A DNA stretch of 64,000 nucleotides, from assembly GCF_006345805.1 (NCBI RefSeq), contig NC_043003.1:96534001-96598000 (forward strand), in the 5' to 3' direction. Below the pieces are notes generated by a model. That model ran no database searches. It saw only the letters and a list, made by a program, of their open reading frames with translations, and was not told where the DNA came from. Source of the DNA: Octopus sinensis (taxonomy: Eukaryota). A program made the translations under genes and the position numbers. Positions 1-64,000 of the stretch are shown in pieces. Numbering within the stretch: the first letter of the stretch is position 1; every line of letters begins with the position of its first letter.

Positions 1-865
1 GCTGTATTAGAGACTAGGTTTTGAGCCCTCACCACCACTACTAAAAGAATGCACAGTAATGTTTTGAGTTAATTTGTTCCTGGAGACCACTCATATGGTG
101 GAAACTCATAAAGCAGAGCAATAATTTCCCATGGTAGCAATGTTATAAATTGTAATTCATTTCCAGAATAATATCTTTCCTATAAAATTTATAATACTTG
201 TAAATGAATGGCAATAAAACAACAGTAGAATGGAATGAGTATTTTATGTAAAGTAAAAAGAATGTCAAGATCACTCATAATTAAAAATATTATTATAATC
301 GTTTTCTGAATCACTTTCACTCGCACTAGACTTGCACACACCATCACTTGTAGACGCATTTACTGATTCATGAGCACTTGTAGACAAGTTTAGTGTTGTT
401 TGCTTAGAAGTTTTTTTTCGCTCTCTATAAATTTGTTGGTAACATACAGAAACATTTGTTATGGTACTAGAAACTTTTTCATGTCATTCAAAATTTGGAT
501 CTTGCGCTTGAAAAACAGAACTCATAAACCCAGTGTCTCGTAAAGCAGGTCCTTGTAAAGTGCTGTATTACTATATGCACATGGCTGCTATTGGAGTGAA
601 TGCAATTAGTTAGCTTGGGTCAACAAACTTGGTCAGTCCTGAATTAATAATCTTGAAGAACAAAAGAGCATCACTTATTAAAACAACTGCTTCAAAATGC
701 TTGCATGAGCATTATAAAATACAAACAACCCATGCTGTGAAAAGTTTGGTGATAAGGAATACCATTCAGCAACACAGCTATAAGCACCATGACAAGCAGG
801 AAGAAATGAGTAGAGATATAGTGCTGACTCTTTAGTTTTGTTGGCAACAATTTCTCTAGTGTTTA

Positions 866-1252
866 TCTTCTCTCTATATATAAACGGCAGTTTGTCTGTG
901 TGTGTTTCTGTGTGTCTGTTTGGTTGTACCCTCACTCTGACCACGGCTTTCAACCGATTCTGATGAAACTTGACACACACATAGCCCAATGTCATAATTC
1001 AAAACTAACGCAGCGAAAATTTTGAAAAGTTCCCCCAGTTCTGAAAAAAATCGATAAATTCGACATGGGGTCGAGAATTAGAAACACAAACCACAGACTG
1101 TCATGGGGACGCAACTCCACCTTTTTAACTCTCAAAAAAAATTTACCATCATTTTTTTCCCATTTTTTTGCTATATTTTGGCTATAACTATCTAAAAATG
1201 CTTTATAGTTATTTCCCTTACAAACCCGAGCAACGCCGGGCGATACTGCTAG
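866..1252 (+). mobile_element. Non-autonomous Helitron-like element
   Basis: Begins A|TC...TATATATAAA; ends in hairpin CCCG-AGCAACGC-CGGG (1225-1240) followed by CTAG|T (1249-1252). Confidence 0.6.
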
Positions 1253-1974
1253 TGCCATAATAAAATGCACTTTGTCTGAGTTTTTACTCTTTAACATTCA
1301 AATTACTCTGTAGAATGTATTGCTTATTTATTCTCATTGTTTGTGAATTAATCATGCAGTCTCATAGCTTCAAGATTTTGGTAACGTGGTTGTTTATTTA
1401 TTTAGAATAATAGACATTATAGAGTGGATGTGAGAGGCTGGATATAGCTGGTTTAGTCATAAAACAGGTAGAATATTTGGTCTGGACATGACCCGTAAAA
1501 TGGTCTGTGATAGAAAGTGTCTCCAGATGGTAAAAATTATGACCAAAATAACCTGGTAAACAACAAATTTGGCCTGGTTTTCAAGTTACTGTGTCAGATG
1601 ATGAAGGTCTGTAACATGTGGCAAGGTACACAGGGACAAATGCCAGCATGGGAAAACAGTTGGCATGATGATGACATTGACTACAATGATAATGTTGGTA
1701 GTTATTGTTGTTCTCCTCCAAGTTTACAACTCAGGTGGCATCCTGCAATTCTATATAAGAAACAATAGTCAAAATTATATGTTAGCTGGAAATAGTTGTT
1801 GTGTTTCTTTCCAGAGACAATTATATCAGTTATTACCTTACAGGGTATTGGTTGGCCTGGGGCTCTAGTAGAAGACACTTGCCCCAAGATGTCATGCAGT
1901 GGGACTGAACCTTATACTATGTGGTTGCAAAGAAAGTTTCTTAGTCACAGAGCCATGCCTGTTCTTACATAGGT

Positions 1975-2340
1975 AATAATAATAATGATTTCAAATTTTG
2001 GCACAAGGCCAGCAATTTTGGAGGAAGGAGTAAGTCAATTACATCGACCCCAGTGCTTTACTGGTATTTATTTTATCGACCCTGAAAAAAGAGAAGTTAA
2101 CCACGGCAGTTTTTGATCTCAGAATGTAATGATGCACGAAATGCCACTAAACATTTTGCCTGGCATACTAATGATTTTGTCAGCTTGCCGCTTTGATGGT
2201 GATGATGATGATTTCAAATTTTGGCACCAGGCCAGCAATTTTGGGGAAGGAGTAAGTTGATTGCATTGACCACAGTACTCAACTGATACTTATTTTATTG
2301 ACCCCCCAAAAGGACAAAACGCAAAGTTGACCTTGGTGGG
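1975..2340 (-). mobile_element. tRNA-derived SINE family B, two adjacent copies
   Basis: Shares the core cgaccccagtgc..actggtac..ttatcgacccc.aaaggatgaaaggcaaagt with copies at about 29775-29950, 30845-31082, 37490-37690, 53290-53545 and 54815-55040. Confidence 0.7.
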
Positions 2341-2600
2341 ATCTGTACTGGTGGCACGTAAAAAGCACCATCCGATTGTGGCCGTTTGCCAGTCCCGTCT
2401 GGCACCTGTGCCGGTGGCACGTAAAAAGCACCCACTACACTCACGGAGTGGTTGGCATTAGGAAGGGCATCCAGCCGTAGAAACATTGCCAGATCAGACT
2501 GGGTCTGGTGCAGCCTTCTGGCTTCCCAGACCCCAGTTGCACAGTCCAACCCATGCCAGCATGGAAAGCGGACGTTAAACGATGATGATGATGATGATGA
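2340..2600 (+). mobile_element. SINE family C with RTE-like 3' tail ending in (GAT)n
   Basis: Shared block gagtggttggc.ttaggaagggcatccagc.gtagaaac...ccaacccatgc.agcatggaaagcggacgttaaacgatgatgat. Other copies: 9355-9525 (+), 19375-19690 (-), 24290-24670 (+), 47560-48145 (-), 52325-52640 (-). Confidence 0.75.
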
Positions 2601-3039
2601 ATGTGAAGATGGACGAAATGCCACTAAGCATTTCACCTGACATGCTAACGATTCTGCCAGCTCGCCTCCTTAACAATAATAATCATCATCATCATCATCA
2701 TCATCACCACCACCACCAATATAGGTGCAGTATGGTTAAAAAGCTCATGTTGCTAGGCTTTGGCTTCACTGCACAGCATGTTGGGCAAGTTTCTTTGATT
2801 ACAGCCCCAGATAATCATTGTCTTTTGAGCGAATTTGATAGAAAGAAACAATGTGGAAGCCCATCATGTGTGTGTGTGTGTATGTATATGTGTGTGTGTA
2901 TGTATATATGTGTGTATGTGTATGCATGTGTGTGTTTGTCTCTGCCACTGCTTATCAACTGGTGTTGGTTTGTTTACATTCCTGTAACTTAGTGGTTCAG
3001 CAACGGAGACCAATAGAAAAAATAATAATAATAATACAT

Positions 3040-3700
3040 TGTGTACAGTGCTCAGGTGCACTACAACTAATCTAAAGTGTATGTATAGTACATAGGGTAA
3101 TGTACAAGCATCAGGAAAAGAACAGTGCATGAGTCATGACATGCACATATGTGTATGAGTATGGAAGGGGGCCAATCTGGTGTAGTTTTGGCAGATTTCG
3201 GAAAGCATGAGGGCCTTAAAGGATGCAGTGTCATGGCAGTCAACAACTGACGCAGGCAGTTTGTTCCATGCTTCAGCAACTCTGAGCGTGAAAAAATGTT
3301 TCCGAAAGTCATGGGAGCTGTGTTGTTTTCTGACTTTGTAGGCATGTCCACGTGTGTTGGACACATGGAGATCAAAAAGGTGTTCAGTGTTGTTGTTGGT
3401 GAGGTGGTTGATAACTTTGTGGGTGTTTACCAAGTCCATCACCAGACACTGGAGCTTCAGTGAATCCATGCCCAGGGAAACAAGGCGCTCAGAGTATGGT
3501 AGGTATCTGATGGAGGGTATGCGTTTGGCTGCATGTCTCTAAACAGATTCCAGGAGGTCAATGTTCTGAGCAAGATAGGGGTTCCAAACTGATGATGCGA
3601 ATTCCAAGTGTGGTCGTACCATAGCTGTATACAGCTTTAAATAGATGGCTGGAGAGTGGCTAACAAAAGTCTTGCTGAGTGATGCCAAGATACCAAGTAT
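3040..3700 (-). mobile_element. CR1-clade LINE, 3' fragment
   Basis: ORF 3134-3469 contains NTRGHAYKVRK...RKHFFTLRVAEAWNKLP, a typical CR1 ORF2 end. A second copy lies in + orientation at about 39645-39990. Confidence 0.8.
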
Positions 3701-4518
3701 CTGACTTAAAAGTTAGGGTTAGTTTCTTCAACTAAACCCTTTAAGGTGGTTCCCCAGTATGGCTTCCGGTCAATGACTGAAATAAGTAAACAATAAAAGA
3801 ATATGCGTAAGAAAAAACAAAAACAAGTTAACTCGCAGAGCAACATTCCTTGTAACAGATTTGAACTTGTAGTAAAGGACCCTATGATAGAGCACTTTAA
3901 CCACTCTACCACCATGTCTCTATTTTATTGCAATGGGGGAAGTGTTCGTCACCTGTAACAGCAGTTGGCACTAATACAAATTATGAACAAAAACTGCTTT
4001 ACGTCTTTATCTCTCTCAACACCTGTTCAATAGTCTATTACTGCCTGAAGTTGATAATGGCATCTCTTTATAATGACACTTGGATTACTGGAATTAGTAG
4101 CATAGCAGATTAGCATTTAGCTTTATTTAATTGATTGAATGATTATTGTTGTTGTGAGCTGGCTTGTGCTCGAAATATATTTACATTGTACCTGTTTGTG
4201 TATGTATATGCGTGGCAAGTGAGAGGGAAAGAGAGAGAGAGAGAGACACACACACACACACAATATCTGCATTTGAATGTTATTGAGACGGATGCAAAAT
4301 ATCAACAACTTACAGAGCGGCTTGGGATTAACAGAAAATATACATTTGGAAATTTCAATTTATTTTTTAACTTTTACTTGTTTCAGTCATAAGACTGTGA
4401 CCATGCTGGGGCCCTGCCTTGAAGAATTTTTAGTTGAATGAAATTGACCCTGGTACATATTTTTAAGCCAGGTACAAAAGCACACCAAGTGGTGGTGGGA
4501 GACAAACACAGACACTAA

Positions 4519-4551
<33 letters not shown>

Positions 4552-4561
<10 letters not shown>

Positions 4562-5172
4562 AAATGAAGAAAATGCTGACAAAATAATTTAAGTAAGGGA
4601 GAGTGTATTTAATTAGGTGAAAGTTCTTTTTACCGGTTGCGCATTTGTTATGCTTATCAAAAGATATTTTTTTAAGAGAGATAGAGTTCCTTTCTGATAG
4701 ATTTTTTTTCTCTTATCTGACTTTATGTTGGGTTTGCTGTCTCTTATATGTGAAAAAAGAGGCTCCAGAGTTGTTTAAGATTTGCTTGGTTTTGCGCCTA
4801 AGATTTCTTGTGGACAATGGTCAATACAATTTTGATTGGTCATTATAAAGGGGTCACGTGAATGTTTGAATGGAAGTTGGTGTTGGGGTAAGAAAATAGG
4901 CTCCAGAGATGTTAAAATTTGGCTAGTGTCGCGCTTAAAATTTCTTATTGGTCATAATAAAGAGGTCATGTGGATGTGGTCATAATAGAGAGGTCACGTG
5001 AATGTTTAGAATGAATGATGGTGTGGGTGGTGTATGGAGTTTTCGAAAATAGCATTGTTGAAAATTCTTATTGTTCAGGCTGGTCAGTAGACATCATGTG
5101 GATATTTTAAAAAGCTTTTTAGTGCATAGTTAAGGAGTGTATTTTCCGCCTGACTGCATTTGAGCTGGATGA
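4552..5172 (-). mobile_element. Probable Penelope-like element 3' end abutting (TA)n, with variant hammerhead motif
   Basis: High identity to 58821-59305 (+) and, over its terminal ~145 bp, to 58362-58507. Ends at (TA)n 4521-4553 and has an internal sub-repeat. PLE assignment is inferred from the HHR-like motif and the inverted-end structure of the 58-59 kb copy. Confidence 0.55.
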
Positions 5173-5690
5173 GTGTCCATAGCTTGCACTTGGTGCATCT
5201 TATAGAGTTTCTACCTACACCTTTTTTACAGATCGAGCAGGGCCATCTACCTGAAGGCGTTTGTGACTTGTCTACTTTCCTACTTATTAGGACTTTGGTT
5301 TTGGCTAGATTGATTTTGAGGCCCTTCGATTCTAGACCTTGCTTCCACACCTGAAACTTCTCCTCCAGTTCTGATAATGACTCAGCAATTAGAGCAAGAT
5401 CATCAGCATAGAGGAGCTCCCAGGGGCATCCTGTCTTGAATTCCTCCGTTATTGCCTGGAGGACTATGGTAAATAGGAGGGGACTGAGGACTGAACCTTG
5501 GTGGACCCCAACCTCTACCCGGAATTCTTCACTGTACTCGTTGCCAACCCTCACCTTACTAGCAGCGTCTCTGTACATGGCTCGCACAGCTCTAACTAAC
5601 CATTCATCTATCCCTAGTTTCCTCATTGACCACCAGATAAGGGATCGGGGAACCCTGTTGAAGGCTTTCTCCATGTCAACATATATCCAA
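5172..5690 (-). mobile_element. RTE-clade LINE reverse transcriptase fragment
   Basis: VDMEKAFNRVPR, GVHQGSVLSPLLF, LLYADDLALIAES, GLKINLAKTKVL, then WPCSICKKGVGRNSIRCTKCKLW. Confidence 0.9.
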
Positions 5691-5807
5691 TATTCTGCTA
5701 GTGAAGTACCCAACAAAGTTAATACATAAATGTTAAGGATTGCGATGCAATCAATTCATTTACTGTATTATATGGGCAAAGGTAAAATGATTTACCACAA
5801 ATTACTA

Positions 5808-6274
5808 ATACAAGATAAGAAAATGGAGAAATACATCTAAATCAAATATCAATTACCAGATAATACTCAATCACATACTTTATTAAACCACCACATAAGA
5901 GACTGTAGGGTTAAACATAAAAAAGCAGAACAAATCAGTGTACATAAAGGAATGTACATAAAAAAGTGTACATAAAAGAGTAATGTTGTATAAGTAGAAT
6001 ATATATAAAAAAGAGAATATAATATACTTATATTTATATTTATATTTACTTATATTTATATTCTCTTTTTTATATATATTCTACTTATTATACAACATTA
6101 CTCTTTTATGTACACTTTTTTTATGTACATTCCTTTATGTACACTTATTTGTTCTGCTTTTTTATGTTTAACCCTACAGTCTCTTATGTGGTGGTTTAAT
6201 AAAGTATGTGATCGAGTATTATCTGGTAATTGATATTTGATTTAGATGTATTTCTCCATTTTCTTATCTTGTAT
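5808..6274. repeat. Long fold-back palindrome (~210-bp arms)
   Basis: 5808-~6020 is the reverse complement of ~6058-6274 with only a few mismatches or small indels; the right end abuts (TA)n. Confidence 0.95.
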
Positions 6275-6276
6275 AT

Positions 6277-6324
<48 letters not shown>

Positions 6325-6431
6325 ATTTTTATATTTATATATTATTTTATTTATTAATTAATTAATTTATTTTTAAAATTTTTTATATATAAATATCAAA
6401 AGTATTAAAAGTTTAATAAAAGATAAAGTGT

Positions 6432-6530
6432 AAAACACTACGATCGTTTCATGGCTGTACCAATTCGAATAACAATAATTTAAATTCCATTAATAATTCG
6501 AGTTATGGTTACAGTCAATTTTCAGGTTAA
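6432..6530 (-). ncRNA. Degenerate minimal type I hammerhead ribozyme motif
   Basis: On -: CTGAAAA (6525-6519; G8>A), stem II TGACTGTA(A)CCA/TGGTACAGCCA, GAAA (6450-6447), palindrome CGATCG, then GUA triplet. Stem I is poor. Confidence 0.55.
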
Positions 6531-7973
6531 TTGAAATATTTAAAAAATAATCACAAATATTTAAACAATATTTTTAAGATATAAATAATATAATAATTTT
6601 ATTTATAATAAACTCTATTATCAAACTAGAAACTTAAAACTTAACAATTATGATTATATCAAAATCAATTATAATGTTAAATATTAATTTTAATTTTTAA
6701 GGTAAGAAACCCACCAATAATCTAATATCGGTAATAGTCTATATCTAATTACATAAATATTTAAAAAAAAAAAAAATGACTATTATATATAAATTATCAA
6801 TGAAAATATATAAATGTATATAAATATTATAATTAAGATCTAAAATAATCTCTATAAATAAATATATATGCACATATAATAAAGACCTAATAAATTAATT
6901 TTTCATATTTAAAGATGAAATAGCTAATTTCAAAAATACAAACAAACAAACTTAAACGAACTTTCGGAAATCTTATTTAAAATACTTATAGAAATAATCA
7001 ATTCGTAGTTATATAGTATCGAATAAATACTATAAATATATTTATCAATGGGAATAAACTAGCGAATATCAATTTAAAAAGACAATAACTAAGTTATGCT
7101 ATTAAGTTAGACATGGCCTCGACCAATCTTTGGTCGAAACATATCTAAGTTTATCTAATTTTAATTATAAGAAATTTAAAACTACAATTAATACTATTAA
7201 TACATGTATATACATAAACCTAACTTTAGACAACTCGTATACTTACTATCAAACAACAAAACTATCGCTAAGTAATATCTTACGAAAATAAACTTAAATT
7301 TAATATCTAATAATATAGAAAATTACGATAATTAGATCATTACATAAACAACGATATTTACATAAGAAAAATATTATTACACCAAAGACTTATAAAATAT
7401 TAAAATTTACAATTTAAAGATCTTAAATATAAATAAATACTTATCTTAGCGAGGTTTTGTAATGAACTAAAATTTTGAATCGGAAAACGTCTTTACAGCG
7501 TTTATAAGAATACTCGTGGAATTACGTTATTAGCAAAAAAAGAATAAATTGTTGAAGAATTCATTAAGCGTGAGGAACAAATACGCTTTATCAATGAAGA
7601 TTGTGAATGGGAACATTAATGGTTTATCAATAAGTGTAAATAGAATGAAGTCACAAATAAAGAATAAAATCACTCTATACTATAAGATTTATTAATGAAA
7701 TAACTATGATAAATAATACTTAATACAGAATAAATTAAATAATTTAAATGATTAAAAACCACTAATTATTAAATATACACTAAAAATCTTATATGATTAA
7801 TAAATATATAAAAAAAAGTTGTTTTTTTTTATAGTAACCCCTCAACGTACTATAAAGTCTTTCCCAATGCTCTTATAATTATAAGCTAAAATTAGTGATC
7901 ATTATCAAAAACTCTAAAATACTTATCAAAATTTGCGGTATAACTATACATACGTATACATATATATATAAAT

Positions 7974-8019
<46 letters not shown>

Positions 8020-8245
8020 TATATATAAACATATATATATACACACATACACATATGCACACACATACATGTACATACATACAATACTCAATATATACAC
8101 ATACACATATATACACACACCCACAAATAAATGTATATACATATATATACACGCACATCAACCTATACACATATATACATACACACACAAACACATATAT
8201 CATATAAATAAATACATATATAAATGTCTATATTCATACTTCAAT

Positions 8246-8286
<41 letters not shown>

Positions 8287-8788
8287 TTCATATATATAAA
8301 TGTACACATACACGTATAAGAGGAGTGCGTATATTTGGGTTGATAATACATGGTAGTTACAGATGAATGTCCCTTCATTTAAACAGTGTTAGTCATTTCT
8401 GCATAAACATGTTTGGCTATGGGGACATATTACCTTCCTTGGAAACAGATGGTGACCAGAAGGGCATCCAGCTATAGAAAATCTGTCTCAGTAAACTCTG
8501 TCCAACCCATGTAAGCATGGAAAAGTGAATGTTACAATGGTATTGATTGTGTAGGGTAAATAATTTATTTATGATAACAGGAAAAAAAATATTATACTTA
8601 TGCAGGTTGAAATTAAACCAGTATTCTTAGTTTGAATTGAAATTTCACTGAGGAACCTATGTAAATATTTGATCATCTGTGTAAAAATTTTACCCAAAGC
8701 ATTTTACTTAGAATGTTCTGTAAATATGTATGGCTTCATAAAATGTGTTAACAGTTCTTATGTAGTTTTCTCCTTTTTTCAATTTCAG

Positions 8789-9006
8789 CTGATGCTAATG
8801 CAACAAAAGGTGTAGTTGTGAAAGGTTTGCGGAAACACAGAGGCCCTCGATATGGCGTAGTACATTACAAATATTGCAATTTTTTCGTACGCTTAAGGGA
8901 AGGCTCACCACCAAAACACTACTACCCAGTAGAGGAAACAGGATACGAGAAACTGCAAAATTACCTGACTGAACAGAGAAAACGCAGAATTATATTTTCT
9001 CTTTAA
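8789..9006 (+). CDS. MRPL22: Mitochondrial ribosomal protein L22 (uL22m), terminal coding exon
   Basis: Acceptor tttttcaatttcag|CT at 8788/8789, phase 1. Reads ADANATKGVVVKGLRKHRGPRYGVVHYKYCNFFVRLREGSPPKHYYPVEETGYEKLQNYLTEQRKRRIIFSL*, which matches the recalled metazoan mRpL22 C-terminus (KG.RRH.RGRFG.V.Y..CHYFVRL.EG.PP..YY...R.R.I..SL). Upstream exons not found in 1-8788. Confidence 0.88.
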
Positions 9007-10854
9007 ATATTTAAAATAGTAGCTATCAAATTATTTTCAACCAAAATATGAACACATTCTTTTGAATTGTATTTGTTTCACTGCCTAAATATAACTATAT
9101 TAATGAAATTATTATTTGTTGATGATAATTTTTTTTTTACCTCTTTATGGGATGTTGATTGAGATGATTTTACAATCATTTATGAGAGTTCCATTTGGTT
9201 TCGACATTGAAATAAGTGTCGGTAAAAATATTGATGTATTTGCAAGAAGAAAGGATTCTGTTGTAAAACTTCAGCTAACCAATACACACAGAACACACAG
9301 AACAATGAATTGTTTTCAATTAGATTTTGGTTTTCTACACTTCTAATTTTTGGATCACATCACTACACTCATGGAGTGGTTGGCGTTAGGAAGTGCATCC
9401 AGCCGTAGAAACATTGCCAGATCAGACTGGGCCTGATGCAGCCATCTGACTTCCCAGACCCCAGTTGAACCGTCCAACCCATGCCAGCATGGAAAGCGGA
9501 CGCTAAACGATGATGATGATGATTTTAATAACAGTAAATGTTTATGTATTAACCCATTAGCTTTTAAATTGACCATATCTGACCCCAATATTCTACATGC
9601 TTTATGTTCAAGCAGGACAGATTTGCTTTCTCACATCTACCCTACAATGACTTTCTGAAAACTAAATAATCACATCATCAAAATCTGAAAGCTACAAGAT
9701 AATGTATGATTAATTTAAAACAATGTGAATATAAAAAGCATTACATTTGATAAAGTAATCTGAATGCTAAAAGGTTAAATACACACGATGGGAGTGGTTG
9801 GTGTTATGAAGGGCATCCAGCAATAAAAACCATGCCAGAACAGACAATGGAGCCTGGTGCATTCCTTGGCCTTACCAGCTCCAGTCAAACTATCCAACCC
9901 ATGCCAGCATGGAAAACAGATGGATGATAATAATGACAACAACAGTATTCGTAGGATTATGTACTGGAGTGAAGTATTTGCTTCTATTTGACTTTTCATA
10001 TTTTTAAAATCATTTAGGTCATCTGCCTCTGCTCTTTCTATTCTGTTGTCAGTTGATGATGGTAGGTAGTAATACCTTTCAATTAACTGACATTGAAATT
10101 GAGACAACAGAGGCAATTGGTAATGGTAAATTATAACTAGAAGCAAAACATAAACGAATCTTTTAGTAAATGCTAAATTTACCCGCAGCATTTCAATCGG
10201 CTGTATCAGGCCAAAATATTCTCTCAGTTTTATGTTTATACTAACCAGATCTGGCTTCTTACACCTACCCTACAATGTCATTTCTAAAGTAAAAAGTCAT
10301 TGAAATCTCGAAGCTACAAGACAATGTCTAAGTAATTCGAAATAATGTAAATATATAAGAATTATGTTTGATAGAGTAAACTGAATACTAAAGGGTTAAA
10401 ACAATCCAAAATTAAGTAGAATTTTTAGAAAACCAAAAGCTAATTATTTTGTTTTGTATTGGTTTGCAAGGTTCTTGATGTGAAATTGTGTGTTGAAACG
10501 GATTTTGTTGAATCTTGAGGGTCATTCCCTTTTATTATTAGTCAATTAGTTAACCATTTAGTCAATTAATTAATTGATTGTTTGATTAGTCAATCAGTCA
10601 ACCAGGCTCATCAGAGTCCTTTTGTTGCTGTTCACGACCACAGACACTCATTAAAGATTTCATTTTTCAATGCTGAAGTTTCACTCTGACACTGATCAGT
10701 TGCTGCCTTGAGAAACGTAGCAACTGGAAACTAAGAGAAAAAACAGAATGAGGTCTCAGCTTCAAATAAATGAATTAAACTCTCCTACAGAAATTGAATA
10801 CTTTATGCCTTTATTTGTGTATTCAATTATATGTAAATATACTGGGAAAGACTC

Positions 10855-11255
10855 AAGAGATTAAAGCTCTATTCCCTGGAGCGTAGGCGAGAAAGATATG
10901 CCATAATATATATCTGGAAGATCCTGGAAGGACTTGTCCCAAACTTTGGCATCGAGAGTCACACAAATGCCAGAACCGGGCGCCACTGCGTAGTACCAAG
11001 GACTCCAAATTTGCCATCAAGATGTAGGACAAGATATTGTGATAGCCTGGGCTTCAGAGGCCCACAGCTCTTCAATATCCTCCCAAAGAACCTGAGGGAC
11101 CTGCATGGTGTAGATGCGGATGTCTTTAAAGTAGGACTGGACCTCTTCCTGTCAGGTGTCCCGGATGAACCAACTTCACGGCAGGAGGTGCAGATGAGGG
11201 CAGCTGCATCGAACTCTCTCATGCATCAGATGGCGTTTGCTAAAAAGCATCCGTG
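10855..11255 (+). mobile_element. CR1-like LINE 3' fragment
   Basis: YSLERRRERYAIIYIWKILEGLVPN followed by SLGFRGPQLFNILPKNLRDLHGVDADVFKVGLDLFLSGVPDEP. A related decayed copy lies at about 62300-63450. Confidence 0.75.
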
Positions 11256-11699
11256 AGGTAAAATCGTGTAGCAAACCAAATGGCAGTGCCCCAGCATGGC
11301 CACAGCTCATTAGCTGAAACTGGAAAAATCAAAATCATATGTGAAAAACTATAACTTTGCAAATGCATATGTAGTTTACATAAGTCCTTTAAAATTTCGA
11401 AACAATAATTGAATAACTACAACAATTATTTTTTTAAAAAGTGAAGAAAATCATGCTCTTTGAATTTCTGATAAATTATTTATTCAATAATCCAAGTTGT
11501 AGGAAGTTGAAAAATAAATAAATAAATAAAAAACTAATAACAAATAATGAATTAATATTAAAACATATTACATTACAAAATAATTGTATGAATAATTTAT
11601 TGTTTTTCCTTTAATACAGATTTGGCACTATTATAATTTAAAAAAAAAATACAATACACACACACACTCACACACACATACACACTATCACATGCTGTG

Positions 11700-12720
11700 G
11701 ATGTTCAGAAAGGCACTGTGCATTTTTATAATCAAAGTTTATTTATATGTCAGATTCTGAGGTGACAAAAGTATGGTTTTTGATAATTAAGGGATGTCTT
11801 ATCATACTGAATAAGTTTTGAAAAAGTGTTGCTACACATTTAGTGCTACAACAATTGTTGATAAATTTCCAGATATAACAGTTCAAAATGATGATTCTGT
11901 TTGTGAATACTATTTACTGATAAATTCTGTGAAACAGGTCCATTGAAAGACACAGAATATTATGGAAGACCATTGAAGTTTACTGAAGACATATGATTGG
12001 ATATTTCTGCCTGTATGCTGCATAGTCCATCAAAATTATTAACCAAAGTTAGCGCAGCAGCAAGATATTGGACTTACCACTGCTCATAAGGCCATCAGAA
12101 CAGAGTAAAACTTTTCCTATATAAGATAATGACAGTATAACAACTGAAAGCAACTGATCACAGAGAGCCGATGTTTTATTGCAGATGGCTAAAACTGACT
12201 TGTTGAAGAGGAAACTGTTAGTGTTTTGGATGTTGCCTTCTTTAAAGGATGATGTATGTCACCATTTCTTGGGTTATGTTAATTCACAAAATACAGGGTT
12301 GTGGTTATCCAGTAATCCTTGCAGATTTTATAAAATACTTCCACATGATCTGAAAGTTGGAGTCTGGGTTGCAATTTTCAAGGGTTGCATTGGTGATCCT
12401 ATTTTCTTTACAGAGGCAATAAGCAATGAGTGCTATTATTTTTAGATTCTTCTCAACTTCACAGGATACATGACTTGAGAAGAAGTCAATTACTCATGGT
12501 TTTGATAAGATGGTGCTACCACTCACTCTTTGAATTGAAATCTTTGGGGACTGCATTATTTCAAAAGACTTGCAGCATACCCCACTTTCACTCCCAGGAT
12601 CTTAATCCACTTATCTTTTATTTATGATGAGCAGCAAAGTATTCTGTAGACTGCAAGTGTTAATACATGCCTAATGACTTGAAAAAGCAATAACTTCTTA
12701 TATAGGGTCCATTTCAAATG
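11700..12720 (+). mobile_element. Decayed Tc1/mariner-superfamily transposase remnant
   Basis: Residual HHFLGYVNSQNTGLW...PHDLKVGVWVAI..G.IGDPIFF resembles the FSDEA.FHL.GYVNSQN...KVGVWCAIS...IIGPIFF DDE block; multiple stops. Confidence 0.65.
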
Positions 12721-13565
12721 AAGAACCAATAGAAATAAAATGAGTCCAGGCCTGAATTGATGCTAAAGGACATCACTTTCAGCACCTTGTTTTGTTCATA
12801 ATTTCTATCTGTATCCCATATTGTGATATGTTTGCTAATAAAGAATATGTCAACATTGTGACCAACACTTATATATACATGAAATATATGTAATTAGTGA
12901 TACCCAAAGTATAGTGCTTACATGTTTAGAGCATGATCACTTATCAACAGAGTTTGGTTAATTAATTGCCAAAACAAGTCAGAAATATCAAAAGAAATAA
13001 GAACATGGTGATTTCTAATTAATTTGAAGTCATCTGGAATTATGCTACTGGAAAATGATGGTGACATATGTAATAGAACCCAACACTGTGAATGAAGGCT
13101 TTTTTACCAATTTGATAGTAATTAACTACAGAGATATATTTTGGATCTAGTAGTAAGATTTAGTGTAGCTAGTACTGTAGGATGGTACTTTGTCTTTGGT
13201 GAATCAAATCCATCATTTGAAACTACTTCCACTTATGTTGTTATTGGCCTTAGAATATCTTGACTTTCAATTATTTTTCTAATGTCTTGCCTATGTAAAA
13301 AATTATATTATTACAGTTGTTTTTATTAATGGTTTATTCTTTCAGAAAACCATATGAGTGTTATTAGTCACAGTCACTACAATTGCAGATGAAACATCTA
13401 ATGGTTACTAATTCATATCCACAGACTAGCTTGGCAAAAGATGTCAGTAAATGTACAATTATATGGTCTAAACCAAGAATTATTTAACATCATCATCCGC
13501 TGGATGTATTGACACAGATCCTTAAAGTGACATTGCAAGCTGAAGAGACTTTCTTTTATGCAACA

Positions 13566-16500
13566 TTATGTGTCCTTTTCTGTCACATCAGCAATAGTAG
13601 ACTGAGGTGTATCTGTACTGCCTTCATTACATTCTTCTAAGCCTGTATTTCCTGCAGTTGCTATTGTATTGCCAGCTGTGTCATCCTGCGATCCATCTTG
13701 GCATTCCTCTTTGGAAACTGCATAATATGAAGCTAACATTTTAGCATAACCTGTATCATCTTTATTAAGTTCAAAATCTAAGGATAAAGATTTACTATCA
13801 AACCAACAATCTTCACTACCAGAACTGGATTTAGTTGGTGAATAGTAAGATGCTGAACTTATTTCACTATTGTCTGTATATTCTATATTAGCACCAGTTT
13901 CAGCATTGTTAGTGGGTGATGTTTGTTCATCTTGGCATATGCTTGCTGATATTTCAGATTCTACCTGTTTTGGGGTCTCACAAGTCATTGGCTGGTTTTC
14001 ATAACAGCTTTCATTTCCTAGAGGCATGTCAACCAATGTATCACTAGATCTATCACTTTGTGGATTGCTGTCATTATCAAAATTTTCAAAATTTTCTCCC
14101 AGAGTAAAATGTTGGTCTGTTTGGGACAGATTATCATCACAACAGTCTTTTCCACTTGAGTTATGTCCTTCAGAACAATTGCTTTGGTTAGTTAAGTTAT
14201 CTTCAGTTGCAATCTGGTTTGATTCAGAGATATTACTATCTGCACTGAGTGGCTCACAGCTTTCAGTTTCTGTCAGTGGTGACTGATCTGATTCAGTAAT
14301 ATTCTGGACAACTTCATTGGTTACTAAAGGTTGATGTGTTTGGATTGTATCCTTAGAAGTTTCACTTTCTGTAATTGATTCATCTTGAATATTTGATGGC
14401 AATTCTTGGTTAAGGTCACTTTCAGTAAATGTACTTTGTTCCTTTACAGAAATATCCTTTCCATCATTTTCATTAGTAGAGATTTCTGACTGTGTATCAT
14501 GTACGTTTTCCATATCTGTAGTTGTTACATTCTCCTTAGCTGCTTCATTCTTGCAATCTCCATGTGGTGATGAAGGATATTCTGAAGAAGCACAATATAT
14601 ATTGTCATCAATTGGCACACCTTTAACAGTTTCAAGATTAGAGTCAATATTGCCAGAAACGCTAACTATTTTAGCTTTAGTATACTTATTCTGTGGAATC
14701 AGAAAGAGAAATCCCATGCTGTCAACATCTTCATCAATTCTCTTAACTGGGGAGCTTAATGGAGAAAAGATAACTCGATTTGCTCGTATTTCTTCTTCCT
14801 CTTCCTCAAATGAAGATTCTGTCATTGAATTTGATGGAAAAAAAAATTGTGGGTGAGGAGAAGAAGCTCGGGATGAAGATTCAGGACTGTTTTGAGGACA
14901 GAGTGGAGACTGTCGGCCAGATAAATTAATTTTTTCTTCAAATTGTTTGGTAATTTTTCTAACAGGAGATTCTTTTGGTTTGTTCAAGTCCTCTGTTGGT
15001 TGATGTAACAAATAGCTGTGATCTGTCAGAAAAGCATCAGCAAAAAGTGCACAATCTTTAATTATATTGGATTCAATCTCTTGGGAATTCCGTCTTGGTT
15101 TTCTAGGGGATTCTATGTTATGTAGCGCTTCTTGATTTGTTTTAAACATAGAGTTTGTATCTTCAGTGACTGCCTCTTCCATAACAGTATCTAGTTGATG
15201 GGGAATTGGTGTTATTCTCCCGGTTCGCTTAAGAGTATCAGTAAAGGCAGCATATTCTCTGAAGGCATTCATTTCTGCTTCAGTAGCATTATATGGTAAT
15301 CTGTCCCATCCCTTTTGAGAGAAAGCAGGATTCATTCTACTGTCTTTTTGATTGTCAGGAATATTTTTGGTAGTTTCTGAACCCTTTTCTGCAAGAAATG
15401 TTCTGATTTCACTGCTAATTGAGTCTACAAATACATTCTCTATTCTATTGTCTTCATCTTTGACAGCAGGTGCAATACTGTCATGTTGCATGGTGACAGT
15501 TTCAAATTCAGACTCAGAGTTATATGTTAACGTTTCTACCTTAAATACTTTTGTTTCTTCATCAACATCGATAGAACATTCTTGGAGATTTTTAGTTGGT
15601 TTTTCTGACACTTCACTACCTATGGAAGACATCTGTTCTGAGTCACTAACAATGGTAACGTTATATTCTTTAAAAACTTCATTTGAACTATCAGAATCAT
15701 CACTTTCTTTCGAAGATGTTTCTGTTGAATCTCTGACAATTAAAGGGATACATTCTTCTCCAAGGTTTTCAACCAAAGTACTTGGCAATTCACAGTCTTT
15801 AGAAGACATCTGTTTTGATTCAGTAAATATTTTCTCAATATCATGAGGACTCTCTTTTGTAATTCCTTCCAAAATGTTTTGTAACTCACTGTCTTCTGCA
15901 GATAATTTTATTGATTCAGTGATTACATCATTAACAAATTTTAGAATCTGATCATCTTGATATTTACAGAGGGAATGAGGAGAAAGATCTGGAGATACAC
16001 TGCTTTGTTTTTCAGGAAGCTTTATTGTAATATCCTTTAGAGTCACAGAACTTAATGAAATATCTGCATCTGCATCTACATCATCCAAAACACTTGGAGA
16101 AACCTGAGAGCAACGTCTAACCATAGAACGTCCTCTTTCCCTTGGAACAGAAATAAATATATCATCATCATCATCACTTATAGAAGGTGACTGATTATAT
16201 TTACTTCGAGCAGAATATTTTAAGGGAAATTTTATATTTTCAAAGTCTTCAGAGTCTGTAGAATCTTCAGCACTGCTACTTGGATCATACTCATTATCAT
16301 CGTCACTGAGAATTTTTTCTCTCATGTTATTCTTTTCTAACATATTAGGTAAAACACTTGTTTGCAAATGTTCAGACTTGATATGGTTTTCCCTATCAGC
16401 CTCCACTTCACTTTCCAGTTCATTTAGTTTGAATTTCTCCTCTTTTGTAAATTGACTGCTTAAATCCGGGGCACTTTTAGCAAAGTCTTTGACAATGGCT

Positions 16501-17589
16501 GTTGTTTCATTAAGCTCAAGATGTGGGGAGTTTCCAGCACTCTTTGATTTCTTTGTCAGAAAGTTGTTTTGAGCTGTTTCATCAATGGTGATGAAACCTG
16601 AACTTGTATTTATATATTGCTGACCTTCACTGTTATCTAATTCACTTAAACTATCTGATTCATAGTTTAGACTTGCTAACATACTTTCATTTAGAGTAAT
16701 GTGTGGAATAGAAACACATGAAGAATTTGCAGATACTGAACTTAGTCTATCATTTAAATAATTTGGCATTAATTCATTTTTATTAGGTCCTTCTACTATT
16801 GAAATAAATGAACCACTAGCATTTGATGAAGTCTTGACAAAGGTTGGAGTAGACTCGGAACTGCTCTTTGCTAAACCAGCTTCGACGTCTTCTATAGAGT
16901 TTGCTACATAAATGATATCATTGCCACACATCACAGCACGTAATTGAGGGGCATGTTCTGAAATGTCATCTTTTGGGCCAACTGGAACAGGGCATTGTGG
17001 TCCAATAGTAGGTGTACTCATGAAGTTTTTGCAGTCATTCTCATTTTCTTCTTCGGGTATATTTTCGAGATTATTTTTTATATCATAATGTGATACAAAT
17101 ATGTCAGGAATTGAATCTTCGTTGCTAATTTTGTTAATTACATTCATGTCAACCACTTCATCACAAGAAGATGGTAATTTTAGGTCAGGTAAAGGAATAT
17201 CACTAGCAGACATTGGACCTGTAATAGTGGGTTTCGATTTTTGTGTTGCTTTTGAAGAAATTTCCATTTGCAGAGTTTTGGGATCTTCGGTAATCTGTAT
17301 TGCTGTTCTATTAGGAGTAATTTCAGGTTTTGGTACATGCAATGGAGTTGGGCTACCATCTCGATCAAAATCAACAACAAAGTGGTCAGGTACTGGTTCA
17401 CTTTTGCTAATCATACCAAACGTTGTAATAGTGTTTTGGGGCCCAGTGATGCAAGAAATCCCCATTTCATTACTAAGCGAAGGGCTACTGTTAAACTGGT
17501 ATGGACTGTTCATGTAATCATCATGCCAGGAAAATGGCATACCAGCATTGTTACCACTCATATCATGACTTCGGCTTGTTGGAAGATCA
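13566..17589 (-). CDS. Giant single-exon ORF encoding a ~1340-aa acidic Ser/Thr/Asp/Glu-rich, probably disordered polypeptide; possibly an alternative last exon of DHRSX
   Basis: More than 4 kb without a stop in AT-rich DNA implies coding constraint. Acceptor tatgtatttcag|T at 17590/17589; stop TAA at 13566-13568; AATAAA on - at 13322-13327 and 13333-13338. No recognisable folded domain or TE motif. Confidence 0.85.
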
Positions 17590-17959
17590 CTGAAATACAT
17601 ACGTAAAGATGATTTTGTAAAAGTGGCTGGTAGATTGTGCCATGTTGTCATAGATATGTGTAAATAAAAAATAGGCAACAATGCATTGTGTACTCTACAA
17701 AACTCTGTCTTAAAGATGATAAAGCATTGAGTAGGGAGAATTTCAGAAAGTGCAAACTAAATATGCAGTCTTTAAAAACAAGTGCAGGTGTGTCAAGAGT
17801 TAATATCCCTGCCAAAAATGCATTATGTAGATGTCCGTTACAAGGACATCAAGTTTCAATGTGGAGGATGACAGGGAATCCCAGAAAGTGACTACTGAAG
17901 TGTGACATCTAATTTCAGCTGTACATCATATGGTGAGTAATCACTGTATGCCATGAAGT

Positions 17960-18200
17960 ATATTTACAGTCAGTTGTGCATCAAAAGGACAGATAGAGCA
18001 GATGACCACTGAAGTGTTACATTATGTATATGTATTGTCAGTCGTGCAACATGAGGGCAGGTAGTTCAGGTAGCCAATGATGTGAAACAGACTATATCTG
18101 TTGTCAGTTGTAGATGGAAAAAAGGCAGATAGCTGATGTGACAAATGAGGTATGATTAAGGTATATTCAGCGTCAGTTGTGCATCTAAAGGATAAATAAC
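17960..18200. repeat. Degenerate minisatellite, period ~64-71 bp
   Basis: Core gtcagttgtgcatc or variants at about 17969, 18037, 18101 and 18172. Confidence 0.6.
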
Positions 18201-20822
18201 TTGAGCAAGTGTTGAGGTGTGATGTAGAGTGTATTTAATGCTCTGTACATCTCAAGGTCAGGTAGATTAGAAAACATAACTTATCAGGTGTTTATGAAAA
18301 TTAAGCTCTGGCTGTAAAAAGAAACATCATGAGGTATATCAAGCGTATTGATTGTCTTTGAGGCAAATAAAAAAAACATGAAAATTTGTTTCTGTGAGAT
18401 CAGCAAAAAGTATATCAAAACTACAGCAAGAGTAGGATAATCTTTGGTAACATAATAATGTAGCTCTTACATTCACTTTAATTTAGCTGTGTACATAATC
18501 CTGAACCAAGATTTTCATTTCTATAGTAATAGTTCCGCAGCAGCACTGTTACTTAGGCATTCATGACAAAAAAGAGCTGGTGGTATAGATGAACGGATAA
18601 CACAATGATGTACCTGCTCATAGGTTGTGAGTTCAAATCGACTTGAGTCATTTTGTTGTTTCTGGGCACAGTTCTTTATGCTATACTTCTGCTTACCAAC
18701 TTATTGGTAATAAGCATGTGAACATCTGCAAGGACTATAGTGTTCTATCCACAGGGGAGAGTAACCTTTGGTTTGTTTCCTGCTTTGAAACTGGAGCAAA
18801 GCACCAATCCTTAAAAGTCCTTAAAGGTTTTGGAAGCATTTACATGTTTCTTTCCTGATTGCAATACTAAGTGTTGAGCTGTGTGAATGTAGTTACCAAA
18901 AAGTAATGAAATGATGAAAACTAAAAGAAATTTGACTTCCTGTGTTATTTGCTGGTGGTGGTACCTTTTCCTGCTGCCGAAGGTCATTCAGTAAAAGATC
19001 TATGTAGCTCTGTCTGCCTGTATGGAAGTTGAAGAATTTGGATGGATTTTTAAAGGATTAAACCTGAAACACTCAAGTTATTTTATTTACAAGTATTCTA
19101 CTTTACAATACATATGCATGCATGCGTGCACACACACACACACACACAAACATGCATACAGACATGCACACACATATGCACCTGCATGTACAGGTATTGC
19201 TGTTGGGTTAAGAAGTCTGCTTTGTAACCACATAGTGTCATGTTTAATTCCACTATATGGCACCTTAGGCAGGTGTCATCTAATATGGCTTAGGGTTGAC
19301 CAATGCCTCATGAATAAAAATTAGCTGGATAGAAACTGTATGGAAGCATGTTGTCCATATATATATATATATACATCATCATCATCATCATTTAGCATCT
19401 GCTTTCCATGCTGGCATGGGTTGGACGGTTCAACTGGGCTCTGGGAAGCCAGAAGGCTGCATCAGGCCCAGTCTGATCTGGCAATGTTTCTACGGCTGGA
19501 TGCCCTTCCTAACGCCAACCACTCCATGAGTGTAGTGGGTGCTTTTACGTGCCACCAGCACAGGTGCCAGACGAGGCTGGCAAACGGCCATGATCGGATG
19601 GTGCTTTTTATGTCCCACCGGCACAGGTGCCAGGCGAGGCTGGCAACGGCCACGATCAGATGGTGCTTTCTACATGCCACTGGCACGTATATATATATAT
19701 AATATATATGTATAAATATATATAGACAGAGGGCTTCCAAGCAGTTTCACACACACACACATTTGTGTGTGTCTGTGCGTGTTCTTGTGTAGGTCTTTAT
19801 AATGCCACCATTCTGCTGACAGTGATAATGTTTATGTCCCTCACAAGCAAAAATTCTGGCACTTCATGAAAGGTCATGAAATAAAGTACCTTAGTTAAAA
19901 ACAAGCAAAAGTCAGTGTTTGGAAGAGCATCTAGCTGTACAAATCCACAACCAACAAATCTTGTCTAACCCATGCCAGCATAGAAAAGCAGTGGATAGAT
20001 AAAGAATATTGATGATGACAATGATATAACACAAATCTGTGCACACATACATATATATACTCACAGGTGTACAACTGAAACAAAATATAATAATAATAAT
20101 ATAATAATAATCCTTTCTACTAAAAGCACAGGGCCTGAAATTTGAGGAGAGAGGACTTGTTAAACCCCAGTGTTTCACTGGTACTTAATTTATTGACTCC
20201 AAAAGGATGAAAGGCAAAGTCAACCATTTAAGGTGTAAGTGCACAAGGTAGTCTGACTCTGCATAAGGAATAGACAACCACACACACACACACATGTATG
20301 TGTGTGTGTGTGTGCAACTGTGTTTGTTTACATTTGTGCATCTCTGGAAATTGCATGCTTTCTTGTCAACAAATCATCCACTAGATTTGTGTTTCCAAAG
20401 ATGTGTGAAATAAAAGGCCGCTTTCTTGGAAAACAGGTAAGGGTTAGCAACAGGAAGAGCATCCAGCTGTAAAACAATGTCTCAATAATATAATTGTCTA
20501 ATGCATGCTAGCACTGGAAAACAAATATAAAGACAACAGATTGTAATGGTGGACAAACTGCTTTCATAGGATCCAATCTGCCCATATCTTGAACAATTTA
20601 TATAAACCATATCTGACTCTCAGAATATATGAGAAAGGTACTTGACCATTACAAGTTTTACAAAAGACTGGCACAAGGTCACCAATTACAGAGGCAGGGT
20701 ATAGTCAACTGAATCAGCTTCAGTGCATGGCTGGTACTTATACTGACCTTAAAAAGGTAAAAGGTAAGGTTACTTTCAGCAGGATTTAAACTTGCAAAGT
20801 AAAGATATATTTTTTTTCTTTT

Positions 20823-21009
20823 TCTTTTACTTGTTTCAGTCATTTGACTGTGGCCATGCTGGAGCACCGCCTTTAGTCGAGCAACTCGACCCTGGGACTT
20901 ATTCTTTTGTAAGCCCAGTACTTATTCTATCGGTCTCTTTTGCCGAACCGCTAAGTGACGGGGATATAAACACACCAGCATCGGTTGACAAGCAATGCTA
21001 GGGGGACAA

Positions 21010-21040
<31 letters not shown>

Positions 21041-21210
21041 CATATATACGACAGGCTTCTTTCAGTTTCCGTCTACCAAATCCACTCACAAGGCTTTGGT
21101 TGGCCCGAGGTTATAGAAGAAGACACTTGCCTAAGGTGCCACGCAGTGGGACTGAACCCGGAACCATGTGGTTGGTAAGCAAGCTACTTACCATACAGCC
21201 ACTCCTGCAC
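20823..21210 (-). mobile_element. tRNA-derived SINE family A with internal CA/TA tract
   Basis: A ~390-bp unit (cttttacttgtttcagtcatttgactg.ggccatgctggagcaccgcc...ccacacagccactcct). Near-identical copies at 32433-32832, 41268-41662, 41786-42183 and 47158-47560; partial copies at 4370-4520 and 57690-58250. Confidence 0.8.
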
Positions 21211-23701
21211 CTATATGTAGTAAAATAATTAAAGACATTTTCTGGTTCTCTACAGACTCTCCTCAACCACCCTCTAAGCATCATAAAAATATTAGATAAT
21301 GGCACAAGTAGCACAACCTGCACTCCACAAGAACATATCTGTTACATTCTTTCTTTTAAACATTAAACTAATATAATATTTGTTAATATTTATCCATCAT
21401 GTGTTATCTTTTTTCTTGATTTTGTTCATTACAATTCCAATACATATTATCACACTGATATTGTGTCCCACTAAGGCCAACCTTGTCTTTCATCCTTTTG
21501 GGGGTCAATGGAATAAGTACCAGTTGAATGCTGGGGTCAAAATAAAATTGGGTCTTGTGCTTCCAGTAGAAAGGATTGTTACATTGATATTACAAGACAG
21601 TTAATGGCATAACAGTCAGACAAAGCATCTTGTGATATTTAGCTGCATTTCTTTATGTTCTGAGTTTAAAATCCCACCACAGCTGATTTTAGGGATCAGT
21701 TAAAACAAGAACCAGTTAAATGTGGGATTGATTTAATCAATTGACTCTTTCTCCCCAAATTCATGGTCTTCAATTAATGCAAGAAATCATCATATAGATA
21801 TTATCATTGCTACGATTTTTCTAGATTGTTTGCAATTATTTTACTTTAATTTGTTTGTTTAAACATTGCATGACACACAATTGCAAATAATAATCTACGG
21901 AAAATTCTTATTTCTTATTAAATAGTGTAGCTCATTAGATCAGCCGAAGGTCTTAAAGCCATCCACCATATTTGAGAGGATTAAGAAAAAAATGTAAATA
22001 AAAGAAGAGAAAAAAAAAAACAAAGTACTCTAAAGATAATTATGAAATAGATTAGTTCTGAAGTACTTGATATAACGACATTTCTATTTAGAAAGCCTGT
22101 GTTGATTAAATCTGGGATAATCTTACCAGAAAAATTATTACTCATTTTGTTTTGATATTATTCACACAACAACATACTACAGTCTAATGCTATTTTATAA
22201 CATATTCTTATAATCTCTTTACCCTGGATTAGCTACAGTAGTGTTTAGGCATGTGTTGACGTTACACTCCCCTTTTACCAGCTACCATTCACTTGAAGTA
22301 TCACCAAAGGATGTTCTGTTATAGTTCCATTCACGTCTACAGTGCTTTATTAGAATTGACTCAAGTACTTGATTGCTACTTTATTTTATCAACCCAGGAA
22401 GGATAAATGGCAAAGTTTAGCCACTGGCCTCAGCAAGATTTGAATGCTGCTATTTTCTCTCCTCAACCCTCTTTCACTTTGCTGTCAATCCTCTGTTGAT
22501 CTTAAACACTTCAATATTTTACTTATGCAACTCTGCATATTTTGATAACACTGTACTTTCTACTGCTAATGTCAGCATATAAGCTATGTAACCGCTTGTT
22601 TCATAAAAAAAAAACCTTCCTTTGATATAAAAAAAGATCTTCCTTTCATATCATTAAAGTTTAATGATGTCAAAACTAAAGTATTATTATGGCAGAATCA
22701 TTAGCATGCTGGGCGAAACGTTTATCAGTATTTTGTCTGTCTTTACATTCTGAGTTTAAATTCTGCTGGGGTTGATTTTGTTTTTCATCCTTTCATGGTT
22801 GATAAAATAAGTACTAGCCAAGCACTGGGGTTGATGTGACTAGTCCTCTCCCCTGAAATTTCTGGCCTTGTGCCTCTAGTAAAAAAGATTATTATTTCAA
22901 GCAAGAAATTTAATGGAAAACTTTAATCTTGAAGGACTCCTCTACATTAATACATGTCTCTCTACTTTATGTCATCTGTACAATGTTGCTCCTTTCTCTC
23001 AACTACAAACATCTCATTACAAATGCTCTTATACTAAGAGTCAAATAAATACACTGACACTTAGTGACTGACATTCTGGATTTTCAACCAATATCTACCA
23101 AAAATTTTCATTGAACTTGGTCTAAAATCTAAATCTATCTTCCTTTGAAACATCTATCATATAATATAAAGGCCTCAATCTGCAAAACTAGCTGGTAGCA
23201 ACTGAATCTATCAATCATTGTGTAGTCTTTCATTTCAAGCATTATCATTCAGTAAAGGTTTATTTTCTCCATATTGTTTTATATGATGGCCATGCAATAG
23301 AAAGCAAGGATCAGTGAGATTTTCAATTACTATTATTACTGTTGACATATAGTCAAAGAATGAGTCTTGTAGCTTCGTTAGTAGCTCATGTTTGACTGTA
23401 ATACTTGTTTATTGCCTCTAAGCTACTTCAGTTAGGTATCTTTTTCACCTTGTCAGAATAGGAAGGAAATATTAAAGATTAGGAAGGAAATATTAAAAGC
23501 AATGTTTTTTGCTTTGGTCAAACTGCAAGTGTGATGAGAAAATGTTAAATATCAAAACAAAGATACAATTATTTTACAGCCTTTAACATTTAGGTTTCAT
23601 TTTAATGTATTAAAAACTCCTTCTTCCTTCTTGCAAAAGTGGAAAAATAACAGCAGTAACTCACACACACAACTAACATTTAACAAAGTGTTTGTTCAGA
23701 C

Positions 23702-23884
23702 TTACTGTGGATCAATACCCAAAACTGAACAGGTAGTGTGCCATATTGCTTGTTGAAGCTGCATAGAATTTGACAGTTTACTGGATGTAGCTCTTTCACA
23801 ATTTTCATAGTAACCACCACTTTGCTTCTCAAGGTCTGGAGATAAGGCCACATGTAAAACTGTATCTGCACCTTGTTCAGGTGT
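23702..23884 (-). CDS. DHRSX: DHRSX-like SDR, exon 7 (short-form terminal exon, 183 nt including stop)
   Basis: tttttcag|ACACCTGAA, phase 0. Encodes TPEQGADTVLHVALSPDLEKQSGGYYENCERATSSKLSNSMQLQQAIWHTTCSVLGIDPQ*. The seven exons total 1005 nt = 334 aa plus stop. AATAAA on - at about 23408-23413. Confidence 0.9.
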   Translation of the reverse strand, partial: TPEQGADTVLHVALSPDLEKQSGGYYENCERATSSKLSNSMQLQQAIWHTTCSVLGIDPQ

Positions 23885-25585
23885 CTGAAAAATAATAATA
23901 GATAGAAAAATTACAGTAAAAAGATCTTATTATGTGAGTAAAACATTAACCTAGTTTTGAGTGTTGTTGATATTTAAACTCAAATTGGCTCTAAGTGGCA
24001 ATCTTGTTTTTTAAGATTATAATTATCTAAAGCATCCTTTAAGTATTTAAGGCAGTAAGGAGAAATTTGAAGAAAATTTAGCTGCTACTTTTAGCATGTG
24101 GGGGCATCACATTGGTTCATAGCCATAGGTATTAAATTTGATGTCAAAAGATTGTTCTCACATCAACTATCATATGTAGTCCCTATTCAGAATCAGAATA
24201 TAGATCCAATGATAACTGGCTAAAACAAACTCAGTAAGCTAATGAAATACTTTTAAAATGCTTCTGATTCCCGGTGTTATAATATTTATTTATCACCATC
24301 CGAGTGTGATCGTTGCCAGAGCAGCCAACTGGCTTCCGTACCCGTGGCACATAAAAGGGCACCATTTGAGCGTGATCATTACTAACGTCGCTTCACTGGC
24401 ACCTGTTCTGGTGGCACGTGTAAAAAGATTCGAGCGAGGTCATTGCCAGTGCCGCCTGACTAGCCCCCGTGCCAGTGGCACGTAAAAAGCACCCACTACA
24501 CACTCAGAGTGGTTGGCGTTAGGAAGGGCATCCAGCTGTAGAAACTCTGCCAGATCAAGATTGGAGCCTGGTGCAGCCATCTGGATCGCCAGCCCTCAGT
24601 CAAAATCGTCCAACCCATGCTAGCATGGAAAGCGGACGTTAAACGATGATAATGATGATGATGATGATGCCAAGCAGCTTGAGTTAAATATTTTGGCTAT
24701 GGAAACAGAGTAGCACTGACTTTAGTAAATATACTCTCAAAACACTATTTAATATTCCTCAGACCCCCTATTACCTCAGCTGCAATTCTCATTAAATCTG
24801 AGCTATATAAATTAATACTTAAATACATGGACAGAATCACACCCTATAATTAGTTAAACTAATGTGGTTAACTATTAGATGAATTTATGCCATCAGCTTT
24901 TTTTTTTGTTATTTACTCATGAATACTTTCAGTTGATCTAGTACCTTTTTATTTAAATCTTCTTTTGATACCAAACTGTCTGAGGCTGCCTTTGGTTGTA
25001 TGATACAAGCTTCTTGTTTTAACCCTTTGAAACAAAGTTACTATGGTGGTAATTGAAAGAAAATGCAACCAGTTTACTTAGCAGAGTATTATCTGATTAA
25101 ATGAATTTTTGGATACGTGGTTGTATGACAATGTTGCAGAAACAAAATAACCAGGTGAATAAGATATTAAATGACCAACTGATGAGTCTTGAATCCAAAT
25201 CAGCTAAAGATATTTTGTTGCATTTCTAATTATTTACTGAACTGTCAGATATAGGAGACATTCTGGGAAATGGCTTGGAGTATTGGTCATTCATTATTAG
25301 ATAAATCTATGATGGCGAGCCAGTAGAAGTGTTAGCATGCCAGGCAAAATACTTAGCAGCATTTCATCTGTCGTTACGTTCTGAGTTCAAATTCAGCCAA
25401 AGGTGATTTTGCCTTTCATCATTTTCGGGTTAATAAAATAAGTACCAGCTGAGCATTGGACTTGATGCAATTGACTTGCCATGTAAGATTAAGCAATTGA
25501 CTATACTTATTGCACAAGTGCAGAGGTTAAAAATAAACAAATGTAACTAATATTAGCCTAACATTAAAACAAATAATTTACTTAC

Positions 25586-25805
25586 CAAATAAAAGCGACT
25601 AATTAAGTAGCGAATTAATGGCACTGGAAACACAGCATTTGAATGCAAATTAGTATCGACAACCCCTGGATGAAGAGCATTCACAGTAACACGAAAGCAT
25701 TTGGCTGCTTTTAGCCTGCGAGCCAACTCGTAGGTAGCCATAATCATTGCCAGCTTTGATTGAGAGTATGAAGCATATGGAGAATAACGTGATGGTTTTG
25801 CTCCT
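25586..25805 (-). CDS. DHRSX: DHRSX-like SDR, exon 6 (220 nt)
   Basis: tttcttctcag|AGGAGC...TATTTG|gtaagt, phase 2 to 0. Encodes [53 protein letters not shown]..., with the catalytic YxxxK (YSQSK) and HPGVV.T motifs. Confidence 0.93.
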
Positions 25806-25860
25806 CTGAGAAGAAAAAAAAAATGAAAAAGAAAAATGAAAAACTGGGAGACACATATAT

Positions 25861-26264
25861 AAAGAGGTGCTCAAAAGTTCCTAGCTTTAAGGGTATTGTG
25901 AAAGGCCAGGGCTTAGAAAAACTGAAGGACCATTGCAGTGTGTAAATCTGAGAGGGGAATATGTTGAACAAAATCATAATTAACCCTTTAGTGTTCGCAT
26001 TATTCTGCCAAAATTAATGCTTCTTCATCTACATTGTTTTGAATTAATCATTCATTAATCTTGTAGCTATGAGAATTTGATGAAGTAGCTGTTAATTTTT
26101 AAGATGATATTGTAGGGCTGGTGTGAGAGACCAGATATGGCCAGTTTGAACATAAAACAAGCAGAATACTTTTGGCCGGATATGGCCGGTTTAAATGCTA
26201 AAGGGTTAAGTGATCCTCCTGTATTTTCTTTTACACAAAGCCAGCAACTTTTCAGCACCCCTCG
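25861..26264. mobile_element. Mariner-type MITE containing a nested piggyBac-like MITE (25984-26205)
   Basis: Outer TIRs ~gaggtgctcaaaagtt / aacttttcagcacccctcg|TA. Inner element is TTAA|CCCTTT...AAAGGG|TTAA. Confidence 0.7.
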
Positions 26265-26539
26265 TATACAGGAATATACAGGTGCATACATGTGTGTGTG
26301 TGTGTAGTTTGAAGTTCATTTTACAACCATATGGTTTCAGGTTCAGTCCTACTGCATGACATTTTGGCCAAGTGTCTTTTACTATAGACACAGGCTGACC
26401 AATGCTTCATGAGTGAATTTAGTTGAACAGAAACTGTACGAAAAAGTAAGAATAGTTTAAAATTACTAAATTAAAGAGGAGAATAATACAAAACAAAACA
26501 AAACCTGAAGACAGTAATAATATAAAGGTGGTGACTTAC

Positions 26540-26747
26540 TTTGAAGTGAAAGTTGACAAGTCTATATTTCCAACACGGTGTGTTGAAGACGAAACATTTA
26601 CAATCCTAGCAAATAACTGATTTGTCCCTGACATGTTGAGGACAGGAAGTAGCAAGATACTGAGCAAGAAGTGTCCCATATAGTTTACAGCTATGTGCCT
26701 CTCTAAACCATCTTCAGTTTTCTTGTAAGGGACATACATGACAGCAG
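26540..26747 (-). CDS. DHRSX: DHRSX-like SDR, exon 5 (208 nt)
   Basis: ttttgcag|CTGCTGTC...TCAAA|gtaagt, phase 1 to 2. Encodes AVMYVPYKKTEDGLERHIAVNYMGHFLLSILLLPVLNMSGTNQLFARIVNVSSSTHRVGNIDLSTFTS, including the NYxGHFLL and VNVSS (catalytic Ser) motifs. Confidence 0.93.
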
Positions 26748-27205
26748 CTGCAAAAGAGGAGTAATAAGATATGACAGATTTCTTTATGCAAGGCAAGGGC
26801 CCATTTTCTCAGTATTTCTAGAAGAGAGACCTAATTGATTAAATTAAGCTTAAAGGAAGGAAAAAAAAAAAAAAAGATGACTCCAGAGAAAATTGGAACA
26901 TGAACTGTAAAAGGGTGAAATTAAATGTTGTTGCCACTGCTATCATCATTGTCAATTTGACATCCATTTTTCCATGCTTGCATGGGTCAAACAGAATTTG
27001 TGGGAGGTTTTCTACAGTTAGATACTCCACCCTTCCTGCCCACAACCCTCACCTGCTTTTAAGTGAGGTAATATTTCTATATGGCTGGGTATGATTTCAT
27101 GGAAGATTGGAAAAGGACACCACTTAAATAACAGTTATGGTTGTTTACAACCATTTCACAATGTCAAGTCAACGAGACATATCCATCCCACACACACATA
27201 CATAC

Positions 27206-27247
<42 letters not shown>

Positions 27248-27984
27248 CACACACATACACAATGAACTTCTTTCAGTTTCCATCTACCAAATCCACTCAT
27301 AAGGTTTTGATTGTCCAGAGCTATAGTAAAAGACACTCACCCAAGGTGCCATGCCCTAGGCCTGAACCTGAAACCATGTGATTGGGAAGCATAAATACTG
27401 TGAGATACATAAACATATATACATACATAAATAAATAATGATAGGCTTCTTTCAATTTCTGCGTACCAAGTCTGCTTGCAAAGCTTTGGTCGCCCTGGGG
27501 CTATATAGTAGAAAAGACAAACCATGCAGGGGGACTAAGCCCCAAATGGCATGCTTGGAAAAGCAAGCTACTTAACTACACAATTCAAACACCAGTATTT
27601 ACTCCAGTAAAATGCTGTCCTCTAGTTCCCATGACAGCCGTGATCAAGTATACTTGAGATGAAAGATTTTTCCAGCTCTACCCTTTGATTTTTTTATATA
27701 TATATCAAGTGGAGGCACATGGCTTGGTGGTTAGGGTGTTGGACTTATGATTGTAAGATTGTGATTTCGATTCTTGAACTGAGTGATGTGTTGTGTTCTT
27801 GAGCAAAACACTTCATTTCATGTTGCTCTAGTCCACTCAGGTGGCAAAAGTGAGTAATCCTGTGATGGACTGGCATCCCATCCAGGTGGGGAATACATAC
27901 GCCATTAAAGCCAGCAAGCTGGCAGAATCGTTAGCACGCTAGATGAAATGTTTAGTGGTATTTCATCTACTGCTACGTTCTAAG

Positions 27985-28860
27985 TTCAAATGTTTACTGC
28001 GATGGAATACAAGAAAAACAGAAAGCAGAAACATGAAAGGAATATCTGGGGAAAAGAACTACACAGACAACATCTCAAACAAATGCAAGATATTGCAGCT
28101 GAGGAGGAATGAAGACTTTAATAAAGAAACAGAGGACTTATAGTTGCTGCTCAACGTCAGTCATTGCAGACGAATATTATTAAGGCAAAATTCGACAAAT
28201 CTGCAAAATGTGCAAAGTGCAGAGTATGCAATGAGAAAGAGGAATCCATTATGTACATAATAGGCTCCTATAGTCCTTTGACACAGAAGGAATATAGATG
28301 CAGATGAGACTGTGTGGCCAAGGCACTACATTGGGATGTATTACAGCAGTGAAGATTTGAGGTAGGAAGAAAGTAGCATGAACATCAACCAGAAAGTGCA
28401 ATAGAAAAAAACCAATACAAGATTTTATGGGATTTTAATGTACAGACTGATTGTGAAATTCATGCCAGGTGACTAGATATTATTGGTCTGGACATGGGGC
28501 AAAAAGAGTACACCATCAGAAATGAAGTGGTCAAAGAACAGGAGAAAATAAGAAAATACTGGGATTTGGGTATGGAAATATGATGATTGTGGCAGGTTTC
28601 TACAAAAATAATCCCTGTTGTTATAGGTAACCTAGGTACCATTACCAACAGACTTAACAGCTCCCTTATTGAGATTGGTGTAACAACAAGACATGTATTG
28701 ATTCAGAAATCTACTCTACTGGGAGCAGCAAGGATTGTAAGAAAGGTTTTTGATATCTCAAGAAACTGGTTCTGGTACAGTATAAAGGACATTGATTCAA
28801 AGTGTAAAACATCTGTGCACTCTATGATTAACAACAACAACAACAATAATAATAGTAATG
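27985..28860 (+). mobile_element. Decayed RLE-type non-LTR retrotransposon 3' end (R4/Dong-like)
   Basis: Fragments KILWDFNVQTD.EI, KEQEKIRKY.DL and KIIPVVIGNLGTI...IQKSTLLGAARIVRKVF, followed by (AAC)n(AAT)n. Confidence 0.75.
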
Positions 28861-29689
28861 ACAAAATGGCATTGGAGGGGCAATGCATACCCAGTGCGCA
28901 GATATATTTTTTCACAAATTATAATGTGGCTTACAATGCGTTACTTACCCATGCTTTTTAATTGACCTGAATTAAACTTTGTAAGAGTTTGACTAAACTT
29001 GCTTATCGAGAAATTTGTAAGTTTGATTTTTTTACAATTTTTTTTTTAAGTATCATCATTATAAGTATTTATATTCTGGTGAAATTAAGAAATCAACTTG
29101 TAAATAAATGGAACTCTTAAATCCGTCACTGTACACACAGTTGCATATGTGTGTGTGTGTGTGTGTGTGTGCGTGTGTATGTATGTATGTATGTATATAT
29201 AGATGCATGTATGTAACCCACACATGTCTACATGCATAGGTACACCGTGATCTATACACATGTAGATGAGGGTTCATTCATATGAGAAAAAAGCGAACAA
29301 AATGAAATACTTACAGAAAATATTGCATAGAATTTGAAAAGTGTTTCGAATGTCTTTCAATGATGGCAGGTGAATCAAATGTACTGTAGTTCATTGGAGG
29401 ACATAAATAATATGATCATTTGCTTATTGGGAAATTTGTAAGCTTGATTTAAAAAAAAAATTTAATATCACCATTATAGGTATTTATACTCTGGTGAAAT
29501 TAAGAAATCAACTTGTAAATAAATGAAACCCTCAAATCCATCACTACACACGCACACACAGTCACATATCTATGAGTATTTGCCAAATTTGGTGACAATC
29601 TGTTCAGCTGTTTTCAAGTAATTTTGCAAACACACAGACAAAGACTAGTGATTACAATACCCTGCTTTCACTTATGCACACAGAGTATT

Positions 29690-29742
29690 CTTCTTCTTCT
29701 TCTTCTTCTTCTTCTTATTATTATTATTATTAGTAGTAGTAC

Positions 29743-29774
<32 letters not shown>

Positions 29775-29785
29775 ATAATAATAAT
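29690..29785. repeat. Compound microsatellite (TTC)n(TTA)n(TAG)n(TAA)n
   Basis: Seen directly; forms the tail of a SINE B copy. Confidence 0.9.
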
Positions 29786-30009
29786 GGTTTCAAATTTTGG
29801 CACAAGGCCAGCAATTTTAGGATGAGGGTGTTTGTTAATTACATTGATCCCAGATCTCAAGGTAAAGTCAACTTAGGCAGAGTTTGAACTTAGAATGTGA
29901 AGAGATCGAAAGAAATTCTGCTAAACATTTTGTCATATGCAATAATGATGCTGCCAAAAAAGGTGAAAAAAGAAATATAGAAAAAGATCATTGCTTTGAA
30001 CAAACATAC

Positions 30010-30111
30010 CATTGTTAATCAGTATATGAAGAGGAAGCCTACGAGATTTGAACTCATATGCAAATTTGTGAACAGACTTCATTGAGCCAAGGTCAACTTC
30101 AAATCCTTCAA
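30010..30111 (-). CDS. DHRSX: DHRSX-like SDR, exon 4 (102 nt; not in ORF track)
   Basis: Long pyrimidine tract, ttttag|TTGAAGG...AACAATG|gtatgt, phase 1 to 1. Encodes (I)EGFEVDLGSMKSVHKFAYEFKSRRLPLHILINN(A) with the DL.S..SV and LINNA motifs. Confidence 0.92.
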
Positions 30112-30673
30112 CTAAAAAAAAAAAGAAAGAAAAAGAAAAGTATTTGATTTAAGGTAAAAAAATACTAGTGTAGACATATAGTAAAGTTGAGAGTTTGTGA
30201 CCTCTCACTGTTAAAACACACCAGTTTTGTTTCAGTTAATTTTGAAAATAATAAAGAACTTATTAAAATAACTTTGTAATTATTAATCTGGTGCTTGGAA
30301 AATAAATTTGTATGAAATGTTGATGGCAGGCTATAATTAAGATTAATTTAAAACAGGGAATATGTATCATAGATCTAGAGGCAGTTTCAGGCAGGTTGGT
30401 GGCCAAAAGATAAAGGGTAGTTAAATAGAAGTCTCATGAAATTTCTTGAAAATATTTTTGGATAGGATCGATCTTTCCTCATGCATTCTTGTCTATGTTA
30501 ACTACTTCAGACAGGCATGTTGTATGCTAAACAAGGCAAGCTAGAGGTTATCCTAGCCACCACAATATTACAAGATGTTTGTGTTCACTTATAGGTATGC
30601 CAACTGCTATTACAAAATTTGTCCATGACAGAATATGAGCTCAACATTGTGAACATACATAACACTTATCAAG

Positions 30674-33600
30674 TACATTAGTGTCAAGCTCACTTTAATT
30701 CAAAATTATGTCTATTTACAAGTTGAGAGTTAAATTATATTTGCCAGAAACACAGTTAAGTGTTAGATATCTGGCCGAGGCACATGTGAATTTTTGTCTT
30801 GAAGTACAAGTGGAAATCTGCAGTGCAAGTGAGTTTTATACAAGTGACCTATTTCTTTATTACCCACAAGGGGCTAAACATAGAGGGGACAAACAAGGAC
30901 AGACATAGGTATTAAGTCGATTACATCGACCCCAGTGCGTAACTGGTACTTAATTTATCGACCCCGAAAGGATGAAAGGCAAAGTCAACCTCGGCGGAAT
31001 TTGAACTCAGAACGTAGAGGCAGACAAAATACCGCTAAGCATTTTGTCCAGCGCGCTAACGTTTCTGCCAGCTCACCGCCATGAGAGTCAGCTCTGAGCT
31101 CGCACACACTCTACCAACAAGCACAGCCTCCACTTTATCTCATTGTGGCAGCATTCCTGCTGTGTTTTTCCCAGTGTTTTCTTTTTAATTTTGTGTGCTT
31201 TTTGCTATTATTTTATGATAATTAATAGTGTTAGCCATGGGTCCTAAAACGGTTAGTGCAAAAGACTGCTGAGAAGAAAAAGCTGATTATGATAGAATTG
31301 AAAAAGGATACCATTGATGGATGTGAGAGAGGAGTGCATGTAGTTGACATAGCATGTCAACCATCTGCACCATCCTGAAGAAAAAGGACATGATCAAGGC
31401 TGTTACAAAGCACATCTGCCCACAAAGAGATGGAAAAATTGCTTCTCCTGCGGATCAATGAGAAGCAACTTCCAGAAGGATATGATTACGGAGACCATCT
31501 GCGAGAAAGCACAAGAACTGTATGGGGATCTCCTGAAGCAGAATCCTGGAACATTGACAGAGGAGACATCAGCAGATGCATTTAAGGCCAGTTGTGGTGG
31601 ATTCAATAATTTGAAGAAGAGAACTGGTGTTCATAGCATCATCAGGTATGGAGAAGCATTGAGTTCTGACACAAAGGCAGCTGAGAATTTCTTGTGTGAA
31701 TTCCATCAGCTCATCGCAGCCAAGGGGTACATAGCATTACAGGTATTCAACAGTGATGAAACTGGCCTTTTTTGGAACAAAAAAAAAAAAGGCCCAGAAG
31801 AACCTACATAACTGCAGAGGAGAGGAAAATGCTAGGTCACAAGCCTATGGAAGTTAGGCTAACTCTCATCCTTTGTACCAAAGTGAGTGGAGACTTGAAG
31901 ATTAAGCTGCTCCTTGCCTACCATTCTGAAAACTCATGAGTGTTCAAGTTGCACAAAATCCAGAAGGAGAAGCTGCAGGTCATGTGGAGAGCAAAATTGC
32001 CAGGCAATTCTTCTCTGAATGGGTCAAACTTATCTTTGGACCAGCAGTGAAAAAGTACCTTCTGGAGAATGATATTCCTCTCAAGGCCCTCCTCATCCTC
32101 GACAATGCTCCTGCTTACTCTCCTAACTACGAAGATGATACCCTGGATGAATTTAAATTCATAAAAGTTCTATACCTTTCACACAACACCACCCCTATCT
32201 TGCAGCCCATGGACCAACAGGTGATTTCTAATTTTAAGAAATTGTACACCAAATATCTGTTTCGTCGGTTCTTTGGGTACAAATACAAATCTACCATTTG
32301 TGAGTTTTGGAAGGAGCACTACAACATTGCTAACTGTCTGAAAATCATCAATGTGGCCTGGCAGGGTGTAATGAGAAGAATGTTGAATTCTGCATGGAGG
32401 AAATTGTGGTCTGATTCTCTCTTTTCTCTTTTACTCTTTTACTTGTTTCAGTCATTTGACTGCAGCCATGCTGGAGCACCGCCTTTAATGGAGCAACTCG
32501 ACCCCAGGACTTATTCTTTTGTAAGCCCAGTACTTATTCTATCGGTCTCTTTTGACGAACCGCTAAGTAACGGGGACGTAAACACACCAGCATTGGTCGT
32601 CAAGCAATGCTAGGGGGACAAACACAGACACACAAACATACATGCACACACATATATATATACATATATACGACGGGCTTCTTTCAGTTTCCGTCTACCA
32701 AATCCACTCACAAGGCATTGGTCGGCCCGGGGCTATAGCAGAAGACACTTGCCCAAGATGCCACGCAGAGGGACTGAACCCGGAACCATGTTGTTGGTTA
32801 GCAAGCTACTTACCACACAGCCACTCCTGCACCTATTGTGTATCCAAAAGAGACTTCAAGGTGTTTGAGTCTGAGACATCAGTAGTCGAGGAGATAGTGC
32901 CTCTTGGCAAGTCCATGGGCCTCGAGGCTGACAATGGGGACATTAACAATCTTGTCAAGGAACACTCAGAAGGGCTTATGACAGATGAACTCGTGCAGTT
33001 TCAGGAATAGCAGCACTCAGGTGCAGTGGACAAGATTAGTTCCCCAGTAGAGGACAGTGTAGAGGAGAAGGCTATCTCTACAATTGACATAAAGGCAGTG
33101 TTGACAAAGTGGCAGTATGTTTCTGAATTTGTAGAAAAATATCATCCTGGAAAAGTATCTACAGGATGTGCAGCTGTTTCATTTAATGACACTGCTCTGG
33201 CACATTTTGGTAACATTTTGAAAGGAAGGAAAAAGTGGACTTCTCTTGATATGTTTCTAATGAAGTATGAAAAGTGTGAAAGTATGTCCAAAATGCCTAA
33301 ATTAAATGAAGTGTGAGAGAAAATGCCAGAAATTGTTCTTCCTGAAGTCATAATGGAAGGAGATTCTCCTTCCAAACAATAATCCGCCACATCCCTGCTC
33401 CAGCATCTTCCTTGCACACAAATTGTTTCATCTTTAAGGTAATTAAATTAATAAAACCACTTTACATATTTCTTTTGCATTCTCTTTTATTATGATTTTA
33501 CAATTGTCCTTTCCCTAGTAACTGCACCTTTTCTGTTTTAAAGCCCATAAAAAATGATTTTTGGGTGGTTTTGTGGGCCTGGGACAGATCAATTATATTC

Positions 33601-33703
33601 TAATTAATTTCAATGAGGAAAATTTATTTGTAAAGTCAGTAAATTGTAAAATGAGCCTGCTCATGGAACGAATTAAACTCATACTGCAAGGTATCACTGT
33701 ACA
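30674..33703 (+). mobile_element. Decayed Tigger/pogo DNA transposon with nested SINEs
   Basis: CENP-B-type HTH to DDE_1 fragments: FKASCGGFNNLKKR, QVFNSDETGLFWNK, ALLILDNAPAYSP, NTTPILQPMDQQVISNFKKLY. Right TIR-like end caaggtatcactg|TA at about 33690-33703; left end degenerate and approximate. Confidence 0.85.
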
Positions 33704-34145
33704 ATGTTAGATTGAATAAGGCTGCTGACCTTGCTGCAGATAGGGACCAGTGACAAGAATAGACTGGCTCGTGTTGAGTGTACAACATCTCTTAACCCTT
33801 TTACTGCCACATTTTCTGTAGAAATACATTGCCTAGTTTCAGCTAATGTTGAAATTAATGAAGAATTTAGTAAAATAGTATCGCAATTACTAAGTTGGTA
33901 TTTGGAACATAAACACGAAATTTTGATGGAAAGATTTAATTTAATTCAGTTTAAAACAGGAAATTTGTATCAAAGAATTAAAGGTAATCTCAGGCAGGTT
34001 GGTACCAAAAGGGTTAACATTGTGGTGGACTACTTCTAAGAGAAATGGAAATGGGTTCAAAAGAAGAAGAAAAATTTGATTAAAAATCTTTGATCTTTTA
34101 ATGTCTCAATTATATTAACAGAATCAAAATAATAGATCTACTTAC

Positions 34146-34214
34146 TAACTGCATCTGGTTGTTCTTTTTTGATGTCATCAATAGCTTTCTGAATGTGCTT
34201 CTTACAACGGGATG
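34146..34214 (-). CDS. DHRSX: DHRSX-like SDR, exon 3 (69 nt; not in ORF track)
   Basis: tctcttcag|CATCCCGT...GCAGTTA|gtaagt, phase 1 to 1. Encodes (A)SRCKKHIQKAIDDIKKEQPDAV, the SDR alphaC segment. Confidence 0.88.
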
Positions 34215-35178
34215 CTGAAGAGATAAATGGTACATTATCCTGAGACCAAGATAATATTTTATTTGATAACCATACACACATTTATTCAGTTTTTATAGAA
34301 AATGCATACATTTTGAATAATTCCTCAAAACTTCTGCTCTGCCTCCATACTTCTAGATGTATGTGTAAACTGATTTTTTATTTATAAATGTTTTTTTTTT
34401 CATATTTCCTTCCAGTCTCTCTAGACAAAAGATAAGGGTTACTGGACAAGCTTTATAAGGGTTAATGTTCAGCTAGGAATGTTACAGATTGGTGGAAAAA
34501 TATAGGTAGGAAGACAGTTCTAAAAGGTTCCTATTTCAATGTATGTGTGTGTGATTTGGTTTCAGGAGAACGTCATGCAGATGGTCTTCCTGTGGATTTA
34601 ATTAAGGACATGAGTATGATGAAGGCTGCCGCCACCACCACCGCTACCAGATGTGCTTCCTAACACTTTCCTAGCTTCATTTTTTTCATATCAGAGCACT
34701 AGGAAGGTAGCCATGCCTATGACAAAACTGAAGGGTCCTTTCAACTTTACATGTATGTTCACATGCTGACTTCATGACAGAGTATTCTGGATGGATTTAT
34801 ATTGTCAGCAACAATAAGTAAAGTTGTTATTTACCCTGAAAATTTGAGAGCCCCAAACACTCTAAGAAGCATTCTTTCACTTGGAGTAATATAGAAAAGG
34901 AAGGAGAAAAATTGATGATCTATACTACTATCTAAACCCCACGTAAATGTACCTTCTTGGTTTCTCTCTTAATCATTATATTTCAACCATTCCTCTTTCA
35001 AGCTCTTGTATTTCTTCTTAATTAAGTTTGTGTGGCATGTGTGTGTGCATGTGTGTGTGCATGTGTGTATGTATGTATGTCCGTCCGTCCGTCCGTCCAT
35101 CTATCCATCCATCTATCTATCTCTCTATCTATCTACCTGTCTGTCCACTTATCTATCTGTACATCTCTCTCTCTATAT

Positions 35179-35810
35179 ATAAAGGGTGCACTGAATAAAC
35201 TGTTGTCTAAATTATGAAAAAATGAAAATAACACTGATATCTCATTTTAATAGATATATTTACCAAAAGCACAAAAAAATATCTTGAAATACTAAAGAGT
35301 AAATTTATTCAATAAAATCATCATTGGCTTCAACCACAGCCTCCAGACGACTTTGAAGTCTCCTGCAACTCCTCTGGATGGTCTCCTTGTTTAAGTCGGT
35401 GAATGCTGCCATAATTCTTGCCTTCAGTTCATCTTTGGTGTTACAAGGAGTTTTGCTGGTCTCACACTCAAAGGAGTTGCAGTGTGGGGAGTTAGGTGGC
35501 CAGATGTAGGGGTGATGTAGTCACAGAAATTGTTTGACAGTTGTGACTGGGTTCTGCCTGTGTGGCATGGTGTAAAGTCCTTTTGACAGACATAGGGTCT
35601 TCCAGTAGCCACCCTCTTCACCAAGGATAGCACTACCTCCTCCAGGCACTTGATGTAGGCCTCCATGTTGAGTGTGAGGCCATGTGGGAAGATGAATGGA
35701 GGCATAATGTAGCCATCACTGGTGATCATTCCAAACACCATGATGCTAACTGGAAGTTTGATTTTTATAACTCTTGGTACATGTCCTCAGATTGACACCC
35801 AAACACTCTA
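35179..35810 (-). mobile_element. Tc1/mariner transposase remnant
   Basis: MVFGMITSDGYIMPPFIFPHGL...YIKCLEEVV...RPYVCQKDFTPCHT, a typical DDD-domain segment. Terminus TA|aagggtgcactgaataaa at about 35180. Confidence 0.8.
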
Positions 35811-36017
35811 AAATGTTTGTATTGGATCTTCCGGCGTGAATGCCAAGCAGTACAGCATGTTGATTCCAAATTTCTGGCTGAGTGAATTGCGTCGTGGTGC
35901 TGTTTTCTCATACACAGTGCTCAACTGACCCTACTAGACTGTGTAGTTGACAAAATCAAAAACAATGGGCATGCACTATAAAATAGCAACAATTTACCCA
36001 TTGCATCTTGCTTGTGT

Positions 36018-36134
<117 letters not shown>

Positions 36135-36399
36135 GGCACAGGCATGGTTGTGTGGTTAAGAAGTTTGCTTCCCAATTACATGATTTCAGGTTCAGTCCCA
36201 TCGTGATGCATCATCAGCAAGTGCACTGACCAAAGTGATGTGAATGAATTTGGTAGAGAGAAACTGAAAGACTCTCACCATATAGACGTGTGTGTGTGTG
36301 TGTGCATGCATGTGTAAAAATAGAAAATAGAAAAATCTGGCAGCTGGAACTCTCTTTTTACAAGACAATGTTCCACAATGTATTTACAGTACCAGTACC

Positions 36400-36740
36400 T
36401 CATTCCAACATTTGGGATATTTGACTGATCTGTAGAGGAAATCCACTTCATAGACGTTAAGACCTGCAAGAGACTGACATCAACAGGAAATCGCTCAAAG
36501 ACCTGGATGTGAAATGTTCAGTATACTAAAAGAAAAAGACTATGCATGGGTATGCTTCCCAAAGATGTGAAGAAGACAGTAATATCGACATGTGCAGCCT
36601 TTGTTGGACTTGTGACCACTACATCACATAACACTTCAAAGGCAATGTTGTTTTCAGAAAAAGAAATCAACAAATTAATTTACACATTACAAAGTGGAAC
36701 TGTAAAAATATGCAAGACTTTTCTTAAGTTTAAAATGTAA
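36400..36740 (+). mobile_element. Possible RLE-type retrotransposon endonuclease / C-terminal remnant
   Basis: Frameshifted IFD*SVEEIHFIDVKTCK...GTVKICKTFLKF loosely resembles restriction-like endonuclease C-termini. Confidence 0.35.
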
Positions 36741-37879
36741 CATTGCTTTTGATATCTACATTCCAACAATGGAGTTTCATATCTTTGTTGTAAAGTTGTC
36801 TCCCCAACCTTTCTTAATCAGAATTGTTCATTTTCCCCTCTCTACCATTGTTTAGCATGGACCTTACCAATTGGTTTCATACAAAGGGTGTTCTAATGAA
36901 TTTGCTAAGATTAGATTCATCTCACTGCATTGCCCTTCTATTAAAAAAAAAAAAATTTATTGATTAAAATTTGGGGGTTATTACCCCTACATTTCTTGAT
37001 CAGAATTAGCCATTAAATTATGATACTTGTGTTCATCATGGATGTCATTTTAATTAGTTATATTTATTAATTTATTATATTGTATTAACACCAACCTCAC
37101 CCCATAGAAGCTCATTCATTGGTTTACTTATGTGTTGTGAGGCTAGATTTGAGAATATTAGGCCTTACAGAAAAGGTAGCAGAGGATGAAGACAAATGGA
37201 ATCCTGTTCAAATTCATCAAAGCCAACATGAAAATAAGCTTTAAAGCAATAATAATTACCATAAAAAAAAGGAAAAAAATACCAGCTATGGAAAATTTTT
37301 CCTAAATTGTAATGTTTTCATAGATCAAGTGTCAAGAACTTTCGATCTTTTAACTCATAATTGCAATCTACTATTTAATTGAGATTAAGCTAATTGATAC
37401 CAATGTTCCTGTGATTAAAAAAAAAAACTTCCTCAAAGCTTCATGTTAATTTATACTTCAAATAACTTCTTAGTAATTCTCTCTAATTTTTTGCACAAGG
37501 CCAGCAATTTTGAGGAGAGGAAGAAGTCAATTACATTGAGCCCAGTGCTTAATTGATACTTATTTTACTGTTCCCGAAAGGATAACAGGCAAAGTTGACC
37601 CTGGTAGAATTTGAACTCTGAATGTGGAGCTGAAAGAAATAGCACTAAGCATTTTGTCTGGCATGCAAAAGATTCTGCCTATTTGCTGCCTTCCTACCAG
37701 CTTGATATTGACAGTTATTTTAATAAATTCTTCATTATTTTCAAAATTAATTAAAACTTTGAAACAATGATAGAATATTTCAACAGAAAAATCTTGAGTT
37801 TATTTCATCAAATTATAAGACTGTTAAATGACTACTCCAATCAAATCATAGATAGAAATTCAAGAATGTCTAAGTAGGA

Positions 37880-38990
37880 ATATGGAATTTTTCTGAATAT
37901 TAATTAACTATGCACATGTACGACAAAGTGCAAATGTATTGAGAGAAAAGTTGGACATAAGAGGAATCAAATGTAGCATGCAAGAGAGAAGACTATGTTG
38001 GTTTGGGCATGTGATGCATATGAATGAGGACATCTGCATAAAGAAGTGCCGATCACTGACAGTGGATGGTACCTGTGGAAGAAGGAGACCCAGGAAAACA
38101 TGGGATAAAGTGGTAAGGACTGATCTCAGGCAGTTGGACCTCATGGAGGAAATGACCATGGACCAAGATGTCTGGCGATATGAAGTTCTTGAAAAGATCA
38201 GCCCACATCAGTGAAACTGAGTTCTAGAAGCCCTTAATACCTACACTTAACAACAAAACTTCTCACACATTCTACCACAGTGAACCAAACTATGTCTCTA
38301 CATCTCTTCTCTTTCTCATATTTCCACTTCATGTACTATGATTACCTACCACTCCCCAATCTTGTCCTCTTGGCCTGGTGCCACTGTATCATTGTTCTCC
38401 GCTTGCCTCTGACCTGTATGTTCTACCCACATGCCATGTCTCATTCTATTATTGCCATCTGCCAGCCCACAACCAGGGTGTTCCACCCACATGTAACAAG
38501 AAAACTTCTCCCTCACCTTACCCCAACAAACCAGTCTACATCTCTTCTCTTCCTCACATTTCCCCCTTCGTTCACTATGCCTACCTCTCACTCCCCAATC
38601 CTGTCCTCACACCTCTGTATCATTGGTATCCAGTACCCCCTCCACCTCCATATATACTCAGGTCTTTCACAGCTTACTCGCACTTCCTTTGCAATAACTT
38701 GTCACTTATATTATGGCATCTGAACCTCAAGGGTATGTCCTGGCACTTGTTACTATCTATATCTCTCTCTTCTTTTACTCAACCATCTCATTTATACTCT
38801 GATCCCTGTTCCTTGTGAGTATGCTCGGCATTTAGCCACCATCTCCATCCTGCATTCACTCACTCTCTCTCTTTCTTTCTCCTGCAATTCCCTCAGGTTG
38901 GGTAGCCATGTATTATATTTGCAGTAGCACACCTGTTTCTGTCTTCATTCCTGATCTTTCTCTCTCTGGCTGGGTAACCATGTACTTTCT
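37880..38990 (+). mobile_element. RTE LINE 3' end with 3'UTR
   Basis: LREKLDIRGIKCSMQERRLCWFGHVMHMNED...GRRRPRKTWDKVVRTDL, a typical RTE ORF terminus. Confidence 0.85.
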
Positions 38991-40027
38991 CTACAGCAAG
39001 ACACCTGTATCTGTTTCACTATAACATTTTCATCATCACCTCCTCCAATGCCTCCTCCCCTCCTAAAAGTTTTTGTCTTGCAAGTACTTGGTAACTCTGT
39101 TAGTGCAGATGCCATTTAAAAGCACCCACACCACACTGTAAAGTGGTTGGTGTTTGGAAGGGCATCCAGCTGTAAAAACCTTGCCCAAACTGACCTTGCC
39201 TGTGCTTGCACTGACTCCAAATATTGCACACATACACACAAACATACACAAATGTCTTGTTGGTGTTGTTTAAAATTCCAATGAAGAAGCCTTGAATCTA
39301 GGTTAGAAATTGGCTCTTTCTCTATTGGCAAGAAATCTAGAAATAACACTGAAAAATAAGATACATACATCATCATGATGCTGGGATGGGTTGCATGGTC
39401 TGACATAAGCTGGCCAGGCTCCATGTCTGTTTTGGCATGGTTTCTATGGCTGGATGCCCTTCCTAAAGCCAACCACTTCACAGAGTGTACTGGGTGCTTT
39501 CATCCAGCATGCATGTATGCTAGTGCATGTCAGTGTGAATGTTTACATTCTGTACTCTCGTGAAAAAGTGCTGAAGAGCTTTGGAATAAAAAAATCATTT
39601 AGATGAAAAACAAGTAAGCAAACCATCTTACTAACAATAACTCTGAGCACCTTTTCAAACTCCATCTGTCTAACACCCATGGACATGATTACAAAGTCAG
39701 AAAACAGCACAGCTCCCATGACTTTCGGAAACATTTTTTTCACACTAAGAGTTGCTGAAGTACGGAACAAACTGCTGGCATCAGTTGTTAGTTGTCGGAG
39801 CACTGCATCCTTCAAAACTTCCATGCTTCCTGAGATTCGCCAACACTACACCTGATTTTCTCCCCTCCATACACACGCAAGCATGTATCTGACTCATACA
39901 CTGTTCACTTTCCAAGCACTTGTACATTACTGCATATGCTTTATACGTACTTTTGACAAGTTAGGTGCACCTGAGCACTCTATACAATGATTTCATGATA
40001 ATTATTATTATTATTATTATTATTATT

Positions 40028-40407
40028 AGTGGAGGTGCAATGGCCCAGTGGTTAGGGCAGCGGACTCGCGGTTTCGATTCCCAGACCGGACGTTGTGAGT
40101 GTTTATTGAGCGAAAACACCTAAAAGCTCCACAAGGCTCCGGCAGGGGGTGGTGGTGATCCCTGCTGTACTCTTTCACCACAACTTTCTCTCACTCTTAC
40201 TTCCTGTTTCTGTTGTACCTGTATTTCAAGGGGCCAGCCTTGTCACTCTCTGTGTCACGCTGAATATCCCCGAGAACTACGTTAAGGGTACACGTGTCTG
40301 TGGAGTGCTCAGCCACTTGCACGTTAATTCCACGAGCAGGCTGTTCCGTTGATCGGATCAACCGGAACCCTCGTCGTCGGAACCGACGGAGTGCTTCCAT
40401 TTCCATC

Positions 40408-40410
<3 letters not shown>
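40028..40410 (+). mobile_element. tRNA-headed SINE inserted into (ATT)n
   Basis: A box tggcccagtgg and B box gttcgattcc; flanked by (ATT)n on both sides; CpG-rich, so probably young. Confidence 0.7.
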
Positions 40411-40439
<29 letters not shown>

Positions 40440-41016
40440 GCGACAAGAAGAGCATCCAACTGTAAAACAATGCACTTTCATCTAATCCATACTAGCATAC
40501 AAAAACTGAACTGAAATGATTAAAGTCTAAGAACACATCCACCAATTCCTCTCAAAGAATAATATCCTCTTACTAACACCATCTAAAACCTTTAGACATT
40601 TTACATATACAAATAAATAACTATTGCACTATACTCTCTTAGACAGACATATTTTGTAAATAGCTCAACATCCCCGACACTGATGCTGTCTTAATTTCCA
40701 GCTCCCACCAGCACTTTCACTTTTCTTCCTCTACTTAACTGAGTTAATCCTGCCATTCCCTTTTTACTGCCTAAATCCTCATGCACCTGCCAAACATTTA
40801 GTTTTAATTCTAATTCCTAACATACTTATATTTATTATTGTATAATCTTCTCAAGTGATTGTGTGTATGTATTCACGTGTGTCTCTTCATGAAATGTCTG
40901 TCTGTCTGTCTGTCTATCTATCTTTATGTATATGTGTGCACGTGTGTGCATGTATGCATATGTGTATATACATTTATATATATATATATATGTATATATA
41001 TATAACGACGATGATG

Positions 41017-41077
<61 letters not shown>

Positions 41078-41091
41078 TATATATCATCATC

Positions 41092-41140
<49 letters not shown>

Positions 41141-42454
41141 CATATATATATATACATATGTGGTTAAGAGGCTGGCTTCGTAACACAGTTTCAGGTTCAT
41201 ACTGTGTGAAACCTTGGGCACGTGTCTTCTACTGTAGCCTTGAACTGAACAAAGGTATTCTTTTATTCTGTTACTTGTTTCAGTCATTTGACTGTGGCCA
41301 TGCTGGAACAGTGCCTTTGGTCAAGAAAGTTGACCCCAGGACTTATTCTTTGTAAGCCTAGTACTTTTTCTATCAGCCTCTTTTGCTGAACTGCTAAGTT
41401 ACGGGGACGTAAACACACCAGCATCGGTTGTCAAGTGATGTGGGGACAAACACAAACACACACACACACACACACATATGTATACAGCGGGCATTTTTCA
41501 GTTTCCATCTACCAAATTCACTCATAAGGCTTTGGTTGGCCTGAGGCTATAGGGCTATAGTAGAAGACACTTGCCCCCACCCCACCAAGGTACCATGCAG
41601 TGGGACTGAACCCGGAACCATGTGGTTGGTAAGCAAGCTAATTACCACACAGTCACTCCTGTGCCTGTGAGTGAATTTGGTAGATGTAAAAAGTAAGAAG
41701 GCTGATGTGTTTGTTGTGAGTGTGTGTGTGTGTATACATTCACTCACACGCACACACACACACACACACAATTACAGATATACTCTCTTTTACTTGTTTC
41801 AGTCATTTGACTGCGGCCATGCTGGAGCACCGCCTTCAGTCGAGCAAATCGACCCCGGGACTTATTCTTATAAGCCCGCTACTTATTCTATTGGTCTCTT
41901 CTGCCGAACCGCTAAGTAACGAGGAAGTAAACACACCAGCATCGGTTGTCAAGCAATGTTAGGGGGACAAACACAGACACACAAACATACATGCACACAC
42001 ACATATATATATATATACATATATACGACGGGCTTCTTTCAGTTTCCGTCTACCAAATCCACTCACAAGGCATTGGTTGGCCCGGGGCTATAGCAGAAGA
42101 CACTTGCCCAAGATGCCACGCAGAGGGACTGAACCCGGAACCATGTTGTTGGTTAGCAAGCTACTTACCACACAGCCACTCCTGATATGTTTCTTTGTTT
42201 TGCTTTTGACATTTGCATACTACTGGTAAATAATGCTACTGTTCATACAAAAACTGTGTCATTTGTTTGCAATATTCTGTGAAAATGTGTTTATTTATTG
42301 AACTACTCATGTTTGAAGAATGAGGAGAAATATTCCTTTGCTTGGGAACAGGTGAGGCTTGTTAACAGGAAGAGCATCATGATGTAGAAAATTTGTATCA
42401 ACAAGTTTTGTTTGACCCATGCAAACAGAGAAATAGATGTTGTTGTTGCTGTAA

Positions 42455-42697
42455 TGGTGGTAGCGGTGGTTGTAGTGATAATGGATGTGGTGGTTGTGGT
42501 AGTGGTGGTAGTGGTGATGATGGTGGTGGTGGTGATGATGGTGGTGGTGGTGATGATGGTGGTGGTGGTGATGATGGTGGTGGTGATGGTGGTGGTGGTG
42601 ATGGTGGTGGTGGTGATGGTGGTGATGATGGTGGTGGTGATGATGATGGTGGTGGTGGTGGTGGTGATGGTGGCGGTGGTGATGATGGTGGTGGTGG
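42455..42697. repeat. (GGT/GAT)n trinucleotide tract
   Basis: Seen directly; produces spurious poly-His/Val/Gly ORFs. Confidence 0.95.
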
Positions 42698-45600
42698 TTC
42701 AAGTCTAACGTAACATCTAAGAAGTTTACTATTTTCGTGTTAGTCATAAATTCTAGTTTTAGATTGAAGGATTTGAAATCCTTCAATCAAATCCTTCAAT
42801 CTAAAACTAGAATTTATGACTAACACGAAAATAGTAAACTTCTTAGATGTTACGTTAGACTTGAACAAGCACCTTCACTACTAGATACATCCACACCTCT
42901 TCCAACCAACCACCCTGTATAATTAATACCACGGTTCAAGCCATCTCAGACAGACTCACTAAGCTATCCTCCAACAGAGATATATTCAATAATTATGCAC
43001 ACCACTACAACCAGGCTCTCTTTAGTGCTGGGTATACCCAGAGAATATCCTATGTAGACCCCCCAGGAACGTCCGTCAGCTGTAAAACTCCCACATATAA
43101 GCGAACTCTGTATTCAGCCCAAGCTAACGCTAATTCTAATTTAACTTCTAACAGAACTAAGCAACGTATAGAAAGAAGGCGAACCAATAGAATGGTACAC
43201 AATGAAAACCCTTCCGACAAGAGTAACACCGATCATATTAGGGGAAATAGAGGCAGAAACAGTAGATTACGTAACTATATATGGTACAACATAGCAGTTA
43301 TGGGTAAATTATGTAAGAAAATATTCTCTATTATTTCCAACAACTTCCCACCCACCCATAAGTATAGAAGTATCTTCTCTAACAAAACCATTAGGATCTC
43401 CTACTCTACCCTGCCCAACATGAGCTGCCTCATAGCTAAGCATAACAATATTAACATTAGAACAGCTAGATTAGGAGCAGGCTATAATGACCAATCAAAC
43501 CCCATTCATCCAGGCAGTAGTCAATATAATTGGGCTGGCAACCATAATACCCAAACCGCTAGTAATAACACCCGTCAACACAACAGAGGCAACACCACAC
43601 CCATCAACAACCAGGAGGATAACAGTGCTCCTACACTTAATGCAACACCTCCCCCTGGGACTAATAGCACACGACCGGGAAACGCAGTGCCCTGCAACTG
43701 CATAAGTGCATCCGAATGTCCGTTTCATGGGGAATGTCGGGCTAAAAACGTAATCTATTCATGTGAGGTGAGTACCCAGTTTAACACACTCACCTACATA
43801 GGTTGCTCGACCTCCTGGAAATCAAGATACTACAACCACCGGTCCTCGTTCAAGCATAGACACAAGGCTAGCAGCACCTCCCTATCTAAAAAAATTTGGG
43901 AATTAAAAGACAATAGCATAGGTTTCAAACTCAGATGGTCCATCATCGGATCAGCTGCACCTTATTTAAATAATAGAACAGGATGCCAGCTATGTTGTGT
44001 GGAACTCCTGAATATCTTGAAATTCAAGGAGAAACACAATCTAATTAATAAAAGATCTGAATTCAAGCCCTCTTGTATACACAAACTAACCAATACTTTT
44101 AAATACTACAAAGCTTAGGCTATTATACCAACTCCCCCATGCAATATCCTCCCATCCAAGTACAACTTGTCAGCTCCAGCACATCCCATTTTTTTCCTAT
44201 ATATATATATTTTTTTTCCTATATATATATATTTTGTCTCCCATATATTTTTTTTCCTATATATTTCTTTTCCTACATCTATCTTTTTCCTATATATATT
44301 TTTTTTTCCCTATATCTATACCTCTTTCCATTTCTAGCTTTGATGTTGAGCGCACACCCCCGAACCCCGCTTCCCACCCTTTCACTTATGACTACTCCGT
44401 AATTTTCCCCTCCTCCCTGCCTCAGTTCCCCTCCCCGCCCCTAGGTGGTCACCTTTAACACACACCTGTAACTTTACCTTTGCAACCACCTTTTATTTTT
44501 ACCTTCATTTCATGTTAATCTTTACTCGATTACCTTTATGTTTTATTTTATTTTATTTTTTATTTCTAATTTTTAATTTTATCCTTACTTTTACTTCTAT
44601 TTTTACTCCTATTTTATCACTTTTTATCTCTATGTATGTCTATTTTTAGTTCTTTTTCCTTATATGCTTATCTATGTATCTGTATGTATATGTATATGTG
44701 TGTGCGTATGAATATGTATGTGTGTTTATATGTGTATGCCTTCTTTTATATTTTTTAATATTTTTTTATATATTTTATATATATCTATATATATATGTGT
44801 GTGTGTCTGTGTATGTATATGTATGTGTATACGCATATATAGACACACAGATATATGTGTGTGCGTGTGGATGTGTGTGTGTGTGGGTCCATGTGTATGT
44901 ATATATGCATGTATGTATATATATATATATGTGTGTGTGTGTATGTATGTACACATATATATGCGTGTGTGTGTATGTGTATATGTATATATATATATAT
45001 ATGTGTGTGTATATATATATATGCATATATATATATATTCTGTTATACTTTCTTACCCTCAGGTTTCTTACTTTCATGTCTACCTTTTGTACCCACTATA
45101 ATTCCGTATCTTGCCTGTGTGCGAGAATGGATCTACTTGTTATACCTGTGTCTGTGCATATGCATATTTTTGTGTATATGCATAGGGATCTACTCCCCCA
45201 TGTGTGTGGGTGTATGCATATTTTGCCCATATGCATAGAGATTCACTTCGTTTTGTGAATGAGTGTAAGTGCGAGTGTGCCTGTATGTGCGCATGTGCGT
45301 GTATGTATATACGTACATATGCGCGCCAGTTCGTGTACCCAACTACATGTGCCTTTTCCCGTATGTATCTGTATATTTTTACATGAGAGTACATATGTAT
45401 GCTTGTATGCATGCCGTTGTGTATGCGTGCGTATATGTGTATATGTATCCATACGTGTATGCATGTACATGTTGACCACTAGACAATTTATGAGGAAATA
45501 GATAAGCGGTTTAACCACAAACCAGACAACCCTAATCTACAATATACTGGGTCCCCAGACGTCCCAGTTGATTTATGACACCCACTGCTTAGGCTTCTAC

Positions 45601-46175
45601 AACCAGAATATGTCATCTTCCTGACCACCATGTTAGTTCGTAACCACTTTATATCCCTTATCCTTATATTCTTTTATATTTTTATATTCTTATATCCTTT
45701 TATATTTTTGATACTTTTTTATATTTTTTTTATATCGTTATATTCATTTATACTATTTTTATATTTCTTTATATTTTTATATTTTATATTTCTATATTTC
45801 TATTCTTTTATCTTTCGTCCTTAATTCTCGCCCCTCTATCTTTATCCCTATTTACTCTTATTACCAGGTTCCTTCACGTCTGTGTGTATTTATATATTTA
45901 TTTATTTATATTACCTCAACATCCAAACTTCCTCATTCTAAATTGAGAGAAAGACGGGATGGATGCTTCATTTTTGTGCTGGTACCGCATTATGTCGTAC
46001 GCGACTGAGAGGATTTGCATCCCCAACATAGAATTTTTGATATAATACATGTCCTTGAAGTAGTAATTGTGCGCGGCTGAAGAAGGCCATAGACACACAT
46101 TATGCATTGTTATAAATCCGTCTAATAAAGGCCCGAAACATATGTACCGCTGAATCCTTGGCATCATGTTTTTAT
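42697..46175 (+). mobile_element. 5'-truncated Penelope-like element: RT end/thumb, GIY-YIG endonuclease, long 3' region with hammerhead
   Basis: IVNFLDVTLDL (RT), YIHTSSNQPP...LSSNRDIFN (thumb, frameshifted), and ORF 43192-44118 with CNC...CPFHGEC..KNVIYSC...TYIGCSTSWKSRYYNH and CQLC...LINKRSEFKPSCIH. It has a 5' inversion, an HHR near the 3' end and terminal (TA)n. Confidence 0.9.
46073..46150 (+). ncRNA. Minimal type I hammerhead ribozyme (PLE 3' end)
   Basis: GCGG-CTGAAGA-A-GGCC...GGCC-C-GAAA-CATATG-TA/CCGC: 4-bp stem I, palindromic stem III loop, GUA triplet (cleavage after 46146). Confidence 0.75.
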
Positions 46176-46177
46176 TT

Positions 46178-46219
<42 letters not shown>

Positions 46220-46640
46220 GATTAACCCCCCCACCCCAAAAAAATGGAGAAAAGACAAGAAAAAACAACATGAGAACGTAACATATGTAAAGTATTAAAA
46301 GTAGTAATAAGACACTCGGAGAAGGAAAAGAGTGGCTGTTTTATGTTTAGAGCATAGCTCTTCTTTGGAAACAGGTAACATAGGAAAGTTCCAAGGAAAA
46401 GGAAGAAGGAGGAAAAAAAAATCACTGACAGTCCATGTATTAATCTTTCTATAATATGCAATTTTCTAGATGGTATAATTTAATTTTTCATTATTGAATT
46501 GATAAAAGGTGGTTTTTTTCTAATTTATATATATATATGTCCAACCCATGCTAGCATGGAAAGCGGATGCTAAATGATGATGATGATATATATATATATA
46601 TATATAATATATATATATATATATGTATATATTATACATA

Positions 46641-46838
46641 CAAGGGACTGCTGAAAAGTTCCTGACTTTAAGGGTATTTAGAAAGGCCTGGCTGGAGGAC
46701 CAACCTTCCGAGTACTTTTGCAGAGGAATAAGTTGAATGAAATTATAATTAACTGACCCTCTTGTATTTTCTTTTACCCAGAACCAGAAACTGTTCAGCA
46801 CCCCTCATATATATATATACATATATATATATACACAC

Positions 46839-46901
<63 letters not shown>

Positions 46902-47075
46902 TATACATACAAGGGACTGCTGAAAAGTTCCTGACTTTAAGGGTATTTAGAAAGGCCTGGCTGGAGGACCAACCTTCCGAGTACTTTTGCAGAGGAATAA
47001 GTTGAATGAAATTATAATTAACTGACCCTCTTGTATTTTCTTTTACCCAGAACCAGAAACTGTTCAGCACCCCTC
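46641..47075. repeat. Exact tandem duplication (period 269 bp) of a mariner-type MITE with TA/CA flanks
   Basis: 46641-46806 is identical to 46910-47075; same TIR family as the 25861 MITE. Confidence 0.9.
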
Positions 47076-47103
47076 ATATATATATATACATATATATATA
47101 TAT

Positions 47104-47143
<40 letters not shown>

Positions 47144-48469
47144 TCTCTCTCTCTTTTAACTCTTTTACTTGTTTGTCATTTGACTGTGGCCATGCTGGAG
47201 CACCGCCTTTAGTCAAGCAAATCGACCCCAGGACTTATTCTTTGTAAGCCCAGAGCTTATTCTATTGGTCTCTTCTGCTGAACCGCTAAGTGACGGGGAC
47301 ATAAACACACCAGCATCGGTTGTCAAGCAATGCTAGGTGCGGACAAACACAGACACACAAACACACACACACACACATATATATATATACATACATATAT
47401 ATGACAGGTTTCTTTCAGTTTCCGTCTACCAAATCCACTCACAAGGCATTGGTCGGCCTGGGGCTATAGCAGAAGACATTTGCCCAAGATGCCACGCAGT
47501 GGGACTGAACCCGGAACCATGTGATTTATTAGCAAGATACTTACCACACAGCCACTCCTGCGTCTATCATCATCATCATCATCATCATCATTTAGCGGCC
47601 GCTTTCCATGCTAGCATGGGTTGGATGGTTCAACTGGGGTCTGGGAAGCCTGAAGGCTGCACCAGGCCCAGTCTGATCTGGCAGTGTTTCTATGGCTGGA
47701 TGCCCTTCCTAACGCCAACCACTCCGTGAGTGTAGTGGGTGCTTTTTACGTGCCATCTGCACAGGTGCCAGATGGGGCTGGCAAACGGCCATGGACGGAT
47801 GGAGCTTTTTACGTGCCACCGGCACGGGGACCAGGCAAGGCTGGCAACGGCCACGATCGGATGGTGCTTTTTATGTGCCACTGGCACGGAGGCCAGTCGA
47901 GGCAGTGCTGGCAACGGACACGGTCGGGTAGTGCTTTTTACGTGCCACTGGCACAGAGGCCAGGCGTGGCTGGCAACGGCCACGATCGGATGGTGCTTTT
48001 TATGTGCCACTGGCACGGAGGCCAGTTGAGGCGGTGCTGGCAATGGACACGATCGGGTGGTGCTTTTTACGTGCCACCAGCACGGGGGCCAGGCGAGGCT
48101 GACAACGGCCACGATCGGATGGTGCTTTTTACATGCCACCGGCACACACACACACTGATGTACATATGTTTACATGAAAATCACTTAGATAATATATATA
48201 TATATATATATATATATACACTCACACGCATGAATTATGACGGTTGTCTTTTGTAGTCTGAGTAAAATGAATCAGCAGTTTTTCACTCAATGACCTGCAC
48301 AAATGATTTGCTTATAGTGACCATGCCCTCAATTCGAATCAACACTTCCTGAACAGGTGAATGGTGCATCCATATGTTAGGCATCAAAGCGACTGCAGAG
48401 CAACACGAGATGAAGTGTTTTGCTCAAGAACACAATGCACCACCCAATCTAGGATTGAAACTATGACCT

Positions 48470-48613
48470 TACAATCGTGAATGCAACATGCTAACCGCTT
48501 GGTCATTGGCCTCAACATATATATACATAAACATACATACATACACACATGTTTATGTATATATATGTTGAGGCCAATGAGCAAGTGGTTAGCATGTTGC
48601 ATTCACGATTGTA
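48470..48613. repeat. Fold-back palindrome of a SINE head (~65-bp arms)
   Basis: 48470-48534 is the reverse complement of 48549-48613 with 2 mismatches. Confidence 0.92.
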
Positions 48614-49086
48614 TAGTTGACAATCACACACACTGATGTACATATGTTTACATGAAAATCACTTAGATAATCTTGACTGGTTTAAGTTTAGCTCACCTTG
48701 TGCAGTTTACTGTAAGCTGTCAAATAATCAATACAACACAACTTACAGTTACAGGTAAATGTGTTAATTACAGTTTAAGGTAATATATTTTCACGTGGCC
48801 AGTTATTACACTTTAACAGCAACTGTTGCCCAGTGTCTTTCAATGAACAAAAATCTAAGTGTGAAACCATGTACTTACTGATCATTGTTTTTATAAGATT
48901 CTACATCCAGTAAACATTTATGGCAATAAAGTAGACAACATCTCTATTCCTTCAGCCATCTCATGTTTCAAATAAGATCTTGAAAATTCAGTAAAATGGT
49001 GGTATTATGAGGGTGGATAGAAAGATGACAATTAGAGTTTGTGTCTCAATATTCTGTCCTCAGTTAACACAGATACACATCTTTAA

Positions 49087-49307
49087 CCCTTTCGTTACCA
49101 ACCCGGCTGAAACCGGCTCTGGCTCTTTAGTATAAGTGTCTTGTTTTCATAAGTTTTGAATTCAAAATTTCCACCAAATTTTAGTCACAATTTATGTTCC
49201 TAACACTAGCTCAATGATAACGATGTTATTTTACTAAATTCTTTCTTATATTTAAAATAATTGGAAGAAACACAGAGCATCTCAAAATAAATACAGTAAC
49301 GAAAGGG
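49087..49307. mobile_element. piggyBac-like MITE
   Basis: Perfect 12-bp TIRs CCCTTTCGTTAC / GTAACGAAAGGG with TTAA on both sides. Related TTAA-CCC elements at about 9550-9778, 10180-10400 and 33790-34017. Confidence 0.85.
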
Positions 49308-52300
49308 TTAATACCCTCTATCTGTCTTTACTTTTTACTGTCTAACCCTTTTACAGCAGAAATCATGTACATCAGCTCAAAATTTCATAACCCTTAACTA
49401 TGGAAAGCAGTTTTATATATCAGTCTATCTTCTGTTGAGGAATGACATGGTTGAAACTATTTTTTGTTGAAATATGTCAAGTTTATTGAGGTAATATTTT
49501 TTGCAGAAAATACCAAATTTACTTTTTGGTAGATATGTATTAACATCATTACTGGAATAACCATGGAATTCAATTTGGCAATGAAAGGGTTAATACTAAC
49601 ACCACATGCTTATGCAACACCTATATTTATAATTATCAAAAAGTACTGTAAGGTATGGCAAGCTGCTAAGAAACTTACCATGCCCTCCTGTTTGCTACTC
49701 CCTGATGCATCATTTCACTCTACTTACATTGTCAGAATGAAAATCACATAAACCGCAAGGCTTCTGTTTATCTTAAATAAGTAATTGATTTAAAAATCAG
49801 GGGACAAAGTAGCCCAACAGAGTTTCCTACATGAAAATGGTCTTATTGTCAACTATAACTTACATGATTAGTTGTGAAATAAATTATCTCGGCATGGAAT
49901 GACTGTGAAAGTTTCAAAGCTTCTAGAAGCATTCATTTATTCAAACCTTACTACAACCATCTTGTTGTACCTCCAGTTCAGACTCCATTCTATCACAAAA
50001 GAATGGAAGTAAAAACCACTAAAAAGTAATTGGTGTGTTTCATACTGAACTGATTAGCTGTGATAGCACTTATAAAAAAAGGTGCATGCATGGCTGTATG
50101 GTTAAAAGGTTTGCTTCCCACAAGTTCAGTCCCACTGCATGGCACTTTGAGCAAGTGTCTTCTACTACAACCCAGAGCCAAACAAAGCCATGTGAGAGGA
50201 TTTGGTAGATGGAAAATGAAAGAAGCCCATTGTGTGTAAATATGCATACATGTATATGTGTTAGATTTTTGTGCTACATATAATATGCAACTCAATACAA
50301 CCTGTTGTGTAGTTGACCATTGACGACTAAACTGGTAACCCTACCATCTCTACTTAATAAGAAAGATGGTTTGATTGGACACCCTGCAGAGTGCAAAATA
50401 AAACCTGTCAAAAGACAAGTAAGCTCAGTAGAGTCAACAGCCATCCAACAGCTGAGAGTGAAAGACCTCTGGTCTTTGTTCAGACATCTCACTAGGATAG
50501 GGAAATGCAAAATAACATCCATCTCATTGCAAAGTCATAGATCTTGCTCTTACTTGTTCCTGGACTATTTGGCTTTGCAGGTGAGAGTCTAAGTAGTGCT
50601 GTGCAAGCTGTTACCGAACTTGATAGGCACTGCTGATAGGCATTGTTGTTAACATCAAGGATAAGACAATCTATCAACAATGGTCATATATATCTATGAG
50701 TTTTCAGTCACCATGTATACATATTCATAAGCATATGGCATGTACATGGGTTTGTGCTTCCTTGCTTTGATATAATGTAATAGCTGTAAGCGAGTGTCAC
50801 TGTCATACAAGTGGTGTTCTTCATTTCCAATCTTCTGTAGAAACATGACTTCGACCATGGGGAAATATTACTTTACTTGGAAACAGGTGGTGGCTGATGA
50901 CAGAAATGGCATACAGCTGTAGGAAATCTGCCTCAACAAATTCCATCTGACCTATGTAAGCATGGAAAAGTGAACATAAAAAAAACAATGATGATGTAAA
51001 CTGGACAATTTCAGACAATTTCAAGGCTCAGCTATATGTAATTAAGTGGCCATTGTTAATTTGATACAACTCCATCATTGTAACCTTCATCTACAATAAA
51101 ATATGCATTATTGACCCTCCAAGGCCCTAATTACTTGACAAGCTGATTACTCATCAACATTCACATCATCATCTCTCATTCACCTTCCCTGCTGGAATGG
51201 GTTTTTGGAAAGGTTCTTATGGTTCGACTCATCTCATATTGAGTGTTGCTGCTTTTCATTGAGTAATGCTTGCATTAATGTCATTTGACTTAGTTTATAT
51301 GACTGGATGCTCTTCCTGTTGCCAACCACTTTACAGAGTATACTGGATGTAGGACCTCAGAATCCTGTGCATTCTATGCTCAGTTGGCCACCACTTGTCA
51401 GGGTATATTGGGAACATTTTGTGGCACCAGCACTAGAGAGATTGTTTTGCACACCCATCACTCTGAGGGAGTGCACATTTTTGGCATTCTGTTGTGACAC
51501 CAGTACAGGATGGGGTTCTTATGGACAAAGGACAATGTAGAAAGTACTCAAAGAGCTAAGACATGTAGGAGAGGGATGGAAAATAGTTGGGGAGAATGAA
51601 AAATAGTTGTGGCATGTGGGAGTTTCTGAATGATACACCTAATGAAAAATTACCTTTATTTTTTCAGTAGTGTGGCCTGCCTGATGATGAGTTATATCAC
51701 ATGTGACCCATTTCTTGAAAAAGGTTGCCCATGCCTGACCTAGAGCATGTACACTTACTCAAGTGACCAAGGAGTGAATTAGAAGAGAGAGCTGATTAAT
51801 AACAGTAATAAATACTTGTAGCGAGGTCCAAAAGTACTGGGACTAATTTAAGCTGTAGTTTTCAGATTAATATCTGATACTTTTTTTTTTAGAAATATTG
51901 ATGAAAAAAATAAAATAGTCCCTAAAATAGATGATACTACAAGTTGCCACCATAGAAGTTGTTGGGGTTGCTTAATGGAAGATTATGAATGAAAGCATAT
52001 CAAAAGAGGACTTAATTGCTATTTCTTTGTAATTTTTTGTTTTATTATCTTCTATAGTGACCCTTCCTTGATGGTATATATAACATTCAGTGTTACATAA
52101 CATCTAATGTTATGGACAGGGTGAATATGTGGGTTCATGAACTTTCTAGAATAAGGTTTATCTCCCATTGGAAAGATTATCAACCTTTTAGCACTATCAT
52201 AAAAACACCAACTTCTGAACACTAAAGTTGAGCAATGTTGAATCTAGTTAGTATGCGGATAGGTTTCCATTCAGGAAAACCAGGTGTTGCAAGGATCTTT

Positions 52301-53071
52301 TTTATGTTTTTGCTATATTTACATACATCATCATCATTTAACGTCCGCTTTCCATGCTAGCATGGGTTGGACGATTTGACTGAGGGCTGGCGAACCAGAT
52401 GGCTGCACCAGGCTTCAATCTTGATCTGGCAGAGTTTCTACAGCTGGATGCCCTTCCTAATGCCAACCACTCCGTGAGTGTAGTGGGTGCTTTTATGTGC
52501 CACTGGCAATGACCTCGCCTGAATGTTTTTACGCGTGCCACCAGCACAAGTGCCAGTAAGGTGACGCTGGTAATGATCACGCTTGAATGGTGTCTTTTAT
52601 GTGCCACCAGCATGGAAGCCAGTTAGCCGCTCTGGCACAATAAATCTCAGTTGAACTGAAAGATTGAACAATAACTATTGGTTTTGTCATAATCATTTCC
52701 CATCTTACTAACAATACTCCCAACTGCAGACAGAATCAAAGGAGAACTATCCTTTTTCATTGAACTCTACTCAATGGACAACTATAGGCTTCTTTCAAAG
52801 CTTTTTCTCAGTATTACAAATGTTTCTATTGCTGTCCTTGATTTTGCTAGTCATTGGTTAGATTTAAACTCAGTGTTTCAGTATCACAAAGTGTTGCTGT
52901 TGTTATGTAGTAGCAGATTTAAGATATGCATATAATTAATCAGATATTTAAAAGCTACCTCATAAGGGTTGTAACATATAAACTGGTTTGATGTTTTGTG
53001 CAGTGCCACCTTGTTGCACCTTAAAGATGATCTGTTTGCTTTGGTAATAGGGATAATTAAAAGGAACTTAC

Positions 53072-53179
53072 CGATAATAACATGCATTCCCAGGCTGCAA
53101 AGAGTCTTTATGGTGTAGTAGCCAATGCCTGTGGTTCCCCCAGTGACTATAGCAACTCTTCCATGTTGTGGGGGCAAGG
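53072..53179 (-). CDS. DHRSX: DHRSX-like SDR, exon 2 (108 nt)
   Basis: ttttcag|...|gtaagt. Encodes (A)LPPQHGRVAIVTGGTTGIGYYTIKTLCSLGMHVII with the Rossmann TGxxxGxG motif; closely resembles human DHRSX FPPRPDRVAIVTGGTDGIGYSTAKHLARLGMHVII (recalled). Confidence 0.92.
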
Positions 53180-56100
53180 CTGAAAAGTAGATCAAATTCA
53201 TTTTATTAGTATCTATAAAAATGACTGAAAAAGAAATATCTATAATGTCATTTATAGTTATTATTCTCTTTATTACTTTCATTATCATATTTTCTACTAA
53301 AGGCCTGAAATTTTTTTAGGGGAGGGAGCTAGTTGATTACATTAACCCAAGTACTCAAGGGGCACTTTTCCACTGTGCTGAAAGGAAGAAAAACAAAGTC
53401 AACCTGGTGGGATTTGAACTCAGAACAAAGACAAACAAAATGCCACTAAATGTTAACCATCTCGCCACCTTAAAAAGTAAAAAGTTAGAAGAAATGCTAT
53501 TTAACATTTTGTCTGGAGTGATATAATTCTGCCAGCTTGCCACTCTTACAATCATTATCATAATAATTATCAATATTATTGTAATTGTGTCTGGGGAGAG
53601 TCAATTTCTTTTTGTGCCTTATTATTTAACACACTCACCGGTAAAATTTCCACTTATTTCTTATTTTTATTTTCCTAAAATTTTCGTTGCGTGTTGCAAC
53701 CTTTTCAATAGTTTTGACTCTGTCCATTACTTACACTGCGTTCCCTTTTGTTTGTTTGTGCGCATGTGTGTGGGTCAGTGTGTGTGTGTGCCTATACATG
53801 CATGCATGTACGTATGTATGTGTGTGTGTGTTTACATGTGTATGTATGTATATATGTGTGTATGTATATGTATATATGTATGTATGTATCCTGCATATTT
53901 ATGTGCTTGCCTGTCCGTGTTCGTGTATTTTCTATGTATGTGTGTGTGAGCATGTGTTTGTATACATATGCACCTCTGTCTCCTTGTGTGTATGTGTGTG
54001 TGTTATGTAACTATGTACCATGTTTTATATGTATGGATGTGCGTCTTTATATGTGTGGATCTGTGTCTCCATATGTGTCTGTTCATATAGTCTATATACC
54101 TATCCGTCTGTATTTTGATCTGTTTATGTACATATCTAAATGCTTACATACAAAAAAAAAAGAAAAAATTATTGTAATTGTGTATCCATAAAAAGAATTG
54201 TTTTGGTAATCATCCTGGATGTAAATTGCGTAAGTGAAGACAGGAAGCTGATTAAATGTCTGTAGTGAGAGATATAGCAAAAGCAATATTAAACATGGGA
54301 TAAGATAGTAACCATGCCCACACTAACTTAGATATGTTTTGGCCAAAGATTGGCCCAGGCTATGTCTAACTTAATAGCACCACCTGATAGGACCTGTTAA
54401 GTCATTTTTAAGTCAAGTTTTGTGCTATCATGGCCCATTCAAGTTGTTGTTGACTAAGATGTACCCAGTGATGATAGGAGGACAATCACAGTCATACACA
54501 CATCTACCGTATCCACTCACAAGGCCTTGGTTGGCCTGAGACTATAGTAGAAAACACTTGCCCAAGGTGCCATGCAGTGGGACTGAACCCAGAGCCATGT
54601 GGTTGGGAAGCAAGCTTCTTACCACAAAGCCATGCCTGCACCTAATATTTTTTTTCTAATAATTGTACCCACTTTTATAGATGGTAAGTGTGATTGATTA
54701 AATCGAGCATGGTATAGTACGAGTTAGTTTGCTCTATCAACACTAGGATTTAGGGAGCTAAATTCATTCCTGGTTACTTTGGACCTTAAATGCAGAGACA
54801 AACTAAATGTATTTCTTTACTGCACACAAGGGGCTAAACATAGAGGGGACAAACAAGAACAGACAAAGGGATTAAGTCGATTACATCGACCCCAGTGGGA
54901 AACTGGTACTTTATTTATCAACCCCGAAAGGATGAAAGGCAAAGTCGACCTTGGCGGAATTTGAACTCAGAACGTAACGACAGACGAAATACGGCTACGC
55001 ATTTCGCCCGGCGTGCTAACGTTTCTGCCAGCTCGCCGCCTTTTACTGTGAGAGTAAGTTGGTTTGGCACATCACTGTTTCTTTTAACAAACCACTTTTA
55101 CCAGAAGTGGGGACTTAATAATTAAGATAGTTTGGCAGAATTCTGGTTTAAGCACCCCATATAACCTCTCAGCTTTTTTATGTTTTGGTATTTTCAGAAA
55201 ACTTTTGCAACGGGAATTCATACAATTATGCAAAAAGAAAAACTGTTTAAGGGCGATTTAGCTGTTATTTTTAGCACATCTTATGACCACCTGATACCTT
55301 CCTCGTTTCTTTGTCACTCTTACATATATTAATGTTCTTCATATTTTCTCCACATAAACATATCTAATGGAATGATGATGCATCCGTGGGTGGTCCATTG
55401 CTGAGATTTAAGCAAAAAATTCTGACTGTTTAAAAATGAAAAAAAAAAAAAAAAGAAATCGAATATGAGTGGAACTTTTAGGATTTGTGGGGTGAAGGGG
55501 TTTTAAAAAATTTTTTAAAATTTATTTTCATACTCGTAGTATGAATTCCTGTAATCAATCGTATTTGGTCTCGGAGACTTGAAAGTATTTGTGCGGCAAG
55601 TTCTGTATAAAATTTTTATTTCTTTAATGTTTAGTGAAAAACACGGTCGCACACATTCATTCTTTCACAAGTCAACACAGTTCGGACTATACTGTGACTA
55701 ACATTAGTACTACTCAAACCAGACATATAATGTTTCTTTGAAGATTAAACACATAACGATAATACATGAAATAGTTTTATCGCTCAAATGTATAGGGTAT
55801 GCCGCGAGGATTTATTTAGTAGCTCAATCTTTAACATAACTATAAAAGTGATCATCCTTATATCGTGCTTTACCACCAGAAGAGAAGAAATTTTTTTTAA
55901 ATAAATAAGACAGGTTGGCTCTGACTAAAACGACTTTGACCATAGATATGCGTTATCAAAAGTTATACAAGAAAAATAAAAGTAATTTGTTTCTAGCATA
56001 TTACTAATCCACAGTCGAAATATTCGGCTACGATCATAAGTTCGAGAACAAGAGATGTAAGCGCACCAGCTAACATTTTGGTGGGGCAATTAAAACGCTT

Positions 56101-56515
56101 TGAACATCCTCCTGAAAAACTTCATCACCAAAACGAACGAGCGTAGAAACGTTTTTGGACTGATTTAAGAATTACTTTCCCATTATTGGATTTATCTGAT
56201 CTGATTGATGTACAATTATAATTAATTATTATTACACCTGTATTTGTTTTGATATTAAGATTGACAAAAAAATCGATCTTGTTTGTAAAAAAGTTTGGAG
56301 CTGGGTTTGCACCCATTTAGCAAGTTTCGTTCCCACACCTACAGCTTATTGATATGATTATTACTCATGATATCGACACAGGAAGGTTAGGTAAAGTCAA
56401 CCACGCTGGGATTTGAATTCACAACGGAAAGAGGCGTGACTAAATAAGGTGACTTTATTCACCCATAGATTATGTGATCCACTTAAAAGAAAAACATAAA
56501 TGTTTTGCATCAAAC

Positions 56516-56630
56516 CTGATGGTTTCTTGCGTTCATTGGTAACATCCTGGAATAAAGATCGCACTCCGATATAATAAAGCAACATAAAATTCCATACGAT
56601 CCATAACCAGTCCAATAACATTTGCCACAT
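56516..56630 (-). CDS. DHRSX: DHRSX-like short-chain dehydrogenase, exon 1 (115 nt)
   Basis: ATG in context cagccATG. Encodes the hydrophobic Trp-rich N-terminus MWQMLLDWLWIVWNFMLLYYIGVRSLFQDVTNERKKPS. Donor AG|GTTTGA is weak but gives phase 1, matching exon 2. Confidence 0.75.
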
Positions 56631-57240
56631 GGCTGTTTCGAAATCTTTTTAAAAATGACAACCAAAAATATTTGTTTTTGAGACTGCACCGGTAGAAAAG
56701 AGTAAGCCGGCGACAAGCCGCATTGATACTGTCTGTCTACTCAACGAGTAATTTAATCAATAATTAGTAAGCGAAGTGGTTTCGTTTAGTGTTGTTGCCA
56801 TAGTTACGTAAATTAAGACGTGACGCTCGATTGCAGATTCAGAATAGATTCTGTTTAATTAATCAATTTACGAATAAACTAAGACTATTCAAAGAACATC
56901 TATATTTAGAGTAAACACGTGGATATTGGATAAGAAACATACAAACGCAAACAACATATATACATTGATAATATACAACCGAATATACAGTACAACGAAG
57001 TTATTTCCCGTACTCTGAAGAAACAACCCCGTGTATACATTTTCGATACCCTAAAAGGTGCAGTGAGACCTCAAACAAACTGTTTACTTATGTTAACGGG
57101 CATACATAAGTAATTTGCAAGAATACCAAATCATTTAGCCGACCAAAAGACTCAGGAAAAGTAGTTATAGTATCAGGGGGAGTAACTCAATATTACTTGT
57201 AATACAAGGATATTAGCGCAGATAAATATACTTAACATAT

Positions 57241-57262
57241 ACACGCGCGCGCGCGCGCGTGT
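57241..57262. promoter_or_regulatory. Perfect ACA(CG)8TGT alternating purine-pyrimidine palindrome upstream of DHRSX
   Basis: 22-bp palindrome about 610 bp 5' of the DHRSX ATG, in a CpG-retaining zone. Z-DNA potential and regulatory role are inferred. Confidence 0.35.
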
Positions 57263-57831
57263 TATGTATATCTATATGTGAGCGTTGTGTGTGTATGTTT
57301 GTGCATATGTATGTATGTATGTACGCGCCTATGCATGTGTATGTATTTGTATGTGTGTGTGTGGTTTTGTGTATTTGTGAGTGTGCTTATTTGTGTGTGT
57401 ATTCAACATTTAATGTCGTTCTAGATTATGACATTGAGAGTGACTTCAGGTCAATAACTAGTCCTACAAACATGTACATATGAAGGCTAATGGTAGATCA
57501 TTTCAGTGAAAAACAGCGATCCGATATAAACGCAATAGATCAGATATTATTCTGAGACGAGGTAAGAAAAAAAACATTTGCTGCAGTCGAGACCAGCTCC
57601 TCGCAGGATGCGAATATCTTATCAAATTGGGTAAAGGAAAATCTCTATGGAGAAGTAACAGTAAATTTGCGGCTCTTATCATTGATCTTTTAGTTGTTCC
57701 AGTCATCGGAGTGTAGCCATGTTGGGTTCAAGAATTTTAGTCGAACAAATCGACATCAGAACTAAGTTTTGTTTTTGAAGTTTGGTACTCGTCCTATCGG
57801 TTCTTCTGCTGAACTGCTAACACCTTAAGTA

Positions 57832-58171
57832 CGAGGGGCGTTCAATAAGTGATGCCCCTGACCCACTTCCCATAGCAGTAGAGCAACGACACTTGGCACA
57901 GTTATTAGTCTTTTCCTACATAGGAACTACCCAGAGTTATGCATTTCTCCCATCGTTTGATACAGCTCTGGAGACCGTTTTTGTAGAAGACCCCAGCTTG
58001 GTCCTCCAACCACGACGTGACTTCAGAAATCAAGGCTGCATCATCTGGAAAACGCTTTCCTTTCAAAATCAACTTCATGGCTGGGAAGAGGTGAAAATCA
58101 GAGGATGCAAGGGGAGGAGTTCATAGCTGCACGCCTGTGGGTCAGGGGCATTACTTATTGAACGCCCCTCG
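57832..58171. mobile_element. Mariner-type non-autonomous element
   Basis: Perfect 19-bp TIRs CGAGGGGCGTTCAATAAGT / ACTTATTGAACGCCCCTCG with TA flanks, inserted into a SINE A copy. Confidence 0.9.
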
Positions 58172-58265
58172 TAGTGAACAAACTAACACATATTGTCAAG
58201 CGATAGTGGGGGGACAAACACAAAAACACATACACATATATGCACACACATATTTATGCGCACGT

Positions 58266-58326
<61 letters not shown>

Positions 58327-58361
58327 AAAAAGGAGATGTGGAACACGAGTTGTGATATATA

Positions 58362-58747
58362 AAAAAAGGAAATGAAGAAAATGCTAACAAAATAATTTAA
58401 GTAAGGGAGAGTGTATTTAATTAGGTGAAAGTTCTTTTTACCGGTTGCGCATTTGTTATGCTTATCAAAAGATATTTTTTTAAGAGAGATAGAGTTCCTT
58501 TCTGATACACACACTTTTACCCAGATATTAACACCATGACACACGCAAATATATGGTTCCACACATACACATAATTTGATACGGGTGCAAAACATCCAAC
58601 ACTATTTTTTGGAAATGACTGTAAATATTGACTTCACACAAACACGTTGCTTCCCGATACAGGCACAAGGCCATCAGAACTATAAATATTGAAAATTGTA
58701 CCCACACACGCACACATATATACACGCGCGCGCCCCAACATACATAT

Positions 58748-58780
<33 letters not shown>

Positions 58781-59301
58781 TACATGCATATAGCTCTTCC
58801 TGTCCTAAACGAATTTACTTATCCAGCTCAAATTTCAGTCAAGCGGAAAATACACTCCTTAACTACGCACTAAAAAGCTATTTAAAATATCCACATGACG
58901 TCTACTGACCAGCCTGAACAATAAGAATTTTCAACACTAGCCAAATTTTAACATCTCTGGAGCCTATTTTCTTACCCCAACACCAACTTCCATTCAAACA
59001 TTCACGTGACCCCTTTATAATGACCAATCAAAATTGTATTGACCATTGTCCACAAGAAATTTTAGGCGCGAAACCAAGCAAATCTTAAACAACTCTGGAG
59101 CCTCTTTTTTCACATATAAGAGACAGCAAACCCAACATAAAGTCAGATAAGAGAAAATAATCTATCAGAAAGGAACTCTATCTCTCTTTAAAAAATATCT
59201 TTTGATAAGCATAACAAATGCGCAACCGGTAAAAAGAACTTTCACTTAATTAAATACACTCTCCCTTACTTAAATTATTTCGTCAGCATTTTCTTCATTT
59301 C

Positions 59302-59305
<4 letters not shown>
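58362..59305 (+). mobile_element. Probable PLE 3' fragment carrying an inverted copy of its own terminus at the 5' side
   Basis: 58362-58507 is the reverse complement of ~59162-59305; (TA)n tracts on both flanks; same family as 4552-5172. Confidence 0.65.
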
Positions 59306-59348
<43 letters not shown>

Positions 59349-59588
59349 TTTGGGGGAATATTAATCCTAACTTACAGGGAAAAAATTCAATTAAGAAATA
59401 CTAAATCAAATTTCACACAATATAATATATATATAAAAATTAGAAAAAACACCTTTTATCAATTCAAAATGAACAATTAAATTACACCATCTAGAAAATT
59501 AATTATAAAAGAAATATTAAAATCAAAATAACAATAAAATACCAATGATTAAGTAAATTGCAAAAAATAATAAAAACATATCATATGC

Positions 59589-59720
59589 CAGGGCCCGGGA
59601 ACAAGGGGTGCAGCGGGTGCAACTGCACCCCTTGGAATTTTCAGGTGGTGCAAGATCAAAATTTGCACCCCTACATAATTTTACCAGTTTCCGAAATAGT
59701 GTCTAAAAAATTATCTGTAT
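59589..59720. mobile_element. Possible hAT-like transposon terminus
   Basis: GC-rich CAGGGCCCGGGAACAAGGGGTGCAGCGGGTGCAACTGCACCCC with subterminal GGGTGCA/TGCACCCC palindromes; no partner end found. Confidence 0.35.
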
Positions 59721-60479
59721 AAGATGCTTGAAGCTAGATTTCGTTTCAAAGCAAAAACAAAGAACAAAAATAAATAAATAAAAGTGATGAAGCTGGGCTT
59801 AAAATTCCCAAGAGAATTTATGACTGACCAACTTCTGAAGAAAAGTAGCGTCAAAATAAAAAGTATGTGACAACAACAACTGTAGCAGCAAACAACAAGA
59901 ACAACAACATGACCAGCATCTACGGCTACTCTTCAATACATAGCATTACTTGGATTCTTGAAGACAGCTCTATTCTGACAAAAATAACTCCAAAATCTTG
60001 CAATGCTGAAAATATGTGAAGGTTCTTGTCCTCTCTCAGTCTGTCACCTCTCTCAAGTTCTTTGTAGTTGATGTTGCTAAAGACTGACGACATGGTTGAA
60101 TGGATTCGACTGTTTGGCCTCAGCCTAAAAATAAAAGCCCTTTAAAAATCCTTTCAGTCATATCGGTTTTCTCATTTAGGTTGTTAAGGACCAAAGTTTG
60201 ACAAGGGAACAAAATGATTTATTTTTATCTTTGATATTTAGTGCTCATTGTTAAATGCTTTGATACTTATTGTTCATTCGAAATACTAGTCCAGTTTAAT
60301 ATAAAAAAAAAAAAGATTTTGAAAGGAAACATTTAACTATAAATGATTGCAGACCAACCCCGAAATTACCTAATTTGCAAAGAAATGTATTCGACAATTT
60401 CGGACTAATTTATTTTAAAAGGAAATTATATTAAAAGCATTACCTACCGTCATCTTGATGCGGTTAACCACGAAGATCA

Positions 60480-61895
60480 CTTCAGAGGTGCTTCTTTTTG
60501 CTCATAAGTCTAACCCTAGCTGAGGCCAGCACACAAGCTAATATACTTTTAACAGGGGTCTTTAATTTTACTAATCTTAGCTGGTCCGAGGATTATATCC
60601 AGTCTGGAACTAAGCAACTAAAGTGGAGGGATATGAACCATTTTCTCGATACAACAAAAGACTTTCCCATACAACAAATCATTACCCGTCCAATTAGGGG
60701 AAAATAACATACTCGACTTTGTTTTTATTCACAATGTTCAAGTCATTCCCACAGCTATTTCCAACCAAAGCATTATACAATTATCTGTATATGGTACAAA
60801 GAAATATCCGACTCGCAGCATGGATTTCTACCCTGAAGATCTTGCCTAACAAATCTTCTCCTTCTTGAAGAATGGATTACAAAGACCATGGATGAAAAAG
60901 ACTTGGTGGGCGTGGTATTTTTGGACTTGGCAAAGGCGTTTGACTCCGTTAATCACTGACTTCTCTTGCGCAAACTTCGGGCATTCAAGATTCATTCATT
61001 GGTGACTTTGTGGATTTCTTCCTTCCTTAGCTATCGAACTTTTTGGGTGCAGATAAATGGAGATCTCTCCACGGAGGTGAATGCATGCAGCGGCGTTCCC
61101 CAGGGGTCGGTGCTGGGGCCAATACTTTTCCTTCTCTATATCAACGAGCTGCCAGATTTTCTTGATGGATGAGTTCTCCTATTTGCAGACGACGTCAAAC
61201 TTGTCTCACCTAGGAATCAATACGACACATTCCAATCGTCGCTGAACCGAGCTTGGAATTGGGCGGAAGAATGGAATCTGAACTTGAACGCCTTAAAATG
61301 CAGCCATTTGCCAATAGGTTCACCTCCAAACTCTCCCTTGACTATAGGCCACAAACATCAACATCTTAAGATGGTCACTGAAGAAAAGGATCTCGGCATA
61401 AGGATCGATACTACTTTCAAACTACCACGGCAGGGTATCGAGGCGGCGAACAAAGCCAGAAGGAATCTTTTCCTCATTCACCGATCCTTTGCCAACCTTT
61501 CAATGGACGTCTTTTGGCCTGTATATATCACTTTAGTTCGACCCATCCTCGAACATTGCATGCATACCTCAGACCCATATCCACAGAAAGACATTCAGCA
61601 CCTGGAACGGGTTCAGCACTTGGCCACCCAAATGGGGACGGGCTTGTCTAAGCTTGCATAAGAGGAACATATCCAAAGGCTGGCATTGCCTTCACTCAAA
61701 CGACGGAGGATGCAGGGAAATATCATCCGACTTTCAACATCTTCAACGGACATGTAAACCTACCATTGGCGGAGATTTTCACCCCTGCGCCGGATAGAGG
61801 TCTTCAAGGGCATGATCGCAAACTCTATCCCCGACACTTTCGTTTCAACAGGCGGAAGGCCGCATTCTCCGTCCGTATCGCAGCCCCGTGCATAA
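60480..61895 (+). mobile_element. Decayed CR1-clade LINE ORF2 (APE remnant plus RT)
   Basis: [62 protein letters not shown] and SVRIAAPW; interrupted by stops and frameshifts. Confidence 0.9.
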
Positions 61896-63097
61896 TCCAA
61901 GCGAATTCTTTGATCCCACAACTCAAGTGCAGAGACACAACTTAAAATTAATATCATAGAAGTTGATATACTTGCGGCTATTAATGATTTAGACCCAAAC
62001 TCAGCATTTGTACCAAATAGTATTCCAGTTATATTGCTAAAAATCGTGCAAAAACCACCTCATGAAATCATTAAAGGTACTATTTCAAAACTCGCCAAAT
62101 ACTGCCATATTCCCGAGACTATTGAAAGAAGCTACAATAAAACCTATATAGGTACAAAGGTGTTAGCAATGCTGAAGCTAAAAATTACAGACCTGTTTCC
62201 CTCACGTCTTACACGTCTAAAATTATCAAATGTCTTGTCCGAAGACAAAAAGTAATAACGTACCTGGAGGAAAACAACTTAGATGACACTCGGTATAGGT
62301 TTCGGACTGAACGAAGTTGCCTGTCACAATTCTTACAGCATCATAACACTACCTCTAATAGTCTCTTAAGGGGAAAGATCATTGACTGTTAAAACCTTGA
62401 TATTGTTAATGCGTTTGGCAAGACTGATCATTGAATCATCTGTCATAATTTAAGAAATCTTGGTATCACAGGAAATGTCGGAGAATGGTTCTTTAATTCC
62501 CTAAACAGTAGGAGTCAACCAATTACTGCAAATGGATTTCTCTCTAAGTTACCTGTAATACGTCGTATACATCAGGGAATGAATTACACAAGAATATCGA
62601 TGGCTAGGAGCTAAATCAGAAAAAATACGAAAATTAGTACATCAAAATTTCAGCTTCTTCATTACAAACGAATTCACCCAAATCACAATATTTGACACAA
62701 GGTAACATAATGATTCAGAGCAGTAATGACATACAGGACTTAGGTGTAATCATATCAAATGATGCATTTTCCATCAGCCATATTATCAAACTAACCTTTA
62801 AATGCAGCAAACTCATAGGCTGCATCCTACGAACATTCATAACAAGGGAACCGGTAGTTAGATTTATTTTAAGGGAAAACCCTGGTTCTGAGCAGTTTAT
62901 ATTACTGCTTACAATTTTAATCTTCTAACTCATCCGGTCTCATAGAAGAAATTGAAGGGTTACAAGGAATGTTCACTGGTAAAACACCTTCAGTTAAAAG
63001 TTTTATTTACCGAGAATGTCTGAAAGCGCTGAGTCTCTTGACACCCAAGAGAAATATATACTATCGCATTCATATGGAAAATTGTTGGGGGACATAT

Positions 63098-63363
63098 GGC
63101 ATAGTGGTTAAGAGCGCGGGCTACTAACCCCAAGATTCCAAGTTCGATTCCAAGCAGTGACCTGAACACTAACAACAACAACAACAACAATAACATCGAA
63201 AATACATTAGGAATGAGAACACAGGTTCGAAATTTATCCAAGACACCTGAAGAAGGCTGGAGGGTATATCAGCCGAAACGTTGTGTTAACAACAAACAAG
63301 ATGAGGACAAATATCCATCGAATGTAAATAATGTATATAATTCCTCATCTCTAAAATATAGAA
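63098..63363 (+). mobile_element. tRNA(Ser-like)-headed SINE containing a hammerhead ribozyme, inserted in a LINE remnant
   Basis: A box tggcatagtgg, B box gttcgattcc, anticodon-arm-like gggctactaaccc, (AAC)n linker, HHR at 63242-63287, 9-bp terminal stem AGATGAGGA/TCCTCATCT. ATATGG is present at both junctions. Confidence 0.8.
63242..63287 (+). ncRNA. Minimal type I hammerhead ribozyme
   Basis: GACAC-CTGAAGA-A-GGCTG-GAGGGTATAT-CAGCC-GAAA-CG-TT/GTGTT: 5-bp stem I, 5-bp stem II, intact core, palindrome AACGTT, GUU triplet (cleavage after 63282). Confidence 0.8.
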
Positions 63364-63649
63364 ATATGGAAGGACATGTTCCAAACTTCGGCACTGGAGA
63401 GAGTTTTATTGCACGAAGATTTATATACTCCACTGAAACATTAAAAATACCCTCCCAAAACTCATTAGATTAACTCTTAACGAACCATTCAAGGATGATG
63501 CATTCAGAGGAGAACAGCTGCTAGAAAACTCAATCATAGACCACCTTCCAGTCAAGAAGCAACAGCAAGACCTAATTGAAAATACATTAAGGCGGTGCTC
63601 TAGATTGGCTGCAGTAATATCATTACTTCCTAAAAAATTTGTAGGGAAC

Positions 63650-64000
63650 TTACTCGAAAGTTTCGAGGATTTTATAAGTTCCAGAAAAATTTGTCGGAAA
63701 CTTCATGGAAAGTTCCGAGGGTTTCACGGAAATTCCGGGAATTTCCCAACTTCCGGGAAAACTGGTATGAAACTTCCTGGAAAGTCCCGAGGATTTCATG
63801 GAAAGCTCCGGGGATTCGCCAACTTTCTGGAAAACTGGTCGGAAACTTACTGGAAAGTACCGATGATTTCAAGGAAAGCTCCGGGGTTTCCCAACTTCAT
63901 GGGAAATTGGTAGGAAAGTTCCGGGGATCCCCCAACTTCGGGGGAAATTGATCGGAAACTTCCTGGAAAGGTCCAAGGATTTCCCAACTTCCTGCAAAGT
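63650..64000. repeat. Minisatellite, ~72-73-bp unit built from ~18-20-bp sub-repeats; runs off the window edge
   Basis: gaaactt(c/a).tggaaag recurs at 63697, 63769, 63842 and 63955; sub-repeat core ggaaag(t/c)tcc. Confidence 0.85.

Follow-up and report, generated by a model that had tools for sequence, protein, structure and literature searches.

The octopus DHRSX gene carries a splice donor at the probable ancestral stop position and is annotated with a giant terminal exon

The window, that is, the whole stretch of 64,000 nucleotides analysed here, covers Octopus sinensis NC_043003.1 from 96,534,001 to 96,598,000 and contains LOC115214136, a gene of ~43 kb with eight exons on the minus strand (Table 1; slashes mark exon boundaries). 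Joining the eight exons through GT-AG introns in a spliced model on the window gave a translation of 1674 aa that was identical to RefSeq XP_036360870.1, the tail of the protein corresponding, also with full identity, to residues 335-1674 of this entry. Exon 7 ends with GGT ATT GAT CCA CA/G TAA GTC (CAG at 23707-23705), and the first base of the giant exon is the T at 17589, after which GAT CTT CCA begins a frame that stays open up to the TAA at 13568-13566. The CA of exon 7 and the T of the giant exon together make a His codon, which yields the peptide GIDPH-DLPTSR at the junction; the predicted junction-spanning tryptic peptide of the long form is LSNSMQLQQAIWHTTCSVLGIDPHDLPTSR.

A first-pass annotation of this DNA, made from the letters alone, had described most of this arrangement. 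It placed a stop codon overlapping a CA/GTAAGT donor at the end of exon 7, an acceptor at 17589 in need of two upstream bases, a His codon followed by 1340 further residues for a total of 1674 aa, and AATAAA hexamers at both ends (~23410 and ~13325). All were found on the minus strand: the donor is there, the acceptor AG lies at 17591-17590 with exon 7 in phase 2, the predicted protein matches XP_036360870.1 exactly, and the hexamers are at 23413-23408, 13338-13333 and 13327-13322. Its statement that no long-tailed form was known did not hold. The long form is already public: RefSeq has it for both O. sinensis and O. bimaculoides, and it also stands in a UniProt entry and in an annotation of Argonauta hians. 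RefSeq gives a single product, without isoform labels, for both octopuses. All these entries (XP_036360870.1, XP_014767443.1/A0A0L8I2P6 and GAB1598296.1) are labelled uncharacterized or hypothetical, and none is named DHRSX. Searching the literature by locus and accession identifier, and for cephalopod DHRSX, gave no relevant paper.

Table 1. Features of LOC115214136 in the window (positions count from the first letter of the window)
Feature	Position	Strand	Remarks
DHRSX exon 1	56516..56630	-	ATG at 56630; hydrophobic N-terminal helix MWQMLLDWLWIVWNFMLLYYIGV; tblastn and exact spliced model
DHRSX exon 2	53072..53179	-	TGGxxGIG cofactor-binding motif; tblastn, spliced model, ortholog alignment
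DHRSX exon 3	34146..34214	-	tblastn and spliced model
DHRSX exon 4	30010..30111	-	tblastn and spliced model
DHRSX exon 5	26540..26747	-	phase-2 donor AAA/GTAAGT; read-through gives in-frame TAA; spliced model
DHRSX exon 6	25586..25805	-	YxxxK catalytic motif; tblastn, spliced model, ortholog alignment
DHRSX exon 7	23706..23884	-	end of SDR domain (...CSVLGIDP + CA); coincides with the C-terminus of animal DHRSX
Exon 7 5' splice site GTAAGT, phase 2	23700..23705	-	in-frame TAA 23704-23702 inside
AATAAA after exon 7	23408..23413	-	293 nt past the donor; candidate intronic poly(A) signal for a 334-aa TAA-ending form
Small alternative 3' exon (O. vulgaris model)	18984..19017	-	acceptor ccatacag/G; CA + exon gives Q-QTELHRSFTE-stop
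Intronic in-frame ATG	17649..17651	-	start of a separate 1361-aa gene in the O. vulgaris annotation; Octopus species only
Giant-exon 3' splice site AG (tatgtatttcag/T)	17590..17591	-	position and phase kept in octopus, Argonauta and cuttlefish
Giant terminal exon	13566..17589	-	third base of His codon, 1340 codons and TAA; 4,024 nt
Two AATAAA past the giant exon	13322..13338 (13338-13333, 13327-13322)	-	~230-245 nt after its stop

The protein encoded by exons 1-7 is an SDR of 333 residues that begins with a hydrophobic helix. Its best named matches were DHRSX/polyprenol dehydrogenase proteins, at 43-46% identity, and Pfam PF00106 and PF13561 (adh_short-type SDR) are recorded for the fused proteins. 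The TGGxxGIG, NNA, conserved Ser and YxxxK motifs are all intact, and an alignment with DHRSX from nine other species showed invariant columns at G52, G53, G56, G58, N130, N131, A132, S184/S185, Y214 and K218. Other SDR matches in the 2.7-Gb O. sinensis genome were only 29-47% identical, the full-length ones being intronless ORFs at 34-38%. Judged by its sequence, LOC115214136 is the sole octopus DHRSX ortholog, a classical SDR and predicted polyprenol/dolichal dehydrogenase. The human protein works in dolichol synthesis, where two steps were recently assigned to it (Wilson et al. 2024, PMC11250103), and its loss causes a glycosylation disorder (PMC11250103). It, too, has a hydrophobic helix at the N-terminus, and it is found on lipid droplets and in a reticular pattern (PMC11250103). 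The C-termini of DHRSX throughout Metazoa, from cnidarians to primates, fall within ~4 residues of the end of exon 7, and this gives exon 7 the look of an ancestral terminal exon; the position of the stop is a splice donor in coleoids. Elsewhere DHRSX measures ~320-335 aa, whereas the annotated octopod product carries 1340 additional residues without a detectable homolog outside coleoids.

The giant exon is clearly coding, since a 4-kb frame is open in DNA of 36% GC and has been kept as far as cuttlefish with a dN/dS of 0.34-0.41. Its product is a serine-rich, very acidic tail (net charge -140) that is mostly disordered; roughly nine short blocks in it are conserved up to cuttlefish. One conserved motif, (Y)QDxxILxFVNxIITESxK, would form an amphipathic helix whose hydrophobic spacing is that of kinase-anchoring helices. 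An AF2 model computed on a five-sequence alignment had a mean pLDDT of 34, and 904 of its 991 residues scored under 50. This points to a tail that is for the most part disordered, and such a confidence is too low for fold searching. No Pfam match was obtained (best E-value 0.14) and a tail profile matched nothing in the PDB. Run against 1.84 billion representatives, the profile found no homolog outside coleoids that might represent an ancestral free-standing gene; it returned only the cephalopod proteins and one bacterial repeat protein (P0129, DUF7507 repeats), which was rejected as a spurious match.

We then asked of the comparative data whether the giant exon is a gene of its own. Its acceptor, TTTCAG/YGAYCTYCC, is conserved in Argonauta and cuttlefish, and so are, among octopus, Argonauta and cuttlefish, the nine codons DLPxSRSH[DE] that precede the first Met. 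Nucleotide changes within these codons fall at third positions in 7 of 8 cases for cuttlefish (P=0.0026) and 4 of 4 for Argonauta (P=0.012). In both lineages, an in-frame stop stands 7-8 codons upstream of the acceptor, and there is no ATG. This indicated that the giant exon requires an upstream phase-2 coding exon. It is not a gene of its own as far as conservation can tell, the substitution pattern and the stop without ATG arguing for coding from the first base and against a free-standing gene with an independent start codon and 5' end.

A possibility was that the ORF starts at the intronic ATG at 17651 (MTTWHNLP...) and forms an independent single-exon gene, as in the O. vulgaris annotation, which splits the locus into two genes and gives the tail as the 1361-aa CAI9726067.1. 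As a matter of fact, the frame is open from 17756 and the ATG occurs in three Octopus species. We regard this as very improbable, however. Argonauta and cuttlefish have no such ATG, and keep DLPxSRSH with synonymous changes downstream of their stops. Among Octopus species, the 21 codons that separate the ATG from the acceptor differ at 5 sites; 4 of these changes are non-synonymous, which resembles intron sequence, and the same stretch holds the polypyrimidine tract and AG of the conserved acceptor. An independent start near 17651, which the first-pass annotation had named, in combination with missing junction reads, among the observations that would overturn its model, is thus disfavoured. 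The tail is also a stand-alone protein in the cuttlefish annotation. Both that model and the O. vulgaris one start where conservation contradicts them. On the genomic comparison, the locus is best annotated as one gene.

The exon that supplies the two missing bases is probably exon 7. It carries the nearest upstream phase-2 donor, a perfect GTAAGT in the phase that the giant-exon acceptor requires. The donor, CCACAGTAAGTC, is identical in Argonauta, and GTAAGT is also identical in O. bimaculoides. In cuttlefish transcripts the homologous donor is spliced: ~50 RNA contigs from many runs join it in phase 2 (IDPH/EMQMK...). Among the seven upstream donors, two (those of exons 5 and 7) are phase-compatible with the giant exon; phase compatibility alone has a chance of 1 in 3. 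The TAA contained in the exon 7 donor, to which the first-pass annotation had drawn attention, carries no information by itself, since any phase-2 GTAAGT intron reads xxG TAA, and exon 5 (AAA/GTAAGT, phase 2) shows the same pattern. The junction peptide GIDPHDLPTSR is found in O. bimaculoides XP_014767443.1 (UniProt A0A0L8I2P6) and in Argonauta hians GAB1598296.1, two proteins with the same architecture as the product of the window gene. The tail ORF is linked to DHRSX in the O. bimaculoides and Argonauta models; in cuttlefish, the linkage goes no further than the same 2.55-Mb contig, and the tail model is stand-alone. Gene predictors can fuse neighbouring genes.

Transcript searches were less telling for octopus. 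A junction-centred profile (exon 7 and the first 270 tail residues of octopus, Argonauta and cuttlefish) run against 5.8 billion proteins, including Logan RNA assemblies, returned no octopus junction transcript, and no cuttlefish contig joining the DHRSX donor to the giant exon was found. A Logan octopus contig, L001 (SRR11869385), which includes both AATAAA located 3' of the giant exon, was rejected as a transcript. Its sequence follows the genome without a break across the acceptor and beyond the poly(A) signal, so that it most likely is genomic and gives no information on splicing.

A second alternative places the giant exon in a transcription unit other than that of the enzyme, either with its own short phase-2 ATG exon in the interval after exon 7 or with DHRSX exon 5 as its partner, the fused models being predictor artefacts. 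The exon 7-exon 8 junction has no transcript in the octopus search, the O. vulgaris and cuttlefish annotations keep the tail apart from the enzyme, and a tiny first exon would evade conservation scans. We nevertheless hold it to be quite unlikely. The interval shrinks from 6.1 kb in octopus to 2.8 kb in Argonauta, and comparing the two gave two conserved or repeated blocks, the better of which has stops in all frames, although a very short exon could escape such a comparison; in cuttlefish, no match turned up within 10 kb upstream of the giant exon. The first-pass annotation had reported no other upstream exon between 17.7 and 23.7 kb; this agrees with the stops in the conserved blocks, and holds less firmly for very short exons. 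Moreover, cuttlefish demonstrably splices at the exon 7 donor, the same junction was called by three different annotation efforts, and both stand-alone models begin at positions that conservation disfavours.

Splicing from exon 7 to the giant exon does not tell whether an enzyme-only form is made as well. In cuttlefish such a form is abundant: the mRNA runs from the donor to a small terminal exon and encodes a 362-aa DHRSX. No credible match to this exon (EMQMKPESEV...KKKED) was found in the octopus window, in Argonauta or in the 10 kb on either side of the cuttlefish giant exon. The O. vulgaris annotation joins the exon 7 donor to another small exon, at 19017 of the window, which is present in O. 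bimaculoides and was not found in Argonauta. A third end could lie immediately after the TAA, since the AATAAA at 23413-23408 is conserved in O. bimaculoides, and the sole AATAAA of the Argonauta intron is at 382 nt from the donor. This conservation is weak evidence, because the intron is AT-rich and has the hexamer roughly once in every kb. The first-pass annotation had proposed a composite terminal exon that switches between the short enzyme and the long protein. One element of it is present: exon 7, as a potential terminal exon, has a usable 5' splice site where its coding part ends (ACA/GTAAGT, 23705-23700). The TAA and the AATAAA at 23413 would supply the other, a candidate end for which no 334-aa product or transcript turned up among the 5.8 billion proteins; the only transcripts found, those of cuttlefish, make the short form by splicing this donor to a small exon, and the O. 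vulgaris model likewise splices it.

This raised the possibility that octopus has a constitutive 8-exon gene without a short isoform, in which the AATAAA at 23413 and the exon at 19017 go unused and DHRSX activity resides in the 1674-aa protein alone. Besides the single unlabelled RefSeq products, the TAA-in-donor pattern shared with exon 5 and the frequency of the hexamer, this agrees with the lack of any 334- to 345-aa octopus DHRSX among the 5.8 billion proteins, save for the odd O. vulgaris model. However, an enzyme-only query of the same collection returned cuttlefish short-form contigs and genomic pieces and no octopus RNA-derived fragment; as octopus DHRSX transcripts, long or short, are absent from the collection altogether, the missing short form says nothing. 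Cuttlefish abundantly makes the enzyme-only form from the same donor, the O. vulgaris pipeline preferred a spliced small exon to an immediate stop, which hints at junction evidence, and the AATAAA sits at a similar distance past the donor in Octopus and Argonauta. We therefore view a strictly constitutive gene as unlikely.

The explanation we favour, and consider reasonably probable, is one 8-exon gene made of DHRSX exons 1-7, a coleoid splice donor at the ancestral stop position and a giant tail exon. The position of the ancestral stop would carry, in coleoids, a consensus 5' splice site, CA/GTAAGT, in phase 2. Splicing from it would replace the stop with His and append downstream sequence. 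In octopods the appended sequence would be the 4,024-nt terminal exon, adding a 1340-residue tail to give the 1674-aa protein. The same donor may instead be joined to a small terminal exon, as in cuttlefish RNA and in the O. vulgaris model at 19017, or may be left unspliced with cleavage after the AATAAA at 23413. The locus would then produce an enzyme-only form of ~334-362 aa as well as a tail-tethered enzyme. Given that human DHRSX is found on ER/lipid-droplet membranes via its N-terminal helix, the tail would be cytosolic and membrane-anchored, and may act as a scaffold or as a phospho-regulated region. A bolder version, which we put forward tentatively and as rather doubtful, is that the donor arose on the ancestral stop and that the sole DHRSX gene now chooses between the enzyme alone and the enzyme with a coleoid-born 1340-residue scaffold on ER/lipid-droplet membranes, whose conserved short motifs, including the amphipathic helix, would make a new membrane-tethered signalling platform.

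Composite terminal exons and intronic polyadenylation switch the immunoglobulin mu chain between secreted and membrane forms, and calcitonin and CGRP arise from alternative 3' exons. Like these systems, the octopus locus has a 5' splice site ending a potential terminal coding exon, a candidate intronic poly(A) signal and alternative terminal exons, one small and one giant. It differs from them in that the documented short form, that of cuttlefish, is a plain choice of alternative last exon, and the octopus intronic poly(A) site is only a candidate. A second parallel is DHRSX-ZBED1 of vertebrates, where transcription of DHRSX also expresses a large single coding exon. ZBED1 has no more than 5' exons in common with DHRSX; its protein is a distinct one that starts at an ATG of its own and derives from a hAT transposase. 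Some of our matches named "ZBED1 isoform" were DHRSX proteins. In both cases a large single-exon ORF lies in or beside DHRSX and needs DHRSX exons to be spliced to it, but the exon in octopus continues the frame of a complete enzyme and has no recognisable domain. The mechanism is ordinary: it amounts to alternative 3' exon use, and both alternative last exons and C-terminal extension by exon capture are common, so that no new mechanism is involved. The finding is real but modestly novel.

What it brings is that the only octopod DHRSX gene is annotated with a product five times longer than expected for this enzyme, under "uncharacterized" RefSeq entries that have apparently not been recognised as DHRSX. 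Should the fused form be expressed, this would be a clean case of a lineage-specific region gained by the change of a stop codon into a splice donor, and a housekeeping lipid enzyme would serve, in these animals, to anchor a large disordered region.

The first-pass annotation had described a stop codon overlapping a donor, an acceptor, a giant frame and AATAAA sites, and all of these details were present in the window. We rebuilt the gene from the window sequence with GT-AG introns as eight exons, exon 7 being the last enzyme exon and exon 8 the giant terminal exon that encodes a 1340-residue tail. The translation of this join was identical to XP_036360870.1 ("uncharacterized protein LOC115214136 [Octopus sinensis]", 1674 aa), so that the predicted ~1674-aa product with the junction GIDPH-DLPTSR matched a RefSeq model exactly; residues 335-1674 of that entry are the window tail, letter for letter. 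When the tail was used as a query for homologs, four clusters were returned, one of which held this entry, a 1361-aa O. vulgaris model and XP_014767443.1 / UniProt A0A0L8I2P6 (O. bimaculoides, 1669 aa). The junction GIDPH-DLPTSRSH also occurs in the O. bimaculoides model and in that of Argonauta hians (GAB1598296.1, 1576 aa). The statement that no long-tailed form was known did not hold, as the long form is annotated in two octopus RefSeq sets, a UniProt entry and the Argonauta annotation, and the 1674-aa protein was already known as a RefSeq model. A full-text literature search with locus and accession identifiers returned no paper mentioning LOC115214136 or these proteins. What is new here is the recognition of the RefSeq entry as DHRSX plus a tail without detectable homolog outside coleoids, together with the evidence for mis-started stand-alone models in O. 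vulgaris and cuttlefish and for a donor on the ancestral stop.

Features of the DHRSX long-form gene and its tail (window coordinates; ^, splice junction)
Feature	Position	Strand	Basis
Exon 1	56630-56516	minus	rebuilt spliced model
Exon 2	53179-53072	minus	rebuilt spliced model
Exon 3	34214-34146	minus	rebuilt spliced model
Exon 4	30111-30010	minus	rebuilt spliced model
Exon 5	26747-26540	minus	rebuilt spliced model
Exon 6	25805-25586	minus	rebuilt spliced model
Exon 7	23884-23706	minus	rebuilt spliced model
Exon 7 end, GGT ATT GAT CCA CA^G TAA GTC	CAG 23707-23705, TAA 23704-23702	minus	sequence
5' splice site GTAAGT overlapping TAA	23705-23700	minus	sequence
Giant-exon acceptor tatgtatttcag^T GAT CTT CCA	AG 17591-17590, first exon base 17589	minus	sequence
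Exon 8 (giant terminal)	17589-13566	minus	rebuilt spliced model
Giant-exon stop TAA	13568-13566	minus	frame stop-free from 17589
AATAAA hexamers	23413-23408, 13338-13333, 13327-13322	minus	sequence
Tail block DLPxSRSH...FSWHxDYMNSPYQ			octopus-cuttlefish comparison
Tail block RAVMCGNDI			octopus-cuttlefish comparison
Tail block LNESML			octopus-cuttlefish comparison
Tail block ERGRxMVRR			octopus-cuttlefish comparison
Tail block YQDxxILxFVNxIITESxK			octopus-cuttlefish comparison
Tail block AFxQKGWDRLP			octopus-cuttlefish comparison
Tail block CPQNSP			octopus-cuttlefish comparison
Tail block, hydrophobic stretch around KAxIV			octopus-cuttlefish comparison
C-terminal tail block EDCWFDS...Y(A/E)(K/R)M(L/I)A(S/A)Y			octopus-cuttlefish comparison

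The donor context CCACAGTAAGTC showed no difference between octopus and Argonauta, and the position of the acceptor TTTCAG^YGAYCTYCC was shared by O. bimaculoides, Argonauta, the cuttlefish Acanthosepion pharaonis and a third Octopus, represented by Logan contig L001. Between acceptor and first methionine, the peptide DLP(T/S)SRSH(D/E) was kept in all five sequences compared. In its codons, 8 of 27 nucleotides differed between cuttlefish and O. sinensis, seven of them at third positions (P=0.0026), and all four differences between Argonauta and O. sinensis were at third positions (P=0.012; null, codon positions hit at random). Such a concentration at third positions is characteristic of translated sequence. 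An in-frame stop precedes the acceptor by 7 codons in Argonauta and 8 in cuttlefish, and the intervening codons include no ATG; thus, to judge from these comparisons, the giant exon cannot stand alone and must receive its frame from an upstream coding exon ending in phase 2. Nor is the locus a read-through of two independent genes, since the downstream part has no start of its own. An independent gene starting at the intronic in-frame ATG at 17651, the start used by the O. vulgaris annotation, seems very improbable: this ATG is found only in Octopus, and of the five sites changed between two Octopus species in the 21 codons from ATG to acceptor, four are non-synonymous. The cuttlefish stand-alone model (P0005) simply takes the first Met as its start, and this residue is not aligned with the octopus Met. 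On these comparisons, the stand-alone tail models of O. vulgaris and cuttlefish are mis-started.

Phases after exons 1-7 of the rebuilt model are 1, 1, 1, 1, 2, 0 and 2, and hence only exons 5 and 7 fit the giant-exon acceptor. The nearest, exon 7, lies ~6.1 kb away in the O. sinensis window and 2.8 kb away in Argonauta, and has a perfect GTAAGT. That the giant exon is part of another gene, whose first exon escaped notice, is quite unlikely, as the interval between the two exons held only two conserved or repeated blocks between Octopus and Argonauta, the best having stops in all frames. In cuttlefish, ~50 Logan RNA contigs of ~2.7 kb each, from many runs, encode a full DHRSX and end ...CSVLNIDPH^EMQMKPESEVNPAIKKEEGEEEEKKKED-stop; here too the His codon is split in phase 2, and a small terminal exon follows. 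The homologous exon 7 donor is demonstrably active in cuttlefish. The O. vulgaris enzyme model ends IDPQ^QTELHRSFTE-stop and maps, with a CA^GT donor, to an exon from window 19017 behind ccatacag. The 5.8-billion-protein collection yielded no octopus RNA-derived fragments (enzyme-only query; junction-centred profile). No cuttlefish contig was found in which exon 7 runs into the giant exon; cuttlefish DHRSX and giant exon are linked only by sharing a 2.55-Mb contig. From the genomic sequences, we strongly infer the octopus exon 7 to exon 8 join.

Intron 7 contains, between donor and giant exon, a 165-nt block (22085-22241, minus) with 73% identity to the Argonauta intron (locus L003, ~44936-45097). 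Because stops interrupt every frame of it in the two species, we regard it as a conserved non-coding element, which could regulate splicing or polyadenylation. Long TA/CA-rich microsatellites at 7856-8299 and 18995-19702 produce spurious open frames on either strand; the latter tract lies just upstream of, and partly overlaps, the small alternative exon 19017-18984.

As for the claim that the DHRSX stop hides a splice donor, the overlap is real and generic: it means little alone since any phase-2 GTAAGT intron reads xxG TAA, as does the exon 5 donor (AAA^GTAAGT, phase 2). The informative feature is where it lies. DHRSX proteins aligned from gastropod, bivalve, nemertean, amphioxus, fishes, ape and coral all end within ~4 residues of octopus ...GIDP. 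Exon 7 therefore ends at the ancestral C-terminus, with the coleoid donor on the ancestral stop position. Read in exon 7, the TAA would give the canonical 334-aa enzyme. A candidate AATAAA 293 nt past the donor is kept in O. bimaculoides, the hexamer occurring here about once per kb, and the Argonauta intron has a single AATAAA 382 nt from the donor. The proposed composite-terminal-exon switch would resemble those of immunoglobulin mu, with this AATAAA as a candidate intronic poly(A) signal; the short forms seen in cuttlefish RNA or annotated in O. vulgaris splice the donor to a small exon. No 334-aa octopus product is on record in the 5.8-billion-protein collection. That the long form is constitutive and the sole product is unlikely in our estimate.

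The N-terminal part (333 residues) is the DHRSX ortholog, with an adh_short domain, TGGxxGIG, NNA, Ser and YxxxK motifs, and best named matches to DHRSX/polyprenol dehydrogenase (43-46% identity). In the revised route from polyprenol to dolichol, DHRSX catalyses steps one and three; it has a hydrophobic N-terminal helix, and in human cells it localises to lipid droplets and in a reticular pattern (PMC11250103). Other SDR matches in the 2.7-Gb O. sinensis genome, in which the window is contig C7, 96,534,001-96,598,000, were only 29-47% identical, the full-length ones being intronless ORFs (34-38%). Several intronless SDR frames with 34-38% identity to the DHRSX part lie in clusters on contigs C11 (20.85-21.98 Mb), C4 (152.45-152.50 Mb), C29 (4.29-5.67 Mb) and C25; they span ~220 aa on C29 and 303-337 aa elsewhere, and probably represent single-exon RDH-like genes that arose by tandem duplication. 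Between exons 2 and 3, just past the first beta-alpha-beta unit, about 13 cuttlefish RNA contigs (P0011, P0012; 376 aa) have 14 extra residues, VDYTGCTSLL(D/G)NNA, following ...MHVII; they represent an alternatively spliced DHRSX in this species. In the O. vulgaris annotation, the locus (L011) is divided into CAI9726066.1 (enzyme, P0009) and CAI9726067.1 (tail, P0006); P0009 has ~165 unrelated N-terminal residues instead of the exon 1 helix and is probably chimeric. In A. pharaonis, the model named 'DHRSX' (P0013) similarly starts with low-complexity sequence, and its C-terminus is incorrect.

A 227-aa open frame in DHRSX intron 3 (31930-32613, plus) matches the DDE_1 superfamily endonuclease (Pfam PF03184, E=1.9e-17) and is, by this match, a transposase remnant. 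Downstream of the gene, a 223-aa frame (5084-5755, minus) contains ...LLYADDLALI..., a motif like that of reverse transcriptases, and is probably a fragment of a LINE/retroelement.

Serine makes up 14% of the tail and Asp+Glu 18%. The net charge of the tail is -140, and its dN/dS of 0.34-0.41 indicates relaxed purifying selection. It had no match in Pfam or PDB and, among 1.84 billion representative proteins, matched cephalopod sequences only, apart from one bacterial repeat protein rejected as spurious. The AF2 model, from an alignment of five sequences only, had a mean pLDDT of 34, and 904 of 991 residues scored under 50. Sequence conserved between octopus and cuttlefish falls mainly in short blocks (table), some of which match up with the few predicted helices. 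One conserved helix, YQDDQILKFVNDVITESIK (cuttlefish YQDNMILEFVNGIITESVK), covers tail residues ~543-561 (window ~15906-15962, minus; AF2 helix, 537-564); its paired-hydrophobic spacing FV-xx-VI-xx-SI presumably resembles that of A-kinase anchoring helices.

Collectively, the sequence comparisons show a single gene with a giant terminal exon that is coding from its acceptor. The donor at the ancestral stop position is kept in Argonauta and used in cuttlefish, and the enzyme part is complete. Splicing of exon 7 to the giant exon would give a DHRSX anchored in the membrane by its N-terminus and bearing a cytosolic, acidic, disordered and probably heavily phosphorylated tail, while the small terminal exon or intronic polyadenylation would instead give enzyme-only forms. 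We consider this picture of one gene with a long fusion and alternative enzyme-only forms the probable one; no unusual mechanism is involved, only alternative last-exon choice or an exon capture that extended the C-terminus.
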